From Mobula hypostoma (taxonomy: Eukaryota), in NCBI RefSeq assembly GCF_963921235.1, contig NC_086100.1, positions 32,612,001 through 32,676,000 of the forward strand: a stretch of DNA of 64,000 bases, given 5' to 3'. How positions within the stretch are numbered: the stretch's first letter is position 1; each line of letters opens with the position of its first letter. The notes beneath the pieces were generated by a model. That model was not told the DNA's origin. It saw nothing but the letters and a program-made list of their open reading frames with translations, and searched no databases. Below are positions 1-64,000 of the stretch, piece by piece. Position numbers and translations under genes: made by a program.

Positions 1-291
1 TGAGAGGGACATGCAGGAATCCATACCTTTGACTGCTTTAGGTAGGGGCATTTTGAGCATACTAATTGCACATGTCCTCAACACCTTTAAAGATTACTTT
101 GGGGGTGGTGGGCATAATTGGTAGAGGGTAGAAAGGAAAATGGTTCTGCTGGTTGTCATCTTCATATATACCAGCATCTGACTGACAAACAATTTAATCT
201 GGCAAAGTTCCCAAAAATGTTTTGCTGCCATAAAACAACACACTTCACAACACATACATCAGTTATAATAAAACTGATTCTTATTCTGAGA

Positions 292-618
292 CCTCCAAGA
301 GGACCACAACCTTGTCATATGGTTTGGAGGCTTGCGTGCCTCTGTGACCCAGGGAGCCATGTTGGCTGGAGTCAGGGCCTTGTGCCTTGGCTCTTGGTAG
401 GGTCCCCCATGCCAAACAGTGCAAAGGTTAGAGGCCAGACTAAGAGTGGTCCACTGGTCCTCCGGGTTCATGGGTTCAGCTCAGGGATACAACCCCGACT
501 GGTCAAGAAGAAAATTTATGGGAACAGCAATGAAGAATCCTTCTTTATCTGGACAGACAGAGACAGAGGACCTTCATTGCTGCCCTAAGTGCCAGTGCCA
601 TAACAGGCAGTAAGTAAG
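292..618 (+). mobile_element. Non-autonomous RTE-derived short retroelement (Expander/Rex3-like 5' leader fused to an RTE-type 3' end)
   Basis: 11-bp direct repeat TTATTCTGAGA at 281-291 and 619-629; ends in (TAAG)2; 5' part resembles the Expander/Rex3 5' UTR as recalled; no RT coding sequence. Confidence 0.65.
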
Positions 619-2443
619 TTATTCTGAGAATTCTTCTACTTTGTCATCAAAAACACACCATGGTTAAAGCACTCCATTTCACATATACTATAAGCATTTT
701 CTTTTCAACATGATGATTATATTATGTTTAAATCTCCTTTTACCCCACTTATGTATAAAAATGTCCGAGGAGTTTTCTTAAATTCTTCTGTAAAATTAAG
801 TTTTTAATCAATCCAAATGTTGGGAGAGTAAAAGCAATGGAAGCTTAAGTAAGCAAAATATTCATTATCAGAAGTAGATTAGCAGCTGTTAAGGTCATAG
901 GCCCTAAACTGGATTGTTGAAAAAAGACATGAATTTGCCCTTCTTTATCAGGGTATTTCATGGTTAAAGACCTGGTAGATTATGGAGAAAACACGTGACC
1001 ATGAATGATCAGGTATTTCATTCATTTTGCAGTCGATGGGATTAACCCTATCATGATTAACATTAAAAGACTCAGCTCTTCCAATACTGGATAAATCAGC
1101 GGGACAGTCAATTTCTCACTGAATGATGCAAATATAAAATAGTACTAAAATTGCCCTATCTGCAGCTGTCAAATTTCCTTAGTTTATTTATAGTTTGTTT
1201 GTTAGTTTCAGTAGCAATCTTTGTAGCATGGTTTCTCAGACATGAGATCCATTGATTAAAAACTCAGCTGAACCAATAAAAAATATAGCAGGTCAAAGAC
1301 TAGGGAGTTTGCAGACTGAGACCAGCCTGCCTGACATCTCTGAACCTCTTCACCATCTACATTTCGCAAATCTGGACTGTGTTAAAATCATCCCTTCTTG
1401 CTTGGATGAATGTAACTTGAACAAAACTCAGACATTTCCAAGGAAAAAGCAGTCCTTTTGACTGGTATCCCATCCAACACCAAAAACATTCACTGTCTCA
1501 ATCACAGGTGCACTAAAGCTGCTGTGCATACATATTCACAAAATGCACTGCAGTTAATCGCCAAAACTCTTCCAGAGCACATTCCAAACTTGTATTCTCT
1601 ACCATCAAGAACAGCATGGGCAGTGGAGATGTGCCTATCAGGATTCCTCCAAGTAACATACCACCCTGGCTTTCAACTATATCAGTGGTCCTTCATCATT
1701 CTGAACCTACATGCTGAACTCACTACACAACTCTGGGAGGACTCTCACCAGATGGACTGCGGTGATTTTTAAAGGTTGCAGAGCAATCACTTTCCAGGGA
1801 AAGTGGAATTTGGTATTAAATTCTGGCCTTGTCAATCACATTATAAAAAAGTGTTGTGTCTGTAAAGTGTCCCAAGAAAACTAGAAAGTGCTTCCAACAG
1901 TTAATTTTATACAGCTAAATGGATGAGTATGCCATTAGATGGACACATTTTCTTGATATTAAGAGGGCAACAATTAACACCTGAAGCTTAGATACAGCTA
2001 TAAGCACAAAGATGTGTATACATAAGGAAAGACTTTTCCCCTAGACACTGAACCAAACTATCCACAATCTTGGTGTTCTAATTGCCTGAGATTCCAGTCT
2101 CATATCCACTTCATTATTAAGACTACCATCTTCAACCTCTGATCTCTGTAGAATCACCCTGTTAACAGCCTTCTTGTCTAAAAGAAACCCATCAGAAATT
2201 ACACTGTGCTTCCTGTCACTTAATTCATTTTGGATCCACTCTCCCTTATAAGCCTTGGGCTTTCACTTCCATTGAACAGCATCTATTTGAGTCTTTCTCA
2301 AAAGCCTTGCTAAATTCTTCATCAACTTTCCACATTACCTTTTCCAAGAATCTAACAAATCAGGCAAACATAACCATCCTTTATCAAATCCATGCCAAAG
2401 CACCCTGCAGGTCCTGATTAATCTGTGACTAAATATTGCAAGG

Positions 2444-2730
2444 GCTGTCACAGTAGCATAATGGTTCACACAACAGTATTACAGCTCAAGGCGTTGGAGT
2501 TCAAGTTCAGTTCTCACACAGTCTGTAAGAAGTTTGTGCATCCTTCCTGTGAGTACATGGGTTTCCTCCGAGTGTTCAGGTCTCTTCCCACATTCCAAAG
2601 ATGTAACGTTTAGTAGGCTAATTGGTCATTGTAAATTGCCCTGTGATTAGGGAATGGTAAAATTACAGGGTTACTACGAAGTCCTGCTCATTGGGCCAAA
2701 AGAGCCTCTTGCACACTATATCTATAAATG
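2444..2730 (+). mobile_element. tRNA-derived V-SINE (HE1-like), degenerate
   Basis: A/B-box-like head (TAGCATAATGG...GGAGTTCAAGTTC) followed by V-domain GGGTTTCCTCCGAGTGTTCAGGTCTCTTCCCACATTCCAAAGA...TAATTGGTCATTGTAAATTGCCC. Confidence 0.7.
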
Positions 2731-3139
2731 AACAGATACAGATATACAGTACATAAATAAGGTTCCATTTTACTGTTCCTTAAAATGGATTCAAATAATT
2801 TCCCCAATACCAAAGTTAAATTAGCTTCCTTATAATTTCAAATTTTTCTCCCTTCTTTATTTCTTAGCCAAAGATACAGCTGTAGTATCATTCCTGCAAC
2901 CAGAGAGTTCTGCAAAATTGTAGTTGGAGCCTCTGCAATTTCCTTCCTTGCTCCTTTCAACAGCGTAGAAAATATTACAGGCAATTAAAATTGTAGGCAC
3001 GTTGATTCTCCGTTAAGAAATTTCTTAAAACCTACCTCTTTTACCAAGATTTTAACCATGTACCAGTATCACCTTATATGGCTAGGTGGTATATTGTGTT
3101 TCACAATCTATTCAAAGGATGTGTTAGGCCATTACAGAA

Positions 3140-3900
3140 AATAAATTCTGACCGATAAGTGCAAGCTGTTATCACTAATGGCTGCCATCAAGAGCAATGA
3201 TGTCATTTATTTTTTGCTGCTGGAACATTAGGAACATATAGAGAAAATGCTTTTGTGAATTGTGGCTCACAAGAAGAAATTTTGCATAAATGATACAATT
3301 TCCTGAAAGCACACAAATCTGAGGGAGTCTGCCCTGACAGACTTTGCTATGAGGATGTGGATTGTAGGGAGGGGGCTATCCTTTGCACCTCTGGCTTCTT
3401 ACACCAGTGCAATTTTCTTGCCTGCATTGGCACCACGATAGCGCAGTGGTTAGCGCAATGCAGTTACAGCTCGGGGTGCTCTGAAGCTTGGAGTTCAATT
3501 CCAGCTCCATTCTGTAAGGAGTCTCTGTACGTCCTCTCCATGGAATGCATGGCTTTCCCCCGGGTCGCCTGGTTTCCTCTCCCAGTCCAAAGACGCATCC
3601 TGGTGGGTTAATTGGTCATTGTAAATTGTCCTGTGATTAGGTTAGGGTTAAATCAGGGTTGTGGGGTTGCTGGAGTGCCACGGCTCAAAGGAATGGAAGG
3701 GCCTGCTTCACGCTATATTGCAAAAGGAAAACAGTCCAAAGAGGGCAGATCAAGCTGATGCAGAGACCTCATTGCTGTGTGCTGTATGCTGCAAGATCTC
3801 ACAAGATGATACTGGAGAAAGAGCATTAAGGAGACCTTGATCCTGAGGACCATGAGGCATAGCTGGAAGAGGAGCAGAAGCCAAATAACGACTGTCAAAG
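3140..3900 (+). mobile_element. Highly degenerate PIF/Harbinger transposase fossil, split by a V-SINE
   Basis: Hand translation gives GYPLHLWLLTPV (3374-3409) and IAVCCMLQDL (3771-3800) followed by an acidic tract, in the order of the Harbinger GD.GYPL..WL.TP and I.ACC.LHN motifs; boundaries approximate. Confidence 0.55.
3430..3716 (+). mobile_element. tRNA-derived V-SINE (HE1-like)
   Basis: TAGCGCAGTGG A-box, GGAGTTCAATTCC B-box, V-domain; clearly homologous to the copy at 2444-2730. Confidence 0.75.
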
Positions 3901-6848
3901 GACGCCCCTGCGCAATATCATGCTGATGAGTATTGGAGACAGGCATTGGGCACTAGGTATAAACAATGATTGGCAACAGGATGCAGCAAATTAAAGTTCC
4001 ACAAAAATTCATAACACTCTGCATGCCACATTTTTTTTTACATCAACAGAATACACCTGCAATCATCAGGGAGAGTCCAGATGACACCAGACTACCACAC
4101 TTGCTGTAGTCCAGGTCCACCAATGATGAATAGCAGAAACCAGTTATTTTAATAAATTAGAACAGAATGCTGGAAGAAGCAGGTCAAACAGCATCTGTAG
4201 AGACAAAAACTGAATATCTCCAGCATTTTCTGAATTTATTTCAGATTTACAACAGCTGCATTTTCTTTCCTTTCTTTTATTGTGATGTTGCTTAGTCTCC
4301 TGTTTCTAATCCCTCACCCCAGAAGTACAGGACTTTTCCTCTAATATGCACCTGGCTTGTCCCTCTGAGTAACAGTGGGTGCAACTGTCACCTTACTTGC
4401 AGCATCTGTCTCCTCCATAATCCTTACAGTATGCATTGGTGCTGCTACATGTGTGGGGTTAAGAGATGAAGCACGCATCCAAAGATTGCAATGTCAGAAA
4501 ATACACAAAATTGGGTGAGTTCTGTCAGGAATTTACCTGGTTCCCGTTGCATGCTTCTGGATAGAAACCATACTAATACTGCTTTGAACTGGATTTTTGC
4601 CAGTCAGTCTGTTGCTCTTTTTTGGCAGAGGACTTGATTAGTTATCAACACCAATTACATATGTTGCAGTAAAATAAAACTCAGCATAAATTTTGGGCAT
4701 ATGTTATGTTAATTAATTGATTGATTATTCTGTATGAATCTAGGTGGGAAGACAGTGGTGTTAATCCTAATATAATCCACTAGATGAACTAAAGTGGCTC
4801 AGAAAAATAAATTAAATCATCATTAACTCTTGCAAATTAAACAGTAATTATGCGAACGGGTTAAGGCTCATCCAAACATATCAAGGTCTCAGTCTTCTTA
4901 TATTGATTTTGCACACTTTTATAATCTATTTCTAGTTTTTATTTTTCTCGTACTTTGAAACATGGTTAATGTATAAATTGGTGTTTTCAATGTTTATTTC
5001 ATTGCAATTAGTTTCATTCTGATTTTTCATTATATGGATAATAAACATAATAACACAGATTCCACAACTGTACAAATTTCAGTTTATTCACACCGGTATT
5101 ATATACAACAGATTTTTGCTGCTGTATTTTGACACCTACTTTTGTAATTTTGACTCGCCTATTTTCAACCTGGTTTGAAAGAACATTAGTCTTATCCTTT
5201 AATACCTTACATAATTACTAAGTGTGACTCATGACTGATCAACCAACGATGGAAAGTGTCACTTTTTTGATTAAGAATGAAACTCAGGAAAGATTATAAA
5301 GAGAATATATGAAAGAAAAAATGAAAAATAGTTAACAATTAGTTTCAAGATATTCAGCTCTGAAGAATACATCTTCTAAATTCAAGTGATTTAGTTGGTT
5401 TAGAAAAACTGAATAGTAGTTTTGATTATTTTATGGAATATATGCACTAAGATAGTCAAGGATGGCCTTTCTAAATCTGCAACAGATTTAACTACAGAAA
5501 AAATAAGGCTTTTGTTTTTTGCAGAAACTGGCTGTGCAGCCAAGCAATTAAAATGAGATTGATAAGATGACATTGTGGACAGAATAAGCTATTGTGCAAA
5601 TGCTCCATGTATTATGTTTAATAATAAATCTTTTCAGAGAGGAAGTGAAAAGTGATGAAAACTCTGGAGCTTTCTTCAATTCTAATCATATTAGAGGTTT
5701 GGTTTTACAGTATCAAATGAAGGCTCATTAAATTTTTTGTGCTAAATAATGACAAAAACTCATAATGACAAAGCTTTAAATAGAGTGATAGCTGTCCTTT
5801 TGTAAATGCAGTACTAAGAATAATTATTGCTTGACTTTGTACCACACGTTGAAAGCACAAACATTCAGTCCAATCTACCAGCACTATGCAAGTCAAATTG
5901 TCCTAATATTTTGTTGTGAAGAATACTATTGAGGAGACAGGTGTACTTGAGGGTCAGAACCTGTAACAGAATTGAAAAATTACAATCATGTCATTTGTTT
6001 TATGCGATCTGAAAAGTAGAAAAGAAATATTACACAAGAGAGATCATGTACCGGAAGTCTCCTCTGACAAGCCACACATAGAATTACAAAGAAAGCCAGT
6101 GTATAACTAGCCAAGGAAGCAGTATCCTGATGTATTGGGATACAATGACAGAACAGAAAACATGAGGTAGAGGGATAGAGTGGCAGAAACAAAATGTTAA
6201 TAATTGGGTGTATTTTGATATAAATAACCTGAAGTTACTGATTCTCTGACTCACAGCAGACTCCTATAATTTAAATGACCTCCTCACCCAGCAGCTCTAT
6301 TGCATTCACAATTGGGGTTTGGAGATGTCAGTAGCTACTCTAACTCCTCTGCTGTCTGTCTGGACTCTAGTTATTGACCTTTTATGTTGTTGCAACAAGA
6401 CTACAATGAAAGCTGCAAGAACAATTGTATAATTTTTCTCAGCAGTTCTTACAAACTGTGGAAATTTTACCTCAATATTTCATTGTTCTTCAAATAAATT
6501 TACAATATTTTGACATGAACACTGTTTTTAGCATTTTGAAACCTGTATCAATTTCACATTTTCATCCTTCCCATTTTAGATTTCCTCGAGCTTTCCAGTT
6601 CCTTACCTTTTATACACTGTCTTATGCTTCTGTCTGACATTATACTGAAATAATTTTTCCATATTTCAGTTTGCATGTTCCTGTCAGAATCAATGCAAGG
6701 CTAACAGATTTAGGAAACCTTGGCTTTTGAGAGATATTGAGAAAAAAAGGAGGTTCTATCAATACCTCCAGTTGGACTCTGTCTTTTTGTGTGTTTTCCC
6801 CCCAACTGTCAGTCTGTGGTTTTGTATTGCTGTGTGCTCCTGTCCCTG

Positions 6849-9362
6849 CTGTCTGTCTGTATCTTGTTTTACGGCGGTTGGCATCCAGCTTAATGGTGCA
6901 TTACCGCCTCCCTCTGCTCCAGAATGTGCACTAGACATACATTCTAAATCCCTTCATCCAATCTCTCTCGCGCGCGCATATTATATATATATATACATAC
7001 AAACCTACACTTCACCCTCCCATCTTTGACCATCCTAGTATCCTATTCCTGTTTATTCATCATAATCTATAAAAAACCCCTGTACCCCTTAAAAACGCTA
7101 AAAATACCCGGACTTGTGCTCTCTCACCCATGCCCAGCAACCCTTTTAATGTGAATTCCTGCATCCCCAACTCCCTTAATTTATTTCTCATCATCTCTCT
7201 CTGTATCCCATACTTCCTGCAACTCAGAACTACATGTTCTACTGACTCCTCTTCCTGACATTCCTCACACAATCCTGTCTGGTGTTTCCCTATCATTTTC
7301 AACGTTTTGTTTAATGCACAATGCCCCAGCCTTAACCTAGTCCACACAATTTCCTCTCTTCTGTTTCCATTACATACCCTAGTAACTGCAATACTCTTTT
7401 GTATTTGATATAAATGCCTCCTGTTCCCCTCCTTGTCCCATCTTTCTTGCCACATTCGGTTGACTTTTTCCCAGATTACACACTTAACCTCTGCTTTACT
7501 GATACTAATGTGCATTTCCACATTTTCTTTCTTTAACGCCCTCTTTGCCAACTCATCCACCCTCTCATTCCCCTTCACCCCTACATGTGCTGGAACCCAT
7601 AGAAATTTTACCTGACCTCCCTGATTTGCAATTCTTGTAACTAACTGAAGGGCTTCATAAAGTACATCTTGCCGACTGTTTATGTGAAAAGACCTTAAAC
7701 TTGCTAGAACTGAGGACGAATCTGAACATATCAATGCTTTGGCTTGTCTGGCTTTCTGCACCCATTGCAACGCAACCAACACTGCCAGCATCTCCACTGT
7801 AAACACCCCTAATTTATTAGATTTTCTTCTGCTGATTCCAATTTCTTTTGCTGGTATTACCACCCCAAACCCTGTCACTCCTGTTTCAGGTTCCTTCGCA
7901 CCATCCGTATAAATGTGAGTATAATCACTATACTTTTCCATCACATGACAGTTAAATGCATTTACCAAATCTGTTTTATATCTTTCTTTCCTTTTTACCT
8001 CTAACAAATGCCAGACTATGTCAGGCCATACAAGCTTCCATGGAGCTACAATCAGATAAACTGCTGAAGGACTTATCCTCAGATCAAACACTCCACATTC
8101 TTTCGCGATATCATTCCCTACCCGACTAAAGGTATCCCTCTGAAACCTCCCATTTTCCCAGCACTCCTGCAACACTCCTTTAGCAGGGTGAGAATTATTG
8201 TGCCCCTGCAAGTTAGCCCAGTAGTTTGCCATCAGTTGCATCCTTCTTAGTTCCAAAGGCATTATTCCCATTTCTACCTGTAGGGCTGACACTGGAGACA
8301 TTTTAAAAGCCCCACTGCACACTCTCAAGGCCTGAGCCTGAATCACATCCAGTTTCCTTATAAGAGACCTAGCTGCTGATCCATATACTATATTTCCATA
8401 ATCCAATACAGATCTTACTAAAGCCACATACATTCTCTTCAAAGCTGAACAACTTGCTCCCCATTCCCTACCAGTCAAACATCTCATCACATTTATTACT
8501 TTTTTACATTTCTCCTCAACTTTCCTGATATGGTCTTCCCATGTTAATCGTGAATCAAATACAACTCCCAGAAATTTAAATGATGCAACCCTTTCTAATT
8601 CAACCCCATACATTCTTAACTTCTTCCCTACCTCAACCCTTTTCCTGGTAAAAAATACAGTTTGAGTTTTATCTACTGAAAATCTACATCCCCAATCATA
8701 ACCCCACTCCACCACTTCACCACTTGTAGTTTCCTGATTATATGGTCCATGTTCCTGCCTCTTTTCCACAGGCCCCATCATCCACAATCAGTGACCTACC
8801 TATATCCACTGGTACCTTTGTGAAGACATCATTGATCATAATGATGAAAAGTAACGGGCTAATCACACTACCCTGAGGTGTGCCATTTTCCACTATGTAC
8901 TGTTTTGATAATTCTGATCCAATCCGAACTTGAATTTTTCTACCAAACAAAAAATCTTTAATCCAATTAAAAACTCTCCCACCAACCTCCACCTTGTGCA
9001 GTTTAATTAATAATCCTTCCTTCCACATCATATCATAGGCTTTTTCAATGTCAAAGAACACTGCCACTACTGACTCTCTATTTGCCTGGGCCTTCCTTAT
9101 TTCAGTCTCTAACATAATCACTGAGTCCATGGAATTCCTTCCCTTTCTAAAACCACTCTGATAACTTGCCAGCATTCCCCTTTTCTCAAGCTCATATGAT
9201 AACCTTTCTGTTATCATCCTTTCCATTATCTTACATATACTTGATGTTAATGCAATTGGTCTGTAGCTAGTGGGTTTTGACAGATCCTTGCCAGGCTTCC
9301 TTATTGGAATTATTACTGCTTCTTTCCACGCACTTGGTAATCTTCCCTCCTCCAACACACTC
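6849..9362 (-). mobile_element. 5'-truncated I-group (Nimb-like) LINE with RT, RNase H and C-terminal CCHC; frameshifted
   Basis: ORF 8738-9358 has RT motifs YRPIALTS, FFDIEKAYD, GTPQGSVISP and a degenerate IVDD; ORF 7060-8787 has RNase H IYTDG...ICSDS...WVPAHVGVKGNERVD and CEEC...H...C; 3' UTR GGCGGTAATGCACC...GCCAACCGCC and a short (ACAG)n tail. Confidence 0.85.
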
Positions 9363-10052
9363 TGTTATAAAAATGCAGCAACTTCAGGAGCACTTCTTCT
9401 CCTAGATTTTTTAGCATCACAGAGCATATCAGATCTTTCCCTGTGGAGGGGTTGGTCTCGATCTCTTTATTGCTCTCACCTGTCCCTGCTCCTGCTCTAC
9501 TCCTTCTCTCATCTGCTACTCGTTATTACCTGTGTCTCATTGTGCTCCTGCTCTACTCTGGCCCCTGTATTACTGAGTCCTCCATCTCTCATCTGCTTCT
9601 CATTATTACCTGTAGTGGTGCACCTGTGTCTCATAGAGCTCCTGTCCCCACTCCTACTCTGCTCTGGCCCCTGTATTACTGAGTACTCTGTCTCTCATTT
9701 GCTTCTCATTATTACCTGTGTTGCTGCCACCTGTGTCTCATTGTGCTCCACCTATCATCTGCCTCTCTGTTTATTGCTCAGTGTATTTCAGTCCTGTGTT
9801 TTCACCTGTTGTTGCTGGATTATGTCAGTGAATTTTCCTGAGCCTTTCCAGCATTTAGATCTGTACTCTGTTTGTCTGAATATTGACTCTGCCTGTTTTC
9901 TGATTCTGGTTTTGGGATTTCTCTGGATATTTTGATCTTTGTCTGAACTTTGACACTGACTTTGTTTGCACCTCAGGATTTGTTACTCAATTAATATCAC
10001 TGTGTGCACCCTACTGGGTCTGTGATTGGATCCCTACTCCAGTGTCCTGATA
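9363..10052. repeat. Repeat with about three imperfect internal tandem units (80-105 bp); possibly a solo LTR
   Basis: Recurring TCTCATCTGCTTCTCATTATTACCTGT and CTCTGGCCCCTGTATTACTGAGT at about 9505-9750; starts with TGT; no TSD found. Confidence 0.4.
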
Positions 10053-12140
10053 GGTGTATAGCAGGTATAGGCAGCAAGGAACAGGGAGGTACTCGAGGAG
10101 TCTAAGGAATGTAATAGAACACTTAAGAGGGAAATCAGGAGGGCTAAAAGAAGAAGAGATTGCTCTAGCAGACCAGGTAAAGGAGAATCCCAAGGGATAT
10201 AGTAAGATAACAGACACATTTAGAGTAAAAGGATAGCAAGAAACAAAATTGGTCCTCTGGAAGATCAGCATAGTCATCCATGCATGGAGGAGAAAGAGAT
10301 TGGACAGAACTTAATTGCTCAGCAGACAAAAATAAGTCTGTAGAACTGAAGCAAAAGAGCAAGTGAGTTCATGAACCATATATGGGTTACAGCAGAAGAA
10401 CCTTTACTTTTTTTAAGGCATTGTAGTCTGGATAAAGAAGTTACAGATAGAGTAAATGCAAGCAGGCTTTTTCCACTGAGGTTGGGTGAGACTTGTACTA
10501 GAGGTCATAGGTTAAGGGTGAAAGGTGAAATGTTTAAGGGGCACATGAGGAACTTCTTTGCTTAGTGTGGGGAATGAGCTGCTAGCAGTACCAGTGAATG
10601 TGGGCTTGATTTCAATATTTAAAAGGTTAGATATGTACATGGATGAAAGGCATATAGAAGGCTATGGTGCAGGTTGATGGGACTAGGTAGAATATTAGTT
10701 CGGCATAGACTAAATGGGCCAGAGTGCCTGTTTCTGTGCTGTAGTGCCGTATGACTATTTACCGTAGAACATAGGACATTGTCAGGACACAGGGCAGTGG
10801 ATAAAGTGTTGAAATCTTTTACTTTGATTTAAACATCAATGTTCATCTGCAAGTATTTATCCTGACTTTATTTTTTAATGGCTGGTCCAGGAAGCATTGC
10901 AACAAAAATTGAACGATGAGGAAATGCTGTTATTCAAAAATGTGAAGTTCTAATAAATTCAGAATTGTATAATGCATAACAAATCTGTTGGAATTCATTG
11001 AGGAAATAACAGGCAAGACAGACAAAAGAGGGAGTGGATTCTATTTACAGTACTTGGATTTTCAGAAGTCCTTTGACAAGGTGCTTTATATAAGAATCTT
11101 AAAGAAGGAAAGAGCCCATGCTACTATAGAAAAGATACTAGCATAGCTAGAAGACTGGCTTATTGGTAGGAGACAAGAGGAGGAATAAAGGCATCTTTTT
11201 CTAGTTGGCTACCAGTGACCAAAGGTGTTCATGAAGGGTTGGTGTTGGGACTATCTCTTTTCACATTATATGTCAATGAACTTGATAAAATTTCTGGCTT
11301 TATGGCCAAGTTTACAGATGTCACAAAGTTGGGTGGAAGGGCAGGTCATGTTAAGAAAGCAGGGAGTCTGCAGAAGGACTTGGACAGATTAGGAGAATGA
11401 ACAAATAAATGGCAGATGGAATTTAGTGTAGAGACATTTATGTACTGTGGTAGAAAGAATAAAGACAAAGACTATTTTCAAAATATGGTGCAAATTCAAA
11501 AATCAGAGGTGTAAAGAGACTTGGGAATTCATGTAGCATTCCTTGAAGTTTAATGTGCATGTTGAGTTGGTGGTGAGGAAGGCCAATGCAACGGTAGCAA
11601 TCATTTCAAGAGGAATAGAATATAAAACCAAGGATATAATGCTGAAGCTTTATAAGGCATCAGTCAGATTGCACTTGGAGTATTGTGAGCAGTTTTGGGT
11701 CCCTTATCTCAGAACAGATTTGCTGGCATTGGAAAGGGTCCAGAGGTGGTTTACAAGAATGATCCTGGTAATGAAAGGGATAACCTATCAAATATTGATA
11801 GGCCTAGATAGAGTGGACATAGAGAGGATGTTTCCAGTAGTGAGTGTCCAGGGCAAGAAGACACAGCCTCAGAATAGAAGGATGTCCCTTTAGGAGACAT
11901 AAGGAGAAATATGGGCCAATGGATGGTGAATCTGTGGAATTCATTGACGTGGAGGCAAAGTCACTGGATATAGTTAAAGTGGAGGCTGATAGATTCTTGA
12001 TTAGTAAGGGCATCAATGGTTATGGTGAACAGGCAGGAGAACGGGTGTGAGCAGAGAAAATAAATTACCCATGATGGACCAATGGAGCAGACCTGATGGG
12101 CTGAATGGCCTAATTCTGTTCCTGTGCTGATTAGTCTTAT
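10053..12140 (+). mobile_element. Cluster of degenerate CR1 LINE ORF2/3' UTR fragments
   Basis: YLDFQKSFDKV, LYKASVRLHLEYCEQFWVPYL, LERVQRWFTRMI, TRGHRLRVKG motifs; CR1-type 3' ends near 10755 and 12140. Confidence 0.85.
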
Positions 12141-13974
12141 GTAAGGTTTATGTGGTTATTTGCACTTGCAATACATTTATTGCTGCTTTTTAAATAATGC
12201 TGAATCATTACAAAATTGTTTGCTTGAAATATTTTTGTTTGAATGTGGGGTATCTTCCAATTTAGTAATTGATCTGCCAATGAGTCAGCCAGCCATTCCA
12301 ATGTTAAACAATGACCAGTGACCCATAATTGCTTATCTTTTTGCTGGTTTAAATTCTGGATTGAATGCCAATCTAATACACATAATTCATTATGAGGAAC
12401 TACAAAGAACCTTTAATATGTAATTTTTGGTATCATGTTAAACAAGACAGTGAAAGCCTTCTGTAGACTTCTCATAAATGAGTAGATTAGGTTACCTGCA
12501 TCCAGGAACAACAACTTTATTTATCTAGAACCTCTAACATTGTAACATTTCCTTGCACAGGAGCATAACCAAATGAAATTTAACATCAATTCACATCTGC
12601 GGATGGTAGGATGGATGATCAAAGGTTATGTGGAAAAGGCAAGTTTTAAACAGACTTTTAGCGGGGGGGAGATCCATAGAAAGGCAGAGGTTTATGGTGA
12701 GAATTACAAAAGTTCAGCAGCTTGGGAAGCTTAGGATCAGAATACCAGTGACAGTTATATTTGAATTGGTTTTTAATTTCAAATATTCAAAGCACATTTA
12801 TTATCAAAGAATGTATAAATTATACACCTTGTGACTTATCTGCTTAATGGCAGCCAAAAAGCAAGAAACCCAAATAACCCAATTCAAAAAAAGACCAAAA
12901 GCCACTGAGCAGAGAAAGAGAGAGAGAGAGGAAAAAAAACACATCATGCAAACAATAGAAGCAAGCCAACAGCGTTCTGAACCAGAATAAGTCCCCAGAT
13001 CCGTGCCCAGAGCAGCTGGAACAGGCCCAAGCCTCGGTCCGAATTCACCACACCAGCAGGACAAAAACAGACTGCAGCCGGATCAGTTCACAGCCTTGGT
13101 GCCGCAGAGAAAGAAATGAACATTTGCTTGAGAGCGGGCAAAATCAGCCCAACCCTCGCCTCCGTTCCCAACACGCTGGCTTTTTAAATTGTCCAAGCAC
13201 CAGGTAGTGTTTAGGATCCGGGTCCTAGCACAGCGACACACTTGGGCCACACTGCCCAAAGCCATTCTCGATCTCACCAAATCGTCTCAGCACTTCGAGT
13301 GATTCAACCTCTCACCTGGGTTGGGTGAATGGGCATTGAAACTCTTCTGCATTGACTCCTCTCCAAAATGCTCACTCCATCTCCAGCAGCAATACAGCCA
13401 ACTCCATCTGCAACCACGGCTCGAACACGTTGTGCCTTGCAATACTCCAGCACGGCTCATCCCTGAACCATCCTTGCCTCCGCGTGCCTCCTTATTGTCT
13501 GCGGCAATAGTTCACCATAATTTGCTTCAGAAAAGAGGTCATAAGTATTGTTTTTAGTCGAATCTCTTGCCTTACAATCTACCAGTAAGCTGTGGCAAAT
13601 CCTTGAGTTGAATCACCTTGTAATCACTAAAACAACAATGTTACTCAATATTACCCCAATTTAAAATACAACCAAAAAGTTACAATTATTTTATCTTATG
13701 TTTGCCTATTTCATGTTTTATTTATTAGAGGAATCAACTAAGAATTGACCAGAATTACTAATTATAAAAACTGTTTATCTCTATGAATAGGAAACTGGTT
13801 AAAATAAAATGAAGTGTAGGTATTTCTTCACTGGAGTGAAAATTCCAGGACCGATGTTAGGACTTGTGCTCTTTTTACCAGTCTTATGGTTTTAAAAGCT
13901 TAAAGCATATTTATTATTTCTGGGAGAAGCACCAAAGTTCCGCATGACATGTTATACTAGAATAACTAGAGTGT

Positions 13975-14262
13975 GGGCATGTGTCCAAGTGGTTAAGGCA
14001 TTGGACTAGCGACCTGAAGCAACGTGTTGTGTCCTTGAGCGAGGCACTTAATCACACATTGCTCTGTGACGACACTCGTGCCAAACTGTATGGGTCCTAA
14101 TGCCCTACCCTTGGACAACATCGGTGTCGTGGAGAGGGGAGACTTACAGCATAGGCAACGGCTGGTCTTCCATACAACCTTGCCCAGGCCTGCGCCCTGG
14201 AGAGTGAAAACTTTCCAGGCGCAGATCCATGGTCTCGCGAGACTAACAGATGCCTTTATTTA
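13975..14262 (+). mobile_element. tRNA-headed CORE-type SINE with RTE-like tail
   Basis: CAAGTGGTTAAGGC A-box region, CORE-like TGTGTCCTTGAGCGAGGCACTTAATC, tail ATCCATGGTCTCGCGAGACTAAC; B-box appears deleted. Confidence 0.55.
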
Positions 14263-15602
14263 CTAGAATGAAGAACAAAAGTTACAGCAAGAATACTCTT
14301 GAAAAAAAATTGGTAAATATTGTTATTATTGTAAGATGTATCAAGGTACAGCAAAAAAATGTCTAGACTACAGTCAAATCCAGAATTCAGAATCCAGAAT
14401 CAGAATTTATCACTGGCATGTGTTGTGAAAGTTGATATTGATCAGTGAATTACAACAGTGTACTGAGGTAGAACAAGGCAAAACAATGAGTGTAAATTGT
14501 TACTGTTACAGAGAAAGTGCAGTGCAGGTAGACAATAAGGCATGAAGTCATAACAAGAAACACTGATGTCAAGAATGCATTTTAAAGTACTCAGGCACCC
14601 TTTAGTAGTCTTATAACAGCAGGATAAAACAGTCCTTGATGAAAAAGATATTAAGTTTTAGCAAATATAGCATTGACATATCCAGTCACTGCTTTATAAC
14701 AAGAAGTACATTTAACTATTTGCATAATAGCTTTATTTCTATCTTTGATATCTCTTTTTTTCCCTTTCAAGTTTCTTTTGGAGACCCTGACCTGGAGTTA
14801 CACACTGACTTTGGTTCTTTGTGGAAATGGGCACGCTCTCAGAGCTTCACAACTGGCCACTTTTTGATATGCCAAGGACGTGACCTGGAGGATTAGCGCA
14901 CCTTCAGGGTGCCGGATTTCCGTGGCTCTGGAGACGGGCTAATTCAAGGCTGGTACTGCTGCCTGCTGTGTCGTGGGAGTACACAGAAGATCGAAAGCAG
15001 CGTGCTGGCTGTGTGCCCTGGGACCTGAGCTCTTCGGGCAGAGAGCTCAGAAAAAGCGGTGCAGCAGACTTTTAACAAAACAACTCGCTGATTTATGGTG
15101 TTATGTCTCCCCTCTCGCTGTGAAACAGGGACACCTCGTTTTGCCTTATTAGGAAGAGAGAGAGCCTGTGGTATGTCGAATGCTGGGTGAACGAATAGTC
15201 TGTGGGGTACTGCAAATCTGTGTCTTTATTTAAGCTTTGCTGTATGCTTGAGTGCTTGGTCGGGGTGCTGATGCTTTTTTTGCTGGTTGGGGTGTGGGTT
15301 GTTGCTTTGCTGCTGCTTGTGTGAGGGAGGGGGGAGTTGGGGGGGCTTTGGGGTTCTAACATTTAACTGTCATTCATTCTTTGGGGCACTCCTCTGTTTT
15401 TGTGGATGTTTACGATGAAAAAGAATTTCAGGATGCATATTGTATACATTCCTCTGACATTAAATGTACCTATTGAAACCTATTGAAAGTAGCAAATATG
15501 ATCATGAACCTGTTTTTACCATTTTATTAGCATAGGAAATATCTATGAACATGATTCAGGAGAAATCATCACTTACCTATGCATTCTAGAGATGGTGTAC
15601 AG

Positions 15603-18117
15603 TAGGGGTCGCCAACCCGTCGATCGTGATTGACCGGTCGATCTTTGAGACTTTCCCAGTCAATCCCAAAAAAAATGAAAAATAAATACACAAATACTGT
15701 TGTAATGTGAGCATTATAAAAATAAGTAATACTAATTAGGATAATGGTAATATAGCAATATTTTCACTATTGAAAACTATTTGTAAAGAGAGATTGTTTC
15801 TGGGTTGTGGGGTCTTAGTTCCGTTCTTTCTGTCCAGTGTGCATGTGTGTAGCTCCCCCACCATGCACCGCATTTTCAGCGTAGCTTGTGCTGCATCAAA
15901 GTGACCAATTAGATTGGATAAGAGTACTGACTGTCACAACCATCAATACACGGCACTTGCTTGTGATATTCTGCAAGGTAGCTAGCTAGCACGGCGGAGG
16001 CTCCACGAAAGAAGGCGAAAACTTACAACTTCCATCCAGAATGGGAAGAGGAATTTCTATTTACCTCGGTGAAAGACAAGTGTGTATGTATGTTGTGCCA
16101 CCAACCACAAGCACCCTCTAAAAGAGGGAATCTGGAGCGGAACCACAACACCAACCACCAGAAATTTAAAGACACCTACACCCCCAAAGAGTGCAATTTG
16201 TGCCAGGAAAATTGAGGAGCTGAAATCGGGGTTGAAGGCCCAGCAATCCTTTTTCACAAAACATGCTGCTCAAAATAAGGCTGCTATTGAAGCATTTCGT
16301 GTAAGTCACCTTTTGGCTAAGCAGAAGAAGCTTTTTACAGATGGCGATTTATTCAAGGAAGCAATGGCCATTACCGCAGAGACTGTTTTTAATGACTTTA
16401 AAAACATAAGCGACATCACAACCGCTAATATACTGTCAGAGGACGTGGATCGACAAGTGTTAAAGGACTTGTCACTCTGTGAATATTTTTCACTGCAGTT
16501 CGATGAATCCCTGGATGTAATGCAAACAGCTCAGCTTGTTATATTTGTCAGAATGGCTTTCCAGGATTTTACAACAAAGGAGAACTTCCTCACTCTTTTG
16601 CAATTAAAGGAAAGAACGAGAGGTGAGGATATTTACAATGAGTTTAAAAAATATATCCGTGAAAATGACATCCCCATTCATCAACTGATGGCAATTACTA
16701 CTGATGGGGCTCCAGCAATGCACGGTGTGTGTGTTGGTTTTATAGCACTGTGCCGTAATGACCCTGATTTTCCCAGCTTCCTAGATTATCACTGTGTGAT
16801 TCATCAGCAGGCCTTGGCTGGGAAGGTCGTGGACTTTTCTCAAGTAATGACACTGGTGGTCAAACTGATAAACTTGATTCGAGCAAAAGCCCTTCAGCAC
16901 CGCTTATTCAAGGCGTTATTGGATGAGCTCGATGACGCTTATGGAGACATAATTCTTCATGCTGATGTTCGGTGGTTGAGTCGCGGCAAAGTGCTGCAAC
17001 GATTCGTTGACTTGCTGCCTGAGGTAAAGACTTTCCTGTCAACAAGAAACGAGGAGCACGAGGAGCTGTCAGATGATGCGTGGCTACTGGATTTAGCGTT
17101 TCTGACAGACATAACGGCTAAATTAAATACACTTAATAACGAGCTCATGGGAAAAGACCACCACCTAACCCACACGATAAGCGCAGTAAATGCGTTTAAG
17201 GCCATGCTCGGTGTCTGGATTTCAAATTTAAAGAAAGGGAGGCTGACACACTTTCCCAACTTGGAAAAAATGTTACCGGCCATCATGGAAAAAAATACTT
17301 TTCGCCCTGAGCAGTACTGTGCTCACTTAGACAAACTAGCAATAGAATTCGATGGGCATTTTGGGGAGTTAAACGTCATGAAAGATATTGCTGCATTTAT
17401 TTCAAACCCATTTCTGCCGATTGATATAGAACAGATAGCAGCCAAACTCCAGCAAGTATTTGGTGCGCCAAGTGATTCTGAAATGGAAATAATTGATTTG
17501 CAAATGACATCAAGCTTAAAGCAAGATCAGGGGATGGTGACTTTTGGAGGCTTGTCAGCAGGGAGAAGTTTCCTTATCTCACCGCATGTGCACTAAAAGT
17601 CAGTGCTTACTTCGGGTCAACTTATCTGTGTGGAATTGCATTTTCACAGATGAAAATTATTAAATTTAAGTACAGGAGCTCTCTTACTGACAGACACCTC
17701 ACAGACTGGCTGTCTGTAGTTATGAGCCAAATTTCATGGAACTAGCAGAAAGTATTCAGCCCCAGTCATCCCACTGAGTGCAATGGCAAATTTTTATTCA
17801 TTTATTTTTCGTGTTGAAATAAAACTAAATAATGAAACTTAGAATTAAAGGTGTGAAGTATTGTAATACTTGTATTCTTAAAGAAAGACAGTTATGGCCT
17901 GTTTGATATGCCAGTTACAGTGTTTTCTTGTTTGAACTAATTTGAAAGTTTGACAAAAGTATTTTGTGTAATTCAAATACATTTAGCCCAAATAAAAGGC
18001 CTCAAATTGGAAGTACAATCTGAGCTGTGTTTTCTCTAAATGATTTAGTAGGTAGATCTCACCTTTTACTAAGGTCGAGGTGGGGGATCTTGGGCTTAAA
18101 AAGGTTGGTGACCACTA
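15603..18117 (+). mobile_element. Full-length hAT DNA transposon (Buster/Charlie group), 2.5 kb
   Basis: TIRs TAGGGGTCGCCAACC (15603-15617) and GGTTGGTGACCACTA (18103-18117), 13/15 match; 8-bp TSD GTGTACAG (15595-15602) / GTGTACAA (18118-18125) with central TA. Confidence 0.9.
15991..17777 (+). pseudogene. hAT transposase (GTF2IRD2/EPM2AIP1-like family), frameshifted
   Basis: BED-like N-terminus (YNFHPEWEEEF...CVCMLC) in a different frame from ORF 16082-17596 (SLQFDES, ITTDGAPAM, HCVIHQQAL, VRWLSRG); C-terminal FGSTYLC...FSQMK follows another shift near 17500. Confidence 0.85.
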
Positions 18118-18409
18118 GTGTACAAGAAAGATCCTGTGAACCTTGTGTCATGGTGTAAGCTCAACTTCAGTGAAAACAAAAGAGTTGGTTGTTCACCTAA
18201 GGGATGGTGTGGAGATGTTTGTGGGGGCGATGAACAAACCTTGTCCTCATCAGAGCTGTGATAGATGTAGAGATGGTTGGCAGCTTCAAGCTCCATGGCA
18301 TCCATTTCACTAGCAACCTCAACTAGTCCTTTCACACTGATGCGGTGGTCAAGAATGGGCATTAGCATATTTTGTTTCTCTGGCACCTGGCAGGATTTGG
18401 CATGACAAC

Positions 18410-19000
18410 CTGGATTCTCTCAGACTTCTACAGATGCACTATAGAAAGCATTCTAAACAGCTGTATCTCAGCTTGGTATGGCAATCGCTCTGCTCTGGAC
18501 CAACAGAACCTGCAAAGAGTGATAAGCAAAGGCTAGTTCATCCCAAGATTGCAAATTCTTTTTATCTAGTCCATCTTCACAGTGCATTGGTTCAGAAAGG
18601 CTGACAGTATCATCAGTATCTTCAAGGATGCCTGCTACCCCGTTCATTCCCTTTTCTCCCTTCTGGGAGAAGACACAAGAAAACCCTGATATCCAGATTT
18701 AAGAAGAGCTTTCTCCGTACTGTTCTCGGACTTCTGAATCTCTCACCTCTTTACACCCCTTTCTCAATAGCGCTGCCATGTTCGTGTACTCTTCATTCTA
18801 CCTCTTTTGGTTGTTTTGCTATCTTCACTTCAGCATTTCATTTTGCACCAGTTCAGTTTGCACTGTTATCTTCTCACCATTTTGTTATTTTGCAGTCGTT
18901 GTTGAATTTATGATCATCATGTATACTATTCAGATTCTGTGAGTTTCGTTCAAACAAGGAATTGCATTGCACCCTGGTGAATATGGCAATAAACTAACCT
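18410..19000 (+). mobile_element. Rex1/Babar-type LINE 3' fragment
   Basis: Translates FYRCTIESILNSCISAWYGN; terminal AATAAA near 18990. Confidence 0.65.
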
Positions 19001-19629
19001 GGATCCAACAAAAACGAAACATCGAAGAGGGAACTAAATGCTGTCTGCATAAACACAAAAATGGCGAGTTTCAGATCACAAAAAGTTGACATGTAATTGA
19101 GAAAAGCAATGTTTAACGTAATCCTTTATACTACATAAATCACACATAGATAATTCACTAAGAGCACGATATACTCAAGTTAAAATTTACAACTAATAGT
19201 GCCATTATATTAGCATCAGAGGAGATCTGTCAGCTTAGCAAGTGAAGACGGACCAATATTTCAAAGAAGTGCAGGAAAGTGGAAATTAAGGCTTTATTGG
19301 AGGAGAACAAATGCTAGTTTAAAACAATGCTTATTTAAAACTAAGGATAACAAAGAAACGGAGGTGTAGTGGGTAATTCAATGTGGAATTCAGTGTGGAA
19401 CCTAGACAGCAACATGGAATACACTAGTCTCACACAAAAGGCCCACACTATCCCTATCACATCTTCCAAAGATCATACGGTAAATCCCTGTTTCCTGCAA
19501 GTTGATAAGTCCCTGCAATCTATTCTATTCTGTGAATTTATCAACTTTGTTTTTGAAAGCTAGAATTAAATATGCTTTTACCATGCTACTCATTCAATGT
19601 AAGTGTCAATGGCCTTTAAACTATGGTTA

Positions 19630-20210
19630 GTGGTTCCTTAAGGTTATGTTAGCTGGGGGAGGTAGTGGGGATAAGCTCCCATTACATATTAAATGCTCCC
19701 AATGGCATGTGACTTAAGTAGCCTCTGACAAGTGAGAGGTATTTATGTCTGGCTTCGCTACCAAGCCCAGCAAAACCATTTCTACAGACAGGAAAAGGGG
19801 CAAAGGCAGATTACTGGTGCCTTAAAACCAGTTGCTTTGGGCAGATGGGGTTCATCCGCTGTGGTTGGCAGCTCATCTAGGGGAAGGAAAACTCTGAACT
19901 CAAACCTCCGCTGCCTTGTGGCTATACCAACTCATGGGGAAGACTTCGGGAGTAAACCCTGAGGAAAAATCCAGAGCTGGAATCCTTAAAACAGTTCAAG
20001 GTAGAGTTCAACATGGATGGGCAACTCCTGCGACGCCGCTGGTGCTAAACCATATCAGTCTCTGCCGTTCCTTTGGATCCATCAGCTACGTGGAGGAGAC
20101 CCTGCTGCTCCGGCAACAGCTTGTACATCACGTAAGCAGCTAGGGCACAATATCCATGTCAAGAGGACATATTGCCCAACATATATCAATCTTTCCCTGA
20201 TGGTTATGAT
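19630..20210 (+). mobile_element. RTE-related non-coding repeat (5' leader-type sequence)
   Basis: CTAGGGGAAGGAAAACTCTGAACTCAAACCTCCGCTGCC motif recalled from RTE 5' regions; hairpin GTAGTGGGGA/CTCCCATTAC; GC-richer than flanks. Confidence 0.4.
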
Positions 20211-21249
20211 CATGCATGTTGGCCTGTTTAAACAAACTACAGTATTGAGGAGTATAAAATGTGTCATATATTCTTGTTTAAAATATGACCCATTTCATCA
20301 TAAGTATATTTTAAAATTTGTAAGTATTGTAAGTATTTAAAGTATAAAATTAATGTTGAGCATGTAGTGGAAAAAAAGTATGACTTTACTGACTGGAAGG
20401 GTTATGAAAAGTGATGGTGAAGTAAGCTGATTATCATCAATATATTCTAGAGATGGAAACCAATGGAATGGTTTTGGATAGCATGGGACAAAATCATCCA
20501 AAATAACTGCATTGGGGATAAAAATCAACAATCAGAGGTAATAATGCAGCTTTGGGAGGAAAAGCTTTTACTATTGAATCTCCATCCTAATGAAGGACTG
20601 GAGACCAAACAAGATTAAAGTTTGTTAATTTTTAATACTAATTAGTTTGAAATTCAACCCTAATTAACAGCCTTGTTCTTATGCTACAGTGATGTTAATG
20701 TTATATTTTCCAGCAACAGCTATCTTTATCTTGATAATTGTGAAAAATACGCAGTAACGAGAAAGAAGACCAGGAATATTACCTTTACTTAAAATACCCC
20801 TAGCTGCCTCTCACTTGAATGTGATCGAGGTCTAAGGAAGCAAACAGATGATAAATGTGAGACCTGTTTTACTAAGTAACAAAGTCATCCATTGTAACGG
20901 CTGAACTTGTTCTGAGGGTCGGTCTTTAATAATTAAGAATTAAAATTTGTCATTCTGACTCACTGATGGTATAACTTCAATTTTTCTTAATGCACTGCTG
21001 CGTGAAACCCGTAATATAAAAGTGTTCTGAAGCTCTTTTCCCCGTTTCTATAACTTTTCCTAACACTTAGGTTAAACGTACACCGAGGAACGTTCCAACA
21101 GAGTGGGAATGAGGCGTTCACGCACTACATTGGTTTCTCATGAAACTCACTGGACTGAAAGTTTACTGTTACTTTCTGCGCTGCGGCTGCCCGACTGCGG
21201 AATATTTTCCAACACTGTTTTATTTCATATTTCAGGCATTACTGCATGT

Positions 21250-21445
21250 TGAGGGTGGTGATAGGTCCTGATTATGCGACCACTGACACCAGTCTTTGAA
21301 GCGTAGTGATAATGACTGGGGTCAGTCACCCGTCACGTAAAGACATGGCCCAAAAAAGGAGGCAATGGCAAATCACTTCTGCAGAAAAATTTGCCCTGAA
21401 CAACCATGCTCGCCTGCGACACACCACACGGCACATAACGAATGA
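21250..21445 (+). mobile_element. Short RTE-tailed SINE-like repeat
   Basis: AGGAGGCAATGGCAAATCACTTCTG...TTTGCC motif resembling the Bov-A/RTE-derived segment. Confidence 0.45.
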
Positions 21446-21849
21446 GACGACACGTTGACTCGTTAATTAGCTTTTTTTATTTTGAGGAAACAGTTTTAAT
21501 TCCATTACCTTCAAACTTTTAAAATGCTGTGTATATACTTTAAAAACACACACGCTTAAAAGCAATTGCGTCCAGCACGGGGCAATTTCTATACTGTATC
21601 ACGACCTGTTCGGTTCATGTTAGTTTCCCTTCTCTTCTCCCCCGCTTTTATTAATCCGGCTCGTCCTATCAACGTGCCGAACCTATGGGACAGAATACTG
21701 TTGACCCTCATGTCAGGCGGTCTTTATAAACTTGGAAAACTCCAATATTACAGTATTTATCGGAGATCAACGACAGTCTGAACCTGCCAGCTGCTCTTTT
21801 CCCTTGAGAGTGTTGATCAAAATCTCGCTTCGGCATGAATACAACAAAA

Positions 21850-22091
21850 GGTCAGTCATGAAAACAGAAAGCTCAGCCCGTTTCTTGTCGGCAGGGAACT
21901 AAATCGCCCCCGTTGAACGTGCGCCTTTAAAGTCTTCTTGCCATCCCCTTGACAACTACGCAGGTAGAGCGCCATGACGTCAAGATCAAACAGCCAATCA
22001 AGATGATCGTATTTGAATCTATGTACGCGGCCCTTACGTTTGTTCTTCCGCAGCCAGCTGTCCCGCTCCCGATGTCGGGTGTCGGTCAGAG
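21850..22091 (+). promoter_or_regulatory. PIGZ: CpG-rich promoter and probable non-coding exon 1 of PIGZ
   Basis: Local CpG enrichment; perfect CRE TGACGTCA 21975-21982; CCAAT 21994-21998; donor GAG|GTAATA at 22091/22092. Confidence 0.6.
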
Positions 22092-22569
22092 GTAATATTG
22101 GCGAGGTGGGTAACAATGACGGCCACATGGCAGTACGACAGGGAGGGAAGCGCTACAGGTGTCCCTTCCGCATTGCCACAGGCTTTTAGTCTCTTTCCCC
22201 TTTCGCTGGGCACATGACTGCCCTGCCCAGAGGAAGGCTTAAACATCAGCAGTGGGGCAGGTTCTCCATGTCGGTATACCTATCACCCAGCGAGTGGACA
22301 AGGTGTACACTGGAAGTCTACACCGTTGTATTCTCGGCATTGCTGCAAGCTCTTATTTGCAATAATTGAAAGAACTTCTTGTGGTCATTGTTGGAATGCA
22401 AGAGAAATACACAGTAAGCTCTCACACACGGCCCTATAAAAATGGACAAACAGTTTGAGGGTCCGTTGTTGGCATTTCTTTCGTTTCTGAAATGTAGAGT
22501 CAAAGAATATGATGTTGAATTGTCCTGTTAAATGATGGAGCAGGCTGATCCTGTTTCCTTTATTCTTAT

Positions 22570-22707
22570 AACGCAAACGATAGGAATTCTGCAGATGTTG
22601 GAAATTCAAGCAACACACATCAAAGTTGCTGGTGCATGCAGCAGGCCAGGCAGCATCTCTAAGAAGAGGTACAGTCGACGTCTTTGCCTGAAACGTCGAC
22701 TGTACCT
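22570..22707. mobile_element. Penelope-derived fold-back mini-insert with 16-bp TSD
   Basis: TTTCCTTTATTCTTAT at 22554-22569 and 22708-22723; perfect 15-bp inverted repeat 22667-22681/22693-22707; homologous to the insert at 38745-38840. Confidence 0.75.
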
Positions 22708-25105
22708 TTTCCTTTATTCTTATGATAGAGTGTCATGGGATGTTTTGCATCCACCTAGCAAGACAGGGCTTTGGTTTATTGGCTTCTCACAATACAGCAC
22801 TTCCTGACAGGTGTCATCCAAGACTTCTGATGTTGATGAAATAGCCATCAAAAGAACTAAACCTAAAGCTGTAAAATTATTTGCTGCCCAGCACAATTTT
22901 CTTTTAGTTTCTGATTGGACTATTGTGCCGCAAGACCTATCATTACTGACTAACTCCTTGGTGTGGCTGATTTGTACAACAATATGTCCCACATTGCAAG
23001 GACTTGTTCAGCAAGCAATGTACTTGTCTAGATTTCTGGTATAGTCCCAGGTATAATTGTGGAATAAAAGTAGTTCAGTGGCGTCTCTTGGATCTCCTGT
23101 GACTTTCATGTTCCAACAACTTGCTTTATTTTGTCACATGATCTGTCTGCTGAGTTTATTCTTTCTCCTGATCACGTAGCCAGTCAAATCTTGCTTTATT
23201 AATTACATAGTAATTAACAGCTGACACAATAATTGAATTTAACTGTACTTTTAACTAAATAAAACATCCATTGTAGCTTATTAGAGCCTTCAAATAAAAT
23301 TGGACTTCAAACCATACAGGAATTTTTTAAAGCATCTTCAGGGAGATGAAAGAAACGTGCCAGTTTGAAGTTGTGATTTCAGAATCTAGCTGTGAACATT
23401 CAGTTCATGGTGTGTGGTTAAAAGAGGGCCAAGAGGCTAGAATTTGAAGAGCACATTCATCTTAACAGTTTACAGGGCTGGTTGTTAGAGTGATGGGATA
23501 ATACCATAGAAAGTTCTGAAACAGAAATGAGAATTTCAAAATTGATGTTTTGCATTACCTCAAACTAAATTATGCAAGCAGCAATATTCCTGTAATGCAA
23601 ATGGATCTTGGAGTAGTATAAAGTGTGAACTTGGTTAGGTAATTCAGCTTTCCGTTTGAGGAGAGTGCAAGTTTCTATAGGGTCAAATGTGAGAGCCTGA
23701 ATACGTAAGCACTGGAAGACTAAAGTCTGAAAGAGGCAAAAGGAATGAGTAAAGATTTCATCAAGAAATAAAAGATGTGAGCAGAAATGTGCAATGAAAT
23801 GAAAGTGGAAATAGTTGTTGAGTGGAAAAACTAAGAGATAACCAGGCATCAAAGTCCCTCCCCGATTCTTGAATCCAAGGATTGTGTATGGAGTTGTATA
23901 GATACAATTTATTCATGTTGCTTGAATTCTGACATTGTTGGGCAGCTATTTATATTTTTCATAAAGATTTCATGGCAAAGGCAGGGCGAGTGGAGAGGAG
24001 GAGAGGCAGATTTCAGGCCTGTCCACCTAAACCGAGAGCGAGGTTTGATCGATCCAAGCTCCAGGCCAAATTGGAAAGGTCAAATATGAGTGGAATTGTG
24101 GTGGTGGTGTCTAGGCCCGGAGTGTATCGATGTGCCAGGGCCCGGGTCTGAGTGTGAGGAACGACCTAATGTTTGGATGCTTTAAGCGCTGGTTCAGATT
24201 GATTGAAAAGGCAGGGTGTCAGGAAAGAAGCAAAAGTCGGGATGGAGCTGCTGGCTACTCTGCGACTTTTACTTGGCTCTGCGCTGAACTTTGGCTTAGG
24301 CTGTGGCCTGCTGTGGGCTTTATGTCTATGGACTCACTTTTGTTCTGAATGTTATTTGCTTATTTTTATTGTTTGTAGGATTTGTTTCTTTTCTATCTCC
24401 ACATTCGATTTTTGATGGTCTTTTTTATGTGTTCTTTTAGATTTCTTTGCTTTTTGGAAGCCTGTAAAGAGATGAATCTCAAGCTTGTATAATGTCTTCA
24501 TACTTGATAATAAATGTTCTTTGAACCACGTAAAAAGATGTTAATATTTCAGAGCAGGGAACCTTGTTATTACGCTTTAACCATCAGGCTTCTGAAGCAG
24601 AGTGAATAACTTCACTCACCTGACTGCTGTACTGGATCAATGATGGACTCATTTTCAAAGACTCTGCAATTCATGTTCTCAGTATTATTTATTGTATTTG
24701 CACAAATTGTCATCTTTTGCACATTGATTGTTAGTCTTTGGGGCTAGTTTTTTATTGATTCTATTGCATTTCTTTGTTCTATTGTAAATGCTGGAAAGAA
24801 AATGAATCTCGGTAGTATATAATGACACGTACATATTTTGAAAATAAATTTACTTTGAACTTTGGTTCTGCTCTTGGTTTTCTCTCCTCATGCATACTGC
24901 TGACCTGGTTAGTGTATAGAGCTTTGTTGTTTGATTTCATAGATTAGGAGGACTTGTCTTAATCTTTTGTTAAAACATAAACATATACTTCCTAAAAGTG
25001 TTACAAATCGATGCATTATTACTTTGTTACATATGAACTAATAAGATATGCATTTGTTTTTGAACAGCATGCGGCAGTTTGGTATTCTACAGTAAGGTGT
25101 ACAGA

Positions 25106-25223
25106 ATGGCGCTCAAATTATTGTGGCTGGCTCTTGGTGTGGTCAGGGTACTATGGTGTTTAGCACCACAAACTGGCTACATACATCCTGATGAATTTTT
25201 TCAATCTCCAGAGATTATGGCAG
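25106..25223 (+). CDS. PIGZ: PIGZ first coding exon (GPI mannosyltransferase 4)
   Basis: [39 protein letters not shown](G); acceptor AG 25066-25067; phase-1 donor CAG|GTAAAG. Confidence 0.93.
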
Positions 25224-26402
25224 GTAAAGCAGTTGATGCACTTGTTTTAGTGTTTTCTCCCTTGCTAATAACTTGCTTCTGTTTGTTCTTTCCCAATTAA
25301 ATCCCTTCGTCTGCCTTGCCTTCACAAAGACTGACATCAGTTGGCACCGCATGCTGTCAACTGCATTATTTTGGGTTCCTGGACCTTTTGCTTTGTTTTA
25401 CTACCTGTCGGCAACTTGTTTAATTTCACAGGCCAGTTTAAAACCATTGCCGTCATTAGTAATATTTTATCTGCAAAATTCCTTCCAGTTAATGCATGGA
25501 ATAATAATCTTGAACTGAAATGCTGCTCGGTAACAGTGTCATAACATTTAGTTACAGCCTTTAATGCCTCCCCTAATTCTCCCTGCAGCTTAATGTTTTG
25601 TATGTCTACTTCCCATTTCCAGTGTTATTTGTTTTTTAGTTCCATTTCTTTGTGTGTATTTCATTGATGTCATTAAATATGAAGGGATATGTAAAGTGAT
25701 AGTGACATTTCATAAATAGTGTGACGCAGTAAACCTTGCATCCTTTATTAAAATGCTCAATCTTTTTTTCTGTTTTCATCCCCTTATGCTTGTAAACAAA
25801 CTGGATTATGATTTTTGTAATATTTTGCTAGGATGAGGCCTCAATGAAGCCACAATCAAAAAGAGTAGGGAAGCCAAGAAGATAAATCAGGATCAGGCAA
25901 AGTGATGTATTTAAAAAAATATATAGGAAGAAATGAAGAAAGAAATGGCTTTCTTATTTTTGAAGCTCAGGAGAAGAGTTAATTCAAGTAGGAGATGGAC
26001 CAATTAATTTCAATCTTAATGCAGTAAAAAGACTAATTGTGGAAAGTAGTAAGAAAGCAACACCAAAGATTAATAAGCATATTGATTTAGTACATAAAAA
26101 TTGCTTTGCATGCAGCTTAGGTTCCAAAGGTCAGAAGAGAATCATCAATAAAATGACTAGCATTATATCCTCTTTCTTTGATAAGGAAGAGAAAATGAGA
26201 ACTAAAAAATAAAGTCTTCATGGAACCAGTTTTAGCGGTAGATGAGGCAATTTCATTAGGGGCCAGAGGAATTACTGAGATCAAGAACTGAAGGAGATTG
26301 AGTTAATCTCAAAGGTAAGTGGGTAATATATTGGATATTGTTGCTTCTGGACTGCATATCAATATAATATGCTTATATTGAATTCATTTTTTTTCTTTAC
26401 AG

Positions 26403-28033
26403 GTGATATTTTGAATCTCAAAACGTTTCGTACTTGGGAATTTAATACCAGTTACCCCTGCAGATCAGTACTTTTCCCATTGGTCACCACAGGCTTTTCA
26501 TTTACAGTACTTAAAGCCTTAAACAATAGTGGCCTTTTTGGTAACATCATAAACAGTTACACTTTATTGGTTTTCCCCAGGTTCTGCCTAACATGCCTCT
26601 CCTTTGTATTGGACTATTCTGTATACCAATTAGCCTGGGTCTGGAGAGTAGATCCTTGGAAGGCTTTAACGCTGCTAGGTGGGTCACATGTCATGTTGGT
26701 TTTTTACACTAGAACATTTTCAAATGTTATAGAAGCAGATTTGTTTGCATTGCTTCTGTTGTTGGTCACTATCGACACAAAGCAAGCAAATGTGGGCCCA
26801 GATTCTGGAAAAAAGGACAGAAGGAAAAATAAACATATTGGGATTGTTTTAGCTGCTGGGTTTTTCAATAGGCCCACATTCATTGCTTATGCTTTAGTGC
26901 CGATGTTCCTGTGGCATTTTTGTGATCAGAAAGGGACATTTCAGTTCAGTTTAAATCGTTTTATGACAAATTGTGTTAGCATTTTGATTTCTGCAACTGC
27001 AACCAGTTTTCTTTTCATTATGACAGATGCACTATATTTTGGGTCATTGTTGTCCAAATGGGACTGGGTTTTGAAAGATGGGAACACTATGTACAAACAT
27101 ATTGTTGATATAAGCCAACATTTAGTTTTAACTCCTGTCAATCTTATTTTGTATAACTTAGATCAAAAAAGCCTTATTGCACATGGGAGTCACCCTTGGT
27201 TTACACACTTAATACTGAATAGCTTTCTACTGTTTGGTGGCCTTCATTTGTCTGCTGTTGTATCTGGTATCAAAATGATGATCAGCAAGTTTGCCTACAA
27301 AGCCAGCTCTTACACGTCTTGCAAAAAACAATCCGAAAAGAAATTGTTGGCACAGCTTTCTCTTGCTTCCCATTCTGATGTGTATTTGTTCCTTGTCTAT
27401 TTAATCCCCATCATTATTCTGTCTTTGTTTAGTCATCAGGAACCAAGATATATTAGTCCACTCATTGTGCCACTTGTTATTCTCAGTGCTCCAAAATGTA
27501 ATATGTTCCAATGGAAAGTTATCATAGTCCTGTTTAATATCTTGGGGTCACTGCTATTTGGCTGTTTGCACCAAGGTGGTCTAATTCCTTCTCTGTCCTA
27601 CTTGGAGAAAATTCTTCATTCAAGGAATCATGGGGTGAAGCAGTATGAGTATGATTTGGTATTTTACCATACCTACATGCCTCCAAGGTATCTTCTGAAC
27701 TTTAAACCAAATGAAGAGTTCATCAGAGTCATTGACCTGTCCGGGTCTGACGTGCAGGTGCTGAACAGCACAGTGAAAGGGCTGCTTGACAATAGCTATT
27801 CCAAACACATTGGAAAGAATCAGGAAAAGACTATCTATATCATTGCGCCGGGTACTGTTCAAAGTGATATTGAAAACTGTGGATTCTATTGGAAAACTGT
27901 GAAGTCCTTCTTTCCTCATTTAACTATGGAAGATCCTCCTCACATTCCTTCTCTTCTGTCGAAAAATGGATTAAGCCAGCTGAGTCTTTACATTTTTGAG
28001 GTGGATATACTGTCAAAGAACACGGAAACCTAG
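26403..28033 (+). CDS. PIGZ: PIGZ large terminal coding exon; spliced protein 582 aa
   Basis: Polypyrimidine tract and AG at 26401-26402; phase matches the previous exon; uninterrupted frame with WEF, YTRTFSN..E, GFFNRPTF, HQEPRY, LHQGG, YHTYMPPRYL, FFPHLTMEDPP; AATAAA at 28625-28630. Confidence 0.95.
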
Positions 28034-28679
28034 TTCTATGTTTTCCTATCATCTGTTGTACAGTTAACTGTCCTGAAACATGGATTTATTGTAAAAGACC
28101 TTGAATGTTTTAACAGAACTTCAAGTTACTTCACCTCATTTGAAGTCTCAACACGACAGAATAACCATGTTTAAAGATTTGTCATTTTAACAAATCATAG
28201 AATTACTGTGCAAAAGAAATGGAGGGAAAATATTTGGTTTCTACAAACTCAATCAAGATATTTGGAAAATATAATGATACTGTATAATATGGTGCTCCAG
28301 GGTAGTATGCAATGGTACATATATGTTTATATAACCTGTAGTATAATTTGCTGGTTTTGGGGGTTGATGGGGGTTGCAAATCCTTTGCAGAAGAAAGCTT
28401 ATCACTCTGGTAGTAAATCAACTTGAAGTATGTTCTGCTATATAATGATGTGCGATGGAAGGATGGAAGAATGACAGACATAAAAGTGGATTTCTGCTGG
28501 GATAAGGTGTTTTGTATTTTGGGGAATAAAATTACAATACAGAAAAAGAAATTGACTTGTATCTTAGTAAGTTTCGGTGATATAAGTTTGTTGAGTGTAC
28601 AAATGAGGTGTCCAAAGTTACTTTAATAAATATCTATGAATAGATATACATATTTATAGACAAATATGATCACTGTTTT

Positions 28680-30345
28680 AGAACATAGATACCTACAGCA
28701 CATTACAGGCCCTTTGACCCACAATGTTGTGCTGACTATTGACATACTCTAGAAACTGCCTAGAATTAACCTACTGCATAGCCATGTACTTTTCTAAGCT
28801 CTGTGTACCTATCTAAGAGTCTCTTAAAAGACCCTATTGGATCCACCTCCACCACTGCCACTGGCAGTGCATTCCACACACCTACCACTCTCATGGACAC
28901 TGATTCCAAGATATCTCTGATCCTTCACACTGCCATTACAATTCTAATTAATACTATATTCTGTCTTCAAATTTGAACCACTTCACACTTAACTGAGTTG
29001 AACTTCATCTGCCACTTCTCAGCTCAGTTCTACATCCTATCGATGTCCGGCTGTAACCTCTGACAACCCTCCAGACTATCCACAACACCCCCAACCTCTG
29101 TGTCATCAGCAAACTCACTAACCCACCTTTCTACTTCATCCAGGTCATTTATAAAAATCACAAAGAGGAGGGGTCCCAGAACAGATCCCTGCAGAACACC
29201 ACTGGTCACTGTACTCCATGCAGAATATGAACCATCCACAACCACCCTTTGCCTTCTGTGGGCAAGCCAATTCTGGATCCACAAAGCAAGATCTCCTTGG
29301 ATCCCATGCGCCCTTACTTTCTGAATGAACCTTGTATGGCCTTACTGAAATCCATAAATACTACATCCACTGCTCTACCTTCATCAATATGTTTTGTTAC
29401 ATAATCAAAGAATTCAATCAGGCTCATAAGGCATGACCTGCCCTTTACAAAGCCATGCTGACTATCCCTAATCAGATTAGGTCTCTCCAAATGCTCATAA
29501 GTCCTGGCTCTTGGGATCTTAAACAACTTGCCCACCACTGAAGTCAGACTCACTGGTCTATAATTTCCTGGGTTACCTCTACTCCCCATCTTGAAGAAAG
29601 GAACAACATTTGCAACACTCCAATCCTCCGGTACTTCTCCAGTCCTTATTGATGATGTAAAGATCATCTCCTGAGGTTCAATAATCTCCACTGTTCCCTG
29701 GGGTATATCCTGTACAGTCCTGGCAACTTATCTAACTTAATACTTTTCAAAAGCTCCAGCACATCCTCTTTCTTAATGTATATATGCTCAAGTGTTTTGT
29801 CTGCTGCAAGTTATCCCCACAGTTGCCAAGGTCTGAAGCAAAGTATTAAATACCTCCGCTACCTCCTCCGTCTCCATGTACATGTTACCACTATCGCACC
29901 TGATTGTTCCTATTCTCATACGGCTCACCCTCTTGCTCTTCACGTACTTGTAGAATACCTTGGGGGTTTTCCTTAATCCTGCTCACCAAGGCCTTCTCAT
30001 GGCCCCTTCTAGCTCTCCTGATTTTATTCTTAAACTCCTTCCTGGCAACCTTGTAATTTTTTGAACTCTATCAGTACTAGTTTCTTGAACCTTTTGCAAG
30101 CTTTTCTTTTCTTCTTAACTAGATTTTTCACTTCCTTTGTACACCATGTTTCTTTTACCCTACCATCCTTTTCCTACCTCAATGGAACATACCTATGCAG
30201 AACTCCATGCAAATATTTCCTGAACAATTGCCACATTTCTGCTGTGCATTCCCTTGAGAACATTTGCTCCCAATTTAGGTTCCCAAGTTCCTGCCTAATT
30301 GCATTATACTTCCCCCTACCCCAATTAAATGTTTTCCCAAATTGC
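28680..30345 (-). mobile_element. CR1 LINE fragments (internally deleted)
   Basis: PGNYRPVSLTSVVGK, FMDFSKA, SGVLQGSVLGPLLF, FADDT; CR1 3' tail at about 28680. Confidence 0.85.
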
Positions 30346-31170
30346 TTTACTATGTACTCTAATGATTTGAGTACGTATGTCAGAGGTATTATTCGCAACT
30401 CTGCAGATGACATGAAGATCAGTGTTGTAGATAGCGATCGGGATAGTCGGAGGTTACAGGATAATATTAATCATTTGATGAATTGCAATGGCAAATGGAC
30501 TTTAATCCTAATAAGTGTGAGGTAAGATATGTTTGGCAGGACTCTTAAGGGTAAGATATAGATAATGAATGATAGAACCTGAAGCAATATTGAATAACTT
30601 CAATATTGAAGTAGAATGTCAGTGTACAAATACCAGGATCCCTAAAGGTGAAGTGAGGGTACATACATACATGCACAAGGAGGTCATGGTACAACTTTAC
30701 GAAAAATTGGTTAAGCCACACATGAAGTACAATTATCATCACACTGATTGTCCTGGAGATGATGCAGAGGAGATTCACCAGGGTATTGTCTGGGATCGAG
30801 TGTTAATGTGGATAGGCTGGGCATGTTTTCCTTGGAGCGGAGGGGGTTGAGTATGGTGCCTGATTTGAAGTACACAAAATAATGAGGGGTGTAGATAGTA
30901 GGAAACTTCCCTATGGCAGAGGTCTAAAACTAGAGAGCAGTTTTAAGGGGACCCTGAGGAATAACTTTTATCCACACAGGGTAGTGGGGATCTTTAATGC
31001 ATTTTCTAGGAGGCAGGTATTTTTATAACATTTAAGTATCTGTGGAGGCACATGAATTACCAAAACGGAAGGACATAAGGCCAAGTTCTGGAGAATGGAT
31101 TAGTATGGATGGGTACTTGATGGCTGACAGAGATGGTGAGCAAAAGAGCCTGCTTTTGTGCTGTATGACT
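30346..31170 (+). mobile_element. Degenerate CR1 LINE 3' fragment
   Basis: SADDMKI and VQLYEKLVKPHMKY motifs; tail GTGCTGTATGACT. Confidence 0.7.
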
Positions 31171-31569
31171 GTTGTTTGTTTCCTTAAGTTATTAGGTATT
31201 TGAAGAATGAATTATTTTAAGTCTACAATGCAGTGCTTGAGGATTGTAGCAAGACTGACAAGAACCTAGAAAACTAATAAGGTAAGGGAATCTTTTCAGA
31301 AAAGGTCATGCCTCAGATATTATGGATTTTGCATTGTATATATTGACCTGAGGTTTTTTAGGTTATGGCACTTCATATCAGAAAAGATTACCCTTCTCAC
31401 AGGAATAGTAATAGACAATTATTCCATTATACTTTACAAGTTGACTTGAGACTAGTTTTGTTTTTATAATGAATGACAATATATGTACAATAACCATTGA
31501 GAGATTGCTAGCAGTTTATCAGTAATTGGGATTACAGGTTAAATCTCTCTTGTCTTCCGTTGTCGGGAT

Positions 31570-31640
31570 TTTGTCACTGAGGCAGAGATTCATGTGTATG
31601 TCCTCTAACCTGATTTATTGCATTCAGTACTCACCATATG
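31570..31640 (+). mobile_element. Penelope GIY-YIG endonuclease remnant
   Basis: RQRFMCMSSNLIYCIQYSPYG resembles the F.C.S.N.IYCI.C..CG motif preceding YIG. Confidence 0.45.
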
Positions 31641-32096
31641 GGTTCAGGTACTGCAGTGTACTTTGCTTCCCAGAAACATGGCTCACCAATCAGATGCAGC
31701 ACTGCAGCCCATGGGCTTCACCATCCACCAAAAAGACAGGGCATCTGAGTCCTAAAGGTTGAAGAGGTGGTGTATGCTTTATGATTAACTCATCGTGGTG
31801 CACTGCCATGGTTGACCTGTCTCAATCCTGCTCACAGTGCCTGGAACATCTAGTGGTCAAGTGTCGTCCATTTTATCTGCTGAGGGAGTTTTTCACCATC
31901 ATCCTGGTAACAGTGTACATTCCGCCTCAGGCCAATGTCAACCAGGTACTGGAGGAGCTGAGCACCATGATCAGCAGTCATAAAACAGCACACCCTAATG
32001 CCTTCCCTAACACTGTGGGGGATTTTAACCAGGCCAGCTTGACCAACATATCACTTGTGGAACCGAACAGGCCAATACACTAGACTACTGATATAC

Positions 32097-32383
32097 TGTA
32101 GCGATGTGCTACACACAGTGCTAGAATAACCACACGGAGTTGGTGAGTTGGAGTTGTGATGAAAGAGATTTATTCAAACTTCGCGGCCCGCTTTAAAGCC
32201 TTCCCGTTCCCGCCCTCCCTGGGTGGGACTACTGTGGGGAATGCATATTCCCAGACCCTTTCTGCGCACGGGATTTTCCCCCTGCTGGTGAAGATGGCCT
32301 GGCGCCCTTTTTGCTGCCGGCCCTCTGCCTGCGCGCGCTGTTTCCTGAGCCGGTTCGTGAGTGCCAGAAAGTGGGTCGCCACA
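32097..32383 (-). repeat. 3' LTR
   Basis: Direct repeat of 36173-36459 with 13 substitutions by my count; AATAAA on the minus strand. Confidence 0.95.
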
Positions 32384-35300
32384 TAACCCCCCCCCCCCCC
32401 CAGAACCGGCGATACCTTCCCCAATGTCCACAGTCTGGATCGGCCTCTGTTTGGGAGGTCTGCCCCTGCGCCGCAGTGCCTGAGCCTGGACCGGTTGCGC
32501 CAAGTCCACATGGGCCGGTTTGAGTCGGTCCACTGTGAAAACCTCCTCTCTCCCCCCAATGTCCAGCACGAACGTGGACCCGTTGTTGCTGATCACCTTA
32601 AACGGCCCCTCGTAGGGCCGCTGTAGCGGTGCCCGGTGTCCACCCCGTCGTACAAAAAGAAACTTACAGTTCTGCAGGTCTTTGGGTACGCAGGTCGGGC
32701 TCTGTCCGTGCTGTGAAGTGGGGATGGGGGCCAGGTTACCGAGCCTCTCCCGTAGTCTGTCCAGGACTGCTGTGGGTTCTTCCTCTTGCCCCCTTGGGGC
32801 TGGTATGAACTCTCCTGGGACGACCAGGGGCGCGCTGTACACCAACTTGGCCGACGAGGTGTGCAGATCCTCCTTGGGCGCTGTGCGGATTCCGAGCAGG
32901 ACCCAGGGAAGTTCGTCCACCCAGTTAGGCCCCTCCAGGCGGGCCATGAGAGCCGATTTCAGGTGACGGTGGAAGCGCTCCACTAGTCCGTTCGACTGTG
33001 GGTGGTAGGCAGTTGTGTGGTGTAGCTGTGTTCCTAGAAGTCTGGCCATAGCCGACCACAGGCTGGAGGTGAACTGGGCGCCCCTGTCAGAGGTAATGTG
33101 GGCCGGTACCCCAAAGCGTGCTACCCAGGTTGCGATCAGTGCTCGGGCGCAGGATTCGGAGGTGGTGTCGCTGAGCGGGACTGCCTCTGGCCATCTGGTG
33201 AACCGGTCTATCATAGTTAGGAGGTACCGCGCTCCTCGTGACACTGGCAGGGGCCCCACGATACCCACATGGATGTGGTCGAACCTCCGGCAGGTGGGTT
33301 CGAACCGCTGCGGTGGAGCCTTGGTGTGCCGCTGCACCTTGGCCGTTTGGCCATTCACTGACCTGTTTACGAAGTCCATGCCACACGAACCTGTTGGAGA
33401 CCAGCCGAACAGTTGTCCTGATGGAGGGGTGCGCTAAGTTGTGAATGGATTCGAACACCCGCCGGCGCCAGGCTGCTGGGACGACGGGGCGGGGTTGGCC
33501 AGTAGCTGCGTCACATAGTAGGGTCCTCTCACCTGGGCCTACGGGGAGGTCTTGGAGCTGCAAACCGGAGACTGCAGTCCTGTAACTGGGGATCTCAGCG
33601 TCTGCCTGCTGTGCCTCTGCCAGCGCTGCATAGTCGACCCCCTGGGACAGGACCTGTATGGTAGGTCTGGAAAGTGCGTCTGCCACGACATTGTTCTTTC
33701 CAGAGACATGCCGGATGTCCGTCGTGTACTCGGAGATGTAGGACAGATGTCGCTGCTGGCGGGACGACCAGGGGTCGGACACCTTAGTGAACGCAAAGGT
33801 AAGCGGTTTGTGGTCTGTGAACGCGGTGAAGGGCCTACCTTCTAAGAAGTACCTGAAATGCAGGATTGCCAGGTATAGTGCCAATAGCTCCCGGTCGAAA
33901 GCACTGTATTTGAGTTCGGGTGGTCGTAGGTGTTTGCTGAAGAACGCCAGGGGTTGCCAGCGACCCTCGATGAGTTGTTCCAGCACTCCACCGACTGCTG
34001 TGTTGGATGCGTCCACCGTGAGGGCAGTAGGAACGTCCGTTCTGGGGTGCACTAGCATCGCGGCGTTTGCCAAGGTTCTTTGGTTTTAACGAAAGCGGTT
34101 GCGGCCTCTTCGTTCCAGGTAATGTCCTTGCCCTTACCCGACATTAGAGTGAACAAGGGGCGCATGGTTCAGGCTGCTGAGGGGAGGAAACGGTGGTAGA
34201 AATTCACCATACCCACGAATTCCTGCAAGCCTTTGATTGTGTTGGGTCGGGGGAAGTGGCGGACCGCGTCTACCTTGGCGGGCAGCGGGGTTGCCCCGTC
34301 TTTAGTAATCCTGTGGCCCAGGAAGTCGATGGTGTCGAGTCCGAACTGGCATTTGGCTGGATTGATTGTAAGGCCGAATTCACTCAGGCGGGAGTAGAGA
34401 TGGCAGAGGTGGGACAGATGCTCCTGCCGACTACTGCTGGCTATGAGGATGTCGTCCAAATAGATGAATGCAAAGTCCAGGTCGCGACCCACCGCGTCCA
34501 TTAGCCACTGGAAAGTCTGTGCGGCATTCTTTAGACCAAACGGCATTCGGAGGAATTTGAAAAGTCCGAACGGGGTGATAAGTGCTGTTTTGGGGATGTC
34601 GTCCGGATGTACAGGGATTTGATGGTATCCCCGGACGAGGTCTACCTTGGAAAAGATCCTTGCGCCGTGTAGGTTTGCTGTGAAGTCTTGAATGTGCGGC
34701 ACAGGGTAGCGGTCTGGCGTTGTAGCCTCGTTCAGTCTGCGGTAGTCACCGCATGGTCTCCAGTCCCCGGTTGCCTTGGGCACCATGTGAAGGGGGGAGG
34801 CCCATGGGCTGTCGGACCGTCGTATGATCCCTAATTCCTCCATCTTCTTGAACTCCTCCTTCGCCAGTCGGAGCTTGTCCGGGGGAAGCCTTCGAGCACG
34901 GGCGTGGAGGGGTGGTCCCTGGGTCGGGATGTGGTGCTGTACTCCGTGTCTGGGCATGGCTGCCGTGAACTGCGGTGTCAGTACTGATGGGAAATCTGCC
35001 AGGACCCTGGTGAATTCATCGTCGGACAGCGTGATGGAGTCCAGGTGTGGGGCTGGCAACTGTGCTTCACCCAGGGAGAACGTTTGAAAAGTCTTGGCGT
35101 GGACTAATCGCTTCCCTTGCAAGTCGACCAGCAGGCTGTGGGCTCGTAGAAAATCTGCCCCCAGCAGTGGTTGGGCCACGGCGGCCAGTGTGAAGTCCCA
35201 CGTGAACCGGCTGGAGCTGAACTGTAGCCGCACCGTGCGGGTGCCGTAGGTTCGTATTGTGCTGCCATTAGCGGCCCTCAGGGTGGGTCCCGGTTCTCTG

Positions 35301-35455
35301 TTGCGGGTGTCGTAACTGGTTGGAGGTAAGACGCTGATCTCCGCTCCGGTGTCGACCAAAAAGCGGCGTCCCGACTGCTTGTCCCAGACATACAGGAGGC
35401 TGTCCTGATGGCCAGCCGCCGTAGCCATCAGCAGCGGCTGGCCCTGGCGTTTCCC
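32384..35455 (-). pseudogene. Gypsy pol (protease, RT, RNase H, integrase), disrupted
   Basis: FLVDTGA, YLDD, TVDAS, TDHKPL, ITSDRGAQF, GLVERFHR, GPF; TGA at 34169-34171, frameshift near 34075, deletion near 33345 removing the integrase CxxC. Confidence 0.9.
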
Positions 35456-36132
35456 GGGAATTTGCAGGGCGGTCTGCAGCGGCGGGCCTCCGTGCCCCAC
35501 CGCTGGTGGTAGAAACACCATTGTTCGTTGGGCTCCTCACTCCCGTCGCCGGGTTTTGTAGGCTCTGCTGCCGGGCCTGGTCTGGTCTGTCGTTGGGCAC
35601 GCGGCTTGGTGATCTGTGCGACGGATGCCCCTCTCTCTTTCCTGGCATTCCACAGCACATCTGCTCGGGCCGCCACCTCCCGGGGGTTGCTGAAATCTGC
35701 GTTGGACAGCAGCAGGCGTGTGTCCTCGGGCAGTTGCTCGAGGAACGCCTGCTCAAACATGAGGCAGGGTTTGTGTCCTTCAGCCAGGGCCAGCATCTCG
35801 TTCATTAATGCTGACGGCGGCCTGTCTCCCAAACCATCCAGGTGCATTAAGCGGCGTGTTCGTTCGCGCCGTGAGAGTCCGAAAGTCCTTATGAGCAGGG
35901 CTTTGAATGCTGTGTATTTGCCGTCCTCCGGGGGAGACTGAATAAACTCCTCAACTTGTGCAGCAGTCTCCTGGTCGAGGGAGCTCAGCACGTAGTAGTA
36001 GCGAGTGGACTCCGAGGTTATCTGCCGAATGTGGAATTGTGCTTCTGCTTGTTCGAACCATAAATGGGGTCGCAGCGTCCAGAAGCTTGGCAGTTTTAAC
36101 GAAACTGCGTGAACAGATGCAGCGTCGGTCAT
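35428..36132 (-). CDS. Gypsy gag (234 aa), open frame
   Basis: [18 protein letters not shown]...WFEQAEAQF...[10 protein letters not shown]...CX2HX9CX3C. Confidence 0.85.
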
Positions 36133-36172
36133 CTCTGGTCCAAATATCGTTTGGGCCGTCAGGGTCATCAAT

Positions 36173-36459
36173 TGTAGCGATGTGCTACACACAGCACTAG
36201 AATAACCACATGGAGTCGGTGAGTTAGAGTTGCGATGAAAGAGACTTATTCAAACTTCGTGGCCCGCTTTAAAGCCTTCCCGTTCCCGCCCTCCCTGGGC
36301 GGGACTACTGTGGGGAATGCATATTCCCAGACCCTTTCTGCGCGCGGGATTTTCCCCCTGCTGGTGAAGATGGCTTGGCGCCCTTTTTGCTGCCGGCCCT
36401 CTGCCTGCGCGCGCTGTTTCGTGAGCCGGTTCGTGGGTGCCAGAAAGTGGGTCGCCACA
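36173..36459 (-). repeat. 5' LTR
   Basis: Direct repeat of 32097-32383; PBS immediately downstream on the minus strand. Confidence 0.95.
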
Positions 36460-37274
36460 ATACCACCATTAAGAATGCCTTCCATGCCATCCCATGCTCA
36501 GGCTAGGGAATATTGATCACCTGACTCTACTTCTACTACTGGCATATAGGCAGATACTAAAGATCGCAGCACCAGTGGTGAGGATCAAGAAGGTATGGTC
36601 GAGGCAGGTGGAGGAGCACTTACAGGACTGCTTTGAGTTGGTGGAATGGACAATATTCAGGGATTCCTCTTCAAATCTGAATGAATATTCACAGATGTTT
36701 CCAACTTCATTAAGACCTTTGAGGAATAGTGTGTCTTTGAGAACTTACTAGACGTACCCAACCCAAAAGCCATAGATGAAAGTGGTGGTTTGTAGTCTGC
36801 TGAGGACCAGATATGTGGCATTCAGAACCAATGATCAAGAACTATACAAGAAGTCCAGGTACGACCTTCAGAAGTCTATTTTAAGAGTGAAAAAACAACT
36901 CCAATTGAAGTTAGAGGTGGAATTGTATTCATGTCAGCTCTGGCAGGGTTTGCAGGCCATTACTTCATACAAAGCGAAACCTAACATCATGAATGGCTGT
37001 GAAGAGCTCAACGCTTTTTATGCATGGTTTGAAAGGGGAATAAAAATACACCTGTGTGAATCCTTGCAGTATCTGGTTCTTCTCTTAGCCTTGGATCATC
37101 TGGACAATAGCCGTATCTACGTCAGGCTGCTGTTTATTGATTACAACTCAGTGTTCAACACTAATTCAGTTCAATTCAAATTTAATTGTCATTCAACCAT
37201 TCACGAATGCCCATCAATACAGCCAAGTGAGTCAGCATTATTCTGGGGCCAAGGTGCAAACCATGGTACCAACA

Positions 37275-38620
37275 GTCACACGTCACAAAGCAGAGCTTAA
37301 GGTTAAGGATCCCTTAGGGAACAGTGATCACAATGTTATTGAGTTCACTTTGAAATTTGAGAAGGAGAAACTAAATTCCAATGTGTCAGTATTTCAGTGG
37401 AATAAAATTACAATGGCACGAGAGGGAAACTGGCCAAAGTTGACTGGAATGAAGAAGGACACTACCATGGCTGATAAGTGAAGAAGGAGTCAAAGTGAAA
37501 GCAAAAGAGAGGGCATACAAGGAAGCCAAAGCGAGTGGGAAGATAGAGGATTGGGAAGATTTTAAAAACTTGCAGAAGGAAACTAAGAAGGTCATTAGAA
37601 AGGAAAAGTTGTATTATGAAAGAAAGCTGACAACTAATATCGAAGAAAATTCTAAAATAAATAAAGGGTAAAAGAGAGTTGAGGATAGACATAGGACCAA
37701 TAGAAAATGATGCTGGAGATATTGTAATGGGAGACGCAGAGATGGCAGAGGAACTGAATGCGTATTTTGAATCAGTCTTCACAGTGGAAGACATCTGCAG
37801 TATACCGGACATTCAAGAATGTCAGGGAAGTTTAGTATGTGCAGTGAAAATTACGACTGAGAGGGTGCTCAGGAAGCTTAATGGTCTGAGGGTGGATAAA
37901 TCTCCTGGACCTGATGGAGTGCACCCTCTGGTTCTGAAGGAATTAGCTGGAGAGATTGCGGAGGCATTAACAATGATCTTTCAAGAATCGATAGATTCTG
38001 GCATGGGACTGGAAGACTGGAAAATTGCAAATGTTAATCCACTATTTAAGAAGGGTGGGAGGCAGCAGAAAGGAAACTATAGACCGGTTAGCCTGACATC
38101 AATGGTTGGGAAGCTGTTGGAATCAATTGTTAGGGATGAGATTACAGAGTACCTGGAGGCACATGACAAGATAGGCCAAAGTGCCTATCATAGGCACTAA
38201 CATAGTTCAATTTTTTGAGGAAATTACAAGCAGGGTAGACAAAGAAGATGCAGTAGATGTGGTGTCCTTGGATTTTCAGAAGGCCTTTGATAAGGTGCCG
38301 CACATGAGGCTGCTTAGCAAGATAAGAGCCCATGGAATTACAGGGAAGTTACTAGCATGGGTGGAGCATTGGCTGATTGGCAGAAAACAGAGAGTGGGAA
38401 TAAAGGGATCCTATTCTGGCTGGCTGACGATTACCAGTGGAGTTCCACAGGGGTCAGTGTTGGGACAGTGCTATATTTTACGATGTGTGTCAATAATTTG
38501 GACTATGGGATTAATGGATTTGTGGCTAAGTTTGCTGATGATACAAAGATATGTGGAGGAGTGGGTAGTATTGAAACAGAGAGCCTGCAGAGAGACTTGG
38601 ATAGTTTAGGGGAATGGGAT
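37275..38620 (+). mobile_element. CR1 LINE ORF2 fragment
   Basis: LGNSDHNVI, KSPGPDGVHP, GNYRPVSLTS, LDFQKAFDKV, GVPQGSVLG, FADDTK over frameshifted ORFs. Confidence 0.9.
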
Positions 38621-38742
38621 CAGGTTAGAAATGTGGAGGCAGCTTGAGACCCTGCAACAGGACTGAGGGGAAATGGTGAGACAGAGGCTGGCAGTCATAA
38701 GGTGGAATCAAACAAGGAGGCAAATGCTACCTAAATGGAACT

Positions 38743-38778
38743 AGTCCTGACGAAGGGTCTCGGCCTGAAACGTCGACT
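38743..38778 (+). ncRNA. Minimal type I hammerhead ribozyme motif (Penelope-type)
   Basis: AGTC-CTGACGA-AGG(GTCTCGG)CCT-GAA-ACGT-C-GACT: stem I AGTC/GACT, CUGANGA and GAAA core, stem II, palindromic ACGU in place of helix III, GUC cleavage triplet. Confidence 0.7.
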
Positions 38779-38840
38779 GCACCTCTTCCTACAGATGCTG
38801 CTTGGCCTGCTGCGTTCACCAGCAACTTTGATGTGTGTTG
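38745..38840 (+). mobile_element. 96-bp Penelope-derived insert with 15-bp TSD
   Basis: CCTAAATGGAACTAG at 38730-38744 and 38841-38855. Confidence 0.8.
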
Positions 38841-38949
38841 CCTAAATGGAACTAGGTTGGGATGGGGCCTGCAGGAGTGGAGTTTGGAGACAGATAAGGA
38901 GAGAGGAACACAGTGGGCAGATGGAACCAGCTGGAGTGAATAGAAGATG

Positions 38950-39080
38950 AACAAGAGAAAATCTGCAGATGCTGGAAATCCAAGCAACACACACAAAATG
39001 CTGGAGGAACTCAGCAGGCCAGGCAGTATCTATGGAAAAGATTAACAGAACATTTTGGGCCAAGACCCTTCATCAGGACA
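38950..39080 (-). mobile_element. Penelope-derived terminal repeat with degenerate hammerhead
   Basis: Minus strand GTCCTGATGAAGGGTCTTGGCCCAAAATGTT (GAAA core changed to AAAA) followed by the same TGCCTGGCCTGCTGAGTTCCTCCAGCA segment. Confidence 0.65.
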
Positions 39081-39964
39081 GAATTATGGTTTAGGTTCTG
39101 TTGAGTTTAAATTGATTATATCAATTACATGTGAAATAGTACCATCGTTATTTGGAAAACCAACAATTTCAATAAGCTTATCTAAATTTATTGATAACTT
39201 TACAGACCAAAAGAGCAGCTGGCGAATTTATTTTGATCTTTGAGAATACTATTACATTTTAAATTACTATTTTGGTTCTCTTCATTTCCTAATGAATACA
39301 GGCCCTTGCTTGGAGTTTAAGTTAATTTCCTTGTCAGTCCTTTTCAATTGGATTTTCCTTTCAGGCCACAGGTCCACGGAGTTTAAGAATCAGTTAGGCA
39401 GGAATTTTCTTCCAATATTTACCTAGTTTGAATGTAATATGTATGACAATTGGATTAGAACAGAACATGACTTCTGGATACTGTTTCACTAGTTCTGAAA
39501 TTCAACTACCACAAATAATTTCCACTTGCAGTGACTACATCCCAGTAAAGTATAATTGGTCCTGTATGTCTTATTAATACCATGTTATAATTCCTTTAAC
39601 CACTTCTTGTTTTCAGTCATTTTGGTTAAATATCATTGCACACCTCCACAGCAAATGTATTATCAGTTCAATTTTTCAGTGTGACGAAGCTCCAAAACTC
39701 AATTAAGAATGACCAACAGATATGATGGAGGTTAGGTACACTGCAGATGCTCGAATATGGTGCAACAAGCAATACTGGAAGAATTCAGCAGGCCAAGCAG
39801 CATATGTAGAGGCAGAAGATACAAGTCAGGTCTAGGCGCTGAAGATTTTGCTATGAATGGATAGTACAACATGTACACAGCAGATCTCAAAATTTAAAAA
39901 AATCAAGTTTCTTGGAAATTAAGCAAATATAGTTGGTAGAAAATGCCTTGTCCACGCTGTTCTT

Positions 39965-40690
39965 ACCATAAGACATAGAGGCAGAATTAGGCCATTCAGC
40001 CCATTGAATCTGCTCTGCCATTCCATCATGGCTGATCCCAGATCCCAGTCAACCCCATATAGCTGCCGCCTTGCCATATCCTTTGATGCCCTGACTGATC
40101 AAGAAACTATCAAATTCTGCCTTAAATATACCCACGGACTTGGCCTCCAACGCAGTCTGTGGCAGAGCATTCCACAGATTCACTACGCCTTTGCTAAAAA
40201 AAACTCCTCCTTACCTCTGTTCTAAAAGGTCACCCCTCCAGTTTTGAGGTTGTGCCCTCTAATTCTGGATACCCCCACCATAGGAAACATCTTCGCCACA
40301 TCCACCCTATCTAGTCCTTTCAACGTTAGGTAGGTTTCAGTGAGATTCCCCCCTCCACCCCTGCATGCCTCTAAATTCCAGTGAGCACAGGCCCAAAGCT
40401 CCCAAAAGCTCCTCATATGTTAACCCCTTCATTCCCAGAATTATCCTTGTGAACCTTCTCTGGACTCCCTCCAATGACAATGTATCCTTTCTGAGATATG
40501 GGGCCCAAAACTGTTGACAATACCCCAAGTGTGGTCTGAAGAGTATCTCATAAAACCTCGGCATTATCTCCTTGCTTTTATATTCTATTCCCCTTGAATT
40601 AAATGCCAACATTGCATTTGCCTTCTTTACCACAGACTCAACCTGTAAATTAACCTTCTGGGAGTCTGGCACGAGGACTCCCTCCATTTT
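39965..40690 (-). mobile_element. CR1 LINE 3' fragment
   Basis: KKANAMLAF, RPHLGYCQQFWAPYL, VQRRFTRII, RGHNLK. Confidence 0.85.
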
Positions 40691-41034
40691 GCCATTGTGG
40701 CTAAATTGTGCCATTTAAATTGTGGCAGCTATCATTAAAGTCCTGGCCAGATTAGGTTCTGGACTAGCACAGTAAGGAAGAGTTAAAACTACTGTCTTTT
40801 TGCTTCAGCTATTTGAGTGAGCCAAGCATGACAGAATAAGAAAAAAAAAATTAATCTCACTGGTGATGCCAATATTTGAAAGTTACAACACAGCAGAATT
40901 AGAAATGCAAACTAAACTTAACCCGGCTAAATCCATATCTCAAAGGATCACTTGGATGAGTTGTTTTGTGCATCTGTTGTGTGGAGCAGTAAGTGCTTAA
41001 TATCGGAAAATGCCATACACTTTTAACCAACTCT

Positions 41035-41126
41035 ATAGTCACCGCCGCTCGGTTAAACGGCCAATCAGATTCGCTCAAACTGTAAGGCGCCTGAACAAGT
41101 GGCGCGAGTGTGCTACCTTTTTCTAG
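41035..41126 (+). promoter_or_regulatory. Candidate promoter/non-coding exon 1 of the PIGZ paralog
   Basis: Small CpG-rich patch, CCAAT at 41061-41065 and AG|GTAATA donor at 41126/41127, same arrangement as upstream of the intact PIGZ. Confidence 0.4.
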
Positions 41127-41704
41127 GTAATACCTGTACTCCGGTAGGATTGTTGTGAATACTGGTTATTGAATTAAGAGCGTGTCAACTGAGAGCGGGA
41201 GGGGGAATGGGCAGATGCACGCAGAGATTATAGCCATTCTTTTCTGCTGTTCCCCAAGACCTTCTACCTCACCGTTTGAACAGTACTACCTGTTCAGGTG
41301 CACTGCTGGCGCTCTTGGGCTCTTGCTGAATTAGCAGACCTCGTGCTTGTGATACAACTTTACATTACTGGGTGCGGCCATTTTTGGCAAAGCAAATGCA
41401 GACAACTAGCATATATCAAGTGCATACTTTTTAGAGTAGTGATATTTCCCAAAACACTTCTCTACAATATCGCTAATACTAATACTAGCGCAGATGGCAA
41501 AGACCTTAATCGAGGAGAGTGCCTCAGGGAGTAAGAGAGTCAGCGTGCTAGAGCTCCAAATTTGCTTTGGAGTCTCAAGTGAATTTTTACGGATTTTAGA
41601 GCATGCTTTCAGTCACTGCAGGAAAGACACCCTTTCCTCAGCTCCATTATAAACATGGAAAAGAGAGTCTGGTTTCTTTTTGTGAATGACTCTCATTGTG
41701 CTTA

Positions 41705-41819
41705 TAAAACACAAGAGATTTTGCAGATGCTGTAAATCCAGAGAAACATACATAAAATGCTGGAGGAACTCAGTAGGTGGAAGAACTTGCTGAGTTCCTC
41801 CAGCATTTTGCGTGTGTTG
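41705..41819. mobile_element. Penelope-derived fold-back mini-insert with 12-bp TSD
   Basis: TCATTGTGCTTA at 41693-41704 and 41820-41831; perfect 20-bp inverted repeat 41754-41773/41790-41809. Confidence 0.75.
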
Positions 41820-42327
41820 TCATTGTGCTTAAGTAAGCTTATCAGAGTGGTATTCATTGTGATGCAAAAAATGAAGTTGTTACCCCTGTGTTAAAAACAA
41901 CAAATAAATCTTTTATTAAGTTTGCAACTTCAAAATAATTAATTGCATTCAGTTTGCCTTAGTTGGTAGACTTGTCAAAGATTAGTTATGTAGGGTTTAA
42001 ATACAATAAAATGTCTCCAGCCCTTTACTGAAGTATTAGAAATCGAATTTGTCACCCATAATTATTGAATGATGTTAGACAGCAGGAGGCCAAATGGCTT
42101 TTTGTTCTTCGAGAAGCTGAAAATAGTTGGAGGGGCGGGTAGTTTTGGGGACATAGGCTACAGAAGGATTTAATAGATTAGGAGAATGGGCAAAGAAGTG
42201 GTAGATGGAATACAGTGTCGGGAAGTGTATGGTCATGTACTTTGATAGAAGAAATTAAAGCATTGACTATTTTCTAAATGGAGAGAAAATACAAAAATCT
42301 GAGATGCAAAAGGACTTGGAAGTCCTT

Positions 42328-42424
42328 CAACACACACAAAATGCTGGAGGAACTCAGCAGACCAGGCAGTATCTATGGAAAAAAGTATTGTCAACGTTTA
42401 GGGCCGAAACCCTTCCGTAGGACT
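42328..42424 (-). mobile_element. Penelope-derived terminal repeat, hammerhead core decayed
   Basis: Minus strand GTCCTACGGAAGGGTTTCGGCCCTAAACGTTGAC plus the shared downstream segment. Confidence 0.55.
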
Positions 42425-44139
42425 TTTGTACTTTATGTACAGTACTGTGCTGACCTGCTTCCCGCCCTTCAAAGCAGCCCTGTACTGCAGCACCCTACCC
42501 TACTTTACTTTGTACAAGGATTTCAAAGTTCAAAGTAAATTTATTATCAAAGTACTTATATCTCATTATATACAACCCTGAGATTCACTTTATTGTGGGC
42601 ATTGACAGTAAATACAAAGAAACAATAGAATCAATGAGATAAGACTGTCAAACAATCAATAAGCAAAAGACAACAAACTGTCCAAATACAAAAATTAAAA
42701 AAACAAAATAATAGTGATAAACAAATAAGCAATAAATATCAAAAATATCAGATGAAGAGTACTTGAAAGTGAATCCATGGGTTGTGGAACATTTCAGTGT
42801 TGGGGTGAGTGAAGATGAGTGAAGTTATCCATGCCAGTTCAGGAGCCTGATGGTTGAGGGATAATAACTGTTCCTGAACCTGATGGCATGGGTCCTGAGA
42901 TTCCTGTACCTCCTTATCGATGGCAGCAGCGAGAAGAGAACATGGCCTGGATGGTGGGGCCAGGGGGAATATTCGGGAAGTACGCTAAATAAAAATTGTT
43001 TCACTTTCTTTTCAAGTTGTGCAAAATCCAGAGTTCAACATGTTCTAGACCCTGGAGGTATTGCATTTTGGATTTTTGTCCTGTAGCAACATCCGACATT
43101 CACTAGCATTAATTTTTTTTGCCTGCCTCCCATCAAATTTTCTTTATGTATCTCTGCCTTTCTTTGAGAATATTCCTGCTTGTAAAATTGACAGTGTGGC
43201 TTTTTATCTTGTTCCAGAACATGGCTGTGTATTTCTCTGTACTCTGTGAATTGTTAGGTGAATGCTGAGGTATAAAAGAAAGTGCTGAAGTACTCAGCAG
43301 CCCAACCTCCATATGTTGAAAGACATATATTGTCATTGCTTAAGATCTGAACCAGAAAATATTAAAGGTAATATTAAAGTTTTGGACAAGTGATGAAGTG
43401 CAGATAGTTGGAAGACCAAGGAGGAATAGAAGGTCAGATCTGTGATTTGTGGAAGATATAAATAATTTAATAGACAATGGAATTGTTGCAATCATCAGAA
43501 GAATAAACTGGAGTTTGTGTTTTTGAACAGGAATTGCTAAGTCTGGAAGGCCATGAAGTACTTAGCTGAAAGTTTGGGCGCTCTCACCTTCCCACAATAA
43601 AAAATCTGCAGAAAGAACTCAGCAGGTCAGGCAGCAAATGTAGGGAGAAATGAAATATCTGCATTTTAGGTTGACAATTCCCTCCCTCTATCTGCTTCTG
43701 GTTCTATTTCCCCTCAACCCTTCCTTAATAATTTCCAATGATCAATTTACCTAAGATTCCAGCACTGGTAGTCTTTGTGTTCCTGCTATCACCAATATAG
43801 TGATCTCCATCTTTGCCTTCCCCTCCTTTCTTCTGGCTCCGTCTGCCTTTTTTCCCCATCTCTCCATCTATTATCTAGCTGTCTTTGTCTCCATTCCTTA
43901 CCTACCCTTCTGCCTATCACCCCCACCCCTGCACTTAATGAATATAATTAGTTTTGAATTAATTGTCGATCATCATATAAATTTGTACTCTGTCAGTTGA
44001 TTTGTACTTTCATTCTGTACTATTATAATATGAATTATAATACTGATTTCTAAAACAGACTAGCAGTATCTGTTCAGGTATTTGAATTTAATAATCACTA
44101 GGGATTTAACAGTATACTGTATATTGCTTAACTACCACC

Positions 44140-44490
44140 GTGAAGATGAACACAATTGGTAAAACTGCTATCTTATAGCTCCAGTGACTTGGATTCAATC
44201 CTGATCTCCATTTCTATGTGGAGTTAGTGAATTCACCCTGACGCTGTTTGGGTTTCTTCCAGGTTCTCTGGTTTCCTTCCACGTCCCAAAGTTATGCAGT
44301 TTTGGGGTTAATTGGCCACTGTAAACTGCCCCCCAGTGTGTATGGTGTGTGATAGAATGAAGAGGGAGTTAATGGGATTGTGTGGAAAATAAAAATGGAA
44401 TTAATGTACAATTGGTGCAAGAAGTTGCTTTATAATCATTGCAGATTTGGTGAGCCAAGGGACTTGTTTTCATGCTGTCTGATTCTATGG
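44140..44490 (+). mobile_element. V-SINE (HE1-like), degenerate
   Basis: GGATTCAATCC B-box; GGGTTTCTTCCAGGTTCTCTGGTTTCCTTCCACGTCCCAAAG...TAATTGGCCACTGTAAACTGCCCC. Confidence 0.65.
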
Positions 44491-44845
44491 TGTTCAATAT
44501 TTTAAACATAATTTTTTATAACGTCTTTCATGTAGACTCTTTTACTGCAGGCTTATTTTAACTACAGGTCCAATGCCCAAAATCTAAGGACTAACACCAT
44601 ACTAATTTTCATAGATGTAAATAGTAAAAGTTAAATTTGATTTTTTTTTAATGCTTACTAAATATTTTTCTGGTTTTGCACTTCAAAAATAGTGTGTGAA
44701 GCTTCAGGCGAGATCAGATTTGGAGCAAGGAAATGAAGCAGCAAAATACAGATGTGTGTTTTCGTATAGCTGGACATTTGGCCTATGTATTGAAGGAACC
44801 ATCATTAAAATGTAACATTTTCTATTTTTCTAGTGATTGCTTTTC

Positions 44846-44963
44846 ATGGAGCCTAAGATGATGTGGTTGTCCTTTGGGCTCTTCAGGATACTGTGGTGTC
44901 TGGCTCCACAAACAGACTACATACACGGTGATGAATTTTTTCAGTCTCCAGAGGTTATGGCAG
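44846..44963 (+). pseudogene. PIGZ paralog, first coding exon
   Basis: [39 protein letters not shown](G); same 118-nt coding length and CAG|GTAAAA donor as copy 1; acceptor TAG 44831-44833. Confidence 0.88.
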
Positions 44964-47351
44964 GTAAAATATCTAGTCACTTCTGCTTTCTACAAATAAA
45001 AAAGATACTTTGTGGTAAACATTCATTTTGTTTTTCTAGAAGTTAGCTTGTTGTATTGCTAAAGTTCAATATACCTCAAATCCTGTCTGAATTGTGCTCT
45101 TATATGCCTGACGAGTGGCACATGGGATCCTGGTTTTGCTCTTCTACCCTCAGCAGCTGAGACTGAACAATTCTCACCTTTTGGATAATGTCCATTGCAA
45201 ATCTCAGAGGAGGATGGGATTCAAAATCAAGCACCTTGGTAACTGTGCTTTCATTGGAAGTATTGGAAAGTGTTATGTTTTATATAATTAACTAAAACAT
45301 AGCCCGTAAATTAAATATAGTTAGTCTGAACAGAGGAGCTGTTGCCTTTGAAAGTGCAAGATACCACCGCAATGCTTAGTTTCCCACAAAGGATAGATTT
45401 ACAGCAGGAAATCAAACAGAAATCCAATGAATATTTCAGTGAAGAAATTATAGGAATCTGAAGAAATGGTACTTGCTACAGAAAGTCTAGGGGACAAATC
45501 TAGCTTGTGCAGAAGCTTCCTACAGGAACAATAAGAAAGCTATCAATTTCCACCTTGTAACACAGATTCTTACAGTTTTCCCCCGATTATAGCCATTCAA
45601 TGCCCGTTTGATTGACTTGCAGATCATGACCATTGACTTCAAGGAAAGGTTTTTCTTATATCACTTCTAGTTCATTTTTCTATAATACGAAGTATTTCGG
45701 TTAACACGAACAGTTTCCCTTCATCTACCTTGTCTAGACCTTTGATGATAATAAACATTTAAATTGAATCTCACAATTGCAGCTTCTCTAGTCTATTTAC
45801 AATTTGAAGTTTCTCATCATGCAACCATTCTATGTACTCTGCACTCAGTCAAGCATCTTTGTATCTTCCTTAGGGAGTGCTGATTATAATTGTACACATT
45901 ATTCCACTTGTAGCCAATCTACTGTTTTATAAAACTACAATGAAATCTCTTGATAGCATTTATAAAACCCAGCATTCCATGTTTTCTTGGTTACTTTCTC
46001 AGCCTGTCATTTTATCCTCAGAAGTGTGTGCATGGACACATCCAGGTTGTTTTCTCCAGCAGCATTGAAATATGCAATAATGACAGCCCTTACCTTTGGA
46101 TAAAATAATTCATTTAAATTTACAATATGTAATTTTAATAGCAGTAACAATAAAGTAATAAATTCAAAATGTTGATTCGGTTTTACATTTGTCACTGAGG
46201 GTTCAGCATCTAACATTACTTTGAGAATCTTAGTATCCTTGGATAGTATTATTTGTACCTGGTCTTCATACAGTTCAGTTGTGTGAATTGATCCTGCAGA
46301 TTAGCAAACAAAAGCAAACGTCAGTAGACCAGAAGTTAGTAATAAGACTAAATGCCTATGAAACAAACCTGCCTGAGACTTAGCATTAAGGTAGCCATTA
46401 AGGTAATAGTGTGTTCTATTTTCCACTGTGGCAAGCAGCATTGCTTAAGGAATTAAATAAATGCTGATCCAGTGAGTAACATTTTTGAGCAGAAATAGCC
46501 CACTCAGCTATCCAATAAGTTAATGGCTGCTCTTATTGTAACCTTAACTTTAGATTCCCGCCTACCCTCTTTCATTTACCTCTTTGATTGTCGATGATTT
46601 ATCAACCTCGCCTTTAAAACATTCAGAAATTTTCCTTCCAGCACCTTATAAGGAAGTGTGTTTCAAAGACTTTCATCTTCCTGAGAGCAAAATATTCTTC
46701 TTATCTCTGCCATAAATGGCAACTCTTTAGTTTTGAAACATAAACCTCTAGTTCTAGATTCTCTGTTCAGTCCCTCAGGAGAAAATATCTTCTCTGCACC
46801 ACCCTGTCTAGAACCCTCAAAATCTTTAATGTTCCAATTAAGTTGCCCTTCAGTCTTCTGATCTTCAGTGGCTCAAAATGAAGCCAAGCCTGTCCAACCT
46901 TGTCTCAAGACAAACTGCCCTTTCCAGGTATCAATCTAGTTAATCTTTGAACTGCTCCCAGTGATTTTACATATTTCCTGCACATAGTGCTCCAGAAGTG
47001 GCCTATATAAAAAAAACACAACCTCCCTGATTTTCTAATTGGTTCATCCAGCAATAAGCAGCATTCTGATCACTTTCCTAATTACTTGCTAGCCTTTTAT
47101 ATATCATACCCAAGAATATCCAGATCCCTTTGCACTTACATTTTTCTGGGTGTTCATCTGTCCACATTTCAGTTGACTACCGATGTTTGATAATTTACCT
47201 GTTCATTAGTTCAGCATATTACATTATTTTGAGAACCCTAGTGTCCTTGAATATTAGTTTTAATAGCTCAGCCTCCTTGTTCTGTGGGTTCAAGGAAATA
47301 AAGAAGGAGTTTCATTTCAGTAACCCCACAAAGGCAATATTCAGAATTTTA

Positions 47352-49755
47352 GACCAGAAGGAGCAGAAGTCGGCCATTTGGCCCATCGAGTCTGCTCTGC
47401 CATTTTATCATGAGCCGATCCATTCTCCCATTTAGTCCCACTCCCCCGCCTTCTCACCATAACCTCTGGTGCCCTGGCTACTCAGATACCTATCAATCTC
47501 TGCCTTAAATACACCCAATGACTTGGCCTCCACTGCTGCCCGTGGCAACAAATTCCATAGATTCACCACCCTCTGACCAAAAAAATTTCTTTGCATTTCT
47601 GTTCTGAATGGGCGCCCTTCAATCCTTAAGTCATGCCCTCTCGTACTAGACTCCCCCATCATGGGAAACAACTTTGCCACATCCACTCTGTTCATGCCTT
47701 TCAACATTCAAAATGTTTCTATGAGGTCTCCCCTCATTCTTTTAAACTCCAAGGAATACAGTCCAAGAGCAGACAAACGTTCCTCATATGTTAACCCTCT
47801 CATTCCCAGAATCATTCTAGTGAATCTTCTCTGTACCCTCTCCAACGTCAGCGCATCCTTTCTTAAATAAGGAGACCAAAACTGCCCACAGTACTCCAAG
47901 TGAGGTCTCACCAGCGCCTTATAGAGCCTCAACATCACATTCCCGCTCCTGTACTCTATTCCTCTAGAAATGAATGCCAACATTGCATTCGCCTTCTTCA
48001 CTAATGACTCAACCCGGAGGTTAACCTTAAGGGTATCCTGTACGAGGACTCCCAAATCCCGTTGCATCTCAGAACTTTGAATTCTTTCCCCATTTAAATA
48101 ATAGTCTGCCCGTTTATTTGTTCTGCCAAAGTGCATAACCATACACTTTCCAACACTGTACTTCATTTGCCACTTCTCTGCCCATTCTTCCAATCTATCC
48201 AAGTCTCTCTGCAGACTTTCTGTTTCCTCAGCACTACCGGCCCCTCCACCTATCTTCGTATCATCAGCAAACTTAGCCACAAAGCCATCTATTCCATAAT
48301 CCAAATCGTTGATGTACAATGTAAAAAGAAGCGGCCCCAACACGGACCCCTGTGGAACACCACTGGTAACTGGCAGCCAACCAGAATAGGATCCCTTTAT
48401 TCCCACTGTCTGTTTCCTGCAAATCAGCCAATGCTCTATCCATGTATGTAACTTCCCTGTAATTCCATGGGCTCTTATCTTGTTAAGTAGCCTCATGTGT
48501 GGCACCTTGTCAAAGGCCTTCTGAAAATCCAAATATACAACATCCACAGCATCTCCCTTGTCTAGCCTACTGGTAATTTCCTCAAAAAATTGTAATAGGT
48601 TTGTCAAGCAGGATTTTCCTTTAAGGAATCCATGCTGAGTTCTGCCTATCTTGTCATATGCCTCCAGGTACTCTGTAACCTCATCTTTGACAATCGACTC
48701 CAACAACTTCCCAACCACTGATGTCAAGCTAACAGGTCTATAATTTCCATTTTGCTTCCTTGCTCCCTTCTTAAATAGCGGAGTGACATTTGCAATCTTC
48801 CAGTCCTCTGAAACTATGCCAGAATCTATCGACTTTTGAAAGATCACTGCTAATGCCTCCGCAATCTCCACAGCTACTTCCTTCAGAACGCACGGGTGTA
48901 TTCCATTTGGTCCGGGAGATTTATCTGTCTTTAGACTATACAGCTTCCTGAGTACTTTCCCTGTTGTAATTGTGGCCGTGCACACTTCTCTTCCCTGCCA
49001 CCCTTGAGTGTCCGGTATACTGCTGATGTCTTCCTTAGTGAAGACTGTTGCAAATTACTCGTTCAGTTCCTCTGCCATCTCCTTATCTCCCATTACAATT
49101 TCTCCAGCATCATTTTCTATCATTCCTATATCTACTCTCACCTGTCTTTTACTCGTTATATACTTGAAAAAGCTTTTAGTGTCCTCTTTGATATTATTTG
49201 CTAGCTTCCTTTCATAGTTAATCTTTTCCCTCTTAATGACCTTCTTGGTTTCCTTTTGTAAGGTTTTAATAACTTCCCAATCCTCTGTCTTTCCACTAAT
49301 TTTTGCTTCCTTGTATGCCCTCTGCTTTAACTTTGGCTTTGACTTCTCTTGTCAACCACGGTTGCATCCTTTTTCCACTCGAAAATTTCTTCTTTTTTGG
49401 AATATACCTGTCTTGCACCTTCCTTGCTTCTCGCATAAACTCCAGCCACTGCTGCTCTGCTGTCTTTCCCGCCAGTGTCCCTTTCCAGTCAACTTTGGCC
49501 AGTTCCTCTCTCATGCCACTGTAATTTCCTTTACTCCACTGAAATACTGACACATCAGATTTCAGCTTCTCTTTTTCAAATTTCACGGTGAACTCAATCA
49601 TGTTATGATCGCTGCCTCCTAAGGGTTCCTTCACCTCATTCTCTCTACTCACCTCCGGTTCATTATACAATATCCAATCCAGTACAGCCGATCCCCTAGT
49701 GGGCTCAACAACAAGCTGTTCTAAAAAGCCATCTTGCAGGCATTCTACAAATTTT
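47352..49755 (-). mobile_element. Comparatively well-preserved CR1 LINE ORF2 (5'-truncated) in the intron of the PIGZ paralog
   Basis: 425-aa ORF 47708-48985 with complete RT (YLDFQKAFDKV, GVPQGSVLGP, FADDTK), flanked by frameshifted ORF2 pieces and 3' UTR. Confidence 0.92.
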
Positions 49756-49896
49756 TGCTGGTCTCTTGTTTTCAGTTTTTGTTGTTTATTAATAGCCTAA
49801 CAAGGAACTGATAATGTACCATTGCATCTTTGAAAGCATTAAATATGTTATACAAAGTATTTTTTACTTTGAAAAACTCATTGTTTTTTTTTACAG

Positions 49897-51486
49897 GTAA
49901 CATTTTGAACTTGCAAACCTTCCACCCTTGGGAATTCAATACTTGTTACCCCACCAGATCAATTCTTTTCCCATTGGTCACAACAGGTTTTTCATTCACA
50001 ATACTTAAAAATTTACACAATTTTCGTGTTTTTGGCAACATCGTAAACAGCCATACTTTGTTAGTTTTCCCTAGATTTTGCCTGACATGCCTGTCCTTCA
50101 TATTGGATTTCTGTGTATACTCTTTAGCCCGTCTCTGGGATGCAGATCCATGGAATGCTTTAATACTGTTGAGTGGTTCACATGTGATGTTTGTTTTTCA
50201 CACCAGAACATTTTCAAGTTCCGTAGATGCAGCTCTGTTTGCATTGCTGCTGGTGTTAGTGGCTCTGGACACAAAGCAAATAAATGTGACATCAGATGCT
50301 GAAGAACAGAAGAGAAGGAAGAACACATATTTTAATTGGGATTATTTTAGTCTCAGGTTTTTTTAATAGGCCCACGTTTATTGTTTTTGCTTCAGTGCCA
50401 GTGTTCCTGTGGCTTTCTCTTGATCAGAGAGGCACATTTCATTTCAGCTTCAGAACAATTTTGAGCAATACTCTTGGTACTTTTTCATCTGTACTTGCAA
50501 CCACTTTTACCTTCATTTTGATAGATACATTATATTTTGATGTAATGTTTTGTGACACACACAGTTTTTTGTAAACTGGGCATGGTGTACATAATCACAT
50601 TGCTAATCTAAAACAACATATGGCTTTAACTCCTCTCAATTTCATTGTGTACAACTTGAAAACAGAAAATCTTTCTACTCATGGGAGTCACCCCTGGTTT
50701 ACACATCTGACCGTGAATGGCCTTGTGCTGTTTGGTACTCTTCATCTGTTAGCTGTTGTTTCTGGTATCCAAATCATAATCAGGACATTTGGCTGTAGTA
50801 TCATAAGGAGACAGCAAGTTAAACAGAGTTTATTGAAGGTGTTTCCAGTTACAATGCCAATTATTGAATATTTAATTTTGGCTTATTTTGTTCCCATGAT
50901 TATTCTTTCTTTCTTTTGTCATCAGGAAGGGCAGTTTCTTAGTCCACTTCTTGTACCAGTTGTTCTTCATTGTGTTTTAAAACTTAAGATGTTGAGGTGG
51001 AAAACTGTGATTGTTGTATTTAACATTTTGTGTTCAGTATTTTTTGGCTCTCTGCATCAGGGTGGCCTGATTCCTTGTATTTCCTATTTAGAAAAATCTC
51101 TCCATTTAAAGGATTCTGTGGTTAATCAGGGGGAATACATTTTGATATTTTATCACACTTATATGCCTCCAAGACATCTCCTGAATATCAAATCTGATCA
51201 AGAATCTGTCAGAATCATTGATCTAGGAGGGTCTGATGTTTCTGTGCTCAACAGCACAGTGATTAGATTACTTGACAATTCTTCTTCTATTGAGAACAAC
51301 CAAACAAATATTTACATACATCATTGCACCTGGTAGTGTTGAATGTACTTTTAATTATTGTAACTTTCACTGGAAACCTATACATCATTCTTCCCCCATG
51401 TGTACATGGAAGATCCCCCTGACATTTCTAAACTTATTTCTAAGGATTTATTGAGCCAGCTGAGTCTTTACATTTTCAAGGTGTAG
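49897..51486 (+). pseudogene. PIGZ paralog terminal exon, disabled
   Basis: Collinear with 26403-28033; frameshift near 50324, in-frame TAA 50572-50574, 4-bp duplication (TACATACA) near 51315, frameshift near 51383; ends [14 protein letters not shown]. Confidence 0.9.
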
Positions 51487-51974
51487 ACAATGGGAAAGAA
51501 ATATAACACTTAAAGAAGGCAGCTTTAGTTTTGATGATTTCAATCTGTTTGTTATTATGTTATATTTGTGAGTATTCTTATTTTTTTGCAGATGCTGGAA
51601 GTCTGAAATAAAAATAAAATGCTAGAAATATTCAATAGATTTATCATTCATTAGAAAGACAATGTATTAACATTTTAGAATTGCCAAATTGATCAGTCAA
51701 GATTTCAATCCAATCATATTTATTTTATTTATCTAGTTTATTATTAATAGTTTGATTACTTTTAATCTCAAATAATAGTTTCAGAATATTTATAGAATCT
51801 TAATATTTATAGACTTCTGATGTGAATCACTCTTCATTTGCCTACAGGAATATAATCATATGACATGTTAATACATGACAATTAAAATATAATTGTATTT
51901 GTTGCAAAATAAATCCTTGTTAACATCATTAGTTGTAGGAAAAGTACCCATGAACAAATAGCTGTCACATTTCC

Positions 51975-53325
51975 TCTAGTCATGCAGCGCCTGCCCAACA
52001 TTCTTTTCCTGGCCTTTCGTATACTGTGGCAACATGGATCCACTCCAATTAGCTTACCATCATAACAAGTCAACAGGACATGCCACTTCATTGGCCCTTC
52101 ACTCAATTTGAACACCTGGACAATGTGTTCTTCATTGACTACAGCTCAGCATTCAACAGTCACCCCCAGAATACTCATCGCTCAGCTCAAAGACCTGGGC
52201 CTCGTGTCTCCCTGCACAACAGGGTCCCCTATTTCCTCACTTCTCAGTCAGTAAAGATTGGCAACTTTGCCTATGCACCAGGGGTTCCCAACCTGTGGTC
52301 CACGAACCCCTTGGTTAATGCGAAGGGTCTATGGCAAAAAACAGTTGGGAACTCGTGCACTACACTCACCATAAGCACAGGTGCACCACAGGCTATATAT
52401 TTAGCCTTTTGCATTACTCACTCTATATCTATGATTGTGTAACTAAGTACAGCTTATCTACTGTATTTTAGTTTGCTGACAACACCATGTTGTTGACCGA
52501 ATCAAAGGTGGTGACGAAATGGCATGTGGGGGTGGGGGGGAGATTGAAAGTCTGGCTGAATGGTGCCACAACAACTTCTCACTCAACCAAAACCAAAGAG
52601 CTGATTGTTGACTACAGGAGGAAGAAATCACGTCCATAAGCCAGTCCACATTAGGGGATCAGAGGTAGCTTTAAATTTCCTGGGCATTGTCGTATCAACA
52701 CACAAGTGCCATCACAAAGGAGGCACAATAGTGCCTCTACCTAGAAGTTTGTGTAGATTTGGCATGTCCTAAAATTTAGATAAACTTCTAAAGATGCACA
52801 TTGAAGAGTACCTTAACTGTTCGCATCATGGTCTGGTACGGAAACATCAATGCCTAGGAGCAGAAAAGTCTACAGAAAGTGGTGTGCACAGCTCAGTCCA
52901 TCACAAGAAAAGCTCTCCACATCATTGAGCACATTTACATGGAGTGCTGTCACAAGAAAGCAATATCCATCAAGAAACCCCACCATGCTTTCTTCTTGCT
53001 ACAACCAACAGGCAGGAAGTATAGAAGCATTAGGTCCCACACCAACAGGTTCAGGAACAATTAAGGTTCCTGAACAGGTGTGAACAACTTTACTCACCAT
53101 AACTTTGAACTGACGCTACATCTTTCGAAGACTCTTTATAACCTATGTTCTCAGTTTTTTACTTGCACGCCTTTTTTTGCATATTGGTTGTTTTTCAGTG
53201 TTTGTTCATAGTTTCCCCCCCCCCCATAAATTGAATATCTTCCTTTATTTTTCTGTTAATTCCTGCCAAAATGATTTATGGTAACAAATACATATTTTGA
53301 TAATAAGTTTTACTTTTGACTTTGG
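51975..53325 (+). mobile_element. Rex1/Babar LINE RT and 3' remnant
   Basis: FFIDYSSAFN, ISTGAPQ, FADNT, KTKELIVDYR, GRKYRSIRSHTNRFRN. Confidence 0.75.
52279..52357. mobile_element. 79-bp hAT-type MITE
   Basis: CAGGGGTTCCCAAC...GTTGGGAACTCGTG termini; same family as 57604-57682 in opposite orientation. Confidence 0.6.
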
Positions 53326-54619
53326 TAACAGCTTGGTGCTAGTGTCTCAAGGCTCAAAGGACCCATGCTTGATCTTAATCTCAGGTGTTATATCTGCAGT
53401 TTGCACAATCTCCCTCTTGGGAGCTCCATTTCTCTACAATAAATTGGCCTTTATTTTGATATGTGAAAGAGGAAGTGTTGCAAGGCTACTGTGAAATAGA
53501 GGGAACAAAATTGATGGGATTGCTGTATTGGAAGCCAGTATGGCTGGCTGACCAGTCTCCTGTGTGTTAAGGAACATGAAACTGTGGCAGAGAAAGGTGT
53601 TTCAGACTGGAGGTAAGTGTACAGTACACCACAGGTCAGTACCAGAACTGGCTTTCTTCAATAATTTGGGCTTTGGTGACCATGGCACCAAACTGGTAGA
53701 TAACAAAGATGGGTATTTTGTGAGCTGAGAGGAGGATGCCAATAAACTAAAGAGAAACAAAAAAGAGCAGATGAATCATTGGCCAGATGGCAGATGAAAT
53801 TTAATGTCCAGAGGTGTTTCAATATGGAAAAAATAATAAAGGAATGAGCAGATATAAACTGAACGCACAAATGTGAACGGAATATATATATATATATAAG
53901 GTATATGTGCAATTTGTTCAGTTACCATGTGGGTTTCCTTTTGGTACTCTTGATTTCCTCTTAAATAGAAAAGATGTGATTTATTCAGTTACAGTATATT
54001 ATTCTTTAAAGTAGGTGAACACCGGAGGTATCAAAATGTGAGTCGTTCGACATGCAAGTGAGATTAAATTGAGGAGTAGCAAGATGACATGGGAATAAAT
54101 TGATTGGATTGCTTTGTCTACGTCATAATGGAGACAAATTATCCTTAATTAACAGCAATATTGCTCATACCTTAAGTTGCCAATTCTCCTAAATGATGAA
54201 ATGCTCCAATAGACCTTCCCCATCTTTTCTGTTATTAAGTCTACTTCTTCAACCAAGCTTTCAGTTTCTCACCCCAATATCTTTTTATCTGGTTCATTCC
54301 CAAAACTACAATATTAGGATTAATCTGATTACTTGTTAATATCACAAATTGTCCTGGATTATTTTATTGAGTTGCTGGCATTATATAAAATCAAGTTCAT
54401 TGATCACATACATTCATGTTGATTTCTCACTAACAAAAAAGTTCTCTCTCAATATAGATCCTAAATGGGTGTGCTGCTTTATTTACCAAGTCAATTACAT
54501 TGGAATTACACAAATAGAACAAATTGTCAATTTTTAAAGTTTTGCCATATAGATTTTCTGTACAATAGGCTGAACACAATTGACTGAAACTGTCTGTTTC
54601 ACTATTTCATGATTAATTA

Positions 54620-54890
54620 ATGTAGCAGAGACTGGTGCTGTTACCCAGGTAGAATTCTGACCTATGGTGCCAGCTGTGTGGAGTTTGTATGTTCTCTCTG
54701 TGACCAGGTGAGTTCACCCCCACCCCCCCTCAAATCAGTGCTCACACCCCAGAGACAAGCTGACTGGTAGGTTAATTAGTTACAGTAAAATGTCCTTAAG
54801 AGTGCAGGTAGACTGTAGAGGGAGTGGATGGGGTGGGGATACGGTAACATCATTGTGTACATGGGTCAGCACCACGTCTATGACTGTTCT
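54620..54890 (+). mobile_element. V-SINE (HE1-like), degenerate
   Basis: TGTGTGGAGTTTGTATGTTCTCTCTGTGACC...GGTAGGTTAATTAGTTACAGTAAAATGTCC. Confidence 0.55.
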
Positions 54891-55232
54891 AATCGCATGC
54901 AATAAGAACTGTTCAGTGGCATAATTTTGAGTTGTCATTATTTACACTTCAGTGTATTTAAATATACACCAAAACAAATTGTGAAACCACAATATTGTTT
55001 CATAGGAAAGTTGTCCTGTGTATAATTTGGCCTGGCGGGCGATTTCAATCTTGTTTCCGGCTCTTTGTCGAGATAAAAGTTGCGATAGAAGTTGAACACC
55101 GAGATCCATACAAACGTCCTGCGCTCTCCTGAGACAGTTTTTTTCCTGCTCTGCTTCCCAACGGAAAAGCCTTCCACGATACCTTTGTTCCTGCTCCAGC
55201 TACTGACTGGGGATCTCGGAAAGACTCCTGGT

Positions 55233-55505
55233 TTACTTCTGTTTCTTCTGCCCAGAGGCCCCCATCAAGGCGTTCTTCAGCCGGGCCGCTCTCCGGCTCA
55301 GGTCCCCGAGGTTGCGGGCGAATGTGCCGGGCCGAAGGGCACCGGAGCGGTTCAGCCGCTCGGCCGCCTCCTGGCTGCCCAGCTGGAGCCGCGTGATAGC
55401 GTAGACGGTGATCTGGGCCGCCCTCCGGATCGGCCGCGTCTCCGACAGTTTCTCTACCAGCTGAGCGTTGTTCAGCAACATTAGCAGCAATCTTCGCAAA
55501 ACCAT
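55233..55505 (-). CDS. NCBP2AS2: NCBP2AS2 (HIAR/KRASIM) small protein, 90 aa, single coding exon
   Basis: MVLRRLLLMLLNNAQLVEKLSETRPIRRAAQITVYAI matches the family N-terminus; expected position between PIGZ and NCBP2; candidate minus-strand AATAAA at 54478-54483. Confidence 0.9.
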   Translation of the reverse strand: MVLRRLLLMLLNNAQLVEKLSETRPIRRAAQITVYAITRLQLGSQEAAERLNRSGALRPGTFARNLGDLSRRAARLKNALMGASGQKKQK

Positions 55506-55909
55506 GTCAGAGCCCGGGGCTGCGGTCTCACCAACTTCACCGGCGGCTCTCGACCTCTCCGTATCGACTGTCTTGCCATGCTCGATCGATCGCTCGGTGA
55601 TCGGCAGCGGCGGTCCGTCACTTTGATAGTCACGTGGGACCATGCGGTTCTGATTTGAAACAATTTGCCAATTTCTTTGCAATGGATCGTTTTAAGGAAC
55701 ACACACATAACAGCTATTTCTATACGTCTGTAATTGCTCATTAAACTGCCGCTGAGCCTGTGCATGCATATCCGGGAACTACTAGTAAGGAGCCAGTGAG
55801 CACACGGACGTGTTTGGTGTGGGACCGGCTTCCCGAATCTTCGGTCGGTCGAGCGTCGTGGCGGAGTTTATTTTTCGACTTTCGCAAGGATCCGTTTCCA
55901 GCCGAAGTT
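55506..55909. promoter_or_regulatory. Bidirectional CpG-island promoter and 5' UTRs of NCBP2AS2 and NCBP2
   Basis: Divergent ATGs 404 bp apart in a CpG-dense island (about 55030-56210); E-box CACGTG 55631-55636. Confidence 0.8.
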
Positions 55910-55984
55910 ATGTCAGTATCGCTGAATGCCCTCAACAGCGACTCTCACGTGGAGCTGAGCCAGTACCGAGACCAGCACTTTCGG
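55910..55984 (+). CDS. NCBP2: NCBP2 (CBP20) coding exon 1; later exons not seen in the window
   Basis: MSVSLNALNSDSHVELSQYRDQHFR followed by phase-0 donor CGG|GTAACT. Confidence 0.92.
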
Positions 55985-56799
55985 GTAACTCTTCCTACAC
56001 CCCTCCCCCCCGCACGGACCGGGCGAGGGTGGTCGCCTCCACCATGCGGTGTAGAGCGGGGCTGGTGGAAGGGCTTCATCCCCAGGGAGGCAAACATTGA
56101 TAATTCTCTGCCTTGCGGAATTGCGGTGGTTAATCTATCAATACTCCGTTAATGCAGTAGGGGCAGCACTTTGGTGTCGGACTGGCGGGCTTTTCCAGAC
56201 CGGTGAATGGTATTTGTATTCATACTTTTTAAGTTCATTTTATTGATACGCGGCGTTATTATGCATTTTCTTACTGAAAACAATACTTCATGGTAGGTAG
56301 TAGTAAAGAGACTACCTGTTTTACTCTTTACTCAAGTGTAAAGAGAGCATGAGAACCAGAGCCCAAGTAAGTTGGAGAGGATGTAGCAGATGCCTGGTGA
56401 GCAAAATTTTAGTGAATTATTGGAGTTTTACTGCATTCAGGGCCAAGGTTTTGACGGTTTATGGGAAATAGGCAGGAACGTGGAGATAGAACAATGATCA
56501 CATCAGCCGTTATCTTACTGAGTGTTGAGGAAGGTATTTGAAGTACTTAAGTTCCTATTTCCAATGGAAATTAAAATTGTGGACGTTGGAAATGTTTTTT
56601 AAAAAATGCTGTAAACACTTAGCAACTAAGGTAGAATACTGTGAAAAAAAGTGGCAGTTAATGTTTTAAGTTTGAGGCTACTCATTGGAACACAGAACAA
56701 ATTTGGTTTGAGTGGCTGAAGAGATGGTAGAACAAGAAAATCTCAGACTCATAACATACTTCAGATTTGGACGAAATTCTGGTAGGCTTGTAGATAACA

Positions 56800-59365
56800 T
56801 ACCGGGTCTCTAATAAAATGGATAAAATTTGAGTGAGACCTGCCACGCAAAGGGATTTGCTACACTGCTGTGTAATGATCTTCACTGAAACTTAGTTGGA
56901 TCATAATGTACTCTGTGTAGCTATTGAGCTATCAGTCTGACAGAAGGCATGATTCCAGTAAGAAATCAGGTGGTAGCTTATGCATTCATGTTAACAATGC
57001 CTAGTGCAAGAACTCTGAAATCATTGTGAGTCATTGCTGTCCCAACCTGGAATATCTTATGCCATCTGCTGAGCAAATTCACAGTTGTTTACATCACATC
57101 AGTCTATATCCCAGCACAATCCAACACTAAGTTAGCATTAGCACAACTGTAAGATATTACTAATAAGCAACTGTCTGCCCACCCTGATGTACCTTCATCA
57201 TAGCCTGTGATTTCAATCAAACCAATGTTAAGACAGTATTCCCTAAATTTTGCTGGAATATGAAATACCCCAAGGGGCAACAATACACTGCACCAGTTTA
57301 CACCGATATTGTGGGCACATGGCTTATCCATGCCCTCACCTGGGACTGTCTGACAATACACTGGACCAGTTCACACCGATATTGTGGGCGCATACAAGGC
57401 TTATCCATGCCCTCACCTGGGACTGTCTGACCACCTGTCTTTATTTCTAATCCTAGCCTACGGACCAGTGATAAGGAAGGCAAAACTAAATAGTGACAGA
57501 GTGGCCTGAGGGAGCCATCTCACTGCTTTAGGACTGCTTTGAGTGCACAGACTGGAACCTATTTGCATGCCAAGCAATGCATGATTCAGGAATTGACTTA
57601 AAGCAGGGGTTCCCAACCTTTTTTATGCCATGACCAACACCATTAAGCAAGGTGTCAGTGGACCCCAGGATGGGAACCCCTGACTTGGAGGAATATGCCA
57701 CCACGGTCTTGCACTTTATCAAATACCGTGTAGACAATGTCACCAGCGATTTTTAAAAACATCCTTGTCTTCCCGAATCAGAAGCCATGGATGAACAGCG
57801 AAGTCCGCAACCTACTCAGGCTCGGGATGCTGCTAACAGATCCAGTGACACTGCAGCATAAGTTGAAGCCAGGTCCAGCATTTAAAGAGACATTAAAACT
57901 GAAGTACAGATTCAAGCAACAGATAGACACACTTCAGTAATGGGACCAACCCCCGATGCGTGCGAAATGCATCAGGTCCATCACTGACTATAGAGGAAAG
58001 AACTCCTTCCCTGCAAACAGCGACACCATGCTAGCTGAGGAGCTAAACAACTTCTTTGCTCGGTTTGACAGGCACAACAATGAACAGTTGATGAAGGCCT
58101 TGACACGAGGAGGACACAGCGCTGACATTGAGCACACATAAGGTGAGACGTACTCTCCACAGTATCAACACACGCCAGATGACATACCCGAGCGGGTCCT
58201 TGGAGACTGTACTGACCAGTTGGCAGAGGTTTTTACTGAAATCTATAATCTCTCTCTTCCCTTGCTGTGGTCCCTGCATGCTTCAAAACATGAACCATCA
58301 TATCAATCCTTAAGCAGTCAACGGTAACATGCCTCAATGATTACAAAGCAGTTGCATTCACACCCACCCCATAGCTGCCAAATGCCTGGAGAGACTAGTT
58401 ATGTCCCACATTAAGAATACCATCCCTGCTACTGTGTTCCTGCACCAATTTGCCTATAAGGCAAACAGATCAACGAGAACGCTATCTCCATTGCTTTCCT
58501 TGACATACTGGTACACCTGGAGCATAAGGATGCCTACACAGAATGCTTTTTGTTGACAGTTCTTCCTTCAACACCATTCTCCCAACGAGTTGACCATTAA
58601 ACTACACAATCTGGGATTCAGTACATCAATCTGCAACTGGACTCTGGACTTCCTTACAAATCACACCCAGACAGACAAATGCACATCAACCTCCCTGACT
58701 CTGAACACTGGTGCACCACTCCTTTACACGCTTCTCATCCATGACTGTGCCCTTGCTTATGCCACCAACTTCTTCATCATATTTGCAGTTGACTCCACAA
58801 TGATTGGATTAATTGCAAATAACTAGAAAACGGCATATTTGGGGGCGGGGGGGGGAAGATGCAGAAACAGTCTGAAATGTACAATGACCATAACCTTTCA
58901 CTCAGCATCAAAAATTTTAAATGATTATCGACTTCAAGAAATCAAGAAGCTTCATTACTTATAAATAGGGAAGCAGTAAAAAGGATCTGCAGCTTTAAGT
59001 TCTTGGGAGTGAACATCACAGAGGAGCTCTCTTGGACCTCCTTGATAGTAGGGAAGGCTCAGCGTACTATCTTGGGAGATATGATTACAATGTGGTACAC
59101 TAACTGCAACAAGATCAACCAGAAAGAACTTCAACGAGTGATCAGGACTGCACAGAACATCACTGGGATACATCTACCAGATATGGAAACCATCTACAAA
59201 TCACACTGTCTACGGCGGGCTCGCAACTTTGTGATGGACTCATCCCATCCCAATTATCGTCTATTCAATCTCCAACCATTTGGCAGGAGATACAGAAACA
59301 TCTCTACACAGACATCCAGACTGAAACACAGTGGTTTTTTTTCCCCGGGGCTGTTGTGCAACTGA
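56800..59365 (+). mobile_element. Near full-length degenerate Rex1/Babar LINE in NCBP2 intron 1
   Basis: IFTET.L, VYIP, FPNQKPWMNSEVR, EELNNFFARF, ICNWTLDFLT, FLGVNITEELSW, GRRYRNI in order. Confidence 0.8.
57604..57682. mobile_element. 79-bp hAT-type MITE
   Basis: TIR CAGGGGTTCCCAACC / GGATGGGAACCCCTG; decayed 8-bp TSD ACTTAAAG/ACTTGGAG. Confidence 0.7.
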
Positions 59366-60464
59366 ACAATGCCACCCAACCCACCCACAGTCAACAGGCA
59401 CCATGGACAATCTCTAAGTGCAATACATGGGCATATGCAGTGTTTAGGTTTAAATGGGGCAGCTACCTTCCTTTCATTTCAGAGCTCTTGGGTTTTTTAA
59501 AGTTTCAGCTTTAATCCTTGATGCTATTTATATTTAGTTATATTTTATAAAATGGGCATAGGCGTGTACAATATTTGAATGGAACAACCACTTTTTAAAA
59601 ATTTGTTTGTTTTTGATTCAGTTATAACTTAGATGTGATTCTAAATAACTTGGCCATTATTTCAATTCTAATCATTGTGTTTTTATTAACTGAATTGCCA
59701 GTGAAACACACTGGTTTCCTTAGCTGTGTAAGTCTAGGGAAGACACTGTCAAGTCCCACCAAACTCGTGAGATTGAGATGGCTCATCCCACCTCAGACCC
59801 TGGTTTGGGTGGATGTTGTGTAATTTGCTACCCTTTACAAATTAGTGCCACGATATAACAGCCAGTACACTTCATATGTTTGGTGGAATTATATTTATGA
59901 ATCTTAACTAAAAGGTTCGTAAAGAATAACAGAAAGAAAAGGGCCCATTCTAATTAAACAGTCAAATGTGCACAAGTTGGAGCTCATCTTGAACTTCTCT
60001 GTCACTAACACGCTGGGCCCTTGGTCAGCGTGAACATCCACATCACCTTCCGAACGTCACTTGCAATCCATCTCGAACAAACAGGTCTCCCACCGGATCG
60101 TATGCTATGACTGGTTCTCCCCAGCATCTTTTCTCTTAATTTCCTTTTGAACAAAAGTCCAAGACCAACCTTATTGCCCCTCACCAAGAAAACCTCCAGC
60201 TAATTGGACAGCATACATTCCACATCATCCCTTATCTTCAACAATAACCCAAACAGGCTGAAAGCAGAACAGAGCTGCTAAATGGAATTGCTACAGCAAA
60301 GTAGTAACGATGTGAATCAGGGTATTACACTAGTATGCTGTTTTGCACTGAATGGAGTTGAACCTTAATTTCATAGTCCTGAGCAATGACAATAAAGCCC
60401 TAAAATTTAACTTACAAGATTAGTGGTGTTGTGAATTGCCTAGAAGGTTGCCAAAGGATATAAG

Positions 60465-61845
60465 ACTGTGTCATAGGAGCAGAATTAGGCCATTTGGCCC
60501 ATCAAGTCTGCTTCATTACTCAGTCATGGCTGATCCGCTTTTCCCCTCCATAGCCCCACTTCCCAGCCTTCTCTCTGTAACCTTTGATGCCATGTCCAAT
60601 CAAGACCCTAGCAGTCTCTGTCTTAAATACATCCAATGACCTGACCTCCATAGCTGCCTTTGGTAACAGATTCCACAAACTCACCATCCTCTAGCTAAGA
60701 AATTTCTCCTCATCTGGTTGAAATGGATGCTCTTCTATCCTGAGGCTGTGCCCTCTTGTCCTAGACTCCCCCACCATGGGAAGCATCCTTTGTCCACTCT
60801 GTCTAAGCCTTTCAACATTCGAAAGGTTTCAAAGCGAACCCACCGCATCCTTCTAAATTCCAGCGAGTACAAACCCAAAGCCATCAAATGTTCCTCATAT
60901 GATGACCCTTTTTATTCCTGGAATCATCTTTGTGAACCTCCTCTGAACCTTCTCCAATGCCAGGATCTCTTTTCTTAGATGAGGAGCCCAAAACTGTTCA
61001 CAATACTCAAGTTGAGGCTGCACCAGCATCTTACAAAGCCTCAGCATCACACCCATTTGTTGTATAATCTAGACCTCGTGAAATGAATGCCAACATTGCA
61101 TTTGCCTTCCTCTTAGCCGACTCTACATAGAACATAGAATAGTACAGCACAGTACAGGCCCTTCGGCCCACAATGTTGTGCCGACCCTTAAACCCTACCT
61201 CCCATATAACCCCCCCCCCAACCTTAAATTCCTCCATATACCTGTCTGGTAGCCTCTTAAATTTCACTAGTATGTCTGCCTCCACCACTGACTCAGGCAG
61301 TGCATTCCACGCACCAGCTACTCTCTGAGTAAAAAACCTTCCTCTGATATCCCCCTTGAACTTCCCACCCCTTACCTTAAAGCCATGTCCTCTTGTACTG
61401 AGCAGTGGTGCCTTGGGGAAGAGGTGCTGGCTGTCCACTCTATCTATTCCTCTTAATATCTTGTACACCTCTATCATGTCTCCTCTCATCCTGCTTCTCT
61501 CCAAAGAGTAAAGCTCTAGCTCCCTTAATCTCTGATCATAATGCATACTCTCTAAACCAGGCAGCATCCTGGTAAATCTCCTCTGTACCCTTTCCAGTGC
61601 TTCCACATCCTTCCTATAGTGAGGTGACCAGAACTGGACACAGTACTTCAAGTGTGGCCTAACCAGAGTTTTATAGAGCTGCATCATTACCTCGACTCTT
61701 AAACTCTATCCCTCAACTTATGGAAGCTAACATCCTGTAAGCTTTCTTAACTATCCTATCTACCTGTGAGGCAATTTTAAGGGATCTGTGGACATGTACC
61801 CCCAGATCCCTTTGCTCCTCCAGACTACCAAGTATCCTGCCACAA
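60465..61845 (-). mobile_element. Two stacked CR1 3' fragments (junction near 61125)
   Basis: ORF 61031-61687 LYKTLVRPHLKYCVQFWSPHY; TTCTATGTTCTATG tail at the junction, then a second KANAMLAFISRG fragment. Confidence 0.85.
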
Positions 61846-61849
61846 TACC

Positions 61850-62825
61850 ACAATTTTATTATACAACAATAAGATTGACAAATGAACAAAAATTAAATTG
61901 ATTCACTCACCAATCAGTGAGAGAAGTGACAGCGACGGGATGAGGTAATCCCTCTGATGTCGGGCCTATATTCTGTTGTGGCAATCCTGAGGCATTGGCC
62001 AAGATGTGCATTGGGGAGTCTGTTTCTGTCCTGGGTCTTGATAGCCGACAATGGCACCGTCTTTAATAGCTCCACAACCGTTTTCTTGGTTTTTTCATCT
62101 TGACTTAAAAACTTCGCCAACCGTATCATTAGCACACGTTTTAATCAACTCGGCATCAGCGAATGGTTTCTTAGCTTTGGCATGATTCCATGACACATGC
62201 AATGATGCAGCTGTTGCGCTCTCTTGTGCAGATATTGACTTAGTAGAAATGGAGTGCTTGTATGATGTTATCATGTTTGCAATTTTTTTGTTTGCGTTGA
62301 TCTGATTTTGCAGGTTAGTTGGCATTAAAACTGGCAGCATGCATAGTGCTGAAGTGCCGCTTTAGATTTTCTGATTTGCGGACAGCTACGGACTGCATGC
62401 ATATTAAGCATGTCAGTTTAACTTTGGCATGGTCTGGTAAAATAAAATAAAACTGATCAGTCCAGTCAGATTTGAACTGACAGTTTTCCTGGTCGACTTT
62501 GCGCTTTTTCGCGCAGGCCGTGTTGTTCTTGGTTTAGGGTCCGTGACTTACTGCTGATAACAATTTGCTTAGATTACAGATTCGCTTCTTAGATGTCAGG
62601 CAGGTAGCTGGTGCGTGCCACTGTCTAGTCGAGGACTGTAGAGAGCGCACGGTAGGTTGCGCACTCTACGGGGGCGTAGGTCAAGTGTACGGTCTGGGAT
62701 AAGGTTAAAATAAATTGGAGCAGCGCGTGCTTTATTTACATGTTATGACAGGTGTGTTCACGTAAGTGCCAATGGATTCTCGCGGTCCAGACCCTGGCCC
62801 GCGGTCCGCCCATTGGGGTTGTCTG
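61850..62825 (-). mobile_element. Internally deleted hAT (Charlie-like) element
   Basis: KKRKVDQENCQFKSDW...CLIC...NLKRHF BED region and KKPFADAELIK joined almost directly to the C-terminal RNRL...HL..CLRIATT..PDI; DDE core missing; only one terminus visible (about 62825). Confidence 0.75.
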
Positions 62826-64000
62826 CTGTAGGCTTTTAAAAGCTTCACAATCCTCTATCTTCCCACTTAATTTTGCTTTTTTGTATGTCCTCTCTTTTGC
62901 TTTTACATTAGCTTTGACTTCCATTGTCAGCCACAGTTGTACTATTTCGTCATTTGAGTATTTCTTCGTTTTTTGGAATACATCTGTCTTGTGCCTTCCT
63001 CATTTTTCCCAGAAACTCACCATTGCTGCTCTGCTGTCATCCCTGCCAGCATCTTCTTCCAATTTATTTTGGCCAGCTCCTCTCTCATAACACTGTAATT
63101 TCCTTTACTCCTCTGAAATACTGCTATGTCAGACTTTACTTTCTCCCTATCAAATTTCAAGTTGAACTCAATCATGTTGTGATCACTGCTTCCTGAGGGT
63201 TATTTTACCTTAAGCTCCCTAATCACCTCTGGTTCATTACATAACACCCAATCCAGTATAGCTGATCCCCCTAGTAGGCTCAATGATAAACTGCTCTAAA
63301 AAGCCATCTCATAGCCATTCAGCAAACTCACTCTCTTGAGATCCATTACCAACTTGATTTTCTCAATCGACCTGCATGTTACAATCTCTCATGACTATCA
63401 TAACATTGCCCTTTTGACACACCTTTTCTATTTCCCATTGTAATCTGTGATCAACATCCCAACTACTGTTGGGAGGCCTGTATACAACTGCCATCAGGGA
63501 CTTTTTCCCCTTACAGTTTAACTCAACCCACAAGGATTCAACATCTTCCGATCTTGTGTCACATCTTACTACTGACTTGATGCCATTCTTTACTAGCACG
63601 CCACCCCCTTCTGTCTATCTTCCTATCCCTCCAGTACAATGTGTCATCTTGGCCATTCCGTTCCCAACTACAACCATCCTTCTGCCATGGTACAGTGATG
63701 GCCACAACATCATACCTGTCAATCTGTAATAGTGCAACAAGATCATCCACCTTATCTCAGGTTCTCCATGCATTGACATATAATACTTTGAGTACTGTAT
63801 TTACTATCCTTTTTGATTCTGCATCGCTAATGCATTGATACTCACTGTTGTCTTCAATTTTGTCCTATCATCGTAACTGCCTGCTATCTTCACTTTTTTA
63901 CCATCTGTCCTGTCCTGAGTCCCTTCACTCTGGTTCCCACCCCGCTGGCAAATTAGTTTAATCCTCCTGAACAGCTCTAATAAACCTGACCATGGTACAT
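62826..64000 (-). mobile_element. CR1 LINE ORF2 endonuclease region
   Basis: YDVVAIT, VESLWVEL, VVYRPPNS, LGSSDHN motifs on the minus strand. Confidence 0.85.

What the first reader, a model, noticed from the sequence alone, without database searches (positions are those of the whole stretch)
292..618. TSD-flanked 327-bp retro-insert whose 5' half can form a compact double-pseudoknot RNA (ribozyme candidate)
Seen in sequence: an 11-bp TSD and seven complementary segments within 152 nt: 301-307/446-452 (GGACCAC/GTGGTCC, closes the domain), 308-313/424-429, 320-327/435-442 (2 GU), 328-331/338-341, 346-350/400-404, 362-366/411-415, and a 10-bp hairpin 369-378/384-393. Helix 308-313/424-429 crosses 320-327/435-442, and 346-350/400-404 crosses 362-366/411-415, giving two pseudoknots. 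Established: RTE-clade LINEs often carry 5' self-cleaving HDV-like ribozymes. Inference: this fold is larger than HDV-like and I could not fit it to that topology. The element kept only this leader plus the 3' end and still retrotransposed, so the structure may be a functional, possibly uncharacterised, processing or translation-initiation RNA.
Basis: partly seen in the sequence, partly recalled or inferred. Interest (0 to 1): 0.75.

Follow-up and report, generated by a model that had tools for sequence, protein, structure and literature searches.

The report
Delta-type ribozyme heading a ray retroposon
This 327-base insert is a worn copy of a very abundant, protein-less jumping element of rays. 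Its front end fits the known hepatitis-delta-type self-cutting RNA fold, so it is a new member of a known kind and not a new ribozyme.

Summary
The insert is real. It spans 292-618 inside a perfect 11-bp target duplication and ends in a GTAA-type tail. Contigs from three coded ray organisms show it is one copy of a very abundant short repeat, and most copies start at base 292.

All seven complementary segments exist, but segments of that length are as common in shuffled sequence. Only 301-307/446-452 is supported by comparison. Two of the helices that make the proposed pseudoknots are broken in the family's majority letters and in the one outside relative.

- P1 292-298/324-330
- P2 301-307/446-452
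- P3 308-311/321-324, with L3 312-320
- one-pair P1.1, G314-C331
- a roughly 100-nt P4 domain closed by 338-344/429-435
- J4/2 carrying C436/C440

A strict descriptor hits only base 292 in 128 kb, and base 1 of 0 out of 20,000 shuffles of the element. P2, P3, P1.1 and the P4 closure each keep pairing through a two-sided change in the relative. P1 has no comparative support.

This copy carries A at the conserved L3 G (317) and is probably dead. Cleavage is untested and no Rfam family matches. The scan has already reported HDV-like-headed retroposons elsewhere in this genome.

The parts
281..291 (+). Left target-site duplication, TTATTCTGAGA
   Evidence: Identical to 619-629.
292..618 (+). Non-coding, non-autonomous retroposon copy, 327 bp
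   Evidence: About 13,000-16,000 contigs per DNA run lie on it. Word depth rises from about 8-17 in the flanks to 65,000-350,000 inside. The loose-end mode is at 292 (808, 737 and 574 contigs) and at 619. Its ORFs match no Pfam family.
292..298 (+). P1 5' strand, CCTCCAA; predicted cleavage is just 5' of C292
   Evidence: Seven Watson-Crick pairs with 324-330. A strict descriptor hits only here in 128 kb and in 0 of 20,000 shuffles of the element.
299..300 (+). J1/2, GA
   Evidence: A short linker, as in most HDV-like ribozymes (PMC4908430).
301..307 (+). P2 5' strand, GGACCAC
   Evidence: Pairs with 446-452. In L001, C304-G449 becomes U-A and C305-G448 becomes U.G.
308..311 (+). P3 5' strand, AACC
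   Evidence: Pairs with 321-324. A308-U324 becomes C-G in L001.
312..320 (+). L3 catalytic loop. It reads TTGTCATAT here; the family majority has G at 320 and G at 317 in about half of the contigs
   Evidence: 317 A>G in 46-61% of depth and 320 T>G in 74-85%. L001 reads TTATCGT. U at loop position 1 and G at position 6 match HDV/CPEB3 U20.G25 (PMC4836649).
321..324 (+). P3 3' strand, GGTT; T324 is shared with P1
324..330 (+). P1 3' strand, TTGGAGG, directly after P3
   Evidence: Perfect complement of 292-298.
331..331 (+). P1.1 partner: C331 pairs with G314 of L3
   Evidence: G-C in the ray, A-U in L001. A one-pair P1.1 is known in CPEB3 and L1Tc (PMC4836649, PMC3185411).
338..435 (+). Large P4 domain closed by helix 338-344/429-435
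   Evidence: The closing helix is paired in both sequences, and U341-A432 becomes C-G in L001. With majority letters the inside folds as hairpin 345-374 plus a rod 375-436.
436..445 (+). J4/2, CAGACTAAGA, with two candidate catalytic cytosines (C436, C440)
   Evidence: CNRA motifs at C436-A439 and C440-A443. L001 keeps CAGAGA. The ORF translations P0001 and P0002 read E-T-K-S here, which implies G436 with C440, A442 and A443 kept.
446..452 (+). P2 3' strand, GTGGTCC
454..498 (+). Conserved downstream module: hairpin 454-457/462-465, a G run at 470-474, and hairpin 482-486/494-498
   Evidence: Conserved between the ray and L001. Its role is unknown. It can also pair with 299-306 and with 292-296.
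525..582 (+). 3' stem-loop, the likely recognition site for the partner LINE's reverse transcriptase
   Evidence: Inverted repeat. Folding 515-618 gives z -4.84, with 0 of 200 shuffles as good.
608..618 (+). Short GTAA-type tail (CAGTAAGTAAG)
   Evidence: Sequence. Other copies run on as AAGTAA... beyond 618 (loose ends at 619).
619..629 (+). Right target-site duplication

Best explanation
Window 292-618 is a decayed copy of a very abundant, non-coding, non-autonomous non-LTR retroposon of rays. It consists of a 5' leader joined to a 3' stem-loop and a GTAA-type tail.

In the family, the first 161 nt fold as an HDV-like self-cleaving ribozyme:
- P1 292-298/324-330
- 2-nt J1/2
- P2 301-307/446-452
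- P3 308-311/321-324
- L3 312-320
- one-pair P1.1, G314-C331
- a roughly 100-nt multi-helix P4 domain closed by 338-344/429-435
- J4/2 436-445, carrying the catalytic cytosine (C440 or C436)

Inferred mechanism: the element has no shown promoter and is transcribed as part of longer host transcripts. The ribozyme cuts just 5' of C292 and frees an RNA that begins at the element's first base. A partner LINE's reverse transcriptase recognises the 3' stem-loop and tail and copies the RNA into a nicked AT-rich target. That gives copies with a fixed 5' end and an 11-bp duplication.

What is shown: the insert, its abundance, the fixed 5' end, the pairings, and their conservation in one relative. What is inferred: cleavage, co-transcription and the partner LINE.

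This copy has A instead of the conserved L3 G at 317, plus about 13 other private changes, so it is most likely inactive.
For: - Insert and family. TSD and tail are confirmed. Contigs of three coded organisms pile up on 292-618 only. The modal 5' boundary is at 292 (808/737/574 contigs, against 130-253 at 291, 293 and 294), with no consensus upstream.
- Descriptor test. The strict descriptor was: P1 7 WC bp, J1/2 1-8 nt, P2 7 WC bp, P3 3 bp, L3 6-10 nt, P1' directly after P3', CNRA before P2'. Its only hit on both strands of the 64-kb window starts at 292, while whole-window shuffles give 0-2 hits. In 20,000 dinucleotide shuffles of the element it starts at base 1 zero times (intermediate descriptor 1, loose descriptor 11).
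- Comparison with the one relative (metagenome locus L001, alignment A2). P2, P3, P1.1 and the P4 closure are 100% paired in both sequences, each with one two-sided change. Overall 92% of cells are paired, against 34-54% when the partners are slid.
- L3. It has U at position 1 and G at position 6 in about half of the family contigs and in L001, matching U20.G25 of HDV and CPEB3 (PMC4836649). A317 beside C316 fits CpG decay.
- J4/2. It holds C-N-R-A, and translations of two further relatives keep C440, A442 and A443.
- This copy matches the family majority at every P1, P2, P3 and J4/2 position. Its private changes fall in L3, P4 and downstream.
- Strand asymmetry of folding.
- The kind is known from RTE, R2, L1Tc and their short derivatives (PMC6765202, PMC3774820, PMC4035085).
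Against: - No cleavage data.
- No Rfam HDV-like model matches, even at E up to 10.
- The cleavage-site pair is C292-G330, not the usual G.U wobble.
- P1.1 is a single pair with reversed letters.
- L3 is 9 nt here, and with majority G320 it can zip up into a 7-bp hairpin 308-314/318-324 that competes with P1.
- P1 is not paired in L001 (4 of 6 cells unpaired), so P1 has no comparative support.
- The 5' end has other perfect partners: 295-301/391-397 and 299-306/455-462. CCUCC can also pair with G470-G474, and that pairing is kept in L001.
- The comparison rests on two sequences, and the structure was derived from one of them.
- Earlier scan notes describe a fold with a 28-nt L3 for what may be the same 5' module.
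Confidence: 0.68

Rival explanations
1. The leader is a structured but non-catalytic 5' module, for example an internal promoter, an RT- or protein-binding platform, or an IRES-like element. It folds as a nested multibranch domain in which the 5' end CCUCC pairs with G470-G474. The fixed 5' end at 292 would then come from transcription initiation, not from self-cleavage.
For: - The RNAalifold consensus of ray plus L001 pairs 294-296 with 472-474 and leaves 325-337 unpaired.
- That pairing stays possible in L001, while P1 of the HDV model does not.
- The nested MFE (-70 kcal/mol) is about as stable as the pseudoknotted model.
- No Rfam hit.
- L1Tc shows that one 77-nt leader can be both a promoter and a ribozyme (PMC3383444).
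Against: - It does not explain why the 7 nt right after P3 are a perfect Watson-Crick complement of the element's first 7 nt (about 6e-5 by chance).
- It does not explain the L3 U...G spacing, the P1.1 co-change, or the CNRA motif before P2'.
- The 292-296/470-474 pairing is only 3 bp in this copy and 5 bp in the majority, and every change in L001 is one-sided.
Confidence: 0.2
2. It is an HDV-like ribozyme in a different register, as earlier scan notes describe for abundant roughly 565-bp elements of this genome. In that fold P1 pairs the first bases with 468-474, P3 is 434-436/465-467, L3 is 28 nt (437-464) with an inserted hairpin, and there is almost no P4.
For: - Earlier notes s1-142368, s1-141860 and s1-141938.
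- In this window, P3 434-436/465-467 leaves exactly 28 nt between its strands, and that stretch ends in UCCUCCA.
- The motif 455-474 is strongly conserved in L001.
Against: - I found no P2 for this register.
- Its P3 5' strand overlaps the P4 closing helix 338-344/429-435, and its L3 contains 446-452. Both of those helices keep pairing through two-sided changes in L001.
- Its P1 has an A297/C469 mismatch, and only 3 of 7 pairs are left in this copy.
- I cannot tell whether those notes concern the same family.
Confidence: 0.07
3. One reading: a new, larger double-pseudoknot ribozyme or processing RNA built from 308-313/424-429 crossing 320-327/435-442, and from 346-350/400-404 crossing 362-366/411-415.
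For: - The segments exist in this copy.
- 346-350/400-404 and 362-366/411-415 stay pairable in L001, the latter through T363-A414 becoming C-G.
Against: - The first pseudoknot is broken in the family's majority letters (A309/G428, G320/A442) and in L001.
- The 10-bp hairpin is deleted in L001.
- Helices of this length are at chance frequency.
- The second pair of helices competes with the local hairpin 394-415 and with 356-359/363-366, which also keep pairing in L001.
Confidence: 0.03

Closest known systems
HDV-like self-cleaving ribozymes at the 5' end of non-LTR retrotransposons (RTE, Baggins, R2, L1Tc) and of their short non-autonomous derivatives (R2 SIDEs, NARTc, SIDER)
   Same: - Nested double-pseudoknot order P1-P2-P3-L3-P3'-P1'-P4-J4/2-P2'.
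- 7-bp P1 and 7-bp P2 joined by a short J1/2.
[quoted passage not shown]
- It sits on a non-coding derivative that keeps only the 5' leader and the 3' end (PMC6765202, PMC3774820, PMC4035085, PMC4908430).
   Different: - The host is a cartilaginous fish.
- The P4 domain is about 100 nt and multi-helix, with a 7-nt J1/4.
- The cleavage-site pair is C-G, not G.U.
- L3 is 9 nt.
- The fold is invisible to the Rfam models.
- Activity is untested, and the parent LINE was not identified here.
Mammalian CPEB3 ribozyme
   Same: - L3 begins with UU and carries G at position 6, then U (U20, U21, G25, U26).
- P1.1 is one G-C pair next to a U-U (PMC4836649). Here G314-C331 sits next to U313/U332.
   Different: - CPEB3 is a compact, roughly 68-nt, single-copy intronic ribozyme with a short P4 and a G.U at the cleavage site.
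- This one is a repeat-borne ribozyme with a large P4 domain, and the letters of its P1.1 pair are swapped.
L1Tc ribozyme (L1TcRz / Pr77) of trypanosomatids
   Same: - It occupies the first bases of the retroelement and of its non-autonomous relatives.
- P1.1 is a single pair.
- The GC orientation in P1 differs from HDV and R2.
- Downstream sequence can refold it (PMC3185411, PMC4035085).
   Different: - L1TcRz is 77 nt and doubles as a tested internal promoter.
- No promoter function or attenuator has been tested here.

Membership tests
HDV-like self-cleaving ribozyme | Five pairings in the nested double-pseudoknot order P1, P2, P3, P3', P1', (P1.1), P4, P2' | tested here: met
   All are present in that order at 292-452. 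The strict descriptor is unique in 128 kb and hits base 1 in 0 of 20,000 shuffles of the element.
HDV-like self-cleaving ribozyme | P1 of 6-7 bp and P2 of about 7 bp joined by a short J1/2 (PMC4908430) | tested here: met
   P1 is 7 WC bp, J1/2 is 2 nt, and P2 is 7 WC bp.
HDV-like self-cleaving ribozyme | The helices are kept in relatives through compensatory change | tested here: inconclusive
   P2, P3, P1.1 and the P4 closure each show one two-sided change against L001 and are 100% paired. P1 is unpaired in L001. Only two sequences were compared.
HDV-like self-cleaving ribozyme | L3 has a U at its start and a conserved G that form the reverse wobble U20.G25 (PMC3774820, PMC4836649) | tested here: inconclusive
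   The family has G317 in 46-61% of contig depth, and L001 reads UUAUCGU. This copy has A317, so the family meets the feature but this copy does not.
HDV-like self-cleaving ribozyme | P1.1: 1-2 pairs between L3 and the bases right after P1' | tested here: met
   G314-C331 in the ray, A-U in L001. It is a single pair, as in CPEB3 and L1Tc.
HDV-like self-cleaving ribozyme | A catalytic C in J4/2 followed by purines (C-N-R-A) just before P2' | tested here: met
   C436-A-G-A and C440-U-A-A lie within 436-445. C440, A442 and A443 are implied in two further relatives. Which C is catalytic is unknown.
HDV-like self-cleaving ribozyme | G.U wobble at the cleavage-site pair of P1 | tested here: not met
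   The pair is C292-G330. Trypanosomatid HDV-like ribozymes also differ from HDV and R2 in the orientation of the GC pairs in P1 (PMC4035085), so this feature is common but not universal.
HDV-like self-cleaving ribozyme | Match to a curated covariance model (Rfam HDV, CPEB3 or drz families) | tested here: not met
   No match at E up to 10 in 1-1200, and none at gathering score in the whole window. These models cannot score pseudoknots, and a roughly 100-nt P4 insert is penalised.
HDV-like self-cleaving ribozyme | Site-specific self-cleavage 5' of P1 | not testable with these tools
   Only indirect evidence: family copies begin at 292.
Non-autonomous non-LTR retroposon (internally deleted LINE, SINE-like) | Target-site duplication, 3' tail, no coding capacity, many copies with shared ends | tested here: met
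   11-bp TSD. GTAA-type tail and shared ends at 292 and 619. No Pfam hit and no tRNA head. A 3' stem-loop with z -4.84.
RTE-clade origin | 5' leader and 3' end shared with an RTE-type LINE (APE plus RT ORF) | not tested
   No parent LINE or other copy lies in the window. RTE parentage is stated only in earlier unchecked scan notes.

The most novel reading that the evidence does not exclude
The ribozyme may be coupled to a conserved downstream module (454-498, including the near-invariant CUGGUCCUCCAGGUU and a G run) that can pair with the P2 5' strand (299-306/455-462) and with the 5'-terminal CCUCC (292-296/470-474).

That would make the leader a two-state RNA: an HDV-like cutter during transcription, then a refolded nested domain that hides the new 5' end or presents it for reverse transcription or translation. 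The family, shared by rays and at least one unrelated host, would be a large vertebrate clade of HDV-like ribozymes that current models miss.
Probability: 0.15. Interest if true: 0.55.

Novelty: new member of a known kind. Interest (0 to 1): 0.3.

Why it matters
It gives a concrete, testable HDV-like fold for one of the most abundant repeats of ray genomes. HDV-like ribozymes are hardly documented in vertebrates outside CPEB3 and a few R2 elements. It also shows how a large P4 domain, a C-G cleavage-site pair and a one-pair P1.1 hide such ribozymes from Rfam models.

For annotation, it explains the sharply fixed 5' end of the family. It is not a new ribozyme class, and the scan has already reported the same kind elsewhere in this genome.

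Tried and rejected
**RNA and coding checks**
- Rfam at E up to 10 on 1-1200 and at gathering score on the whole window: nothing relevant.
- tRNA head: none.
- Pfam on both long ORFs: nothing.
- Other copies or a parent LINE in the window: none.

**Hunt for homologous copies**
- Protein-word search with the element's 99-aa ORF: 0 hits.
- One metagenome scan: a single locus, L001.
- Two genome-contig scans and four viral-contig scans: 0 hits.
- Protein search with L001's ORF: two short ORF translations, P0001 and P0002.
- Full-text search for four sequence motifs: only unrelated primers.
- Ruminski 2011 (PMC3308841) is not held.

**Models rejected or left open**
- The loose, GU-tolerant HDV descriptor is non-specific: 84 start sites against 70-105 in shuffles.
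- An HDV register with a 28-nt L3: no P2, and it conflicts with covarying helices.
- P1 with a long J1/2 in L001: a chance-level match.
- A one-column shift that would give L001 4 of 6 P1 pairs is not significant, so I did not use it.

**Caveats on method**
- The majority-letter versions of 292-452 and 515-618 were made inside scripts only, to fold them. The element is a non-coding retroposon, not a virus or provirus.
- The runs laid were contigs only, so they cannot show RNA 5' ends or expression.

Full report
**1. The observation**

The window is eukaryotic DNA of about 40% GC with no N stretches. TTATTCTGAGA stands at 281-291 and again at 619-629. The 327 bases between them end in GTAAGTAAG.

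The + strand of 298-455 folds well above chance: -72.7 kcal/mol, z -3.47, none of 200 shuffles as good, and the MFE equals the centroid. The - strand does not (z -1.25). The RNA sense is therefore +.

Counting complementary segments carries no signal, however. In 301-452 there are 89 helices of 5 bp or more (GU allowed), against 76 +/- 6.5 in dinucleotide shuffles. There are 12 against 12.8 of 7 bp or more, and 1 against 0.8 of 10 bp or more.

**2. What the insert is**

There is no second copy and no LINE fragment related to it in the window. It has no tRNA-like head, and its ORFs match no Pfam family.

Public runs of three coded organisms hold the locus or the element. I laid Logan contigs of three DNA runs and one presumed RNA run on 142-768 at 80% likeness. 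The result:
- About 13,000-16,000 contigs per DNA run lie on the element.
- Summed word depth jumps from about 8-17 in the flanks to 65,000-350,000 inside.
- Contigs leave the reference at 292 (808, 737 and 574 contigs, against 130-253 at 291, 293 and 294) with no consensus upstream.
- Contigs leave at 619, running on as AAGTAA.
- Several contigs are collinear across 292-551.

The 327-bp form is therefore a member of a very abundant short family with a fixed 5' end, not a one-off deleted LINE. A contig of organism C bridges the left flank and the element (142-317, 4 differences), so the insertion is shared with that organism.

The 3' part folds into a long stem-loop at 525-582 (z -4.84), followed by the GTAA-type tail. 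This is the usual handle for a partner LINE's reverse transcriptase (inference).

Earlier notes of this scan say the genome is a ray and that it carries abundant RTE-derived retroposons headed by HDV-like ribozymes. Those notes are unchecked and served only as a lead.

**3. This copy against its family**

The same call lists the places where most contigs read another letter: 320 T>G, 343 T>A, 344 G>A, 353 G>A, 358 C>T, 379 C>T, 382 G>A, 386 C>T, 405 C>A, 420 T>G, 421 G>T, 428 T>G, 464 G>A and 471 T>G. Position 317 A>G appears in 46-61% of depth.

With these letters two reader helices lose pairs (A309 faces G428, G320 faces A442).

**4. The HDV-like fit**

Reading from the first base, the 161 nt at 292-452 contain:
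- CCTCCAA (292-298), a perfect Watson-Crick complement of TTGGAGG (324-330).
- GA (299-300) as the linker J1/2.
- GGACCAC (301-307), pairing with GTGGTCC (446-452).
- AACC (308-311), pairing with GGTT (321-324) around a 9-nt loop.
- CAGACTAAGA (436-445), just before 446, which holds two C-N-R-A motifs.

This is the order and nearly the spacing of the HDV fold: P1, J1/2, P2, P3, L3, P3', P1', P4, J4/2, P2'. The cleavage site falls exactly at the element's first base.

Tests of the fit:
- A loose, GU-tolerant descriptor is non-specific (84 start sites in the window, 70-105 in shuffles).
- The strict descriptor has a single hit on both strands of the 64-kb window, at 292. Whole-window shuffles give 0, 0, 0, 2 and 1 hits.
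- In 20,000 dinucleotide shuffles of the element itself, a hit starting at base 1 occurs 0 times (strict), 1 time (intermediate) and 11 times (loose).
- By rough energy bookkeeping the pseudoknotted fold is about as stable as the nested MFE of -70 kcal/mol.

**5. Comparative evidence**

Only one related DNA could be obtained: metagenome contig L001. It aligns over the whole leader at 76% mean column identity. I counted the pseudoknotted model on that two-sequence alignment.

| Helix | Paired in both? | Change seen in L001 |
|---|---|---|
| P2 | 7 of 7 | C304-G449 to U-A; C305-G448 to U.G |
| P3 | 4 of 4 | A308-U324 to C-G |
| P1.1 | yes | G314-C331 to A-U |
| P4 closure 338-344/429-435 | 7 of 7 | U341-A432 to C-G |

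Overall 92% of cells are paired, against 34-54% when the partners are slid, and there are 5 two-sided changes against 0-2. P1 is not paired in L001. That copy may be 5'-truncated or decayed, so P1 has no comparative support.

L3 reads UUAUCGU in L001 and UUGUCGU(AG) in the ray majority. That places U at position 1 and G at position 6, the positions of the U20.G25 reverse wobble of HDV and CPEB3 (PMC4836649). In R2, a G-to-A change at this G abolished cleavage (PMC3774820). This copy has A317 next to C316, as expected from CpG decay.

The one-pair P1.1 next to a U/U has a precedent in CPEB3 and L1Tc (PMC4836649, PMC3185411).

Two short ORF translations of further relatives (P0001, P0002) read E-T-K-S across J4/2. 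This implies that C440, A442 and A443 are kept and that 436 is G. L001 has lost four bases there and keeps C436-A-G-A. Which cytosine is catalytic is open.

**6. What speaks against it**

- No Rfam model matches.
- The cleavage-site pair is C-G, not G.U. Trypanosomatid HDV-like ribozymes also differ from HDV and R2 in the orientation of the GC pairs in P1, and the authors judged the classic descriptor too strict (PMC4035085).
- With majority G320, the stretch 308-324 can close into a 7-bp hairpin.
- The 5' end has other partners: 295-301/391-397, 299-306/455-462 (kept through wobbles in L001) and 292-296/470-474.
- The stretch 455-474 is almost invariant between ray and L001, yet it has no role in the ribozyme model. 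It may belong to an alternative fold.
- Earlier scan notes describe an HDV fold with a 28-nt L3 for abundant roughly 565-bp elements. In this window the only such register is P3 434-436/465-467. It lacks a P2 and collides with two helices that covary. I cannot tell whether those notes concern the same family.

**7. Mechanism, known relatives and novelty**

[quoted passage not shown] They may also help translation (PMC6765202, PMC3774820, PMC4035085, PMC7761336). Large peripheral domains are known in this family (PMC4908430, PMC3774820).

The present case works like these. It meets the structural criteria except the G.U pair and a database match, and it lacks any activity test. I file it as a new member of a known kind.

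The unusual points are a roughly 100-nt multi-helix P4, a C-G cleavage-site pair and a one-pair P1.1. The scan has already reported the same kind on other DNA of this genome.

**8. Limits**

- The laid runs were contigs, which cannot show RNA ends.
- The RTE parentage was not tested here.
- The comparative evidence rests on two sequences.

Noticed in passing
window 292-297 and 459-464; 454-460 and 498-504: Short direct repeats inside the element. CCTCCA occurs at the 5' end and again at 459-464, so the second copy could also pair with the P1 3' strand. ACTGGTC occurs at 454-460 and at 498-504.
   Followed up: partly
window 454-498: The stretch just 3' of the ribozyme (CTGGTCCTCC.GGTT plus a G run and a second hairpin) is nearly invariant between the ray and the metagenome relative. 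It has no role in the HDV-like model.
   Followed up: partly
L001 505-745 (- strand): A contig of an ENA metagenome assembly (ERZ1740055) carries a relative of the ray element's leader. It has a 14-nt deletion in the P4 domain and a 4-nt deletion in J4/2. This is presumably eukaryotic host DNA in the metagenome, and the organism is unknown.
   Followed up: partly
window 38730-38855: Another first-stage note on this window (s1-143087) reports a 96-bp mobile unit that is little more than a minimal hammerhead ribozyme. Rfam at gathering score found nothing in the window.
   Followed up: no
window 32001-36000: A 4-kb block with G+C 0.59, against about 0.40 elsewhere. It may be a CpG island or a GC-rich repeat.
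   Followed up: no
window 6001-12000, 46001-50000, 60001-62000: Blocks with strong GC skew: -0.29 to -0.35, then +0.32 at 10-12 kb. They may be strand-biased repeats in opposite orientations. A 106-bp tandem duplication lies at 9545-9749.
   Followed up: no
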